From: an uncultured Bacilli bacterium
GTDB lineage: Bacteria; Bacillota_I; Bacilli_A; RF39; UBA660
DNA length: 39,313 nt
NCBI GenBank assembly: GCA_910580135.1
Contig: CAJTXC010000002.1
Coordinates: 1-39,313 of the forward strand
Reading direction: 5' to 3'
Each line of letters begins with the position of its first letter. The stretch's first letter is position 1. The notes under the pieces were generated by a model. The model was not told where the DNA came from, ran no database searches, and was given only the letters and a program-made list of their open reading frames with translations. This document shows, piece by piece, positions 1-39,313 of this stretch. The translations under genes were made by a program, and so were the position numbers.

Positions 1-2
1 AA

Positions 3-371
3 GCTGTTAATGCTAAAGCTAAAATATATGTTCCAGCAATTGTTATATCTGAATATGTTAATCTATATTTTTCAAAAAGATTTGAAGAATTGCAAAGTCA
101 ATATCCTAATAAATTTAAAAACAAAAAAAAGGATTATTGGAATTCTTCAGAGTATGTAGATGATTGTGAATATATAAAGGGAGTTTTAAAAAATGACATA
201 TTACATAATATAGAAGTTATTGATGATGAATTCAATAGTATTAATATTGACCAAGTATTCTCATTTAATAATGCGGATTTTAATGATAATTTAATTATTC
301 ATATAGCTAACAAAAAAGGAATGTATGTTATTAGTGGAGATATGGATTTTCCAAAAATACCTATTAAATAA
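3..371 (+). CDS. PIN-domain-like protein, C-terminal part (5' end outside window)
   Basis: Frame 3 is open from the window edge (AVNAKAKIYVPAIVISEYVN...), so the TTG at 90 in the ORF track is probably internal. The C-terminal ADFNDNLIIHIANKKGMYVISGDMDF resembles the last acidic motif of PIN/VapC-type nucleases. This is a motif-level call only. Confidence 0.4.
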   Translation, partial: AVNAKAKIYVPAIVISEYVNLYFSKRFEELQSQYPNKFKNKKKDYWNSSEYVDDCEYIKGVLKNDILHNIEVIDDEFNSINIDQVFSFNNADFNDNLIIHIANKKGMYVISGDMDFPKIPIK

Positions 372-492
372 TAAATAGGTATTTTATTTTCTCTTAATTT
401 AGTTTATAATTAATTTAGTTAAATTTATTACTAACTATTTCTTTTGCTCTAGGAGTTGTTATACGTCCTCCCAAAGGGCACCAGATTGATAA

Positions 493-520
493 AAAACTCG
501 AACTTCGTGTTTCGAGTTTT
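493..520 (+). terminator. Rho-independent terminator-like hairpin
   Basis: AAAACTCGAA-N8-TTCGAGTTTT forms a perfect 10-bp stem followed by a T-rich run. It lies about 120 nt downstream of the stop at 371. Confidence 0.45.
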
Positions 521-547
521 AATATATTTTTTTTTAGGAAGAATAAA

Positions 548-1141
548 ATGAAAAGATCATTTATCGTTACTGGTATAAGTGGTAGTGGTAAATCTACTAT
601 ATCAAATTATATATATAAACATTATAAAAACTCTACACTAATTTCTATAGATACTTTAAAAGAAAACATTTCGGAATTAGTGGGATTTTATAATTATAAA
701 CAAAAACAAAGTTTAAAGCAGATTATATATAATCTGTTTATAGAATTATTAAATGAATGTATGAAAAGAAGCGATGAAAACATTATAATTGAGTATCCAT
801 TTGGTCAAAAATAGGAGAATAAATTTAAAGAATTGGTAAATAAATATAATTATGAAGTAGTAACAATAAGACTCAAAGGTACAGATTTTTATACAATCTA
901 TAAAAGATTAAAAGAAAGAGACAATAGTTTTAACAGGCATCATAGTCACTCTTTAAATAATTATATTCCTAAAGAAAAAGAAGATTACAAATCTATAAGC
1001 ACATTAAGTTATAAGCAATTGAAGCAAGATTACGAATCCGACAAATATTCATCTATAAATCTCGGAAAAGTAATAGATATTGTAAATAATAATCTTGATT
1101 ATGATGAATTAATAAAACAAATAGATGGTAATTTAAAATAA
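548..1141 (+). pseudogene. P-loop NTPase/small kinase-like gene interrupted by an in-frame TAG
   Basis: ORFs 548-814 and 833-1141 share one frame and are separated only by a TAG at 812-814 (..EYPFGQK*ENKFKELVNKYNYEVV..). Walker A GISGSGKST lies at the N-terminus. The combined length of ~197 aa fits a single small P-loop kinase. Confidence 0.6.
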
Positions 1142-1161
1142 TCTATACAATATTTTGAAAC

Positions 1162-1188
1162 AAAAAAACGCTTATTTAGCGTCTTTTT
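1162..1188. terminator. Bidirectional terminator-like hairpin between convergent genes
   Basis: The ACGCT-TATTT-AGCGT stem is flanked by an A-run and a T-run. It overlaps the stop codon of the ABC gene. Confidence 0.4.
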
Positions 1189-2813
1189 ATTTTATTATTA
1201 TCAAATCTTATAATCTTGTCTGCTTTTTCTAAAATATGTTCTTCTCTAGAAATAATTATTATCGTATGATTTTTTTTCTTTTCTTCTAAAAGATTTAAAG
1301 TTTTTTCTTGTAGATCACTTTCTAAAGTATCAATTATTTCATCAAACATCAGTATCTTGGAGTCTTTAAGGATAACCCTAGCTAACGCTATACCGCGTTT
1401 TAAATTTAAAGATACTTTGGCAGACGAACTATTTATATCCGTATTATAACCATCTTTTAAATCCATTATTTCATCATGAATGCCTAATTTTTCACAAACA
1501 TCTTTTACTTCTTTAAAGTTTCCCGCAACAAGCATTAAATTATCTTTGATGCTTAAATCGAAGAAGTTAGGTTCTTTTCTTACTAAAGATATTAAATTAT
1601 AAAATGAATCATCATCTATTTTTTCATAAGGAACGTCATCAATAAAAATATTGCCCTTATGTTTTCTATTCATTTTCATAAGTAGGTCAAACACACCAGT
1701 TTTACCGGAACCAGTAGGTCCTGTAATAACGGATATGCTATTAGGGTTAATGACGAATGAAACATCATTTAAAATAGGGTCTTTTTTATTACCATATAAT
1801 ACGTTTTCAAACTTTATTTTACCTAAATAATCCTTTTTATCAACGTAAGTTATATCCCCACTTACACTTCTATACTCAATTAATTTATTAAGTCTACCAA
1901 GGGATACTTTAGCATCTTCTATTCCGGTAGTAAGGGTTCCTATAATGTTATAATTTTCCGTTATTTTTCCGTAATAAGAATATATAACTAATATCGTACC
2001 AATCTCCATTTTACCTACCGAAAATAAATATACTCCATAAGCTGCTAAAACGTATCTTACAGCTTCTATAACCATTAAAACAACGTTCTTAACGATCGTT
2101 GAAAACGTATTAAATTTAGCGTGTTCCTTTAAATAATTAGAGCATTTTTCTTTAACTCTTTCATTTACGCTTTTAAATACGTAAAAACCTTTTATTTCTT
2201 TTACGGTATTAAATACCTCATGCGTCATAGCAGTTTTCTTATCTAAAGCTTGCTTTCTTCTTGTGTTTAACTTTCTATTAGTTTTATTAGAAAGAAAAAG
2301 CACTCCAATCATTAAAACTGAAACTATTACCGTTACAATAAAAATTTTAACATCAATCATGTAAAAATAATAATATATTATTAAGAACTCTAATATTTGG
2401 ACTATCTTAATTATGGTATCAGAGAAAAACGCAACGATTATATCAATATCATTATTAATTATGTTGTTAAACTCACTTAACTTAAACCTTGACAAACTAT
2501 GAATAGAATTATTTATAAAAGAAGAATACGCAAGTTTGGAATATGACTTATACATTTTCTTATATAAAATATAGTAAATAACTTGGTTTAAACCCGCACA
2601 AACGTAATAAATGACAGTTAAACCAAGAGTAAATATTATCATTTTATAAGAAGTATCAAAATCTTTATCAGTAGCATAATCAACTACTTTACCCCATAAA
2701 ATAGGAATTATTAACAAAGATCCACGATAGCAAACAGAAATAATAAACTTTAATATAATTTCAAAAGAACACTTTTTCAGTATTCTTTTGGTTTCTTTAG
2801 TAGCACTATTCAT
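1176..2813 (-). CDS. ABC transporter permease/ATP-binding fusion (exporter-type half transporter) with atypical signature
   Basis: 545 aa with an N-terminal multi-TM domain and a C-terminal NBD. Walker A is GPTGSGKTG and Walker B is ILMFDEI. The C-loop position reads VSLNL rather than LSGGQ. Confidence 0.8.
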   Translation of the reverse strand: MNSATKETKRILKKCSFEIILKFIISVCYRGSLLIIPILWGKVVDYATDKDFDTSYKMIIFTLGLTVIYYVCAGLNQVIYYILYKKMYKSYSKLAYSSFINNSIHSLSRFKLSEFNNIINNDIDIIVAFFSDTIIKIVQILEFLIIYYYFYMIDVKIFIVTVIVSVLMIGVLFLSNKTNRKLNTRRKQALDKKTAMTHEVFNTVKEIKGFYVFKSVNERVKEKCSNYLKEHAKFNTFSTIVKNVVLMVIEAVRYVLAAYGVYLFSVGKMEIGTILVIYSYYGKITENYNIIGTLTTGIEDAKVSLGRLNKLIEYRSVSGDITYVDKKDYLGKIKFENVLYGNKKDPILNDVSFVINPNSISVITGPTGSGKTGVFDLLMKMNRKHKGNIFIDDVPYEKIDDDSFYNLISLVRKEPNFFDLSIKDNLMLVAGNFKEVKDVCEKLGIHDEIMDLKDGYNTDINSSSAKVSLNLKRGIALARVILKDSKILMFDEIIDTLESDLQEKTLNLLEEKKKNHTIIIISREEHILEKADKIIRFDNNKIKRR

Positions 2814-2815
2814 AA

Positions 2816-3997
2816 TTATTTAATGTTTTTATCGTATTCGATGTCCTGTATTTCATATTTTCTGTTTTCGGAAATGGTCTTCATAAGTTTATTAACGGAT
2901 AATCCTACGATTGCTAGGATAAAGAAATATATAACACCAAATAACGAGAACGATGGTGCCGACTCGGTAAACAAGTCAATTAATGATGCACCAACACCCA
3001 TTGCGGTAACAATCGTTAAGCTTCCGATTGATTTTTCTGTTACTTGCGATTCTAATCCTGCGAATAATTTTTCGGCTTGCGATAAATAATTCTTAGTCAT
3101 TGACCATATTTGTTGCATATATGAAACCGTGTTTTTTAAAGTTTCATATCTATATCCAATTAAATCTAATGATTCTGTTAAAGAATTATCGTTTTTAGCA
3201 ATCTTTTCCCTGGTACTTATATAAGTATTCATTTGGTTGATTCTTGAATCAATTAAAGTAACCGTTTTTTTGTATCCGTCAAGTTTATTAGTAAACGCAA
3301 CGATTTCTTTACCCTTAACCTTGGCATTTTCCTTAACGGCGTCAATCTTTTCCCAGATAATTCTGTGCAAGTTAAGATATCTATGCAATTGTCCTTTAAA
3401 TTCTCTTATAAATATTTGCTCTTCAATATATCTTTCAATTTGTTCTATAGATTTTGTTTTATTATTAATGAAATAATATTTATTACCCCTTACAACATCA
3501 TAGTCATTGTTACTAAATTCAAAATACTTTTCTTTTTCTGTTTTAGCTAAAAGCGTTGCAATATCATTTTTAGTAGCCTTATTTAAAACTATAAAGTAAG
3601 GAAACACAGTTTCAATGTTTGCAAGTTCTTTAGGTACTGGAGCTCCTAAACTAAATATATAACCTATTGCGGGAGATAGCTTAGTTTCATAATAGCTAGC
3701 TAAGGAATCTATGTCATTAAATAACGAAAATTCATTTATATCAGAATCATTTAAAACAATAAGACCATCTTCAAATATTTTTATGTTAACCCCTGCTCTT
3801 GTTGTTACTTTAATAAATTCTAATCCATCAATTCCATAATCAATTGTACTTAAATCTAAAGCATCATGTAATTTTACTAGCTTTTTCTTATCTAAAGCAA
3901 GTTCTGATTTACCCTCTCTTAAAAAATCATATATTTCACTTAATTGTAGTGTAGTTCTTTGAAACCAACCACCTATATAAACCTTTTCTATTCTCAT
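2816..3997 (-). CDS. Hypothetical membrane-anchored protein (soluble N-terminal domain plus two C-terminal TM helices)
   Basis: 393 aa, with its stop 3 nt from the ABC gene start (operon). Two C-terminal hydrophobic segments: LTIVTAMGVGASLIDLF and FGVIYFFILAIVGLSVNKLM. SD GTGAGG lies upstream. No family recognised. Confidence 0.6.
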   Translation of the reverse strand: MRIEKVYIGGWFQRTTLQLSEIYDFLREGKSELALDKKKLVKLHDALDLSTIDYGIDGLEFIKVTTRAGVNIKIFEDGLIVLNDSDINEFSLFNDIDSLASYYETKLSPAIGYIFSLGAPVPKELANIETVFPYFIVLNKATKNDIATLLAKTEKEKYFEFSNNDYDVVRGNKYYFINNKTKSIEQIERYIEEQIFIREFKGQLHRYLNLHRIIWEKIDAVKENAKVKGKEIVAFTNKLDGYKKTVTLIDSRINQMNTYISTREKIAKNDNSLTESLDLIGYRYETLKNTVSYMQQIWSMTKNYLSQAEKLFAGLESQVTEKSIGSLTIVTAMGVGASLIDLFTESAPSFSLFGVIYFFILAIVGLSVNKLMKTISENRKYEIQDIEYDKNIK

Positions 3998-4020
3998 AAT
4001 AACCTCACTACTTAATATTT

Positions 4021-4461
4021 TTATTTAACACTCATTGAGAAGAATCCTGCATCATCCAACTCAAAACCATAGTTATAGTAACATGCATGTGCGGCAGTTC
4101 TTACGTTATTACTCCATAATTCCACTTTTTTACAACCATGTTTTTTAGATATATCAAAAGCAACATCAAGCATCTTAGTTGCAATACCATGACGACGATA
4201 ATCTTCCTTAACACCAACGTGGTTTAAAATAGAATATGTATTCATGTTTTCATAAATTGTATTAATAATAGTTATTTTAAGATGTGAAACTATTTTCCCA
4301 TCAACAACACCTACTATATAAATTGAATTAGGATCCTTTCTATGTTTTTTATAAGTTTTCATTGCATACTCTAAAGATGTTTCTTCTTTAAACACTTCAT
4401 TACAAAGTGCTACTACTTCAGGAACATCTTTCTTTTTCATTTCTCTAAAAGTTACTTCCAT
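4021..4461 (-). CDS. GNAT family N-acetyltransferase
   Basis: 146 aa with acetyl-CoA binding motif RRHGIATKML and a typical GNAT layout. SD AAGGAGA lies upstream. Confidence 0.8.
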   Translation of the reverse strand: MEVTFREMKKKDVPEVVALCNEVFKEETSLEYAMKTYKKHRKDPNSIYIVGVVDGKIVSHLKITIINTIYENMNTYSILNHVGVKEDYRRHGIATKMLDVAFDISKKHGCKKVELWSNNVRTAAHACYYNYGFELDDAGFFSMSVK

Positions 4462-4507
4462 TATTTTTTCTCCTTACCTGTTTAAAAAGTATAAAACTTA
4501 TTGTTTT

Positions 4508-4569
4508 TACATGTTGATAATATCATTAAGCCCCCCCCCGGTCAAGATTTTAACTTTTCCACAGTAAAA
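4508..4569. repeat. Copy 1 of ~62-bp promoter cassette (about 55/62 identical to 5803-5863)
   Basis: TACATGTTGATAATATCATTAAG-C9-GGTCAAGATTTTAACTTTTCCACAGTAAAA aligns with the copy at 5803-5863. Confidence 0.9.
4517..4545 (-). promoter_or_regulatory. Sigma-70-type promoter with a G9 homopolymer in the spacer (17-nt spacer)
   Basis: Minus strand reads TTGACC-GGGGGGGGGCTTAATGA-TATTAT. It lies about 50 nt upstream of the GNAT start. Confidence 0.65.
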
Positions 4570-4570
4570 G

Positions 4571-4610
4571 AAAATGTAAAGTAAAAACAATAATTTTCAC
4601 TTTACATTTT
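4571..4610 (-). terminator. Terminator-like hairpin after the 385-aa gene
   Basis: AAAATGTAAAGT-N16-ACTTTACATTTT forms a perfect 12-bp stem overlapping the stop at 4602. A T-rich stretch follows on the minus strand. Confidence 0.5.
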
Positions 4611-5759
4611 CATGTTGTATTCATCTTCAATAAATTTATATGTTTCTTTAAATTCTTCTGCTGCAACACCATATACTTTATCCATGTTAGTTACATTTAA
4701 ATATCCGCCAGCTTTTATATTCATATCTCCTCCCCATGGTGATGGGAAAGTAATGTTTTCGTTTATTTGTATAAACTGTTGAGCATCGCCTTTAGGCTTA
4801 TATAATCCTTTTTCTTCTGGATCTATATCATACTTTTTTGAAAAAGTACTATCACTTATTATCCATTCATTTTTATGACCATACTCATCTATAGCAACCT
4901 CTCCATCTATAACTTTTGCAACAACCCAACCTGGTTTATTAGTTTCTGGATCTAATTTTACTTCATTAACTGTTTCAACTAAACCTGTTTTAGTATAAGT
5001 AGTTATTTTTTCTCCTACAATTCCAGGTCTTGCTACTATTCTTGAAAATTTTTGAGCAGCTTTTGGTTTAACACCTTGTTCCGAAATAATATTTTGTGCA
5101 TATTCTTTAGCATTAACCCTAATGAATTCTTCTTCTGATTTTTTATCATACGAAAGATATAATTTATTTATTGCTTTCATTTGTCCAATAGAATCTTTAA
5201 TTTTATTTGCATCTTCTAATGAGAATGGAAATCTTTTAAGCATCTCCTCCATAAAGTCAGGCCCTTTTTTAGAAAATCTAAACACGGCATCTGCTATAAC
5301 CCTAGTATCCATACCCTGAACATTTTTCAAAAATTCAAATGCTTTTTCAATTGAATCATTTTCTACGATTTTAAGAACCTGGATAATTGTTGGTACTTCT
5401 CTTGCATATGCATATCTACCATTACTATCACTTAAAAACTTTGTCCATTCTTCCTCTTTTCCAGGAACAATTAAGCTCAAACCTTCTTTTATCCATGTTT
5501 CTATATTATCATGTGCAAAAAGAACTTCTTCTCTTTTTTCTGCACCAATAGAGCTACCAATATTAGCCATTTTTTGATCAAATTCTTGTTTCGTCATACC
5601 ATAGACTTCTTTATATGCATTTTCAATTGTAAAATTATTAGAATTCAATAAATGTCCATTAAAATTACATGCAATATCTTTTCCTATTCTCTGAGCATCT
5701 GATAATATACTAATAACATCTCTAAAATCTGTTCCAGCAGGAATTTCTATTTCTCTCAT
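4602..5759 (-). CDS. Hypothetical protein (385 aa from the SD-supported start)
   Basis: Long ORF. The second ATG (MREIEIPAG) has SD GGAGGT 7 nt upstream, whereas the ORF-track start at 5774 has none. No family recognised. Confidence 0.7.
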   Translation of the reverse strand: MREIEIPAGTDFRDVISILSDAQRIGKDIACNFNGHLLNSNNFTIENAYKEVYGMTKQEFDQKMANIGSSIGAEKREEVLFAHDNIETWIKEGLSLIVPGKEEEWTKFLSDSNGRYAYAREVPTIIQVLKIVENDSIEKAFEFLKNVQGMDTRVIADAVFRFSKKGPDFMEEMLKRFPFSLEDANKIKDSIGQMKAINKLYLSYDKKSEEEFIRVNAKEYAQNIISEQGVKPKAAQKFSRIVARPGIVGEKITTYTKTGLVETVNEVKLDPETNKPGWVVAKVIDGEVAIDEYGHKNEWIISDSTFSKKYDIDPEEKGLYKPKGDAQQFIQINENITFPSPWGGDMNIKAGGYLNVTNMDKVYGVAAEEFKETYKFIEDEYNMKM

Positions 5760-5802
5760 ATCTATTACCTCCATATATTCTAGTTATAAAAAACAACAAT
5801 TT

Positions 5803-5863
5803 TACATGTTGATAATAGCATTAACCCCCCCCCGGTCAATATATTGACTTTTCCACAGTAAAA
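5803..5863. repeat. Copy 2 of ~62-bp promoter cassette
   Basis: TACATGTTGATAATAGCATTAA-C9-GGTCAATATATTGACTTTTCCACAGTAAAA. Confidence 0.9.
5812..5839 (-). promoter_or_regulatory. Sigma-70-type promoter with a G9 homopolymer in the spacer (16-nt spacer)
   Basis: Minus strand reads TTGACC-GGGGGGGGGTTAATGC-TATTAT. It lies about 50 nt upstream of the 4602-5759 CDS. Confidence 0.65.
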
Positions 5864-5959
5864 TAGATTGTAAACAAAATTTTTCATAAAAAATTAATAA
5901 ATTCCTTTTTTTTACAATAATTTTTGAATTAGGTGGTATTATATAGTTAAGGAGGAAAT

Positions 5960-7336
5960 ATGGAAAATACAGTAATGAATAAAAAAACGAATGGTTGGTT
6001 AAACACTGACGAAAAAAAGAAGAATTTAATATTTGATTTTTGTGATGAGTACATCAAGTTTTTAAATAATGGTAAAACAGAAAGAGAAGCATCTAAAATA
6101 ATTGTTGATGAATTAGAAAATAATGGTTTTAAAAATATTAATACTGTGGATAAGTTAGATGATGGTGATAAAGTATATATGCTTAACAGAGATAAAAGTG
6201 TATATGCTGCTATTATTGGTTCTGATAGTATGGTAAATGGAATTAATCTAGTTGGAGCACACATAGATTCTCCAAGATTAGATTTAAAACCTAATCCACT
6301 TTATGAAGATGCAAAACTTGCTCTTTTAAAAACTCACTATTATGGTGGAATTAAAAAATATCAATGGACTACTATTCCACTTGCTATTCATGGAGTTGTA
6401 GTTAAACCAAATGGAGATAAAATAAATATTGTAATTGGTGAAGATGATAATGATCCTATATTTACAATAACTGATATATTACCTCACTTAGCTCAGGAAC
6501 AATATGAAAATAAAATAGGAAAAGCTATAAAGGGTGAAGATTTAAATATTTTAATTGGTAGTATTCCAACAGAAGAAAAATCTGTTAAAGAAAATATAAT
6601 GAACATTATATACGAAAAATATAACATAGGTGAAATAGATTTCTATAGTTCGGAACTTGAAGTAGTACCTGCATTTAAAGCAAGAACTTTAGGTTTTGAT
6701 AGAAGTATGATTGCAGCTTATGGTCAAGACGATAGAGTATGTGCTTACGCTTGTTTAAAAGCTTTATTAGATGCTAACAAAAATAGCAAAACAATGGTTG
6801 CTATCTTCTCTGATAAAGAAGAGATAGGAAGCGTTGGAAACACTGGGATGCGTTCTGAAGTATTTGACTTATTTGTAAATGAAATTTTAACTAAAAAAGG
6901 AGAAAACACACCAGGAGCAATAAATAAAACATATTGTAATTCCATGATGCTTTCCGCAGACGTTGGTGCAGGTGTTGATCCAAATTATCAAAGTGCTTCT
7001 GAACAAAACAATGCATCATTTATTGGTTACGGTGTTGAGCTTAATAAATACACCGGTTCTGGAGGTAAATCAGGAGCTTCTGATGCAAACGCAGAGTTCG
7101 TTGGAAAGGTTAGAGGTATCTTTGAAAAGAACAATATAAAATACCAAGTTGCAGAACTTGGAAAAGTAGACTTAGGTGGCGGCGGAACCATTGCATACAT
7201 CTTAGCGGATAAAGGTATGGATGTTATCGATTGCGGTGTTCCTGTTATTTCAATGCACTCACCATATGAAGTTACAAGTAAATACGATGTATACTCAGCA
7301 TATGAAGCTTATAAAGCTTTCTTTGAAGAAGAATAG
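5960..7336 (+). CDS. M18 family aminopeptidase (aminopeptidase 1-like)
   Basis: 458 aa with GAHIDSPRLDLKPNPL, HYYGGIKKYQW and C-terminal SMHSPYEV motifs. SD AAGGAGG lies upstream. Confidence 0.8.
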   Translation: MENTVMNKKTNGWLNTDEKKKNLIFDFCDEYIKFLNNGKTEREASKIIVDELENNGFKNINTVDKLDDGDKVYMLNRDKSVYAAIIGSDSMVNGINLVGAHIDSPRLDLKPNPLYEDAKLALLKTHYYGGIKKYQWTTIPLAIHGVVVKPNGDKINIVIGEDDNDPIFTITDILPHLAQEQYENKIGKAIKGEDLNILIGSIPTEEKSVKENIMNIIYEKYNIGEIDFYSSELEVVPAFKARTLGFDRSMIAAYGQDDRVCAYACLKALLDANKNSKTMVAIFSDKEEIGSVGNTGMRSEVFDLFVNEILTKKGENTPGAINKTYCNSMMLSADVGAGVDPNYQSASEQNNASFIGYGVELNKYTGSGGKSGASDANAEFVGKVRGIFEKNNIKYQVAELGKVDLGGGGTIAYILADKGMDVIDCGVPVISMHSPYEVTSKYDVYSAYEAYKAFFEEE

Positions 7337-7361
7337 AGAAATTTAAATATTTCTCTTTTTA
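7335..7361 (+). terminator. Rho-independent terminator
   Basis: AGAGAAAT-TTAAAT-ATTTCTCT stem followed by TTTTATTTT, immediately after the stop codon. Confidence 0.6.
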
Positions 7362-7388
7362 TTTTCCATAATAATACTGGTGATAACA

Positions 7389-8333
7389 ATGAAAGTAAGA
7401 TTAGGTTATGTAGCACTTTCTAAAGCTATGAATGATATAACAACATCAAGTACGATAACATACACTAATTACATAAATAAAAATTATACTGTGGATAAGT
7501 TGTTAGATGTTACAAAAAGTAATTTAGATGCTTTAAAAGAACTACTAATTTATAACGTTAAAAATAATATTCATTTTTACAGGCTAACCTCTAAATTAGT
7601 TCCTCTTGCTACTCACGACAAGGTATCATTTGATTATATAAAACCATTAGATAATAAATATAAAGAAATTGGTAATATCATAAATGATAGCAACATGCGA
7701 GTAGATACTCATCCTGATCAATATGCAGTATTAAATAGCATGGATAAAAAAATTATTAAAAATACATTTAAAATATTAGAATATCATTATAAGGTGTTAA
7801 AAGCATTAAAAATTAATAACCCAATAATAATATTACACGTTGGTAGTAGTGCATGTGGTAAAAAAGCATCAATTACTAGATTTATAAATAATTTTAATAA
7901 ACTTCCAGAACATATACAAAAATGTATTACCGTGGAAAACGATGATAAAATATATAACATAAAAGATGTACTTAACTTATGCACTAAATTAAATATACCA
8001 ATGGTTTTAGATTATCATCATTATATATGCAATAACGATGAAGAAAAAATAGAAGACTACATAAAAGAAATAATGAATACTTGGAAAAATATTAATCCAA
8101 AGTTTCATTTTTCATCACCTAAAAGTAACTTAAAAAAAGAATTTAGAAGTCATCATGATTACATAAATTCTGATGATTTTATAAAATTCATAAACATACT
8201 AAAACCATATAATAAAGATGTAGACATAATGTTAGAAGCAAAAGCTAAGGATGATGCTATCTCAAGACTAGTTAGAGAGCTTAAATATAAGACAAATTAT
8301 AATTTTTTAGATGAAACTACTTTCATTATTTAA
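7389..8333 (+). CDS. uvsE: UV damage endonuclease UvdE/UvsE
   Basis: RLGYVA..., FYRLTSKLVPLATH, VENDDKIYN, DYHHY, FHFSSPKS and IMLEAKAKD motifs are colinear with Bacillus UvsE. ATG at 7389 is preferred over GTG at 7380 (GGTGA lies 5 nt upstream). Confidence 0.85.
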   Translation: MKVRLGYVALSKAMNDITTSSTITYTNYINKNYTVDKLLDVTKSNLDALKELLIYNVKNNIHFYRLTSKLVPLATHDKVSFDYIKPLDNKYKEIGNIINDSNMRVDTHPDQYAVLNSMDKKIIKNTFKILEYHYKVLKALKINNPIIILHVGSSACGKKASITRFINNFNKLPEHIQKCITVENDDKIYNIKDVLNLCTKLNIPMVLDYHHYICNNDEEKIEDYIKEIMNTWKNINPKFHFSSPKSNLKKEFRSHHDYINSDDFIKFINILKPYNKDVDIMLEAKAKDDAISRLVRELKYKTNYNFLDETTFII

Positions 8334-8403
8334 CATAACAAGGCTTTTTATATATTTAATTTTAATCAATAAAAATATAATATATTAGAAAGGAGTGTTT
8401 AGT

Positions 8404-8580
8404 ATGTATTATCCTGGATATCCTGGAGGTTATGCATATCCAGTTTATGACAACAATAATAATAGTGGTTCAAGCTGGATTTGGATTATAATAGTTGTAT
8501 TTATAATTTTCTTCCTATTCTGGGGAGCAGGTTCTGGAAACAGAAACGGTTGCGGATGCGGATGCAATAACAATTGGTAA
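8404..8580 (+). CDS. Small Gly/Cys-rich membrane peptide (YjcZ-like tiny protein)
   Basis: SD AGGAG lies 8 nt upstream of the ATG at 8404. Sequence is MYYPGYPGGYAYP...WIWIIIVVFIIFFLFWGAGSG...GCGCGC. A terminator hairpin follows. Confidence 0.55.
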   Translation: MYYPGYPGGYAYPVYDNNNNSGSSWIWIIIVVFIIFFLFWGAGSGNRNGCGCGCNNNW

Positions 8581-8584
8581 TAAG

Positions 8585-8611
8585 AAAAAAGACCATTAAT
8601 TGGCCTTTTTT
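8585..8611. terminator. Bidirectional terminator-like hairpin
   Basis: AAAAAAGACCA-TTAAT-TGGCCTTTTTT (one mismatch) lies between convergent genes. Confidence 0.5.
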
Positions 8612-10629
8612 TGTTGTTTTAAATCTTTAATAATATTTATTATAAGGAATATCACAAAGATTAATACTACAGTAATTATAGATTTAGAAAGCAAACTACC
8701 TTCAATGCTAATTAATGATTCCTTAAATAAATCTATTGTATATTTCATTGGTAAGAAGTTAAATAATTTTTGAAATCCATTAGATACAGTTTCTATTGGG
8801 AATGTTCCTCCTGCTGCAGCAAGTTGCAACACTAATAATATAAGTGCAATAAACTTACCAACATCATTTAAATTTACTATTAAAAACTCAATAATTGATT
8901 CAAATGCACACGCAACAAGTATCATTGATGCAAAGTATAAGAAGTAATTAGTTACGTTAAATCCTAATCCTATCTTTAATAATACGCCTAGAATAACACC
9001 TTGAAGTGATGCAAGTCCTAAATAACAAAATGTTCTTTTTACTTTATTTTCTGCGTTTCTACTAAATAATTTAAATCTATCATTTGCATCATAATATAAT
9101 ATTATAAATAACATTAAAGATCCCACCCATAAAGCAATTGATATAAAAAATGGTGAGAAAGCAGTACCATACTCGGTAACTTCATTAACATCTTTTTCTT
9201 CTACTTTTACTGGGTTAGCAGCAAAATCTTCCAAACTAGTTAGTTTTTTCAAATCATTATTAGTAGAATTTATTGAACTTGCAACTTCACTTTTAGCAGT
9301 ATTAACACCATTATATAACGTGTTAGTTCCACTAGCTAAACTACTACTTCCTTTATTTATTTCATTTATTCCAGAAAGTACGGTATTTGATCCATTCCTT
9401 AACGTATTAGTACCAACAGTTAAAGTCTTAGTACCACTAACTAACTTCGAAGAACCTGTCTTTAACTCATCTACACCTTGTTTTAAAGTACTAACACCAG
9501 CTTTTAATTCTGGTAATTTTTCTGTACCAGCACTTAATTTATCAATACCATCACTAACTTGTTTATTACCAATCGATAACCTGTTACCCGCATTCTTTAT
9601 AAAATCACTTATTGTAAGTACTTTAGCAGTATTATCATCAATGTTGTTATCATTCATTAATTTAGTTATAAGCCCACAAGTTTGTGCATTATATGATGGC
9701 AAGCCAGAAGTACATGCCCCTAATTTTGCATTTTCAAAGGTAACACTTAATAATGATGGGTTAGATGTAACATAATTAACCAAAGTAATATAACTATTTA
9801 ATCCTTCGGTAAAACTATCTTCTCCTTGTTTTAATGTGCTTACACCATTTTGTAAATCATCTAACTTAATAGATGCGCTACTAAGAGAATTAACTCCTGT
9901 TTGTAATTTACTTATTCCTTCGTCTAGTTCTTTAGCGCCTCCATATAAAGAGTTAGCACCATTGTTAACACTTAATACACCGTTATTAAATTCATTATAT
10001 CTAGAACTCAAAGTGCTAGTTCCATCTTGAAGTTTATAAGCACCATCTTTAAGCGTACTTGTTCCATCAGATATTTGTTTTAATCCATCATCTATTTTTG
10101 CTACTTTTTTAGGAACACTATTTAAATTATCAGTTAAAGTAGACACAACTTCTTTAGAAACGTTACTTCTAACTTCTTTTTCTGCTTCTAAAACCACTCT
10201 ACTTATTATTTGTGATGCTAAATAATTTGATTTCTGGTTTGGAGAATAAGTAATAGTTGCTGCTTTCTTATTTTCCTCACCCGCACTTAATAAATTGCTA
10301 GTAAAATCACTTGGAATTGTAATAACAGCGTAATAGTCTTTATTATTTAAGCCTTCTTCTGCTTTTTTACTATTAACAACACTAATACCAAGTACGTTTT
10401 TTTCTTTTAAGCCATCAATTAAATCCTCGCCCTTACTTTCACCATTTACTTTCTTATCTTCATTTACGATAGCAACTGGAATATCATCCATGTGTCCGTA
10501 TGGATCCCAATAAGCTTTTAAATAAAAGAAACTATACATAAATGGTATTAAAAGTACCGCTGCAATAACAACATAGTTAAACCAAGTTTTATTGATCTTT
10601 TTTACTTGTTTTTTATTATCTTTTTTCAT
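8596..10629 (-). CDS. YhgE/Pip domain-containing membrane protein (phage infection protein family)
   Basis: 677 aa. N-terminal TM plus FFYLKAYWDPYGHMDDIPVAIVNEDK, a central Gly/Leu heptad-like repeat region, and a C-terminal ABC-2-like multi-TM domain. Confidence 0.85.
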   Translation of the reverse strand: MKKDNKKQVKKINKTWFNYVVIAAVLLIPFMYSFFYLKAYWDPYGHMDDIPVAIVNEDKKVNGESKGEDLIDGLKEKNVLGISVVNSKKAEEGLNNKDYYAVITIPSDFTSNLLSAGEENKKAATITYSPNQKSNYLASQIISRVVLEAEKEVRSNVSKEVVSTLTDNLNSVPKKVAKIDDGLKQISDGTSTLKDGAYKLQDGTSTLSSRYNEFNNGVLSVNNGANSLYGGAKELDEGISKLQTGVNSLSSASIKLDDLQNGVSTLKQGEDSFTEGLNSYITLVNYVTSNPSLLSVTFENAKLGACTSGLPSYNAQTCGLITKLMNDNNIDDNTAKVLTISDFIKNAGNRLSIGNKQVSDGIDKLSAGTEKLPELKAGVSTLKQGVDELKTGSSKLVSGTKTLTVGTNTLRNGSNTVLSGINEINKGSSSLASGTNTLYNGVNTAKSEVASSINSTNNDLKKLTSLEDFAANPVKVEEKDVNEVTEYGTAFSPFFISIALWVGSLMLFIILYYDANDRFKLFSRNAENKVKRTFCYLGLASLQGVILGVLLKIGLGFNVTNYFLYFASMILVACAFESIIEFLIVNLNDVGKFIALILLVLQLAAAGGTFPIETVSNGFQKLFNFLPMKYTIDLFKESLISIEGSLLSKSIITVVLIFVIFLIINIIKDLKQQKKAN

Positions 10630-10646
10630 TCATAATCCCCCAATCT

Positions 10647-11204
10647 TCAATTAAATAATCCTTCTTTTAAAATTTTAGTAATGTTTTCAGTTACCTTCTT
10701 TTCATCAAGTTCTTTATCCCATTCAAATATTACCGAAACGTATACCTTATAAATTATAAAAGCACATAAATCTACATCACAATCTTTAATGTATCCCTTA
10801 TCAATAGCCCATGAAAGGCGCATCTTTATAAAATCAAGTATGCCATCATCAAACATTTTTATGGAGTTTTTAGAAGAAATAGTATTTAACTCATCAGCTT
10901 CTTTTGATAAAGTAATAAACAATTTAGCTTCTTTTTTATATTTAAGAAGTTCATATAAGACTTTATTTACTCCTTCAAAAAAGTCTTTTTCATCAGAATA
11001 TTTAGTTATAATACCCTTCATATGTAAAAGTTCCTCTTCTATTAATGATTTTAATAAGCTTTCCTTATCATCAAAGTAAGAATAAACCGTTTTCTTAGTA
11101 ACGTTTGCATTTTTCGCAATTTCATCCATACTAACTTTCTTATACCCATATTTTGTAAATAATTCTCTTGCAGATATTAATATTTCATCTTTCTTATTAC
11201 TCAT
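10647..11204 (-). CDS. TetR/AcrR family transcriptional regulator
   Basis: MSNKKDEILISARELFTKYGYKKVSMDEIAKNANVTKKTVYSYF is a canonical TetR HTH. SD GGAGGG lies upstream. The stop is 17 nt before the yhgE-like gene (operon). The ORF-track N-terminal extension covers the promoter and operator. Confidence 0.85.
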   Translation of the reverse strand: MSNKKDEILISARELFTKYGYKKVSMDEIAKNANVTKKTVYSYFDDKESLLKSLIEEELLHMKGIITKYSDEKDFFEGVNKVLYELLKYKKEAKLFITLSKEADELNTISSKNSIKMFDDGILDFIKMRLSWAIDKGYIKDCDVDLCAFIIYKVYVSVIFEWDKELDEKKVTENITKILKEGLFN

Positions 11205-11211
11205 AATCCCT

Positions 11212-11248
11212 CCAGTATACCAATAAACCATTTCGGTATACCAGTATA
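11212..11248 (-). promoter_or_regulatory. Candidate TetR operator: two GTATACCA boxes 21 bp apart
   Basis: GTATACCA occurs at 11215-11222 and 11236-11243, and the core GGTATACC is palindromic. The boxes lie between the -10 and the start codon. Confidence 0.45.
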
Positions 11249-11276
11249 GTATATGACCATAATAAAAGAAAGTCAA
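11248..11276 (-). promoter_or_regulatory. Promoter of the tetR-yhgE operon
   Basis: Minus strand reads TTGACT-17 nt-TATACT. Confidence 0.55.
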
Positions 11277-11293
11277 CCAGTTTTGACTTTCTT
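11266..11293 (-). terminator. Rho-independent terminator after the desulfoferrodoxin gene
   Basis: AAGAAAGTCAA-N6-TTGACTTTCTT forms a perfect 11-bp stem followed by a T-rich stretch on the minus strand. Confidence 0.6.
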
Positions 11294-11305
11294 AATAATT
11301 TTTAA

Positions 11306-11686
11306 TTATTTAATTTCATTTTCCCATAATCCATGTTTATTACAATATGAATATAGTTTTCCTTCTTTCACATCTTTAAAAGTTACTGTTGCAGATACTC
11401 CTGGTTTTAAATAATAAACTTCTTCTTTTTCATCTGTTACTAAAGCTATCCATTCAATATAATGATCTTCATCCATAACATGGTTAACTGTCACTACAAC
11501 ATCATTCTCATTTAACTCATATGCTGGAACATGTTTTTCTACTGCGGCATCAACCGAATTGGATTTTAAAGTAATCATTTTCTCGTTGCAACATTTAATA
11601 CCACAATCATCACAATTGCAATAATTTATTATTTTGACTAAAGCTCCACACTTAGAACATTTTTTTATAACTAATTCTTTTTTCAT
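11306..11686 (-). CDS. dfx: Desulfoferrodoxin / superoxide reductase
   Basis: 126 aa. N-terminal desulforedoxin-like CxxC...CC (CSKCGALV...CGIKCC), then EKHVP, HVMDEDHYIEWI and C-terminal CNKHGLW. SD AGGAGG lies upstream. Confidence 0.85.
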   Translation of the reverse strand: MKKELVIKKCSKCGALVKIINYCNCDDCGIKCCNEKMITLKSNSVDAAVEKHVPAYELNENDVVVTVNHVMDEDHYIEWIALVTDEKEEVYYLKPGVSATVTFKDVKEGKLYSYCNKHGLWENEIK

Positions 11687-11741
11687 TAATTAATCCTCCT
11701 ACTCTATAGATACTATTAGTATATCATAGAATCCATAAAGT

Positions 11742-12485
11742 TTAATCTTTAAAAATTAGATGATATGGATACCCTCTTTTATCTACCTTATCCAAATTTA
11801 AATCAAGGTCTTTAGCTAATTTAAGTAATTCATCACATTCTTCCATTACTGATTTTGTATATTTTTTTATTTCTATTTCTATAAAATAGCCAAGTTCTTC
11901 AACGCAGTCCAATGCCACTTCATACTTATCTAAATAAATAAAAGAACTTCTTATTTTATCTACTACTACAACTTGAACTAAACCCAAAACTTTTAATATT
12001 TTATCCATGTCTTTATCGTTATTAATTTCTACTTCGTATTCATCACAAGACATATCACTATACCAATTTTTATAATTTAATATATTTTTATTACCCCTTT
12101 TTCCTATTCTAAGCCACTCAGTAATAGGACTAGAATTTAAAAAACTTCTGTAAGTTGGCTCATAGTATGTATCAATTTGTCTAATTTCATTAATAAACCT
12201 AGCATTATTTGTCATAAATATTTTTATTTCTTCAAATTCTTTTTTAGATAACTTTATCTTTATTTCCGTTTCTATATCATTTTTATTAACATTACCATAT
12301 ATCAAATAACTAGCACTACAATCTAATATTTCACTTAGTTTTATTATCATTTCTAAACCTGGTTCAGTTCTATTTTTCTCCCAACTAGAAATTGTTTTAT
12401 CCGTAACAAAAAGTTTATCTGCTAATTTCTGCTGACTTAAACCTTTCTTTTTTCTTAAATTCATAATTCTAGTTCCTAAATTCAT
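11742..12485 (-). CDS. XRE-family HTH fused to a CYTH (class IV adenylate cyclase / triphosphatase-like) domain
   Basis: N-terminus LRKKKGLSQQKLADKLFVTDKTISSWEKNRTEP is an XRE HTH. The C-terminal domain starts with the ExExK-type motif ETEIKIKL and ends with FIEIEIK, typical of CYTH. Confidence 0.7.
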   Translation of the reverse strand: MNLGTRIMNLRKKKGLSQQKLADKLFVTDKTISSWEKNRTEPGLEMIIKLSEILDCSASYLIYGNVNKNDIETEIKIKLSKKEFEEIKIFMTNNARFINEIRQIDTYYEPTYRSFLNSSPITEWLRIGKRGNKNILNYKNWYSDMSCDEYEVEINNDKDMDKILKVLGLVQVVVVDKIRSSFIYLDKYEVALDCVEELGYFIEIEIKKYTKSVMEECDELLKLAKDLDLNLDKVDKRGYPYHLIFKD

Positions 12486-12506
12486 ATATTCACACCTCTT
12501 AAATGA

Positions 12507-12557
12507 ATTATAACATGCATGAAGTATAAAAAAATTCTACAAAATGTAGAATTTTTT
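12507..12557 (-). promoter_or_regulatory. Extended -10 promoter plus 13-bp-arm palindrome (operator or terminator)
   Basis: The minus strand has TGtTATAAT at 12515-12507. The perfect palindrome AAAAAATTCTACA-AAA-TGTAGAATTTTTT (12529-12557) sits over the -35 region. Confidence 0.45.
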
Positions 12558-12799
12558 AAGAAGTCTTTTCATTATTACCAATTAAATTTATTATAGAATA
12601 TATTTTTTAAATTAATACAATGTAAAATAAAATTACTGTTAAAAAAAACAAATCGTAATGTTTCGGTATTATTATCAATATGGTGCGTGAGTAAACCACA
12701 TTTGAAAAATCACATAAAGGCTAATTTCTAAATCGATTATAACATCATTTATATAGTTTTGCGCCTAATAATCTAATCTTTGGGAGAAATTGTAATTTT

Positions 12800-13276
12800 T
12801 TAGGTTAATTCTTTCTTGTGATTTAAGTGTATTCCAATATGTCCTATTCCTAATATAATTGTTGATGTAATTAAGAATACATTTTTCCCATATATACCCA
12901 ATAATAAAAATGCAATTATAGGCAATGTAGCACCTGCAACTGGTATACCTAATAAACTAATATACATATCTCTCATTGTTTTACTGCTTTTGAAGTATCT
13001 TATCCAATATATTTCATATAAAATCATCAGAATAAATGCAATTAACAATATACTAGACCAATTTGAGATTTTATTTATATTAAAATCACTAAATATCAAT
13101 GATGTACAAGTTACTAACATTTCCCCAATTCTTTCAAATATTAGTAATATTTTATTCTCTTTTTTTACATATTTATCATAATTTTTAGGTTTATTTTTAC
13201 TCCATATAATATTAGGTATTATTAGCATTAGCAAAAATATTAAACCTATATACGAAAATCCAAAGTGAATATTCAT
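12800..13276 (-). CDS. Hypothetical multi-pass membrane protein
   Basis: 158 aa with 4-5 hydrophobic segments. No motif recognised. Confidence 0.55.
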   Translation of the reverse strand: MNIHFGFSYIGLIFLLMLIIPNIIWSKNKPKNYDKYVKKENKILLIFERIGEMLVTCTSLIFSDFNINKISNWSSILLIAFILMILYEIYWIRYFKSSKTMRDMYISLLGIPVAGATLPIIAFLLLGIYGKNVFLITSTIILGIGHIGIHLNHKKELT

Positions 13277-13309
13277 TATTTCATCTCGCTTTCAAATTGT
13301 AATTTGTCG

Positions 13310-13954
13310 TTATATATATAATCTTAAACAATATATTAATGCTAACACTACTGCCAATAATAAACTATAAACGCTATTTTGGGGTTTCACATATAAAACA
13401 AGCATTGTCCCTAAAAATAACAATGTGTCTATTATACTTTTAAAATAAAAATACCAAATACCAATACTAAAAGAAAATAATAACATTACTGCTAATATTA
13501 CACTAGAAATTATAATTGAAATTTTATTATTTCCTTTTGCATACCAACAGATAAATGCAAGTATTGGAGTTATAGCAGTTATTCCATACCAAATCATCAT
13601 ATAACTTTTAGGATTAAAACCACTGAACATAATTGCGTATAAATGGTAGCTTACTGTCATACCTATAAAAAATAAAAATACATTTAAACTTGCTCTTAAT
13701 GGTGTTGCACTAAACGCCGAAATAATGATTGCTAGGAATATCCATATTCCAAAATCAGAAAAAACATTTCCTAAATCTAATATTCCTAGTATATGTTGCC
13801 ACCATATCGCATCATTAATACCTAAATTATCTAACCATTTAGAAAATATACCTAAAACTATTCCTAATAAGAATATCAAAAATGTATTTATAATTTTTTT
13901 ACTTGTTTTTAAAGTTTTATCAGGAGTCCTTATCTTATCCAAAAAATTTTTCAT
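13310..13954 (-). CDS. Hypothetical multi-pass membrane protein
   Basis: 214 aa with about 6 hydrophobic segments. No motif recognised. Confidence 0.55.
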   Translation of the reverse strand: MKNFLDKIRTPDKTLKTSKKIINTFLIFLLGIVLGIFSKWLDNLGINDAIWWQHILGILDLGNVFSDFGIWIFLAIIISAFSATPLRASLNVFLFFIGMTVSYHLYAIMFSGFNPKSYMMIWYGITAITPILAFICWYAKGNNKISIIISSVILAVMLLFSFSIGIWYFYFKSIIDTLLFLGTMLVLYVKPQNSVYSLLLAVVLALIYCLRLYI

Positions 13955-14321
13955 ATTATCTCCAATTCTACAAATTACTATTTGTATGATAGATTAGTAA
14001 AAAATATAATTAATATATATGTACACAAATAATAATTGAACTTATACAAATATTATAATACTTTTCATATCCTTTTTAAAGTTATCGTGTACATTTTCCT
14101 TTAAGAAATTCAAACAGTTTTATAATTTTTTATGCACCAAATCAAGAGTTACTCTTTTAGCAGATAAGGGTGTATTACAAATAACCCACTTTTCATACCT
14201 AAAAACTAACCGATTTTTACATAAATTTAAGAATGTTATTAATTTTCTTTTTTAACCCCTTATAAATTTCTAGTTTTTCTTTTACTATCTGCATAATTAA
14301 TAAAACTCATTTCAAGCAAAC

Positions 14322-14349
14322 AAAAAAGGATTAACCGAAATTAACCTTT
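14322..14349 (-). terminator. Probable original ssrA terminator, displaced by the insertion
   Basis: The minus strand reads AAAGGTTAA-TTTCGG-TTAATCCTTT followed by TTTTTTG. It lies just outside attL, where the tmRNA transcript would end in the empty site. Confidence 0.5.
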
Positions 14350-14385
14350 GTTTATTTGAAAGTCGAATTAGTTCGACTAATTTCC

Positions 14386-14400
14386 CTATGGTGGACCTGA
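14386..14400. repeat. attL core (CTATGGTGGACCTGA)
   Basis: 14/15 identical to 27473-27487. See the findings for the reconstructed attB and attP. Confidence 0.75.
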
Positions 14401-14620
14401 ATAATCTAAAAACAAACTTTTTTGTCTTTAGAGGTGGGTTCGCACTAATAATAAGACTGAGTTCATAAAACTCTTCTTTTTTTCCTTTTTTCACTTTGGA
14501 ATACTAAGAAATATGCAATTATCCCTATTTAATTTAAGTATATACAAGTGTTTACTATAAATCAACGATTTACATTAATCACTTTTAAATTTCAGTAATA
14601 ATATGTGTTTATGAGATTAT

Positions 14621-14932
14621 TTAACTATTTAACCACTCTTCATTAAATCTTTTTTTAAATTCTTCTTTAACATCCTCTAATTTTGTATTTATTCCTTTTT
14701 GATTTAAATATTCATAGAATGATTTTGAACTAAGTGTTTTATGTTCTATAATATCATTATAATAAGTAACCATCTTTCTAGCTGTATCCTTAAGTTTAAT
14801 ATTATACATTGTATCATTAACTACTCTATTAATTTTTTTATCATTGTTTTCTTTAGCATACTCTAACATTGGTTTAAATACATTTTCATATAAAAAATTT
14901 AATATTTCTTTTTTCTTTTCTTCTTCTGTCAT
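14621..14932 (-). CDS. Hypothetical protein, co-transcribed with the XRE regulator
   Basis: 103 aa. SD GAGGT overlaps the stop of the upstream XRE gene. No family recognised. Confidence 0.55.
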   Translation of the reverse strand: MTEEEKKKEILNFLYENVFKPMLEYAKENNDKKINRVVNDTMYNIKLKDTARKMVTYYNDIIEHKTLSSKSFYEYLNQKGINTKLEDVKEEFKKRFNEEWLNS

Positions 14933-14942
14933 TTGTTATACC

Positions 14943-15167
14943 TCATTTCTTTTTTATTATTATCTCTATATTATGTACCTTACATATTAACTTTATTAAA
15001 TCAGAATTATAAGTTCTTCTACCACTTTCATAATTTTGTATAGCTCTTTCACTTTTTCCAATAGATTTTCCAAATTCTCTTTGTGTGAGCTCAGTTGCTT
15101 GTCTTATAAATCTAATAATATCTTTTGGTTCATAATCATTAAATTTGACTATCATATTCTGTATCAT
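14943..15167 (-). CDS. XRE/cI-like HTH regulator of the element (start uncertain: 15167, 15155 or GTG 15239)
   Basis: HTH is TQREFGKSIGKSERAIQNYESGRRTYN. The ORF-track 5' extension to 15239 would contain the divergent consensus promoter, so an internal ATG is favoured. Confidence 0.65.
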   Translation of the reverse strand: MIQNMIVKFNDYEPKDIIRFIRQATELTQREFGKSIGKSERAIQNYESGRRTYNSDLIKLICKVHNIEIIIKKK

Positions 15168-15195
15168 CACCTCACCCGCATAAAAGCTATATTCG

Positions 15196-15224
15196 TTGAC
15201 AGTATACCAGTTTGGGTGTATAAT
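15196..15224 (+). promoter_or_regulatory. Perfect consensus sigma-70 promoter (TTGACA-17-TATAAT)
   Basis: TTGACA lies at 15196-15201, a 17-nt spacer follows, and TATAAT lies at 15219-15224. It faces the rightward operon of the element and is divergent from the XRE gene. Confidence 0.75.
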
Positions 15225-15282
15225 TAGTTCATAAACCACCCATAGAGGTATAGTATTTTATATAGTTTAAGGAGTTGATAAT

Positions 15283-15915
15283 GTGAATAAAAGTTTTGAT
15301 ATTAATTTAGTTATGAATAAGTTAAGGGAAAAAAAGAAGATTTTTCGTGATGAGAATGATTTTAGACAAGAATTAGATGATACTATACGAGATATGTATG
15401 ATAATTCTAGAGTTAAAATAGAATATCCAGCACCTTTTAATTCTAAAAAAGGTATTGATATTGTAGTTAAAATTAATGATGATTACTACCCAATTGAACT
15501 AAAATACAAAAGAAAACACTTTAAAGGTATTGCTGATAATGTGGAATATGATTTACCTTATGACAGTGCTCAAACTGAAAATAGTTATCGTATTGTAGAA
15601 GACATTGAAAGAATAGAGAAATTTAAAGATAATGAACCTAAGTTTAAGAAAGGGTATACTCTATTTTTAACTAATGATTTATCTTATCTAAATGAACCTA
15701 GAGAAAACTCACAATATAAAGATTTTTCTGTTCATCAAGGAAATATTTTAAATGGTACTTTAACTTGGGCTGAAGGAAGTTCTAAACTAGAAGATAAAAA
15801 ATTTAATAGTCCTATTATATTAAAAGGTACTTATACTATGAATTGGAAAGAATACAGTAATCTAGATAGTGAAAATGGGAAATTTATGTATTTGATTAAT
15901 GAAATAAATAGATAA
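15283..15915 (+). CDS. Hypothetical protein with a PD-(D/E)xK nuclease-like motif
   Basis: GTG start with SD AAGGAG 8 nt upstream. GIDIVVKINDDYYPIELKYK gives D-x13-E-x-K preceded by an acidic helix. Motif-level call only. Confidence 0.5.
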   Translation: MNKSFDINLVMNKLREKKKIFRDENDFRQELDDTIRDMYDNSRVKIEYPAPFNSKKGIDIVVKINDDYYPIELKYKRKHFKGIADNVEYDLPYDSAQTENSYRIVEDIERIEKFKDNEPKFKKGYTLFLTNDLSYLNEPRENSQYKDFSVHQGNILNGTLTWAEGSSKLEDKKFNSPIILKGTYTMNWKEYSNLDSENGKFMYLINEINR

Positions 15916-15975
15916 TAATATTCATTTAGAATATTTATTATAAATAAAATTTTTAAAATGGAAAGAAGGGAAAAA

Positions 15976-17199
15976 ATGAAAAAAATTTTATTAACATTGT
16001 TAGTAGTGTTTAGTTTTATGTTTATAACTACTAATGTTGTTAATGCAGAAGAAGTAACAGGAGAACAGACAGAACAACAAACATTAAAAGTGCTTGATAG
16101 TAGTGCACTTGATGTAATTGATAGTACATATAATATTGATAAGAAAGAAAGTGAATTGGATTTAAGTAACTATGATTCTATTATTAAAATACAAGAATCA
16201 ATAAAGAATGATTATATTAATAAGATAAAAGAAGCAGGATATGATACTTCTAAAATAAATAATGGTATACAATTTAATGTTCAATTTGCCTTTTTAGATG
16301 AAAATGGTGATTTTCCAGATATTCATAAAATTAATGTTGAATTGAGTGAAAATTTAAATTCTATTGGAAAAAAGGTAATTAATGTAAGTTATTCTAGTAC
16401 ATCCGCTTATAATCAAACAGATTTAAACTATGTTAATAATAAAGTAAGCAGTATTAAATTACAAAAATTTGAAAACATGGATACAATATGGCATGTATTC
16501 GATTTTGGGGAGTCTGCATGGTTTGAGAAAACAAACGAATATATTAATAATTATAATTATTCATCATTAGTTAATGATAAAACAATTACCGTTAAAGCTA
16601 TGAGTGGTGGTTGGGGTACAACTCCAGAAACTACTATGTGGGGTCCTACAGTAAAATTATACTTCTTTAAAAATGATGTTTTATATGCTACTAAGGACAT
16701 AAATTTTAGATTTATTTTTGGTACTATGCTAGATAATGGAACTCCCGTTGTTATGGCTAAGCAAGATGATAATACAGAAATTTATAAAGAAATGGCGAAA
16801 GAATTAGAAAAGCTAGGATTAGATAATGTTATTGGTTGTTACGAATTAGAAGCATACGGAGATACTTATAATAACATGTCTATATCATTTAGTATTGATA
16901 GTAAATATAATGGTAGAGGTGTAAAAATACTTCATAGAAAAAGTGATGGAACGTTTGAAACATTTGATACTAAAGTAGTTAATGGAAAAGCTACTATAAC
17001 AGTAAGTGAGTTTTCTCCATTTATAATAGCATTAACTGATGATGATCCTATTACTGCAACTAAGTTATCAAACAATGCTCAAACTTCATCAATGGATATA
17101 GCAAAATATGTAGTATTAGCTTTAGGCTCTTTAATAGGAATTACATATATACTAATTAATAAAAAGAAAATAAAGAAAGTAAAGAAAGTAGCAGCTTAG
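15976..17199 (+). CDS. Secreted surface protein with a sortase-B-type sorting signal
   Basis: Signal peptide MKKILLTLLVVFSFMFITTNVVNA. The C-terminus has NAQTS, a hydrophobic stretch (IAKYVVLALGSLIGITYILI) and a basic tail (KKKIKKVKK). Confidence 0.7.
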   Translation: MKKILLTLLVVFSFMFITTNVVNAEEVTGEQTEQQTLKVLDSSALDVIDSTYNIDKKESELDLSNYDSIIKIQESIKNDYINKIKEAGYDTSKINNGIQFNVQFAFLDENGDFPDIHKINVELSENLNSIGKKVINVSYSSTSAYNQTDLNYVNNKVSSIKLQKFENMDTIWHVFDFGESAWFEKTNEYINNYNYSSLVNDKTITVKAMSGGWGTTPETTMWGPTVKLYFFKNDVLYATKDINFRFIFGTMLDNGTPVVMAKQDDNTEIYKEMAKELEKLGLDNVIGCYELEAYGDTYNNMSISFSIDSKYNGRGVKILHRKSDGTFETFDTKVVNGKATITVSEFSPFIIALTDDDPITATKLSNNAQTSSMDIAKYVVLALGSLIGITYILINKKKIKKVKKVAA

Positions 17200-17218
17200 T
17201 TGCTATTTCTTTCTATTT

Positions 17219-17974
17219 ATGAAGAAAAAATTGAAAATAAAAACTGATAATATTGTGTTAATTATATTAGTTTTAGTGTTCCTATTTGCTATTGCTAAAA
17301 TTACACTATTTGTAGTAGATTTAAATAATAATAAACAAGATAATAAAAAATTAATTGATGAAGTAATTGATAAAAAAATAGATAAAAAAGAAGAAAAAGA
17401 TGATAAGAAAAATTTAGATTTTGATAAGTTATTATCTATTAATAGTGATACTGTTGGTTGGATTAAATTTAATAATGACAAAATAAATAACCCTATTGTA
17501 CATACCAGTGATAATTCATATTATTTAACTCACTCTTTTTATAAGAAAAAGAACCAGGCAGGAGCAATATTTATGGATTATAGAAATAACTCTTTTGATG
17601 ATAAAAATGTAATATTATTCGGACATAATATGAGTGATGACACTATGTTTGGAAGTTTAAAAGATGTATTTAAAGATGACTTTTTTAAGGAGAAAGAAAA
17701 TAATTATATAAAAGTGTATAATAAAGATAATGAGCTTCTAACCTATCAAATTTTTAGTTACTATATAATTGAAAAAGAAGAATATTATATAACTACAACT
17801 TTTAGTAATGATGATGAGTTTAGCAAGTTTATTAATACAATTAGAAAAAGAAGTAAGAAGAATTTTGATGTTAATGTGGATGTAAATGATAATATACTTA
17901 CTCTATCTTCTTGTGAGGGATTTGGCGGAACGACTAAGAGAAAAGTTATACATTTAGTAAGAGTGAATAATTAA
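17219..17974 (+). CDS. srtB: Class B sortase
   Basis: N-terminal TM. DTVGWIKFNNDKINNPIVHTSDNSYYLTHSF, catalytic His in LFGHNM, Cys in LTLSSCEG, and Arg in TKRKVIHLV. Confidence 0.85.
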   Translation: MKKKLKIKTDNIVLIILVLVFLFAIAKITLFVVDLNNNKQDNKKLIDEVIDKKIDKKEEKDDKKNLDFDKLLSINSDTVGWIKFNNDKINNPIVHTSDNSYYLTHSFYKKKNQAGAIFMDYRNNSFDDKNVILFGHNMSDDTMFGSLKDVFKDDFFKEKENNYIKVYNKDNELLTYQIFSYYIIEKEEYYITTTFSNDDEFSKFINTIRKRSKKNFDVNVDVNDNILTLSSCEGFGGTTKRKVIHLVRVNN

Positions 17975-18042
17975 GCTGATAATATGTATCACATCGGTTA
18001 GTTTTATCTGTTTTGTAATTATAATAATATTGGAGGTGTGTT

Positions 18043-18441
18043 ATGAATAATGAAGTTCTTAACGATAATTATGTATCTAAAATAAGTCATATTGTTGGTA
18101 AAGTTCATAATGTTTCTTTTGAAGTATTCTTTGATGATATTAAGATTTTTGAATTAGAAAACTCTATGATCGTGCTTATGAGTATGAGAGATGGTACAGG
18201 AAATATGAGTGCAGTATTATTAGGAGCAAAAGACTTGGAAACTAAAAATACTATTAAAAATATTAATTTAAATGATAAGTATTTAATTACTGGTAATATC
18301 CCTTTTGATTTAGATTATGTATATGAGGGATTAAGGGAAAGAATTAAAGATGATAAGAAAATAAAAAAAGAAATGTTAAAGAATAAAGTGTTATTTGTTA
18401 AAGCAATACAGAAGATAGAACATAAAAGAAACGGGGTGTAA
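18043..18441 (+). CDS. Hypothetical protein, possible OB-fold
   Basis: 132 aa with SD GGAGGTG. SMRDGTGNMSAVLLGAKD resembles the D-x-TG...A-x-x-F strand pattern of nucleic-acid-binding OB folds (weak). Confidence 0.45.
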   Translation: MNNEVLNDNYVSKISHIVGKVHNVSFEVFFDDIKIFELENSMIVLMSMRDGTGNMSAVLLGAKDLETKNTIKNINLNDKYLITGNIPFDLDYVYEGLRERIKDDKKIKKEMLKNKVLFVKAIQKIEHKRNGV

Positions 18442-18446
18442 TAATA

Positions 18447-19115
18447 ATGGATATTGGTGGAGATGAGTTATTTGGTATTGATATTGTAGAAGTATATGAT
18501 TACAGTCTAGATAAAGCTTATAACTTGATTAAAGATAATACAGATTATTTAGATAATATTTCGATTGATGAAGTAAAAGAAATAAAATTTTCTTCTTATA
18601 AAGACATTATTATTTTATTAAGAAATGGTATTTTATTAGTTAATGGGAAAGTAAAACTAGAAAATATAAAGACAATTTGGGCTCTAAGTGGTGTATCTAT
18701 TTTTGCTTTTAGTAATGATAATATTATTACTTGTTTAGTTGGAAAATCTGAAGCTACCAAATTTATTAATAATAATAACTATCAGTATAAAAAAATAATT
18801 ATTACTACTCTTACAATGGTTGCATTGACACACGAGAGGGATATTAAAGTATTTAAAACATTAGTTGATGATGTAATTGACTATAATAGATACTTTGATA
18901 TTGATGATATTGGTTATGTAGAAGAAAATGAAGATGTAGTAGTAATTAAAAATGATAAAGTTTATTCTTTATTTGTTAAATATGATTATTCTAATGATTT
19001 CCCTAGTGTTATGGTTGAGGGAGAGATAGAAGTAAATAAAAAAGTTTATGTAACAGATTCCAATTATATGAACTATACAGAGAATATAATTATGTTAACT
19101 GATAGTAATACCTAA
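18447..19115 (+). CDS. Hypothetical protein with beta-strand repeat pattern
   Basis: 222 aa. Repeated blade-like segments (IIILLRNGILLVNGK, IFAFSNDNIITCLVG, VVVIKNDKVYSLF). No family recognised. Confidence 0.5.
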   Translation: MDIGGDELFGIDIVEVYDYSLDKAYNLIKDNTDYLDNISIDEVKEIKFSSYKDIIILLRNGILLVNGKVKLENIKTIWALSGVSIFAFSNDNIITCLVGKSEATKFINNNNYQYKKIIITTLTMVALTHERDIKVFKTLVDDVIDYNRYFDIDDIGYVEENEDVVVIKNDKVYSLFVKYDYSNDFPSVMVEGEIEVNKKVYVTDSNYMNYTENIIMLTDSNT

Positions 19116-19203
19116 AAAAAGAACAAAATGTTCTTTTTTCTTTATGAGGCGGGATTTTCTAATAAATTGATATTAAAATAATACTATAAAGGAGTGATAA
19201 AAT

Positions 19204-19515
19204 TTGTTAAATCAAACAGTTTTAGTTGGAAGATTAGTAGATATAACTAAAATTAAAAAACTAAAAGATAAAGGTAAAATCTCAATTGTAACCTTAGCAG
19301 TTCCAAGGAACTTTAAAAATTCAGATGGAGAATATGATACAGATTTTATAGATTGTATATTGTATGATGGTATTGCTGAAAACACATGCGAGAATTGTCA
19401 CAAAGGAGATATTCTTGGAATAAAAGGAAGAGTTCAAACTACTAATGATAAAAATATTAAGAATACCGAAATTGTTGCAGAGAAAGTAACATTCTTAACA
19501 AGTTCAAATAAATAA
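19204..19515 (+). CDS. ssb: Single-stranded DNA-binding protein, short form lacking the acidic C-terminal tail
   Basis: TTG start with SD AAGGAG 8 nt upstream. MLNQTVLVGRL...TLAVPRNFKNSDGEYDTDFIDCILY...GDILGIKGRVQT is colinear with the SSB OB domain. Confidence 0.75.
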   Translation: MLNQTVLVGRLVDITKIKKLKDKGKISIVTLAVPRNFKNSDGEYDTDFIDCILYDGIAENTCENCHKGDILGIKGRVQTTNDKNIKNTEIVAEKVTFLTSSNK

Positions 19516-19542
19516 AAGGAAAAACGTAATACTTTAGGTTTT

Positions 19543-19950
19543 ATGGTAATAACAGATAGTGAAATATATATTTTAAAAAATGAAACAAAAGAAAACATTA
19601 CTTCATATTTCTACAATATTATAAATTGTATACATCAAAATGATAGAATTTTATATTTTACCCTTTCTTATTCAAAAGAGGAATTATTAAGTAAGTATAA
19701 AAATTTTAATAAAAAGAATATTAACATTATTTATACCTCTACCCTTTCAATAGATGATATAGAACAATATATTGAAAAATATAGGCCAAATTATATTTTT
19801 GTAGATTACTTTACCTTAACAAAAAATAAAAGACATATGTATATTAACGGTAACAAAATTAAATATGTAAATGATAAAGTAAAAATTTATGAAATTAAAT
19901 ACTCTATTAAAATTTTTATAATTGTAAACTGGATAGATTATAAGGGATAA
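19543..19950 (+). CDS. Hypothetical protein, DnaB/RecA-fold C-terminal-like remnant without Walker A
   Basis: ILYFTLSYSKEELLSKY and RPNYIFVDYFTLT resemble the FSLEMS and IDYLQL segments of DnaB-type helicases. No GxxGxGK[ST] motif is present. Confidence 0.4.
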   Translation: MVITDSEIYILKNETKENITSYFYNIINCIHQNDRILYFTLSYSKEELLSKYKNFNKKNINIIYTSTLSIDDIEQYIEKYRPNYIFVDYFTLTKNKRHMYINGNKIKYVNDKVKIYEIKYSIKIFIIVNWIDYKG

Positions 19951-19991
19951 AGTGAAAATTTTTTTCCATTTTTCCCTTATAATTTTTTAAA

Positions 19992-21563
19992 TTAATCTTT
20001 ATTAAGATTTTTTCCCCTTTTTCTTTCTTCTCTTTTATTCTCTCTTTTACGTTTTCTTACTCTTATCTTCTCACAGTCTTCAGAACAACAAATTTCTTTA
20101 TTTTTTTTATCAAATATTTTTTTACAGATAGGACATCTACCAATTGAACCATTATGTTTTATTTTAAATTCGTTTATTTTATCAGGAATTAACCTATTCA
20201 TAGCAATACATAGATTATTAAAATATTCTACATACATACCATCATCTACACTATCGTGATTAAAGTAATTTTTTTTATCATCTTCGGAAAAAGAATCCTT
20301 CATTTCGGAAATAGTCATACAATTAAATCCGAAAATTTTTGAACAATAAATATTATTATAATAATTTAATGTTTCTTTTATATTAGCAATTTGAGTATTA
20401 TTAATTCGTTTGGATCTAGATTTCCGATTATTTTCTTTAGGGATAAAATTAAATATAGATAATATTCTCTCATCTGCTACTTCACGTTCAGTACATAACG
20501 TATAATACATATAATTATAGACACTATTTACAATTAAATTATTACAAGGTATGATGAATTCATCATTTTCTAACTTAAACATTCTTCTAGTCGCTTCTAA
20601 ATATTCTTTCTCTAACTTCTTAGAAATATAATAAGGGAAACCATATTTTTTTAACCATGACTTGATTATAGAGTGAACTTTCTTTTTTTGATAATAACTA
20701 AATTTAATAATTATTGGAGCTTGTTTTCTATCCTCATAAAAATCTACATTTGATATTTTTGAAAGACTTCTAGAACCATTAGAAAGATTTTTTTTTAAAT
20801 CATCTTTAAAACTACTTTCATCAAGTTTTTCAACTAAGGTATTTTTCATTAATTCTAGTTTTTCAATATTGTGGATAAGAACTTCATTTGCCTTAGTAAT
20901 AATTTCTTTTTCTTCGAAAATATTATATGCAACCATATAATTGCTTAATTTATTATTTATTAAAGATAAAATAGATTCTAATTCTAATAAGTCAGAATAG
21001 ATATTATAATTCTTATATGATTTATTTTCAACTATAATTTCTTCTGGTGTATCACTTAGCGCTAATAAATTACCAAGACAATCTTGTGCTAAATCTATTA
21101 CTTCACTAATTTTTTCTTTATTTAACACTTTATTACTAAGATATAAAGAAGTAAATTTACTTATAAATTTATTAATATTTACTGTCATATCATATTCTGC
21201 ATCTGTTAATTGCTCAACTATAGGAAAATAATACATCTCAGAATATCGACTGGTTAAATCTGATATATCGGTTATTTCATATCTACTTATTACTTTTATT
21301 TTATTTTTTGAGGTTGCCAGTTCAAATAATTTTTTTCCTAAATTTAAGTACGCTTGAAAAAAAGCATCACATTTAATTTTATTTTCATCTCGTTCTTTCC
21401 TATTTATCCCTTTTATATAAGAATACTCCGTTGTATAAACTCCTTTTATGTTGTTTTCATTTAAAACTTCACTAATTGCAACCATATCTTCATCTTTAGA
21501 ATCAATAATCTCATATCTTTCAAACATAGGTAAATTATCAATAAATATAAAAGAATTTTTCAT
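19992..21563 (-). CDS. ORFan, 523 aa, C-terminal C4 zinc ribbon and Lys/Arg-rich tail
   Basis: SD GAGGTGA lies 6 nt upstream. CPICKKIF-x9-CCSEDCEKI is followed by RVRKRKRENKREERKRGK. It is the only leftward gene inside the rightward replication operon. No family recognised. Confidence 0.7.
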   Translation of the reverse strand: MKNSFIFIDNLPMFERYEIIDSKDEDMVAISEVLNENNIKGVYTTEYSYIKGINRKERDENKIKCDAFFQAYLNLGKKLFELATSKNKIKVISRYEITDISDLTSRYSEMYYFPIVEQLTDAEYDMTVNINKFISKFTSLYLSNKVLNKEKISEVIDLAQDCLGNLLALSDTPEEIIVENKSYKNYNIYSDLLELESILSLINNKLSNYMVAYNIFEEKEIITKANEVLIHNIEKLELMKNTLVEKLDESSFKDDLKKNLSNGSRSLSKISNVDFYEDRKQAPIIIKFSYYQKKKVHSIIKSWLKKYGFPYYISKKLEKEYLEATRRMFKLENDEFIIPCNNLIVNSVYNYMYYTLCTEREVADERILSIFNFIPKENNRKSRSKRINNTQIANIKETLNYYNNIYCSKIFGFNCMTISEMKDSFSEDDKKNYFNHDSVDDGMYVEYFNNLCIAMNRLIPDKINEFKIKHNGSIGRCPICKKIFDKKNKEICCSEDCEKIRVRKRKRENKREERKRGKNLNKD

Positions 21564-21802
21564 ATAATATCACCTCAAAAAATTTTTTCAATTTTGGAAT
21601 CACATATAATATAAGGGGTTTCTCCTGATTTGTCGCCATTTTGTACAGTTCTATAAAATAGAATCTGTATATTTTTTTTGGTTAAATATTCTTATCAGCT
21701 GATAAAAAAGCAGAAAAAATAACATCCATATTATATCACTTATTCTGCCTAAAAACTAGAGTTTCTAGAGCTCTAAAAACAATGAAAAAAAGGAGGAATA
21801 TT

Positions 21803-21952
21803 ATGACAAACGTATTGCTCACCAATGAACAAGCTAAAACATTAGCTCACTTTATATATGGTTATTTAAATGACTATATAAAAGATAATGATGAAGCATT
21901 TCAGAGTTTCATTTTTAACATAACAAAGAAAGGAATGATGAATAATGTTTGA
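21803..21952 (+). CDS. Small hypothetical protein (49 aa), below the ORF-track cutoff
   Basis: ATG at 21803 is preceded by AAGGAGG. Its stop overlaps the next ORF's start by 8 nt (coupled). Confidence 0.5.
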   Translation: MTNVLLTNEQAKTLAHFIYGYLNDYIKDNDEAFQSFIFNITKKGMMNNV

Positions 21953-22373
21953 AAATGAAGTAAAGAAGTTTAACACTTTTCAAGAGTATCTTGATGAGGT
22001 GAAAAAAAAGAGAAGTAACTCTTTAGAAAATGGTGTACCATATAAAGGTACTTTAAAAGAAATAAAGGCTAACACCACATACACTATGCAAATACCTAGT
22101 CTAGATTTTATATATGAAATTAATGGGATAGAAGCTGTTGATACATATGTATTTGATATAGATAACCCTAAGTATATAGAATTTACTATAAATAGATTAA
22201 CTGATACTTTGGGTCTTTATGGAGAAATATTTGAAAAGTTTACCGACACTGAAACAGTAGCTGAAACTTATCAACATTTAATAGGTACAGAGGCTATTAT
22301 AAAGCAGCATTTGTATAAAGGGCACTTAAAGTATGAAATTTTAGGCACTGCAAAAACGGGGCTAAATATATAA
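21945..22373 (+). CDS. Hypothetical protein
   Basis: 142 aa, translationally coupled to the small upstream ORF. No family recognised. Confidence 0.55.
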   Translation: MFENEVKKFNTFQEYLDEVKKKRSNSLENGVPYKGTLKEIKANTTYTMQIPSLDFIYEINGIEAVDTYVFDIDNPKYIEFTINRLTDTLGLYGEIFEKFTDTETVAETYQHLIGTEAIIKQHLYKGHLKYEILGTAKTGLNI

Positions 22374-22469
22374 AACATAGGTAAAGGGAGAAAGGGAAGA
22401 TTTGTTAATATTTACAGAATTTTCTCTTCTTCTCTATATACCTGAAATTAATGAGAGGAGAATTAATAT

Positions 22470-24857
22470 ATGAAATTAATGGTTGATAAAGTTGAGTTTA
22501 AAAGCAAACCAAGTGGAAATGAAATAGCTCAAATTCAAAATAGATTTAAAGATGAAAATACACTAAAAGAAATAAGCGTAACAGAACTATTTGACTATAT
22601 AAAAAAAGGATATACTTTTGTTCCCGGTGTTACTAAAGGCGGTGCAAAGAATGAAAATTGGGAGCAACAACAAGTTATCTTTATTGATGTAGATAATGAT
22701 GATAGAAACAATATACTTACACCTAAACAAGCTATATCTAAATTTAAAGAAAAGAATATTGAAGTCCTAGGTTATTACCATACATTTAGTAGTACTAATG
22801 AAATACCACGTTATAGACTTATTTTATTATTAGATAAACCTATAACTGAAAAATCTAAAATGGAATTCATACTGAAGACATTAATAGATTATATAGGTGG
22901 AGATAATGCTTGTAAAAATCTTGCTAGAATTTTTTATGGTACTAATGGAGATGAAAAAGAAGTTATTCTTCTTAACTCTGGAGCTACTATTACATTTGAT
23001 GAAATTATTTCACTAAATAATCAAATTCAAAAAGCTAAAGATTATGGAAATGATTTAAATAAATTAGTAAAAAAGTTTGATTTATTAGAGTACATGAAGA
23101 AAGATAATAATGTTACCTATATTTCAAATGATAGAGTGAATTTTGAAACTTGTTCTATTTGTGGACATAAAGACTGTTTACGTTATTATCCTAAAACGAA
23201 TTCATTTTATTGTTTTGGAAAAAATGGTAATACTGGTGGAACTATTATTGAGTATCTTATGGCAACAAAGAATATGGATAAAAAAGAAGCTATAGAGTAT
23301 TTTAAACATGATATTTTAAGGCTTTCTGATAATCAAGAGAGTAAACCTGATAACTTCGATATACTATTAAAAACTGTAAAAAATCAAATTAAAAGTCTAG
23401 GCTTTCCCGATAATATAGTTAATGAAGAAAACTTTATTTGGATAAGTGAAAATATGAAAATACTTTGTCCTTATCTAGCTGATTTCTTTAGAAAAAATGT
23501 TAATTATATTTTTGTAAAAGATAGAGCTACTCACGAGACACTTAAATACTTTTATTTTAATAATTACTATGAGCGTAAAGCTGATGAAGAAATAAGAGGG
23601 ATTATAAAACAATTTATACCTATGCCTTTACAAAAATCTTCACAATTTAACGAAGTTTTTAATCTACTATTGACTGACTTAAATTTTGTGAATGTAGATG
23701 AACTAAACAAAGAAAATATTATAAACTTTCAAAATGGTATTTTTCATATAGATACGTGGAAGTTAGAAAAGCATTCTCCAAAGTATTTATCTACAATAAG
23801 GATTCCATGTGAATATCATGAAGATGTTCCTACCCCTGAAACTAAGTATTTTGATAACTTTATCAATACACTAACCAACGGAGATAATGAAATTAAAAAA
23901 TTACTGTTTCAAGTAATGGGTGTAGCAATTTCTAATGTTGCAGGTTATAGAATGAAAAAAGCTATTTTAATGTATGGTAAAGGAAATACTGGTAAATCTG
24001 TATTAAAAAACTTTTTAACTTCAATTATTGGAAAAGAAAACTGCACTAATATTGATTTAAAAGAGCTAGAAGATAAATTTGGTAAAATCAATTTATTACA
24101 TAAAAGAATGGCTGGATCTAATGACATGAGTTTCGTTAAAATAAAAGAACTAGAAACTTTTAAACAAGCAGTAGGTGGAGACCTAATACATGGTGCTGAT
24201 AAATTCGAAAAAGCAATTGATTTTAAATTTAAAGGTGTATTCTGGTTTTGTGCAAATGAACTACCAAAATTTGGAGGAGATCAAGGAGACTGGGTTTATG
24301 ACCGATTTATTGTAGTTGAATGCAAAAATGTTATTCCTAATGACAAGCAGGATAAAGAGCTTGTTGAACACCTTTTAGAAGAAAAAGAATACATTGTATC
24401 TCTTGCTTTAAAAGGCTTAAAAGAAGTTATAGACAACAAATATCGTTATGACATACCTCAAAGCTGTATATTGTTAAATGAACAATATAAAATTGATAAC
24501 AATAGCTTTAGAACCTTTTTACAAGAATGTTGTATTGATAGAGTACCTGGAGCAAAAATCGAAGATACGAATTGTACTAAAGGAAAAATACACAAAGTGT
24601 ATAAACAATGGTACAAAGATAATTATCGTGGTGGTTTTTATGAAACAACTAGCGAAATTAAAAAGATTTTAGAAAATATGGATAAATACCATATTATCAA
24701 AACCAATAACGGTAATGAATATTATAAGGACTTTACTTTAAAAGAAGAAATACAACGAGAATACAAAGACCTTTTAGGAATTCTAGATATTCCACCTGTT
24801 GAAACAATAAAACCAGAAGATGTTGGATTAGAAGATATGGATGAATTAACATTCTAA
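22470..24857 (+). CDS. Primase-helicase (prim-pol N-terminal domain, zinc finger, P4/D5-type SF3 helicase)
   Basis: 795 aa. VIFIDVDND acidic motif, CSICGHKDCLRYYPKTNSFYCFG zinc finger, Walker A GKGNTGKS, and downstream WFCANELP. Confidence 0.85.
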   Translation: MKLMVDKVEFKSKPSGNEIAQIQNRFKDENTLKEISVTELFDYIKKGYTFVPGVTKGGAKNENWEQQQVIFIDVDNDDRNNILTPKQAISKFKEKNIEVLGYYHTFSSTNEIPRYRLILLLDKPITEKSKMEFILKTLIDYIGGDNACKNLARIFYGTNGDEKEVILLNSGATITFDEIISLNNQIQKAKDYGNDLNKLVKKFDLLEYMKKDNNVTYISNDRVNFETCSICGHKDCLRYYPKTNSFYCFGKNGNTGGTIIEYLMATKNMDKKEAIEYFKHDILRLSDNQESKPDNFDILLKTVKNQIKSLGFPDNIVNEENFIWISENMKILCPYLADFFRKNVNYIFVKDRATHETLKYFYFNNYYERKADEEIRGIIKQFIPMPLQKSSQFNEVFNLLLTDLNFVNVDELNKENIINFQNGIFHIDTWKLEKHSPKYLSTIRIPCEYHEDVPTPETKYFDNFINTLTNGDNEIKKLLFQVMGVAISNVAGYRMKKAILMYGKGNTGKSVLKNFLTSIIGKENCTNIDLKELEDKFGKINLLHKRMAGSNDMSFVKIKELETFKQAVGGDLIHGADKFEKAIDFKFKGVFWFCANELPKFGGDQGDWVYDRFIVVECKNVIPNDKQDKELVEHLLEEKEYIVSLALKGLKEVIDNKYRYDIPQSCILLNEQYKIDNNSFRTFLQECCIDRVPGAKIEDTNCTKGKIHKVYKQWYKDNYRGGFYETTSEIKKILENMDKYHIIKTNNGNEYYKDFTLKEEIQREYKDLLGILDIPPVETIKPEDVGLEDMDELTF

Positions 24858-24883
24858 TCCAATTTAATCTTAAGGGATATTTA

Positions 24884-25200
24884 TTTCACTAGAAGTGAAA
24901 ATTAAAGTGAAAAATATTCTAATCAAATACTAAGTAGATATTGATAAAATTAACAGTTAAGTGAAAAAGTGAAATTAAATTTATATTTATAATATTTATT
25001 ATTTATATTTTTTAATCAAAAAATAAAATCATTTACAAAATAAATAAATATAAATAATAGAGTTTTTTCACTTTCTCACTAATACCTACTTTTCCTACTT
25101 TATTTACAATAAACAAAACAAAAATAATATTCACTTATATCATCCCTACTTTAATATTTTTATCACTTCATCTACAAAAAAAATCCCTAGTGAAAAAAGC
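24884..25200. other. Putative replication origin: inverted iteron sets flanking a 91-nt AT-rich core
   Basis: AAGTGAAA-type repeats lie at 24894, 24906 and 24960-24974, and inverted at 24884, 25066-25080, 25131 and 25163. CCTACTTT occurs 3 times (25085, 25094, 25145). The core 24975-25065 is almost pure A/T. The region lies immediately 3' of the primase-helicase gene. Confidence 0.65.
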
Positions 25201-25360
25201 ATACGATAATACCAACTTAATTAAGTATAGTATTTTGGGTTCAAAACGCATAAACACGAACTTTAGAACCAGTTCCGAAATGTTTAGGGGTTTTTAACTG
25301 ATTACGGAGGGCTTATTTCTATTAACACCTATATAATTTATTTATAAGGAGGAAATAGAA

Positions 25361-25969
25361 ATGGATAATAGTAGAATTTATGGGTATGTAAGGGTGTCAT
25401 CGAGGCAGCAGCACACAGACCGCCAAGTACAAGCATTAATTGAAAATGGAGTTGATGAAAGATTTATATTCATAGATAAACAAAGTGGGAAAGACTTCAA
25501 CCGTGAACAATACCAAATTTTAAAAAATGCTTTAAGAAATGGAGATACACTATATGTAAAGTCGCTGGATCGATTTGGTAGGAACTATTCCCAAATCATA
25601 GAAGAATATTCTTCTATTGTAGATTTAGGGGTTAATCTTGTTATTTTAGATATGCCTCTTCTTGATACCAGACAAAATGATGATTTAATGCGCAAATTTG
25701 TAAATAATTTAGTTTTACAGATTTTAAGTTTTGTCGCAGAAAATGAACGTAAATACATAAAAAGTAGACAGGCTGAGGGAATTTCTATAGCAAAAGCAAA
25801 AGGAGTTAAATTTGGAAGACCAAGAATAGACTATCCAGAAAATTGGAATAGTGTCATTAAGCGTTGGGAAAACAAAGAAATTACTGGAGTTCAAGCTCAA
25901 AGAGAACTAGGACTTAAACATAATACATTTTATAACCTATACAGAAAACAACAAGAAATGAAAAAGTAG
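25361..25969 (+). CDS. Small serine recombinase (resolvase/invertase family)
   Basis: 202 aa. IYGYVRVSSRQQHTDRQ catalytic motif, SLDRFGRN, and a C-terminal HTH. SD AAGGAGG. Confidence 0.9.
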   Translation: MDNSRIYGYVRVSSRQQHTDRQVQALIENGVDERFIFIDKQSGKDFNREQYQILKNALRNGDTLYVKSLDRFGRNYSQIIEEYSSIVDLGVNLVILDMPLLDTRQNDDLMRKFVNNLVLQILSFVAENERKYIKSRQAEGISIAKAKGVKFGRPRIDYPENWNSVIKRWENKEITGVQAQRELGLKHNTFYNLYRKQQEMKK

Positions 25970-26010
25970 TAATCAGTACATCTAAACTAAAAAAGAAAAG
26001 AGTGATATAA

Positions 26011-27516
26011 ATGAAAGGAAATGCTAAATTATATTTACGATATAGCTCTTCTAGTCAAGACCCTCAAACTATAGAGGTACAAAGAAAGAAATGTCTTGAA
26101 TATGCTAAAAGATTAAATTTAAATGTTATTGGTGAGTATGTTGATGAAGCACAAACCGGAAGAAACGATAATAGAAAAGCATTTAAACAAATGCTAGAAG
26201 ACAGTAAAAGTGGAGATTTTCAATATATCATAGTTTTTAAATTGGATAGGTTTGCACGTTCAATGCAAGTAAGTATTAATAGTCAAGCAGAATTAGAGAA
26301 AAACGGTGTCGAGGTATTATCTACTTGTGAAGAACTACCTCATAATGCTAGTGGTAAATTCATGAAAGGTATCTATCAATTAGTAGCTGAATTCTACTCT
26401 AATGACTATGCAGAACGCATTAGTAATGGACTTGCAAACAACGCCTCTAAATCTCTAACAACAGGTAATAATGTTCCTTTAGGATTTAAAATAAATAAAG
26501 AAACAAAAGAATTTGAAATTGATGAGGTATACGCTCCAATAGTAAAAGAAATATTTGAACGTTACGCTAAAGGAGATACAGTTGTAGACATTACAAGTGA
26601 TTTGAATGAAAGAGGATATGTAACTAAAAAAGGAAATAAATTTAATAAAAATAGCTTACATCGTATGCTTGTTAATGAGAAATATATAGGTATTTATATA
26701 TACAAAGGTCAAATTATGCCTAAACGTATACCTAGAATAATAAGTGATGAGTTATTTAATGAAGTACAAGAGGTAATGGAAAAGAACAAAAAAGCACCAG
26801 CTAGACAAAAAGCGTTTACAGAATATTTATTAACACAAAAACTGTTTTGTGGATATTGTAAAGAAATGATGACAGGTTACTCAGCTAAGAAGAAATACAA
26901 CTATTATGGATGTAAGGGAAAAAAACAACATAAGTGTAACAAATTACCGGTTCATAAGGATTTTATAGAAGATTTAGTGTTTGATGAAACTAAGAACTTC
27001 TTAAATAATCAAAAAAATATAGATATGATAATTAAAGAAATTGAAAATATCGCTAAAAGAGAACGTGATGATAGAGGTTTAAAAGAGTTTAAAAAACAAC
27101 TTAAAACAGAACAAAGAAAAAAAGAAAATCTATTAAACGCACTAGCTAATTGTAGTGATGAAGACATAAGACAGGATATATACGAAAAAATGGGTTCAAT
27201 AAAAGCTAGTATTGAACGTATAACATTTGAAATTTCTAAAATTGAAACTCCAATAGATACTATGCTACTAGATAAAATAAACTTTGTTATAGAGGAGATG
27301 AAAAATGGAAATATCAAGGATATAAAGTTCAAGAAACTACTAATTAATATGTTTATAAGTGAAATTTACTTATATGATGATATGGTTACTATTGTATTTT
27401 TAACAACAAAAAAGAAGAACATTAAGTTCTCCGATGATTTATTAAAACAAACTAAAAGTTTGTTTAATACTACTATGGTGGAGCTGACGAGAGTCGAACT
27501 CGTGTCCGAAAAATAG
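26011..27516 (+). CDS. Large serine recombinase (integrase of the element)
   Basis: 501 aa. AKLYLRYSSSSQ catalytic region, KLDRFARS, a recombinase domain, the zinc ribbon CGYCKEMM...YYGCKGKKQHKC and a coiled coil. The last 41 nt overlap ssrA. Confidence 0.9.
   Translation: MKGNAKLYLRYSSSSQDPQTIEVQRKKCLEYAKRLNLNVIGEYVDEAQTGRNDNRKAFKQMLEDSKSGDFQYIIVFKLDRFARSMQVSINSQAELEKNGVEVLSTCEELPHNASGKFMKGIYQLVAEFYSNDYAERISNGLANNASKSLTTGNNVPLGFKINKETKEFEIDEVYAPIVKEIFERYAKGDTVVDITSDLNERGYVTKKGNKFNKNSLHRMLVNEKYIGIYIYKGQIMPKRIPRIISDELFNEVQEVMEKNKKAPARQKAFTEYLLTQKLFCGYCKEMMTGYSAKKKYNYYGCKGKKQHKCNKLPVHKDFIEDLVFDETKNFLNNQKNIDMIIKEIENIAKRERDDRGLKEFKKQLKTEQRKKENLLNALANCSDEDIRQDIYEKMGSIKASIERITFEISKIETPIDTMLLDKINFVIEEMKNGNIKDIKFKKLLINMFISEIYLYDDMVTIVFLTTKKKNIKFSDDLLKQTKSLFNTTMVELTRVELVSEK
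27473..27487. repeat. attR core (CTATGGTGGAGCTGA), the 3' ACCA/acceptor end of tmRNA
   Basis: 14/15 identical to 14386-14400. Confidence 0.75.
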
Positions 27517-27841
27517 TCCACTATAGCCTCTACAAGTTTAGTTAGTAATTAAGGTTTAATTAAATGATAAAGGTAACTAACATACCCACCATATAACGAG
27601 TTTAGTAAAATTCATTACTCTTTCCTAAACAAAAAGAATAGTATAACTCACTAAAATTGAGCCTCTTTAAAAGCACGTGAGTAAAACTTAAAAAGAAGCG
27701 CTTTCTCTATTAGAGACTAGGCAGCACAAGCTGCGAAAGCATAATTATTTGTTTTGTTATTTATTTTTTGTTTGCACGTAAGGAGTGCCTTCCACTTGCA
27801 ACTATAGATTCATCTTTTTCGTCGAAACCAATAACAGCCCC
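27476..27841 (-). ncRNA. ssrA: tmRNA (transfer-messenger RNA)
   Basis: The minus strand starts GGGGCTGTTATTGGTTTCGACG and ends GGACACGAGTTCGACTCTCGTCAGCTCCACCA (T-arm, acceptor with G3-U, CCA), 366 nt in all. The only Ala-rich frame ends ...KTNNYAFAACAA-TAG. smpB lies 2 kb away. Confidence 0.9.
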
Positions 27842-27860
27842 ATAAATAAATAACATACAT

Positions 27861-27869
27861 ATTATAGCA
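27861..27869 (-). promoter_or_regulatory. Extended -10 (TGcTATAAT) upstream of ssrA
   Basis: The minus strand reads GTGCTATAAT 20 nt before the mature 5' end. The precursor would be trimmed by RNase P. Confidence 0.5.
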
Positions 27870-27887
27870 CATTTTAATAAATTTTAA

Positions 27888-27916
27888 TTGTTAAATTTTG
27901 ACATATTTTGTATAAT
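27888..27916 (+). promoter_or_regulatory. Promoter TTGTTA-17-TATAAT
   Basis: Plus-strand hexamers with a 17-nt spacer, upstream of the 27933 CDS. Confidence 0.45.
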
Positions 27917-27932
27917 TAGTTTAGGTGATATT

Positions 27933-29258
27933 ATGAAGAAGAACGATAAAACAGAAGTGTTAAACTTAGAAGTATTAAAATCAAAGGAAAAGAAGGATAG
28001 AAAAGTCTTATTTTTTAGAATTTTACCATTAATAATGATACCTTTTCTATTTGTGTTAACAATTATTTCTACTCATTCTACAAGATTGGTAATAATACCC
28101 ATTAATTATTTAGTTTATATATTATTATCTTTATTTATATATCTATTAATAACTAGTTTTTTCGTTATCAAAAGAAAAGAAAAAATAAAGTTAACTAAAA
28201 AGAAAAAAGTAAAAAAAATAGTTTTAATTTCAACATTAACATTATACATACTTGGATGTGCATCAGGATTATTCTTACTATATGGTCCATACGATAAATT
28301 TAGAACCTGGTTTATATCAACATCAATGAGCACTATGAATCATCAATACATATGTAAATGGTTTTATAGTGATGAAGAAATTAATAAGGTTATAAAAAAC
28401 AATTATTTAATAGAAGTTGATGAAGAAACTAATACTGATTTAATTAATATGGAAGAAGAAACTTATGCTAACGAATACGAAAAACAAATTTTGCAAAGGG
28501 ATAAAGACGCCGATTATAAAATAATAGAGCTAGAGGTAAACGGACAAAAGGCTTATTTAGCTGCTATATATGATCCAAGTAAAGTAAAAGCTGCTGTTTC
28601 TAGAAGTGTTGGAACATACGGACAATATGCTACCAAAATCGCAGAAGATAATAAAGCTATACTTGCAACTAATGGTGGAGGCTTTAGTAATGCACCTGGA
28701 AATCAAACAGGTGGTCGTCCAATAGGTGTTACCATTGTAAATGGAAAAGTAATAACGGATAATAATTATGGTATTGATAATCAAGCTGGTGGCTTAATTG
28801 GTATGACTTATGATAATAAATTAGTTTTAATCAAAAATGCTAGTGCCGCGAAAGCTAGAAGTATGAATGTACGTGATGGTGTAACATGGGGACCATTCCT
28901 AATAGTAAATGGTAAAAAGTCATTTATCAAAGGTAATGGTGGATGGGGATATGCCGCTAGAACAGCAATTGGACAAAGAAGTGATGGTATAATATTATTA
29001 CTCGTTGTAAATAGTAATTCTACAAGAACAAAAGGTGCAAACATGTCAGATTTAACCGAAATAATGAGTAACTATGGTGCTGTTAATGCCGCTAATTTAG
29101 ATGGAGGAACTTCATCAGTTATGGTTTTACCTAAAAAAGAAGCTATAAAATATAAAAGTTCATGCGTAGATAATTATTGTTATATAAATGATCCTGTCGA
29201 TTCTGCATTACAACATAAAACCCGTGGTATACCTTCTACAATAATTGTTACAAAATAA
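27933..29258 (+). CDS. Phosphodiester glycosidase family protein (membrane-anchored, NAGPA-like domain)
   Basis: N-terminal TM segments, then ATNGGGF, GRPIGVTIVNG and NLDGGTSS motifs. ATG at 27933 with SD AGGTGA is preferred over the TTG at 27888. Confidence 0.7.
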   Translation: MKKNDKTEVLNLEVLKSKEKKDRKVLFFRILPLIMIPFLFVLTIISTHSTRLVIIPINYLVYILLSLFIYLLITSFFVIKRKEKIKLTKKKKVKKIVLISTLTLYILGCASGLFLLYGPYDKFRTWFISTSMSTMNHQYICKWFYSDEEINKVIKNNYLIEVDEETNTDLINMEEETYANEYEKQILQRDKDADYKIIELEVNGQKAYLAAIYDPSKVKAAVSRSVGTYGQYATKIAEDNKAILATNGGGFSNAPGNQTGGRPIGVTIVNGKVITDNNYGIDNQAGGLIGMTYDNKLVLIKNASAAKARSMNVRDGVTWGPFLIVNGKKSFIKGNGGWGYAARTAIGQRSDGIILLLVVNSNSTRTKGANMSDLTEIMSNYGAVNAANLDGGTSSVMVLPKKEAIKYKSSCVDNYCYINDPVDSALQHKTRGIPSTIIVTK

Positions 29259-29284
29259 AAGATTCCACTAAAGGAATCTTTTTT
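29257..29284. terminator. Bidirectional terminator between convergent genes
   Basis: AAAAGATTCC-ACTAAA-GGAATCTTTT forms a perfect 10-bp stem with flanking T/A runs. Confidence 0.65.
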
Positions 29285-29780
29285 AATCTTCGCATGTAGC
29301 CCCTAATGATTTATACATTGTTTTTAATCCATTAACCGTTAATTCATTATTACTATTCATAGCTGCTTTTATTGCTGTATTATCATCACTAAACTTTTTA
29401 AGATCCATCTTTGAATAATCTATTTCAACATCTGCACTAACAGCATTACTATCCTTAACAATTTCATACTTGTATCCACCATACTCTTTATTATATTTTT
29501 CATAAGTAGAATTAAGTGTTGTCTCGAAATAATCTAATATTGATTCTTGTTCACTTGATACAACCTCTTTTGTCTTAACACTTTTAACAGCATCACCTTT
29601 AGTATAAATATTGTATTCGGATTTGATTTCATAGCCATTAGCTAAATTGTTTTGACTAGAAATACATTTTATAATCTTTTCTTCTTCAGATTTAATACCA
29701 CAGCCACAAAGTATAGTAACTACTAATAATACCACTACTAATTTTAAAAACTTTTTCACTTTATTCTCTCCTTCTGACAC
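29283..29780 (-). CDS. Putative lipoprotein
   Basis: 165 aa. Signal sequence KKFLKLVVVLLVVTILCGCG has a lipobox-like LCGC. Confidence 0.6.
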   Translation of the reverse strand: MSEGENKVKKFLKLVVVLLVVTILCGCGIKSEEEKIIKCISSQNNLANGYEIKSEYNIYTKGDAVKSVKTKEVVSSEQESILDYFETTLNSTYEKYNKEYGGYKYEIVKDSNAVSADVEIDYSKMDLKKFSDDNTAIKAAMNSNNELTVNGLKTMYKSLGATCED

Positions 29781-29802
29781 AATTATAACACAAAAGCACG
29801 AA

Positions 29803-30243
29803 TTAGTATCGTGCTTTTATCTTATCTAAATCTCTTTTAATATCTTTTTCTTTTATTGATTGTCTTTTATCATAAAGTTTCTTACCTTTAGCTACACCAA
29901 GTAATATTTTAGCTTTGCCATTTTTTAAATATAGCTTAACAGGAACTAAAGAATAGCCTTCTTTATCTACTTTATCTCTTATTTTATATATTTCTTTTTT
30001 ATGTAAAAGAAGCTTTCTTTCTCTTCTTTCATCATGGTTAAATCTATTTCCTTCTTCGTAAGTAGATATAAACATATTAGTTAAAAATATTTCTCCATTT
30101 TTAACCCTAGCATAACTATCTTTTAAATTGGCACTTCCTTTTCTAATCGATTTTATTTCTGTACCAGTTAAAACTATACCAGTTTCATATGTATCTTCTA
30201 TAAAGTAATCAAAGCTTGCTTTTTTGTTTTTTATTTCTATCAT
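29803..30243 (-). CDS. smpB: SsrA-binding protein SmpB
   Basis: [41 protein letters not shown]...[12 protein letters not shown]. The start overlaps the upstream stop (TAATG-type overlap, 1 nt shared). Confidence 0.95.
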
Positions 30244-31421
30244 TATTTCACCTCTACTATATCAGAGTATCTGGTTAACACAGATTTATACTTATTATAA
30301 TATGTTTCATAATTATTTAAAAGACTATTATCAAGTTTTGTATATGGATATATTTTAAAATTACTACTTCCCTTAAAATATGTATAAGTTAAATCCGCTT
30401 TAATATCATTAAATGTTATTTTACCTTCTTTATCTTTATTAATGTTTAATGAAACAATAGCACCTGTTTGTTTATCTTTTGTATCTTGTGCAGATATAAA
30501 GTTTCCTAATGCATAAAACACTAAAGTATCATCAATCATTTCTACTGGTTGCAAGCTATGAGCGTGATTTCCTATTACAAGGTTTACTCCCATTTCAGAT
30601 AATTCTTTTGCAACTTGTTTTTGATTACTACTTGGATTTGTTGTATATTCTTCTCCCCAGTGCATAGAAACAATTATTAAGTCTGCCTTGTCCTTTACTT
30701 TATCGATGTCTTTTTGAACCTTTTCTTTTGAATAAATATTGGTTAAATATTCTTTACCAGAAGGCGGAAGTAATCCATTGGTAACCGTTGTGTATGCAAA
30801 AAACGCATACTTAATACCGTTTTTTTCTAATACTTTAATATTACTTTCTCTATCTTCAAAAGATAAGGCTTCTCCAGTATAATAAACGCCTGGCTTAGTT
30901 TTCCAGTAATTCACTGAATTTATTACACCTTGTTCTCCTTTATCCATGGTATGGTTATTTGCTAAACTAACTAAATTAAATCCAAGATTTACCATGTCAT
31001 CTCCAATTTCTTCTGGAGAATTAAACCTAGGATAGGCAGATAGTCCCAAACTTTTACCACCAATATTACTTTCTTGGTTATAAAAAGCTAGATCATGACC
31101 TTTTATTAAAGGCTCTACTTCAGTAAACATTTTACTAAATGAGTAAGTACCATCACCATTTGAGGCATCGGTATAAACAAACCTATGAATTAAACAATCT
31201 CCTACCATAACCATAGAAAGAGAGTTTGATTCCTCTTCCTTTTTTGTAGTGGTAGTAATTATTTTCTCTTTTTTTGATTCTAGAGTTTTTTTATCATTTT
31301 TAAAGTGTACATATACCTTTATACCAATAAATAAAATAATAATTAATATTAATATGGCTAAAGTTACTTTAATCCATTTCTTTAACTTTCTTTTCTTCTT
31401 TACTTCTTGCATCCTCTTCAC
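30243..31421 (-). CDS. CapA/PGA_cap family metallophosphoesterase-like protein, membrane anchored
   Basis: N-terminal [26 protein letters not shown] and GNHAHSLQP motifs. Confidence 0.75.
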
Positions 31422-33522
31422 TACTTTCCTTCTTTACTTCAAAATCAATGAATGATTCTTCTTTAGATGCGCTTTTACATATAACTGTTATTTCATCACC
31501 AATTCTATATCTTTTCTTATGTTTTTGACCTACTAGAGACATAGTTCTTTCATCATAGTTATAATAGTCTCCACCAATATCACTAATGTGTACTAAACCT
31601 TCTATCATATTAGGAAGTGCTACGAACATACCAAATGATGTCACACCACTTATTGTTCCAGTAAATTCTTCTCCAACATGGTCCATCATGTACTCGGCCA
31701 TCTTCATGTCTTCCACTTCTCTTTCACACTCAATAGCATCTCTTTCTTTTAACGATGCATGTTCTGTTAAAACAGGTAAATATTCTTTAAAATAATCCAC
31801 CGTTTTTTTAGATTGGTCATTTTCGTATAAATACGTTCTAAGAAGTCTATGAACGGTTGTATCTGGAAATCTTCTAATTGGAGAAGTAAAATGAGTATAT
31901 ATTTTACTTGCAAGCCCAAAGTGTCCGATGTTTTCTGGTTGATATACTGCTTTTTGCATTGCTCTAAGCATTAATGAAGATAATATTTTATATTCTTTCT
32001 TATCTTTTAATTGATTTAAAATGTTTTGAATGGAAGATGAATACTGTATGTTTACTTTACCCGTTATTTTATAACCTAGCATACTTACAAAATTAATAAA
32101 ATCATTAACTTTTTCTTCTTTTGGAGTACCATGAACACGGTATACAAAAGGAAGTTCCATATAAAATACGTGAGCTGCAACTGTTTCATTAGCTGCTATC
32201 ATAAAGTCTTCTATCATCATTTCACCAGTACCACGTTCTCTTAAAATAACGTCTATTGGTTTACCTGTTTCATCTGCAATTATTTTAGCTTCATCAGTTC
32301 CAAAATCAATCGCTCCACGAGATTCTCTATTTTGTCTTATTATATCTGATAACTCTTTCATAAGTGTTAATTTTTCAGTAAAAGGTGCATAACCAACTTC
32401 CGTAATACCTTCTTCTAACCATTTATTAACCTTTTTATAAGTCATTTGAATGTTAGACTTTATAACACTTTCAAATATCTCATGAGATACAACATTACCT
32501 TTACTATCTATTTCCATAACGCAGCTTTGTGCTAAACGTTCCACGTTAGGATTTAAAGAACATATTCCGTTAGATAACTTATGTGGAAGCATAGGAATTA
32601 CTCTATCTACTAAATATACACTAGTACCTCTTTCATAAGCTTCATCATAAAGTTTAGTTCCTGGTTTAACATAGTATGATACATCTGCAATATGAACACC
32701 TAATTCATAATTACCATTATCAAGTTTTTTAATAGAAATAGCATCATCAATATCTTTTGTATCATCACCATCTATAGTAAATATTACTTCGTCAGTTAAA
32801 TCTCTTCTACCAACTTTATCTTCTTCTCTTACAACGTCTGGTATATCTTTTAATTCTTCTAACACTTCATCAGGAAACTTAGGTGAAAACATATGTTTAT
32901 AAACAATAGCTTCTATATCAACACCGACATCATTTTTATGACCAATAATGTTTGTTATTTCTGTTAGAACAGTTTCTCTATCTAATTCTTTTATAACGTT
33001 TGCAACAACTATATGACCATCTACGGCGTCTTTAGTGCTTTCTTTAGTTAATACTATAGTTTGCTTAAACTTTCTATCATTTACTTTAATTGTTGGTTTA
33101 CCGTCATTATAAATATACTCTCCAACTATTGGACCATAGAATCTAGAAGCAATACGTAAGACTCTTCCTTCTTTTTTTGCACCTGTATTCTTATTTGTTA
33201 TTTCAGCAATAACTAAATCTCCATCTACGGCTCCATTCAAGTGTTTACCATCAACGTGAATATCTTCTTCATCTTCCATTAAGATAAATCCAAAACCTTT
33301 TTCAGATACAGATATTTTTCCCTTTTTTAAATGACTATACTCAAAAGCCATATACTTATCTTTATTAGTATGATATATAGTTAAATTACTTTCTAACTCA
33401 TTTAGTACTTTTAACATAGACTCTATTTCTTCAGTTGTATTAAGTCCTAATATATCTTTAAGTTCAAAAGCAGTATATGCTCTTTCTTCTTCTTTTAAAA
33501 TATTTAATATTTTATCTTTCAT
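31369..33522 (-). CDS. rnr: Ribonuclease R
   Basis: RNB domain motifs (FTIDGDDTKDIDDAISI, RGTSVYL, HFGLAS..YTHFTSPIRRFPD) plus a C-terminal S1 domain and a Lys/Glu-rich tail. The start at 33522 has SD AGGTGA 7 nt upstream. Confidence 0.9.
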   Translation of the reverse strand: MKDKILNILKEEERAYTAFELKDILGLNTTEEIESMLKVLNELESNLTIYHTNKDKYMAFEYSHLKKGKISVSEKGFGFILMEDEEDIHVDGKHLNGAVDGDLVIAEITNKNTGAKKEGRVLRIASRFYGPIVGEYIYNDGKPTIKVNDRKFKQTIVLTKESTKDAVDGHIVVANVIKELDRETVLTEITNIIGHKNDVGVDIEAIVYKHMFSPKFPDEVLEELKDIPDVVREEDKVGRRDLTDEVIFTIDGDDTKDIDDAISIKKLDNGNYELGVHIADVSYYVKPGTKLYDEAYERGTSVYLVDRVIPMLPHKLSNGICSLNPNVERLAQSCVMEIDSKGNVVSHEIFESVIKSNIQMTYKKVNKWLEEGITEVGYAPFTEKLTLMKELSDIIRQNRESRGAIDFGTDEAKIIADETGKPIDVILRERGTGEMMIEDFMIAANETVAAHVFYMELPFVYRVHGTPKEEKVNDFINFVSMLGYKITGKVNIQYSSSIQNILNQLKDKKEYKILSSLMLRAMQKAVYQPENIGHFGLASKIYTHFTSPIRRFPDTTVHRLLRTYLYENDQSKKTVDYFKEYLPVLTEHASLKERDAIECEREVEDMKMAEYMMDHVGEEFTGTISGVTSFGMFVALPNMIEGLVHISDIGGDYYNYDERTMSLVGQKHKKRYRIGDEITVICKSASKEESFIDFEVKKESSEEDARSKEEKKVKEMD

Positions 33523-33591
33523 ATGCATTTCACCTATCTTTCTATATATATTATAGAACAAAAAAGGACTTTTAACCAAGCCCTTTTATTA

Positions 33592-33801
33592 TTACATGTC
33601 TATTATTATACATAAAACAAAGAAAAGTATTCCTAAAACGTACGTTAACCTAGTTATAAATAGTTCTCCACCACGTTCTTTTCTATTCATAAATAAATCG
33701 GCATTACCGCCAGTTATTATGTTTCCACTCTCTGCTTTTCCACTTTGTAAAAGTACGATAATAATAAGTAAAATAGATACAATCATTAATACTGTAAGCA
33801 T
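33592..33801 (-). CDS. secG: Preprotein translocase subunit SecG
   Basis: 69 aa, VSILLIIIVLLQSGKAESG. It occupies the conserved position upstream of rnr-smpB. Confidence 0.8.
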   Translation of the reverse strand: MLTVLMIVSILLIIIVLLQSGKAESGNIITGGNADLFMNRKERGGELFITRLTYVLGILFFVLCIIIDM

Positions 33802-33873
33802 AATAATTCCTCCTTAACTAATAGTTATTTTACCATATTATACGTAGAAAAACAATGATTTATTAAAAAAGAA

Positions 33874-35103
33874 CTAGTCTTCTAGCTCTTCTTCTATTCT
33901 GATTAATTGGTTATATTTACAAACTCTATCAGTTCTAGACATTGAACCAGTCTTAATTTGTCCTAAATCTAGCCCAACTGCTAAATCTGCAATTGTTGTA
34001 TCTTCTGTTTCACCACTTCTGTGAGAAATAATTGTTTTATAACCATTTTCTTTTGCAAGTTTAATAGTTTCTAATGTTTCGGTAATAGATCCTATTTGAT
34101 TTACTTTAAGAAGTATTGCGTTACCTGCTTTCATATCAATACCTTTTTGTAAACATTCTTTATTAGTAACAAATAAATCATCGCCTACTAATTGTACTTT
34201 ATCTCCCAATTCTTTAGTAATCTTGGCAAATGCTTCCCAGTCATTTTCGTCTACTGGATCTTCGATAGATATAATTGGATATTTACTTACTAATTCTTTA
34301 TAAAAATCAATAAGTTCATCAGAAGTTAAACATCTTCCTTCTCCTACTAAGTTATATTTACCATCTTCGTAGAATTCTGATGCTGCAACATCTATTCCAA
34401 GTTTAACGTCAACACCAGGTTCATAACCTGCTTTTTTAATAGCTTCCATTATAAGTTCAAAACCTTCGGTATTTGAGTCTAAATCTGGAGCAAAACCACC
34501 TTCATCACCAACACCAGTAGATAATCCTCTTTCATTTAAAACACTTTTTAAAGCATGAAATACTTCTGCTCCAACTTGTACTCTTTCTTTTATTGTATCT
34601 CTTTGAGGAATAATCATAAATTCTTGAAAGTCAAGCTTATTATCTGCATGAGCTCCACCATTTATTATGTTCATCATAGGTGCTGGAAGAGTTTTACCAT
34701 CACCAACATATTTATAAAGTGGCATACCTTTAGCTTTAGCAGCAGCTTTTAATACAGCCATAGAAACACCAAGGATAGCATTAGCACCTAAGTTACTCTT
34801 GGTTTTAGTACCATCAAGTTCAAGCATAGCAATATCTATCTTTTCTTGTTCAAATACATCCATACCAACTACAACTGGTTTAATCTTTTCGTTTACATTT
34901 TTAACGGCATTTAAAACTCCTTTACCACCAAATCTAGACTTATCTCCATCACGCATTTCAAGTGCTTCTCTTTCACCTGTTGAAGCTCCTGATGGAACAG
35001 CAGCACGGGCCTTAATTCCATTTTCTAAAACCACATCTACTTCAACAGTTGGATTTCCTCTAGAATCCAATATTTCTCTTGCTTTTACATCAACTATTTT
35101 CAT
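33874..35103 (-). CDS. eno: Enolase (phosphopyruvate hydratase)
   Basis: [24 protein letters not shown]..., [17 protein letters not shown]. Confidence 0.97.
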
Positions 35104-35181
35104 ATTATATCCTACCTTTCTTACCTAAATATTATAACACTTAAACCATATTAAAATAAAGCCCTTATTACAATATGTAAA

Positions 35182-35211
35182 TTGACTTTAAAGTATGTTT
35201 TACGGTATAAT
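35182..35211 (+). promoter_or_regulatory. Promoter TTGACT-18-TATAAT
   Basis: Plus-strand hexamers at 35182-35187 and 35206-35211, upstream of the FemAB-family gene. Confidence 0.55.
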
Positions 35212-35240
35212 AATATCTTAGAATAAAAGGAGGGATTAAT

Positions 35241-36488
35241 ATGCAGATTATATTACTTGATGAAGCTAGATTTGATAATTTTGCTATATCCCATCCTAAT
35301 CATAACTATTACCAAACAAGTAATTATGGTAGATTAATGAGTAAACACGGGCACAATGCCTATTATCTTGGCTTTGCAGATGATATGGGAGAAATAAAAG
35401 CTGCCGCATTAATGCTTGTTAAAAACGAAAAAAATGAAAAAAGAAAAATGGGCTATGCTCCAAGAGGTTTCTTAATAGATTGGAATAATGACGAATTAGT
35501 AGCAAACTTTACTGAATGCTTAAAAGATTTTCTTTCTAAAAGAAACTTTACTTACATAAAAATAGATCCACCTATTATTTATAAAGAACATAATAGTGAT
35601 GGTAGTGAAAAAACAAATATAGAAAGTAATTCTAGTTTTGTAGAAAAGTTACAAAAACTCGGGTTTATCCACATGGGTTATAACAATGGTTTAGAAGCAT
35701 CAAAGCCAAGATGGAATGCACTTACAGAGTTAGATTCTAATATTACAACTTTATTTAATTCTCTTTCAAAAGAAACTAGAGAAAAAATTAGTGATGGAGC
35801 TAAAAAAGGAAATAAAGTATACAAAGGTAGTTCAAATGACATAAACCTTTTATTTAACATTATAAATAAGCAAAATCCACCACTTGATTATTATTTAGAC
35901 TATTATCAATTTTATGGCCCTAGTTCTTTTGAAGTATACTTTAATAAACTAGAACCTATTTCATACGTTAATAAAAGTAAAGAAATGTTCGAAAAAGAAG
36001 AACAAAGAAATAATGAACTTAATATGCAAATGCAAGATTTCAATAACCCTAATAAAGATATGATAATAAATGAAAAGTTAAAGTCAGATGAAATGCTTGC
36101 AACATATAAAAAGAACATGTTAGAAGCTAGCAAATTATTTCAACAATATTCTGGAGGATTAGTAACCGCAGGAGTTGCAGTAATTAAATATGGAAATACT
36201 GTTAATATACTTGCAAGTGGCGTCAACGAATCATTTAAAGAACAACATCCAGAATATCTATTAAAGTGGCAACTAATGCAAGAATTCGCAAAACAAGGCT
36301 ATAAAACAGTAAATTTAGGCGGAATGACTAGTGAATTAAGAAAAGATTATGAATCAACTATGAAAACTGAAATGTCTAATAAAATAGTTGAATACGTGGG
36401 TGAATTTGATCTTGTTATAAATAAAAAAGCTTATTATACAGGAAGCAAATTAAATCCTATACTTAACTGGCTTAATACACCAATATAA
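35241..36488 (+). CDS. FemAB-family peptidoglycan interpeptide-bridge aminoacyltransferase
   Basis: 415 aa. N-terminus FLQSxxW-like (YYQTSNYGRL), GYAPRGFL, a central coiled-coil insertion, and C-terminal YLLKWQLMQEFAKQGYKTVNLGG. Confidence 0.75.
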   Translation: MQIILLDEARFDNFAISHPNHNYYQTSNYGRLMSKHGHNAYYLGFADDMGEIKAAALMLVKNEKNEKRKMGYAPRGFLIDWNNDELVANFTECLKDFLSKRNFTYIKIDPPIIYKEHNSDGSEKTNIESNSSFVEKLQKLGFIHMGYNNGLEASKPRWNALTELDSNITTLFNSLSKETREKISDGAKKGNKVYKGSSNDINLLFNIINKQNPPLDYYLDYYQFYGPSSFEVYFNKLEPISYVNKSKEMFEKEEQRNNELNMQMQDFNNPNKDMIINEKLKSDEMLATYKKNMLEASKLFQQYSGGLVTAGVAVIKYGNTVNILASGVNESFKEQHPEYLLKWQLMQEFAKQGYKTVNLGGMTSELRKDYESTMKTEMSNKIVEYVGEFDLVINKKAYYTGSKLNPILNWLNTPI

Positions 36489-36575
36489 ATGAAACTTTTG
36501 TTTCATTTTTTATTTTATATTTCATTTTATTTTAATTTATAGTATAATAAATAACCTAAGAAAGGGATGAATATT

Positions 36576-37361
36576 ATGGAATATAGTGAAATTAATCCAT
36601 TTGATGAAGTTCAGAAAACAAAACAAGAAATTTCCAATATTGAAGAATCAAATTTTTTTAAACGTCTGAAATTATCAAAAAGAAAAAATAAATTAAAGGA
36701 ATATTACAAGAACTTGTACAACTTATTACAAGAAAATGCAAACATAAATCCGCATGATTTTGCGCAAAATATTGCTGAAATATTAACTCAATATAATGCT
36801 GATAAAGATTATTTCTTAACTGATTATATTTTACAAAATAAAGAGGATGCTTTTCTCATTATAGCTCCTTTTGATACTACATATTATTTAAGAAGCAATT
36901 ATTATATGTTAGATAATATTACTAATATTGAAGATATTACATTCCATATTTCAAATGATGATTTTATAGTTATCCCATTCAACTTTAAACAAGCACAACC
37001 TTTTAACGTTTTAAATAGTGATTGCAAAATAAAAGAAGAACTTATTTCAAAATATCCTGAATTAGAAAATTATATAAAAAGCTTAGTTATTAATAACATT
37101 AATAATGTAACCAATTATAATTATGCAAATGAATATGCAAGAAGAATAAGAAAGATGAATTTTAATCAAAAAAAGATAGTAACTTATCAAGATGCTATAG
37201 ATGAAGAATTAGAAGCTATGGGAGATGATCCTCACTACTCTGGAAAACATCATAGAGATACAGCGATTACATTATTAGAATGTTCATTATTAATAAAAGC
37301 AAGTAAATTATATAAAGATCTAGAAGAAACATATGAAAAAATTAATAACAATAAAATTTAA
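36576..37361 (+). CDS. Hypothetical protein
   Basis: The ATG at 36576 has an A/G-rich SD (AAAGGGA) 8 nt upstream. No family recognised. Confidence 0.55.
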   Translation: MEYSEINPFDEVQKTKQEISNIEESNFFKRLKLSKRKNKLKEYYKNLYNLLQENANINPHDFAQNIAEILTQYNADKDYFLTDYILQNKEDAFLIIAPFDTTYYLRSNYYMLDNITNIEDITFHISNDDFIVIPFNFKQAQPFNVLNSDCKIKEELISKYPELENYIKSLVINNINNVTNYNYANEYARRIRKMNFNQKKIVTYQDAIDEELEAMGDDPHYSGKHHRDTAITLLECSLLIKASKLYKDLEETYEKINNNKI

Positions 37362-37390
37362 AAGACAAGTTTTTAGAAAATTGTCTTTTT
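37361..37390 (+). terminator. Rho-independent terminator
   Basis: AAAGACAA-N12-TTGTCTTT followed by TT. Confidence 0.5.
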
Positions 37391-37409
37391 ATAAAATTTC
37401 GTTTACTAA

Positions 37410-37435
37410 AAAAGACATTCTATTGAATGTCTTTT
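37410..37435 (-). terminator. Rho-independent terminator of tuf
   Basis: AAAAGACATTC-TATT-GAATGTCTTTT forms a perfect 11-bp stem. A T-run follows on the minus strand. Confidence 0.7.
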
Positions 37436-37447
37436 AATTAACTACAA

Positions 37448-38632
37448 TTAAGCGTCAATTTTAGTAACTGTACCAGCACCAACAGTACGTCCACCTTCAC
37501 GGATAGAGAACTTAGTACCGTTTTCAATTGCGATTGGAGCAATTAACTCAACTGACATACTTACGTTGTCACCTGGCATAACCATTTCAGTTCCTTCTGG
37601 TAATGTAACAACACCTGTTACGTCAGTAGTTCTGAAATAGAATTGAGGTCTGTAGTTTGAGAAGAATGGAGTATGACGCCCGCCTTCTTCTTTGCTTAAT
37701 ACGTAAACTTGAGCTTCAAATTTAGTATGTGGAGTAACTGTACCTGGTTTAACAAGAACTTGACCACGTTGTACTTGTTCACGTGAAATACCACGTAATA
37801 ATACACCAGCGTTGTCTCCTGCTTCAGCATAATCAAGTTGTTTACGGAACATTTCGATACCAGTAACAACTGTTTTTTGAGTATCTCTTAAACCAACGAT
37901 TTCAACTTCGTCGTTAAGTTTTAATTCACCACGTTCAACACGTCCAGTAACAACTGTACCACGTCCAGTGATAGTGAATACGTCTTCGATAGACATTAAG
38001 AATGGTTTTGAGTTGTCTCTTTCTGGAGTTGGAATCCATTCATCAACAGCATTCATTAATTCGTCAATCTTAGCAGCATATTCAGCATCTCCTTCAAGAG
38101 CTTTTAATGCAGAACCACGGATAACTGGAGTGTTGTCTCCATCGTAGTCGTATTTGCTTAATAATTCACGAACGTCCATTTCTACTAAGTCTAACATTTC
38201 AGCATCGTCAACCATGTCACATTTGTTCATGAATACAACGATTCTAGGTACACCAACTTGACGAGCAAGTAAGATGTGTTCTTTTGTTTGAGCCATAGGA
38301 CCATCTGTTGAAGCGATAACTAAGATTGCTCCATCCATTTGTGCAGCACCAGTAATCATGTTTTTAACATAGTCAGCGTGTCCTGGGCAGTCTACGTGAG
38401 CATAGTGACGGTTGTCAGTTTCATACTCAACGTGTGCAGTGTTAATTGTTATACCACGTTCTCTTTCTTCAGGAGCTTTATCGATATCTGCATAGTCTTC
38501 GAATTTAGCTTGTCCCTTTTCAGCTAATCTTTTAGTGATTGCAGCTGTTAAAGTAGTTTTACCATGGTCAACGTGTCCAATTGTACCAATGTTAACATGT
38601 GGTTTAGTACGAACAAATTTTTCCTTTGCCAT
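37448..38632 (-). CDS. tuf: Elongation factor Tu
   Basis: [32 protein letters not shown]..., [12 protein letters not shown]. Confidence 0.98.
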
Positions 38633-38689
38633 TTTAAATGGTCCTCCTAATTTTATTTTATATTTTGTAATTTAATTTTACCAATATAT

Positions 38690-38718
38690 ATTTTACCCTA
38701 ATTGGCGAGGGTTTGCAA
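38690..38718 (-). promoter_or_regulatory. Internal tuf promoter TTGCAA-17-TAAAAT
   Basis: Minus-strand hexamers lie in the fusA-tuf spacer. Confidence 0.5.
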
Positions 38719-38733
38719 GTAGAATGTTTAAAA

Positions 38734-39313
38734 TTAAGATCTACTCTTTATAATCTCTTCTTGAATGCTTCTTGGAACGGCTTCATAATGATGAGTTTGC
38801 ATAATGAAATTCCCACGTCCTTGAGAATTTGAACGAAGAGCTGTTGCATAACCAAACATTTCAGCTAGTGGAACATAAGCACGTATTTTCATACCATTTC
38901 CACGTTTTTCTTGAGAATCAAGACGTCCACGACGACTTGTTAAATCTCCAATTACATTTCCTACATATTCTTCTGGAACAGTAACATCTACTTCCATGAT
39001 TGGTTCTAGTAATACAGGTTTACACTTATCCTTAGCAGCTTTAAGTGCCATTGAAGCAGCAATCTTAAATGCCATTTCAGATGAGTCAACCTCATGATAA
39101 GATCCATCAAATAGGGTTGCTTTAATATCAATCATTGGATATCCAGCTAAAATACCATTAGGTAAAGATTCTTGTAATCCTTTATCAACAACTGGAATAT
39201 ACTCACGTGGTACAGTACCACCAACAACCTTATCACAGAATTCATATCCTTTTTCTGGATTTGGTTCAAATTTAATCCAAACATGACCATATTGACCACG
39301 TCCACCAGACTGA
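38734..39313 (-). CDS. fusA: Elongation factor G, C-terminal part (5' end outside window)
   Basis: The frame is open to the window edge. ...[20 protein letters not shown]..., [34 protein letters not shown]. Confidence 0.95.

Follow-up and report, generated by a model that had tools for sequence, protein, structure and literature searches.

The window, that is, the whole 39,313-nt stretch of DNA that was analyzed, carries a three-gene operon and an accessory gene in tandem on its minus strand. The operon begins with a GNAT acetyltransferase gene (4021..4461; PF00583, 1e-14), continues with a gene for a 393-aa membrane protein with a CorA-like fold (2816..3997), and ends with an ABC exporter whose membrane domain and ATPase are fused (1176..2813). 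The 393-aa protein combines an alpha/beta domain at the N terminus with long helices and a pair of hydrophobic helices at the C terminus; a Pfam search matched it to no family, and its matches to CorA chains reach E = 5e-4 and a probability of up to 1.0, but with low TM-scores. The GNAT and 393-aa genes are 23 nt apart, and the 393-aa and ABC genes 2 nt apart. No terminator is predicted in either gap, while a hairpin with a T-run follows the ABC stop codon (~1160-1182). Gene annotation found no regulator gene linked to the locus.

Upstream of the operon lies the accessory gene (4602..5759, minus strand), which encodes a 385-aa protein; its ribosome-binding site, GGAGG, precedes the start by 8 nt, and initiation at an alternative ATG (5774) would make the product 390 aa. 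Between this gene and the operon, a 19-pair hairpin followed by TTTT (4570..4611, minus strand) is likely the terminator of the 385-aa gene, insulating the operon promoter. The protein is modeled with confidence (pLDDT 89) as two domains and looks cytoplasmic. It has no matches in Pfam, NCBIfam, PHROGs, PADLOC, or PDB sequences, and the model matches no PDB fold significantly. An annotation of this DNA made from the letters alone (hereafter, the first-pass annotation) had called the protein an ORFan, a label that has to be dropped in view of 783 distant relatives.

Each of the two transcription units is preceded, ~50 nt 5' of its start codon, by a cassette of ~63 nt on the minus strand that reads TTGACC-G9-(7 or 8 nt)-TGnTATTAT. 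The first-pass annotation had described two ~62-bp copies, about 55/62 identical, with a spacer of 17 nt at the GNAT copy and 16 nt at the 385-aa copy. Reading the sequence gives the same spacers and 57 identical positions out of 64 over that span, and the homology between the copies covers ~75 nt, from TTTAC, ~30 nt 5' of the -35 box, to CAACATGTAAAA. It had also proposed that copy 1 may drive a three-gene operon across a 23-nt gap without a terminator, which agrees with the gaps given above and with a gene order conserved in four lineages. Copy 1 (4503..4581, minus strand), ahead of the GNAT/393-aa/ABC operon, has its -35 box TTGACC at 4545-4540, the G9 tract (C9 on the plus strand) at 4539-4531, the non-G part of the spacer, CTTAATGA, at 4530-4523, and the -10 box TATTAT at 4522-4517. 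A TG at -15/-14 completes the extended -10 element TGaTATTAT (4517..4525), and transcription is predicted to start near 4510-4512. Copy 1 is also homologous to single cassettes on related contigs. Copy 2 (5798..5875, minus strand), ahead of the 385-aa gene, follows the same plan, with TTGACC at 5839-5834, G9 at 5833-5825, TTAATGC at 5824-5818, and TATTAT at 5817-5812 within the extended -10 element TGcTATTAT (5812..5820). Each cassette is thus best read, from its consensus elements and their conservation, as a putative promoter of the housekeeping-sigma (sigma-A/sigma-70) type, with a -35 box, an extended -10 element, and a G run in the spacer. Further upstream, at about -43 to -59, lies the conserved motif TACTGTGGAAAAGT (4553..4566, minus strand; five matches versus 0.41 expected), which is in part conserved between lineages as ACTGTTGACAAGT and ACTGTTGAAAAGT, and may act as a binding site for an activator or in the manner of an UP element. 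An Rfam scan of the whole window returned a tmRNA only, and the cassette matches no known RNA element.

The G tracts are exceptional in their genomic context. In a window of 27.3% G+C, the two C9 runs of the plus strand are the sole G/C homopolymers of at least 6 nt in 39 kb, the next longest being one C5, and 0.0012 runs of at least 9 nt would be expected; this run count upholds the earlier remark that they are the only long G/C homopolymers in a window of over 70% A+T. Similarly, in 306 kb of related loci, the G/C runs of at least 7 nt are these promoter tracts alone. The flanking elements are strongly conserved. TTGAC is invariant in all 61 promoter instances, which come from independent metagenome assemblies, and TTGAC together with TGnTATTAT is invariant across four lineages of the GNAT locus, even where DNA identity in the GNAT gene falls to ~70%. 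The tract itself is present in every M18-adjacent lineage over the same range of divergence. Apart from the G's, the spacer sequences diverge (TTAATGC, CTTAATGA, ATATGA, TATTTGA, CAGCGTGA), and orthologous operons in other genomic contexts have ordinary promoters without a G tract. Phylogenetic footprinting thus supports the assignment of these sequences as probable promoters, whose start site is predicted rather than mapped, and the G tract, which related lineages retain and which stands out in this genome, appears to be maintained by selection.

The design is not confined to this locus: three distinct loci with a G-tract promoter were found. At an unlinked, gyrA-adjacent locus encoding a surface protein and a sortase (contigs L032 and L085-L099), a related promoter carries tracts of G8-G10 plus one interrupted allele, and the alleles of the surface protein are mosaic. 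A homologue of this surface protein, 47% identical, occurs in a ‘Candidatus Aphodocola sp.’ MAG (Bacilli incertae sedis). Scans of whole collections returned two metagenome matches; the viral-contig scan had no match, and the genome-collection scan for the upstream motif plus the -35 box gave 17 matches, all by chance, in unrelated high-GC MAGs. In addition, a 36-nt element resembling an IS end lies 5' of three other G-tract promoters, once adjoining an IS3-like transposase. It is tentatively possible, though we lean against it, that the ~75-bp block (TTTAC...TTGAC-Gn-TGnTATTAT-AACATG) is a clade-wide, reusable ‘contingency promoter’ module placed before unrelated genes.

Of three other readings, one appears less likely and two were rejected. 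A promoter borne by an IS or another mobile element may not fit the contigs in which an IS is present (L068-L075), where it sits 5' of the cassette and not around it; the cassettes of the window have no flanking terminal inverted repeats, target-site duplication, or transposase. An inverton was suggested by a 17-nt inverted repeat that brackets copy 1, yet 61 of 61 instances face the gene; no inverted cassette copy (a C-run) was seen in any locus, and no recombinase is adjacent. Lastly, a DnaA-box or oriC reading of TACTGTGGAAAAGT fails, as the P0238 and P0228 lineages have TTGTCAACA or TTTTCAACA in place of the TTWTNCACA box, and other lineages have no such box at their sortase locus.

The 385-aa gene and one cassette form a strain-variable indel bounded by the cassette repeat. 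The repeat unit spans 1,294 bp (4531..5824; repeat spacing 1294/1295) and is missing in single-cassette strains, with a precise crossover point that differs between alleles. A minority of strains carry the gene, which is present in five contigs versus more than 21 without it and absent in all 10 contigs with the exact GNAT protein. The single cassettes are composite: in L002, the copy-2 flank is joined to the copy-1 core, while in L009 and L006, the copy-2 core is joined to sequence downstream of copy 1. Being chimeric between copies 1 and 2, these alleles indicate that the direct repeat probably also mediates gene loss. A sister lineage at ~93% DNA identity retains both cassettes and the 385-aa gene, each orthologous copy having its own distinguishing features, and the direction of the indel, loss and not gain, is read from the chimeras and this one sister lineage. 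The opposite polarity would make the single-cassette alleles the original state and the two-cassette state derived, the 385-aa gene having come as a mobile unit with its own promoter copy and inserted at the resident promoter. We consider this unlikely, but it is the alternative that fares best: the gene is rare, and related promoter modules exist at other loci, some adjoined by IS-like sequence. Two distinct chimeric single-cassette alleles, however, are the exact prediction of unequal crossover between resident copies, and the arrangement and copy-specific differences are common to the lineage at ~93% DNA identity. Moreover, the flanks of the 385-aa gene show neither a recombinase nor terminal inverted repeats nor a target duplication.

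Tract length varies extensively between strains. Over the 61 instances, the tract ranges from G7 to G13 and the spacer from 14 to 20 nt. At the GNAT copy, members of the window's own species have G9, G10, or G11, and three sister lineages have G8-10, G9-13, and G7-10. At the 385-aa copy, L013 has G11 and L034 an interrupted G9TGGG. In the window, both tracts are G9, that of the GNAT copy with an extra C after it, and L011 has G10 at the GNAT copy. Many pairs of contigs from different samples have unequal tracts with 0 mismatches over 1.6-3 kb of flank; for instance, L066 has G8 and L067 G10, and L004 has G10 and L007 G11, with identical flanks. The tract lengths are those of consensus assemblies, most of them probably short-read, so that the differences of one G, which are the most frequent, could include homopolymer miscalls; differences of 2-4 G also occur between otherwise identical contigs. 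As a control, 0 of 33 A/T runs of 7-8 nt vary in the same contig sets, while 5 of 5 G tracts vary. Interrupted alleles account for two of the 61 instances (L034, L086). The contigs that end within the tract (L011, L012, L014, L035) were set aside as an ambiguous sign of within-sample heterogeneity, since strains that have the gene, mixed with strains that lack it, would give the same breaks.

The first-pass annotation had named a G9 invariant across strains as the finding that would speak against its proposal. The opposite is the case, with tracts of G7-G13 between flanks that are often identical over kilobases. Its suggestion of two independently switchable units is consistent with the lengths in the window, L011, and L013, as G11 at the 385-aa copy (L013) and G9-G11 at the GNAT copy imply that the two copies vary independently in length; the switching would follow from this. 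The tract separates the -35 and -10 boxes of a promoter with a predicted start, and its length is unequal among close strains with conserved flanks. Variation of this sort between identical flanks is the hallmark of expression switches driven by slippage, a familiar type, of which this is a candidate recognized from sequence.

Extended -10 promoters depend less on the -35 box than others do. In Neisseria meningitidis, the spacer optimum is 17/18 nt, and fetA, porA, and opc are expressed at three levels (PMC4235727). Here, replication slippage would add or drop G's far faster than substitutions arise in the flanks, the distance between the -35 and -10 boxes would shift between ~14 and 20 nt within the population, and by the same spacing rule transcription would go up or down in a heritable yet reversible manner. 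Tract length would, by this analogy, alter expression, including switching within a clone, and it would do so separately at the GNAT/CorA-like/ABC-exporter operon and at the 385-aa accessory gene. The extended -10 element could lessen the weight of the -35 box and hence of spacer length. As both promoters have one, a graded output (high, intermediate, or low) is more likely than a strict on/off switch. Along the same lines, the earlier suggestion that spacers of 16 and 17 nt place the two genes in different expression states finds no support, because both are near the optimum and at most a graded difference would be expected. The commonest spacers among the 61 instances are 15-16 nt, not 17, so that either the usual state is sub-optimal or the hexamer boundaries are off by one.

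Somewhat more doubtful than a derived two-cassette state is the idea that the tract is hypermutable without any effect on expression, the TGn extended -10 element being sufficient, the -35 box dispensable, and the length changes tolerated noise, with the G-run retained for another reason or not yet decayed. The extended -10 element is indeed found in every copy, and spacers with modes at 15-16 nt, reaching 19-20 nt at the extreme, occur in apparently healthy populations. Nevertheless, the invariance of TTGAC in 61 instances over deep divergence argues that the -35 box is in use, and an unselected G9 should decay at 27% GC, whereas this one persists to ~70% GNAT-gene DNA identity. The recurrence of the tract at unlinked loci and the rarity of interrupted alleles (2/61) point the same way.

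Tract length may tune an interaction in place of hexamer spacing. In Bordetella, the length of the fim poly-C tract tunes the interaction with the regulator BvgA, and here, a regulator would bind, or recognize the structure of, the G run or the CCGGGGGGGGG block. Conservation beyond the hexamers (TTTAC, TACTGTGGAAAAGT, and AACATG at the start site) suggests extra factors, and the sabA T-tract of H. pylori is a precedent of the rheostat type (PMC4081817). We regard this as improbable: the tract lies exactly between well-conserved -35 and -10 boxes, which makes a spacing effect the simplest explanation, the upstream motif has not been conserved in other lineages at their sortase locus, and annotation shows no linked regulator gene. 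Finally, a sequencing or assembly artefact at a homopolymer whose true length is fixed is very improbable, for although Illumina is error-prone on long G runs, several Logan contigs stop inside the tract, and most differences are of one G, the lengths span 7-13 with gaps of 2-4 G between otherwise identical contigs, their spread is similar in ENA, NCBI-MAG, JGI, and Logan assemblies from different assemblers, and the A/T controls never vary.

Taken together, the best joint explanation, to which we assign a probability of roughly 70%, is that slipping G-tract promoters precede two units, that recombination between the cassettes deletes the 385-aa gene, and that the design is reused elsewhere. 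Recombination between the direct-repeat cassettes would remove the 385-aa gene together with one cassette, and such deletion would leave most strains with a single, chimeric cassette. The same design would serve other loci of the clade, including that of the sortase-anchored surface protein.

Phase variation by a homopolymer in a promoter spacer is a known type, of which this uncultured low-GC gut Bacillota probably provides a new member. In the N. meningitidis genes porA (poly-G), opc, and fetA (poly-C), as here, the spacer between the -35 and -10 boxes contains a G/C homopolymer whose length varies between closely related isolates. Those genes encode outer-membrane proteins of Gram-negative pathogens; in this uncultured gut commensal, the promoters have an extended -10 element, the targets are a GNAT/CorA-like/ABC operon and an accessory protein, and we infer the dependence of expression on length. 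In Mycoplasma hyorhinis, several vlp genes share a conserved promoter whose spacer contains a poly-A tract, and they switch independently. As here, each gene has its own conserved promoter block, the genes are tandem neighbors, and their number varies between strains; the likeness is one of architecture alone, as vlp has poly-A tracts and paralogous lipoproteins, while the tract here is poly-G and the genes are unrelated to each other. In the subfamily II tpr genes of Treponema pallidum, a poly-G tract just 5' of the start site modulates promoter activity. Its length also varies (~7-12, both between and within strains), with an effect on tpr transcription, but T. pallidum is a spirochaete, the targets are surface antigens, and the tract has another position relative to the hexamers.

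The sabA T-tract of Helicobacter pylori adjoins the -35 box, where it works by way of DNA geometry and contacts with the RNA polymerase alpha-subunit. This tract is a ‘rheostat’ that tunes expression stepwise and not on/off (PMC4081817). A homopolymer beside or inside a promoter with stepped expression resembles the output that would be expected here because of the extended -10 element, although the sabA tract is a T tract beside the -35 box and ours a G tract within the spacer. Phase variation in gut commensals is mainly known from the invertible promoters of Bacteroidales, with coding-region repeats in a few pathogens and in bifidobacteria. In Bifidobacterium breve, poly-G slippage controls a sortase-dependent pilus (PMC9187656). 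This switch in a Gram-positive gut commensal is comparable to the second (sortase) locus described above, but its tract lies in the coding sequence and causes a frameshift, while ours lies in a promoter spacer.

The candidate switch concerns at least three loci in a lineage found in animal and human gut metagenomes, and switches of this kind may be recognized and ‘phasotyped’ straight from public metagenome assemblies. One promoter repeat would both tune an accessory gene, as we infer, and delete it. The 385-aa two-domain family has hundreds of uncharacterized relatives, and this family, the GNAT/CorA-like/ABC operon, and the mosaic sortase-anchored protein are flagged as probably under fluctuating selection. 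If the contingency module proved real, a group of uncultured low-GC gut Bacilli would use it ahead of a transport operon and a membrane/ABC locus, of an accessory gene, and of the gene for a mosaic surface protein anchored by sortase. Tandem modules would then act as recombination handles for adding or removing the intervening gene, and many independently slipping switches would give a Gram-positive commensal a phasotype like those of Neisseria and Campylobacter, but a transcriptional one.

Both cassettes lie on the minus strand and read as promoters with a G tract inside the spacer. In copy 1, the -35 hexamer TTGACC (4545-4540) is followed by G9 (4539-4531), CTTAATGA, and the -10 hexamer TATTAT (4522-4517); copy 2 has TTGACC at 5839-5834, G9 at 5833-5825, TTAATGC, and TATTAT at 5817-5812. 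The spacers are thus 17 and 16 nt, respectively, and the duplicated cassette stands as the first-pass annotation had described it. A TGn precedes the -10 hexamer in both copies, forming an extended -10. Over the span first annotated, 57 of 64 positions are identical, and homology covers ~75 nt, starting at TTTAC, ~30 nt ahead of the -35, and reaching CAACATGTAAAA, which surrounds the predicted start. The G+C content of the window is 27.3%, and the two tracts had been singled out as its only long G/C homopolymers; they are indeed the sole G/C runs of at least 6 nt, with one C5 as the runner-up, and about 0.0012 runs of at least 9 nt are expected.

Copy 1 lies ~50 nt upstream of the GNAT acetyltransferase gene (4461-4021, minus strand), the first of three genes, separated by 23 nt from the gene for a 393-aa membrane protein, which is followed after 2 nt by the last, encoding a fused ABC exporter. 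No terminator was predicted in either gap, in keeping with the proposed operon, and a hairpin with a T-run occurs just after the ABC stop codon. Copy 2 lies ~50 nt upstream of the 385-aa gene (5759-4602, minus strand), and that gene is separated from copy 1 by a hairpin of 19 pairs with a TTTT tail (4611-4570), which insulates the two units from each other. A 17-nt inverted repeat (16/17 complementary; 4494-4510 and 4581-4597) brackets copy 1, its left arm overlapping the 385-aa gene's terminator hairpin.

Across strains, the comparison that the first-pass annotation had put forward as a check, the tract is not an invariant G9 but ranges from G7 to G13. Contigs encoding exactly the GNAT protein of the window, found in 10 places among the matches listed, all carry a single cassette (10/10), with G9 in four, G10 in four, and G11 in two. 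In the contigs that hold the 385-aa gene, the length differs at both copies, G9 or G10 at the GNAT copy and, at the upstream copy, G9 in the window and G11 in the related contig L013, so the copies change independently, in line with the two independently variable units first suggested. Three further lineages of the locus, recovered through orthologues of the 393-aa protein and named here by percentage identity, carry TTGACC-Gn-TATTTGA-TATTAT with n = 8, 9, or 10 (91%), TTGACC-Gn-ATATGA-TATTAT with n = 9, 10, 12, or 13 (87%), and TTGAC-Gn-CAGCGTGA-TATTAT with n = 7, 8, 9, or 10 (81%), and spacers computed from TTGACN to TATTAT range from 14 to 20 nt.

These lengths were read from consensus contigs produced by several assemblers and archives, and A/T runs served as a check on homopolymer miscalling. 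In the same contig sets, 0 of 33 A/T runs of 7-8 nt vary, against 5/5 G tracts, the control runs being somewhat shorter and the match imperfect. Many cross-sample contig pairs with no mismatch over 1.6-3 kb of flank have unequal tracts, at most 2 G apart, and in the 87% lineage, G9 is found against G12 or G13 while the 200 nt ahead of the GNAT gene are otherwise identical. Judged from these assemblies, the tract is hypervariable in nature. Interrupted tracts in L034, a contig of a sister lineage (769-800; G9TGGG, spacer 20, before the 385-aa gene), and in L086, from a sortase locus (about 2412; GGGGAGGG), look like candidate locked alleles.

Two contigs of the 91% lineage (L059 and L060) have unrelated sequence (…AAAATGACTTGACAGCC) in place of the upstream cassette half, including the -35 region; the junction is the CC dinucleotide immediately before the G tract, nominal spacers are 19-20 nt, and the tract may have acted as a recombination breakpoint. 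The 5' leader of this lineage, from promoter to GNAT start (L056-L065), is ~140 nt long, compared to ~50 nt in the window, and holds two hairpins that the window lacks (GGTGAA…TTCACC and TTGCAAG…CTTGCA); the extra ~90 nt may act as an attenuator or stem from an insertion.

TTGAC and TGnTATTAT do not change across the lineages of the locus, whose GNAT genes diverge to ~70% identity at the DNA level, and the spacer outside the G tract varies freely among the same lineages, the footprint expected of RNA polymerase contacts for which, on this pattern, only spacer length matters. Throughout 306 kb of related loci, G/C runs of at least 7 nt are these tracts only. Orthologous GNAT/393-aa operons in different genomic settings (79%, 76%, and 69% lineages) have ordinary promoters with no G run, so the tract is a specific, maintained feature, not an operon requirement. 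By its conservation, the cassette is a promoter whose tract is being kept.

The cassettes' upstream motif, TACTGTGGAAAAGT, has five matches in the window against 0.41 expected. A close match, the 16-mer ATACTGTGGATAAGTT, occurs identically at 6140-6155 and 7485-7500 (plus strand), inside the unrelated coding regions of M18 aminopeptidase and UvdE, and its reverse complement includes a perfect DnaA-box 9-mer, TTATCCACA. A DnaA-box identity of the upstream motif was rejected because the box changes from lineage to lineage.

In every feature that sequence can test, the cassettes match promoter-spacer simple-sequence-repeat phase variation. The inverton reading was rejected because none of the contigs carries the promoter in inverted orientation. 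The closest likeness in mechanism is to Neisseria porA and opc, and that in architecture is to Mycoplasma vlp, a tandem array of variable size in which a homopolymer-bearing promoter block heads several genes. The optimal distance between the hexamers of such promoters is 17/18 nt, and fetA, porA, and opc have three expression levels (PMC4235727). Given this rule and precedent, tract slippage would shift each unit between stronger and weaker states, and the extended -10 leads us to expect a graded response instead of clean on/off switching. Both the 17-nt and the 16-nt state of the window are likely to be active, the GNAT operon lying closer to the optimum; the start site, the dependence of activity on length, and clonal switching are what we infer.

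The 385-aa gene is absent from all 10 exact-GNAT contigs among the matches listed and from every contig of the 91%, 87%, and 81% lineages, and the exact protein occurs in five contigs only. Single-cassette alleles nearest the window are chimeras of copies 1 and 2. L002 fuses the upstream flank of copy 2 to the core of copy 1, placing the crossover inside TTTTACTGTGGAAAAGT, and L009 and L006 fuse the core of copy 2 to the downstream sequence of copy 1, placing it inside TATTATCAACATGTAAAA. In the sister lineage, whose GNAT gene is 93% identical in DNA and whose 385-aa protein is 92% identical, the order matches that of the window, namely M18, cassette, 385-aa gene, cassette, and GNAT, and the cassettes retain features particular to each orthologous copy. 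The simplest reading of these alleles would be an old two-cassette state, repeatedly collapsed by direct-repeat recombination; gain by insertion would be the less likely origin.

The 385-aa protein, first taken for an ORFan, has one close relative in a word-indexed search and 783 relatives in an exhaustive HMMER search, so that label falls. HMMER matches delimit an N-terminal helical domain (1-200), present in up to five copies in a single 892-aa protein, and a C-terminal beta-rich domain (205-385), which is a large uncharacterised family with 359 cluster representatives at E ≤1e-10, mostly stand-alone (~175 aa), with one copy within a protein of 7,277 aa. The 385-aa protein gives a confident model (pLDDT 89), with no significant PDB fold match and no Pfam or other family assignment. 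The 393-aa protein matches no Pfam family; its model has an alpha/beta domain at the N-terminus, very long helices, and a pair of hydrophobic helices at the C-terminus. Among PDB structures, it comes closest to CorA/Mrs2 channels (E = 5e-4, probability up to 1.0), with low TM-scores that make the channel likeness a lead only.

Scanning the metagenome contigs for the core pattern yielded two unlinked loci. The first (L085-L099), directly downstream of gyrA, has TTGACC-G9/G10-TTAATGATATTAT in one species and TTGAC-G8/9/10-TAACTTGATATTAT in another, ahead of a gene for a 377/378-aa protein and then a sortase gene. This protein has a signal peptide and, at its C-terminus, a sorting signal (NPSTS, hydrophobic helix, KKVKQR). 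A distant, 47%-identical homologue of it comes from a 'Candidatus Aphodocola' MAG, the sole pointer to taxonomy. Alleles P0327 and P0344, behind near-identical promoters, share identical signal peptides and last ~80 residues and are only 52% identical overall because the middle is highly diverged. A mosaic surface protein behind a variable promoter is, in sequence terms, what contingency surface antigens classically look like. At the second locus (L033), a G8 promoter stands ahead of genes for small membrane proteins and an ABC ATPase. A 36-nt element (ACATACCCTCT..GTGTCTACTTTAAGTTTACC) is found 60-95 nt ahead of the -35 at three different G-tract promoters (L032, 284-319; L033; L068, 1314-1349; also L069-L075 and L097-L099). 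In L068, it forms one end of an IS3-like element (rve transposase); elsewhere, it is free-standing, and it may reflect an IS target preference for G-tract promoter regions or IS remnants.

Elsewhere in the window, the minus strand carries a tmRNA gene at 27476-27841 (Rfam 155.8 bits) that ARAGORN did not report despite the Rfam match; its tag reading frame seems to end in ...NNYAFAACAA. The 3' end of this gene is overlapped by a large serine recombinase ORF (26011-27516, plus strand), a P4-type primase (22470-24857) lies nearby, and 22470-27841 resembles a genomic island inserted at ssrA.

The G-tract promoters represent a known mechanism, here in an uncultured low-GC Bacillota lineage of animal and human guts. 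The mechanism itself is familiar; what is new is the host group, together with a possible clade-wide reuse of the promoter module and the probable repeat-mediated gene loss.

Follow-up and report, generated by a model that had tools for sequence, protein, structure and literature searches.

A 39,313-nucleotide stretch of DNA from an uncultured Bacilli bacterium (the window) very probably carries an integrative island of about 13.1 kb that was recently active, is probably self-replicating, does not transfer itself and belongs to an undescribed family in uncultured low-GC Bacilli. The element measures about 13,093 bp (14388-27480), and the proposal in the initial annotation that it is a discrete mobile element whose serine-recombinase att sites lie within the 3' end of ssrA is supported. 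Its target and boundaries are the following.

27476-27841, minus strand: tmRNA gene (ssrA), the intact integration target (Rfam)
14386-14400, unstranded: attL core CTATGGTGGACCTGA, with the crossover within 14388-14395 (ATGGTGGA)
27473-27487, unstranded: attR core CTATGGTGGAGCTGA, with the crossover window at 27475-27482
14361-14385, unstranded: host B arm, the native sequence 3' of ssrA when uninterrupted, as in the empty-site genome L017
14361-14378, unstranded: small hairpin in the host B arm (weak, z = -1.7)

The tmRNA gene was found by Rfam, with a full-length match to RF00023 (155.8 bits, model positions 1-374); an ARAGORN scan made no tmRNA call at 27476-27841. In a candidate reading its tag ends ...NNYAFAACAA before the stop codon, and the RF00023 alignment agrees with the earlier description of an intact acceptor stem GGGGCUG/CAGCUCC (G3-U) and CCA. 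The core repeat CTATGGTGGA[C/G]CTGA is duplicated with 14 of 15 positions identical at 14386-14400 and 27473-27487 and occurs nowhere else in the window, where 0.01 matches would be expected at ≤2 mismatches against the 2 found. All three copies of AAACAAACT in the window lie at the element ends, and the two inverted repeats originally reported, of 9 bp (14370-78 / 27492-500) and 12 bp (27454-65 / 14410-21), are exact. The crossover is narrowed to the 8 nt ATGGTGGA and no further: its left limit is A14388 because three host flanks diverge before that base, its right limit is given by the C/G mismatch at 14396 / 27483, and it is not pinned to one dinucleotide because the palindrome centres of attB and attP differ by ~2.5 nt. 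These 8 nt reach from the CCA end of the tmRNA through its discriminator into the first bases of the acceptor.

The empty site predicted by joining the outer flanks is real. Its 31-nt junction string CGACTAATTTCCCTATGGTGGAGCTGACGAG was found exactly in the GTDB contig CALVIG010000003.1 of an uncultured Bacilli MAG (L017), which runs uninterrupted from the tmRNA into sequence matching 14385→14337. By blastn, positions 1-87 of L017 correspond to window 27559-27473 (88.5%) and positions 73-136 to window 14400-14337 (84.6%), the two pieces sharing exactly the 15-nt core as overlap. An uninterrupted ssrA in a relative whose downstream sequence failed to match 14361-14385 had been named beforehand as the refuting result; in L017 this flank does match, so the claim survives, and attB is borne out by a natural empty site in another genome. 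The 9-bp attB palindrome is kept at only 6 of 9 positions in L017, and the B arms differ strongly among other hosts. As for the displaced terminator placed just outside attL, a hairpin is indeed present, but it is weak. No circular attP junction or excised form was found in any sequence collection searched.

Movement among hosts can be followed from two genes, one at each end of the element.

14621-14932, minus strand: left-most gene, an ORFan of 103 aa with no family match
26011-27516, plus strand: large serine recombinase (LSR, the integrase), 501 aa as integrated, with Resolvase, Recombinase and Zn_ribbon_recom domains

On the left, attL was mapped across hosts on the 23 public contigs that carry the exact 103-aa protein, and the identical left end is joined to three different host flank types at the same nucleotide, at ATGGTGG. 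Over window 20932-14388 (6,545 nt) L026 shows 100.000% identity and is unrelated beyond it, and L007 follows the window as far as ...GGAGCTGA before entering the tmRNA T-arm of a different host. On the right, the ORF of the integrase continues into one of at least 6 different tmRNA sequences, so that the same integrase body bears host-dependent tails; a tmRNA gene beside the integrase was confirmed in L001, L003, L007-L009 and L016, and a sister element, 60% identical, sits in tRNA-Ala(UGC). The empty site, the left end shared by three flanks and the tails from at least six tmRNAs together indicate that the element is recently mobile and site-specific. Among elements whose integrases are 60-98% identical to that of the window, a core set recurs, composed of XRE, SSB, p135, p523, p56, p142, primase, small recombinase and LSR. 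Could the island be a decayed prophage remnant that retains only integrase and replication genes? A phage-like XRE repressor, a P4-type primase, an SSB and a serine integrase would fit such an origin. However, the left 6.5 kb is found 100% identical in the flank of another host and the same left end in three flanks, the same compact set without structural genes is seen in relatives with integrase identity down to 60%, and all ORFs are intact with no pseudogenes seen, making a remnant highly improbable.

The integrase gene overlaps the recombination site that the enzyme uses.

27445-27472, unstranded: P arm of attP/attR (AAACAAACTAAAAGTTTGTTTAATACTA), kept in register throughout the family
14401-14468, plus strand: P' arm (AAACAAACTTTT at 10-21 nt) and integrase-completing codons, homologous to L049
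27414-27465, minus strand: two hairpins in tmRNA sense, just after the CCA (z = -3.5)

With its three-domain LSR architecture, the enzyme integrates the island by recombining an attP of ~50 bp with the last bases of ssrA. The putative attP, reconstructed as AAAAGTTTGTTTAATACTA-CTATGGTGGACCTGA-N9-AAACAAACTTTT, gains indirect support from the relatives, all of which keep the P arm pattern AAAC-N4-AGTTTGTTTAAT-N7-TGGTG, and from one diverged relative, which keeps the P' arm pattern TGGTGGACCTGA-N8-AAAAACAAACT; against L049 the P' region scores 73% over 78 nt. The tip of ssrA is rebuilt from element DNA, so the tmRNA remains intact. The integrase ORF crosses attR and has its stop codon 40 nt inside ssrA, and its C-terminal tail varies with the host tmRNA. 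In an excised circle, 24 codons and a stop (14394-14468) would complete the ORF with the tail DLNNLKTNFFVFRGGFALIIRLSS before the stop, which is in the same frame in L049 with 16 of 24 aa identical. Since attP lies inside the ORF, integration replaces this conserved, hydrophobic 24-aa C-terminal tail with a short host-dependent peptide, an antisense reading of ssrA. This swap can be read directly from the DNA, and a function for it is presumed. The two hairpins, the first AAACAAACU...AGUUUGUUU and the second GGAGAAC-UUAAU-GUUCUUC followed by U6, probably serve as a replacement ssrA terminator brought by the element, where they are encoded on the antisense strand of the final 35 integrase codons. 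Three of their pairs show compensatory changes, which are confounded by protein constraints because they fall in coding sequence.

Genes and sites with likely roles in regulation, replication and recombination occupy much of the interior.

14943-15239, minus strand: XRE/HTH_3 repressor-like gene (PF01381 at 5e-8)
15196-15224, plus strand: sigma-70 consensus promoter TTGACA-17-TATAAT (12/12 match)
19204-19515, plus strand: SSB (single-strand DNA-binding protein; PF00436 at 1e-16), conserved across the family
19543-19950, plus strand: 135-aa protein, weakly like a DnaB C-terminal fragment (PHROG_19 at 9e-7)
21782-21952, plus strand: 49-56-aa protein, conserved throughout the family
22470-24857, plus strand: primase-helicase, D5_N + DUF5906 / P4-family primase C-terminal SF3 helicase
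24884-25196, unstranded: origin-like region with 10 (A)GTGA(AA) iterons
25361-25969, plus strand: small serine recombinase, resolvase/invertase type, 202 aa (PF00239 at 2e-28)

The inventory first drawn up (an XRE gene with its promoter, a primase/SF3 helicase with an iteron origin behind it, and two serine recombinases) holds, except that the term "prim-pol" is not confirmed: no AEP/Prim-Pol model matches, and the N-terminal part gives only a weak DnaG-type zinc ribbon. The match to the P4-family primase C-terminal domain exceeds the model cut-off, and the best solved structure in PDB is SaPI5 PriRep5 (7OLA). Immediately 3' of the helicase gene, the iterons are ~10-fold enriched (10 against ~1 expected from the whole-window motif frequency scaled to the region length) and stand as direct copies to the left and as inverted copies to the right of an 80-bp block with 95-97% A+T (24980-25059). 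The XRE gene is 63-66% conserved in L012 and L016 and, from gene calls in relatives, probably encodes 70 aa (14943-15155). The promoter, the sole 12/12 sigma-70 consensus in the element, points away from it and drives the rightward operon. The 135-aa protein is kept in L012, L020 and L022, and the small recombinase adjoins the integrase in most relatives. The 49-56-aa protein (p56) shows 46-57% identity in L001, L011, L012, L016, L020 and L022 (tblastn), and its gene directly adjoins the integrase gene in L012 and L016; it may be a recombination directionality factor, for which it is the best candidate, or a regulator. Homology and position alone suggest the roles in replication and repression and those of the small recombinase and p56.

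The remaining genes are cargo and ORFans.

15283-15915, plus strand: 210-aa cargo protein with weak, sub-threshold Cas4 / PD-(D/E)XK nuclease similarity
15958-17199, plus strand: secreted surface protein, 413 aa, cargo, recognized by translation features; no family match
17219-17974, plus strand: class B sortase, cargo (TIGR03064 195 bits, above cut-off; PF04203)
18043-19115, plus strand: two ORFans, 132 aa (weak OB fold) and 222 aa
19992-21563, minus strand: 523-aa family-specific ORFan with C-terminal zinc ribbon and basic helix
21945-22373, plus strand: 142-aa conserved ORFan upstream of the primase

The translation of the surface protein contains a signal peptide and, at the C terminus, an NAQTS-like sorting signal, a hydrophobic segment and a basic tail, and the protein is likely the substrate of the sortase. 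The 132- and 222-aa ORFans are confined to window-type elements. Transcribed divergently from the replication operon, the 523-aa ORFan has ~22 full-length representatives among 1.8 billion proteins, and its AF2 model (pLDDT 69, moderate) has no fold match in PDB or BFVD and no capsid- or terminase-like fold; the AF2 model of the 142-aa ORFan is unusable (pLDDT 51). In total, 7 of the 15 genes are without assigned function and 2 more have weak matches only, and the ORFans could hide a packaging, relaxase-like or directionality function. As the initial annotation had stated, no capsid, terminase, lysis or conjugation gene is recognizable among the ORFs of the element, by Pfam, PHROGs, NCBIfam and PADLOC. 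Neither capsid, terminase or lysis genes nor a relaxase or T4SS gene were detected in the element or relatives, whose gene tables with precomputed Pfam annotation list no structural or transfer gene, and the ORFans of L012 and L016 have only weak PHROG matches, all to families of unknown function. Likewise, no terS, capsid-redirection or packaging genes were detected in the element. IMG/VR contains no close relative (the best integrase is 45% identical and not beside a tRNA or tmRNA gene), nor do GenBank phages.

How does such an island travel from cell to cell? One refinement, possible but tentative, is a true PICI-type phage satellite, in which a helper phage would lift XRE repression, the island would excise and replicate, and factors from its ORFans would then package it in helper capsids. 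The integrases of PICIs are of the tyrosine and not the serine type, and the window element reaches its tmRNA/tRNA target through an LSR, with no known helper phage and no detected terS, cpm, ppi or capsid homologue. It nevertheless resembles SaPIs and other Gram-positive PICIs in size (13 kb, with relatives up to ~18.5 kb, against 13-18 kb), in a repressor with a strong divergent promoter, in accessory cargo and in the absence of structural genes. Its Pri-Rep, best matched in PDB by SaPI5 PriRep5 and weakly matching primases of Streptococcus "satellite phage Javan", precedes an iteron-flanked AT-rich origin, the layout described for the fused Pri-Rep of SaPIs (PMC9371898), and PLE and certain marine VEIMEs are satellites with serine integrases (PMC9618062). 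Yet no terS, capsid-size, Ppi-like or capsid gene appeared in any library searched, the family is absent from IMG/VR, GenBank phages and viromes, neither a helper phage nor a cos or pac site was identified, and the replication module fits SCC-like and plasmid-like elements as well. Vibrio PLE, marine VEIMEs and LSR-bearing tycheposons are likewise small integrative replicative elements with large serine recombinases, without sequence relationship to the window element; PLE inserts at a repeat element instead of a tRNA or tmRNA gene, and tycheposon islands adjoin tRNA and tmRNA genes, 910 of 937 using tyrosine recombinases.

Alternatively, and with about the same probability, the island may be an SCC-like hitchhiker with its own integration, excision and replication and no dedicated transfer, spreading by generalized transduction, transformation or capture on other elements. 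SCC elements combine serine recombinase(s), a helicase/primase, SSB and cargo at the 3' end of a conserved single-copy gene, a parts list that the island matches, down to a self-loading helicase/primase as in SCCmec. Among NCBIfam models CcrB and CcrA come nearest to the integrase, but it falls far under the Ccr cut-offs (123 vs 900 bits) and is not a Ccr orthologue, and the target is ssrA instead of rlmH. Neither the XRE switch nor the iteron origin is an SCC feature, and the switch with its strong promoter suggests an induced, active life cycle and not passive carriage. The Dehalococcoides ssrA islands have been interpreted as SCC-like and also classed as integrative mobilizable elements (PMC3146451). 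Such mobilization by conjugation, whether in trans or in cis once a relaxase-bearing island next to the element has accreted with it, seems unlikely for the window element, which has no relaxase, coupling protein or recognizable oriT; nor does the window contain a Mob_Pre island or a second tmRNA fragment. In its favour, in the relatives L049-L051 a 5.7-kb island encoding a Mob_Pre relaxase together with an unrelated serine integrase of 623 aa directly follows the family integrase gene; in L050 this Mob_Pre island lies between the family element and ssrA as a tandem array.

The architecture had been called "not the usual described" one, which is fair, but it has a published precedent, and the closest is the Dehalococcoides ssrA islands with their DsiB/DsiA serine recombinases (McMurdie et al. 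2011, PMC3146451). Those islands integrate at ssrA by a large and a smaller serine recombinase, their integrase ORF always crosses att and stops beyond it, in ssrA or the next island, and they form tandem arrays downstream of ssrA with cargo and no transfer genes (PMC3146451). All these traits recur in the window family. The hosts differ, Chloroflexi against low-GC Bacilli, and the Dehalococcoides islands are described as not replicating independently (PMC3146451), whereas the window family has a primase-helicase, an origin and an SSB.

We favour a recently active island without self-transfer, whose gene content suggests the following life cycle. The XRE repressor would keep the strong divergent promoter silent; upon derepression, the integrase, with a directionality factor, would excise the island, the primase-helicase would fire the adjacent iteron/AT-rich origin with the help of SSB, and the small serine recombinase would resolve multimers or assist the integrase. 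As cargo the island carries a nuclease-like protein and a sortase B together with the surface protein that is its likely substrate. Movement from cell to cell would need outside machinery, provided for example by a helper phage, by conjugative functions in the same cell or by transduction. The family to which the island belongs is undescribed, and it moves between host species, which are uncultured low-GC Bacilli.

The 3' end of ssrA is occupied by a single island that spans 14388 to about 27480 (13,093 bp), and no second tmRNA fragment or tandem island was found in the window. The features on which the analysis rests are the following.

Features of the island and its boundaries
14386-14400, core of attL
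14943-15239, XRE gene
18043-19115, region of the ORFans p132 and p222
19543-19950, p135
19992-21563, ORFan p523
21782-21952, p56, a protein of 49-56 aa
21945-22373, p142
22470-24857, primase-helicase gene
24884-25196, origin-like region
25361-25969, small serine recombinase
26011-27516, integrase, a large serine recombinase (LSR) of 501 aa as integrated
27473-27487, core of attR
27476-27841, reverse strand, complete tmRNA gene (RF00023, 155.8 bits, model positions 1-374 in Rfam)

The tmRNA keeps an intact acceptor stem and CCA; ARAGORN reported no tmRNA in the window despite the Rfam score. A plausible tag frame within the gene ends ...NNKTNNYAFAACAA*. The 15-nt core, CTATGGTGGA[C/G]CTGA, is 14/15 identical between the two ends and occurs nowhere else in the window (0.01 matches expected), and AAACAAACT has three copies in the 39-kb window, every one of them at these two ends. 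The 12-bp attP and 9-bp attB inverted repeats are both exact, so the core repeat and the two palindromes described in the initial annotation hold. A small core and imperfect dyad symmetry, without long direct repeats, are the features of LSR-type att sites.

The empty site was sought with a 31-nt string across the predicted junction (...AGTTCGACTAATTTCCCTATGGTGGAGCTGACGAGAGTCGAACT...) in one genome per GTDB species. There was one exact match, in an uncultured Bacilli MAG (CALVIG010000003.1; L017), for a chance expectation of roughly 3 x 10^-7 in ~6 x 10^11 bases by our own arithmetic. In blastn, L017 1-87 aligns to window 27559-27473 (88.5%) and L017 73-136 to window 14400-14337 (84.6%), and these alignments overlap by exactly the 15-nt core. 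Since the two pieces meet at the core, an uninterrupted stretch of L017 splits between both outer flanks; the comparison of a relative's uninterrupted ssrA locus with 14361-14385, proposed earlier as the decisive test, thus came out in favor of the island. Further out, the arrangement differs between the two genomes: window 534-1156 aligns to L017 340-960 and window 5891-8087 to L017 5779-7990, in opposite relative orientation. The block with M18 aminopeptidase and UvdE (window 1-8333) is inverted relative to ssrA between them, and the 8-kb L017 locus contains nothing that corresponds to the window's 8.3-14.3 kb (ABC-2 transporter, TetR, desulfoferrodoxin, and HTH-CYTH).

The same ends are found in other hosts. 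All shown loci that reach the left junction are identical through ...TCAGGTCCACCAT (tmRNA sense), beyond which follows one of three unrelated host sequences; one locus (L026) matches window 20932-14388 with 100.000% identity and is unrelated past that point. Four loci (L007-L010) are identical to the window up to ...GGAGCTGA, beyond which lies a tmRNA whose T-arm differs, and the exact 103-aa protein beside attL is encoded on 23 public contigs. Among members of two 90% clusters, one and the same integrase body is joined after ...SLFNTTMV to many different C-terminal tails, and at least six of them are translated 3' ends of different tmRNAs. Because identical ends join different flanks, tmRNAs, and tails, the island moves between hosts, landing each time at the same nucleotides. 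Its nature as a serine-integrase island with specificity for the tip of ssrA is certain, and its movement is recent.

The integrase is composed of Resolvase, Recombinase, and Zn_ribbon_recom domains (PF00239, PF07508, and PF13408, all above cut-offs), and its N terminus, which bears the catalytic-serine motif, reads LYLRYSSSSQDPQ. Its clade is defined by 60-98% identity with a sharp drop to about 46% outside, and its members lie at tmRNA wherever the context suffices (L001/L002, L007, and L016). In two loci (L012 11463-11538 and L013 7573-7648), the 3' end of tRNA-Ala(UGC) instead harbors a sister element, whose integrase has 60% identity. This insertion fits the mimicry of tRNA-Ala by the tRNA-like domain of tmRNA, and both targets begin TGGTGGAG...GAGA.TCGAACTC. 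None of the IMG/VR integrases with 43-45% identity lies beside a tRNA or tmRNA gene.

A second type of island uses the same site. In three relatives (L049, L050, and L051), a 5.7-kb island with a Mob_Pre relaxase and an unrelated 623-aa serine integrase (25% identity) follows directly after the family integrase gene; in L050 (11477-17172), it sits between the family element and ssrA. The Mob_Pre island is flanked by TGGTG only, and L049 is identical up to ...TGGTGGA, followed by a family-type P' arm. Since this island occupies the same site beside the family element, ssrA is a hotspot common to at least two serine-integrase lineages, with tandem accretion as in Dehalococcoides.

Comparison of the family members separates conserved from variable att arms. 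The P arm, AAAC-N4-AGTTTGTTT(A/T)AT-N7-TGGTG, is in register in every member. The diverged P' arm of L049, TGGTGGACCTGA-N8-AAAAACAAACT, has 73% identity to window 14386-14463; the C by which attL differs from the tmRNA is present here too and is hence a feature of the element. The B arms of three hosts have only a loose T(C/A)GA(C/A)T in common, and the attB palindrome, perfect in the window, is 6/9 in L017. The site is probably recognized mainly via its tRNA-like half. Host flanks diverge before A14388, which limits the crossover on the left, and the C/G mismatch 14396/27483 limits it on the right; together these bounds place it within the 8 nt ATGGTGGA, at the CCA end. The central dinucleotide is not fixed within these 8 nt, the symmetry centers of attB (G|T of GGTG) and attP (G of GGA) lying ~2.5 nt apart.

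The predicted attP junction reads ...GTTTGTTTAATACTACTATGGTGGACCTGAATAATCTAAAAACAAAC..., and exact scans of viral contigs and JGI metagenomes yielded no such circular junction; nor did the 514-aa integrase predicted for the excised form, looked up as an exact sequence on three body variants, return a match. A degenerate P-arm scan of viral contigs gave two chance matches, both without an integrase. The junction ATGGTG|CGATA... was also rejected as an attP or secondary site, being the border with the Mob_Pre/LSR623 island stacked at ssrA, and a narrowing of the crossover to ATGGTG is untenable because that junction belongs to another element. A further junction, ATGGTG|CCTGTG(G/A)AGAAG..GAATAACTTTT, occurs in three loci (L011 8750-8830, L022 11470-11520, and L024 10455-10530). 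It recurs after integrases of different subclades and resembles the P' arm, 2 nt shorter; it could be a shortened P'-like arm or another stacked element. The L024 integrase is cut short by an IS3-family element, and an IS256-family transposase comes next.

The att site runs through the integrase gene itself. The integrated ORF stops at 27516, 40 nt inside ssrA; joined across attP, it would run through 14394-14465 to a stop at 14466-14468, giving 514 aa ending DLNNLKTNFFVFRGGFALIIRLSS. The L049 P' arm read in the same frame gives DLTEPKTNYFVFSCGFALIISLS*, with 16/24 residues identical and the stop within one codon. This retention of frame, residues, and stop position points to an excised-form tail that is genuine and under selection; integration exchanges the 24-aa tail for a host-dependent peptide. 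DsiB of the Dehalococcoides ssrA islands has the same att-spanning ORF, and the same speculation has been published for it (PMC3146451).

A mechanism can be sketched from these observations. In the excised circle, the integrase ORF would end in the conserved hydrophobic 24-aa tail KTN[F/Y]FVF..GFALII.LS; upon integration, this tail would be replaced by a short, host-variable peptide, the 3' end of the integrase mRNA would become antisense to the very abundant tmRNA, and the transcript would have to cross the ssrA terminator of the opposite strand. Tail swap and antisense overlap may in this way shut down or re-program the integrase in the integrated state. The recognized half would be the acceptor and T-arm common to tmRNA and tRNA-Ala, while the other side would tolerate very different sequences. 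That an integration-state switch within the integrase gene is combined with recognition mainly of the conserved tRNA-like half-site is a tentative proposal, which we hold to be possible and on balance doubtful. If true, the integrase would be a naturally broad-host landing-pad enzyme for low-GC Bacilli.

The element may also supply ssrA with a replacement terminator. Two hairpins lie just 3' of the tmRNA CCA (tmRNA sense) at window 27414-27465 on the reverse strand, the second being GGAGAAC-UUAAU-GUUCUUC followed by U6. They look like a putative ssrA terminator placed antisense within the last 35 codons of the integrase, with a fold z of -3.5 versus -1.7 for the native downstream hairpin. The displaced terminator reported outside attL in the initial annotation is thus present as a hairpin but is weak. 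Both element hairpins are predicted in six relatives, the second with compensatory changes at three pairs; this covariation is confounded by coding constraints, because the same bases encode the integrase segment ...TKKKNIKFS.... In three JGI contigs (L042, L044, and L045), the integrase-like sequence behind the tmRNA amounts to the last 20-34 codons, with the hairpins, and no integrase body lies upstream. These stubs are either relics after loss of the element or a native arrangement imitated by it.

The gene content includes a replicon resembling those of SaPIs. The 795-aa primase-helicase has D5_N and DUF5906 domains and a P4-family primase C-terminal domain above cut-off, and its best solved relative is PriRep5 of SaPI5 (PDB 7OLA). 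Directly downstream of its gene are 10 (A)GTGA(AA) motifs, about 1 being expected, arranged as direct iterons on the left and inverted ones on the right of an 80-bp block of 95-97% A+T, the layout described for SaPI origins (PMC9371898). The earlier assignment of an SF3-type primase-helicase followed by an iteron origin is therefore well founded; its prim-pol domain was not confirmed, the N terminus of the protein giving no support for one. The adjoining XRE gene and consensus promoter were correctly recognized: the sole perfect TTGACA-17-TATAAT in the element (15196-15224) adjoins the XRE gene and faces away from it, driving the rightward operon. After excision, the element very probably replicates autonomously.

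By tblastn, the conserved core of the family consists of XRE, SSB, p135, p523, p56, p142, the primase-helicase, the small serine recombinase, and the integrase. Accessory or cargo genes, found only in elements of the window type, encode the 103-aa and 210-aa proteins, the surface protein, the sortase, p132, and p222. One relative is ~18.5 kb, as judged from the integrase-side ends of two independent contigs (18,495 and 18,496 nt), both of which end 8-42 nt past the integrase stop, at the att junction. The small protein p56 is present in every family member (also at L012 9693-9848 and L016 9740-9877), and its gene is the immediate neighbor of the integrase gene in the two most divergent ones. 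Known small LSR directionality factors are of the same size, and by position p56 is a candidate for such a factor. The surface-protein/sortase cargo (15958-17974 versus L020 1-1075) shows ~82% nucleotide identity between near-identical elements, compared to 94-100% in the backbone, which suggests diversifying selection or cassette exchange. A 24-nt inverted repeat (15966-15989 and 19955-19978, 92% complementary) brackets the block from surface protein to p135 and may be acted on by the small serine recombinase; no inverted variant of the block was seen in any relative contig.

No ORF matched capsid, portal, terminase, tail, lysis, relaxase, coupling-protein, or T4SS families in Pfam, PHROGs, NCBIfam, and PADLOC, in agreement with the initial annotation, which had recognized no capsid, terminase, lysis, or conjugation genes, and the ORFans of relatives likewise had no structural, lysis, or transfer match. 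A prophage would carry capsid, portal, terminase, tail, and lysis genes; a decayed one is effectively excluded. Besides the recombinase pair, the neighboring genes serve replication, and a ParB domain was detected in none of the ORFs. The ORFans give few clues. For p523 (model pLDDT 69), a profile search of 1.8 billion representatives recovered about 22 full-length relatives and, beyond this family, only generic zinc-ribbon repeats; no fold match was found in PDB or BFVD, and an assignment as PcfJ-like was rejected. p142 has only 5 homologues and a model pLDDT of 51.

The element could be a phage satellite of the PICI type, as the initial annotation had reasoned from its gene content; its induction and packaging into particles would then depend on a helper phage. 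The SaPI-like replicon, repressor switch, and size speak for this reading, and the element resembles PICIs as a small island with integrase, XRE repressor, primase/replication initiator, and origin, although its integrase is of the serine rather than the tyrosine type. The packaging part found no counterpart: no helper-hijack gene (terS, capsid-size redirection, Ppi, or own capsid/portal, as in cfPICI) was detected in any ORF with Pfam, PHROGs, and NCBIfam, and a PHROG scan of the unannotated ORFs of L012 and L016 gave no packaging gene. Seven ORFs are without assigned function and two have weak matches only, so the absence of packaging genes stays provisional. The whole element had no megablast match among GenBank phages, and no family member was found in IMG/VR, which is weak negative evidence.

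Two other routes fit equally well. One is SCC-like hitchhiking; the element itself differs from SCC in its target, ssrA instead of rlmH, and in its integrase, which scores 123 bits with the CcrB model (cut-off 900) and 105 with CcrA (cut-off 700). The other is co-mobilization with a stacked Mob_Pre island, although that island is absent from the window, where no Mob, Rep_trans, or T4CP match was found. Lacking a relaxase and a recognizable oriT, the element differs from IMEs, the Mob_Pre island being adjacent only in the relatives L049-L051.

The closest likeness is to the ssrA islands of Dehalococcoides, which share insertion in ssrA, a large and a small serine recombinase, and an ORF across att (PMC3146451). 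The insertion point of those islands is the T-loop, their direct repeat measures 20 bp, and they carry a syntenic six-gene dsi module (PMC3146451); compared by description, our element crosses over at the CCA end instead and has no dsi module. It also differs in its phylum, its tRNA-Ala-targeting sister, and its PICI/SCC-like replication module. According to the Islander paper, serine integrases are not known to target tRNA or tmRNA genes (PMC4383910), and the Dehalococcoides islands are the only described exception that we found (PMC3146451).

An integrase that targets the near-universal 3' end of tmRNA would be a useful engineering tool for low-GC Bacilli that are uncultured or non-model. 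The attB, attL, and attR sites mapped from several hosts provide substrates for studying LSR recognition of a tRNA-like DNA site in which one half varies, and the tail swap raises the question of whether exchange of the integrase C terminus controls directionality. The family is an exception to the general view that serine integrases avoid tRNA and tmRNA genes, and it repeats, in uncultured low-GC Bacilli, the Dehalococcoides solution of an att-spanning ORF, a small partner recombinase, and tandem islands, here with a SaPI-like replicon.
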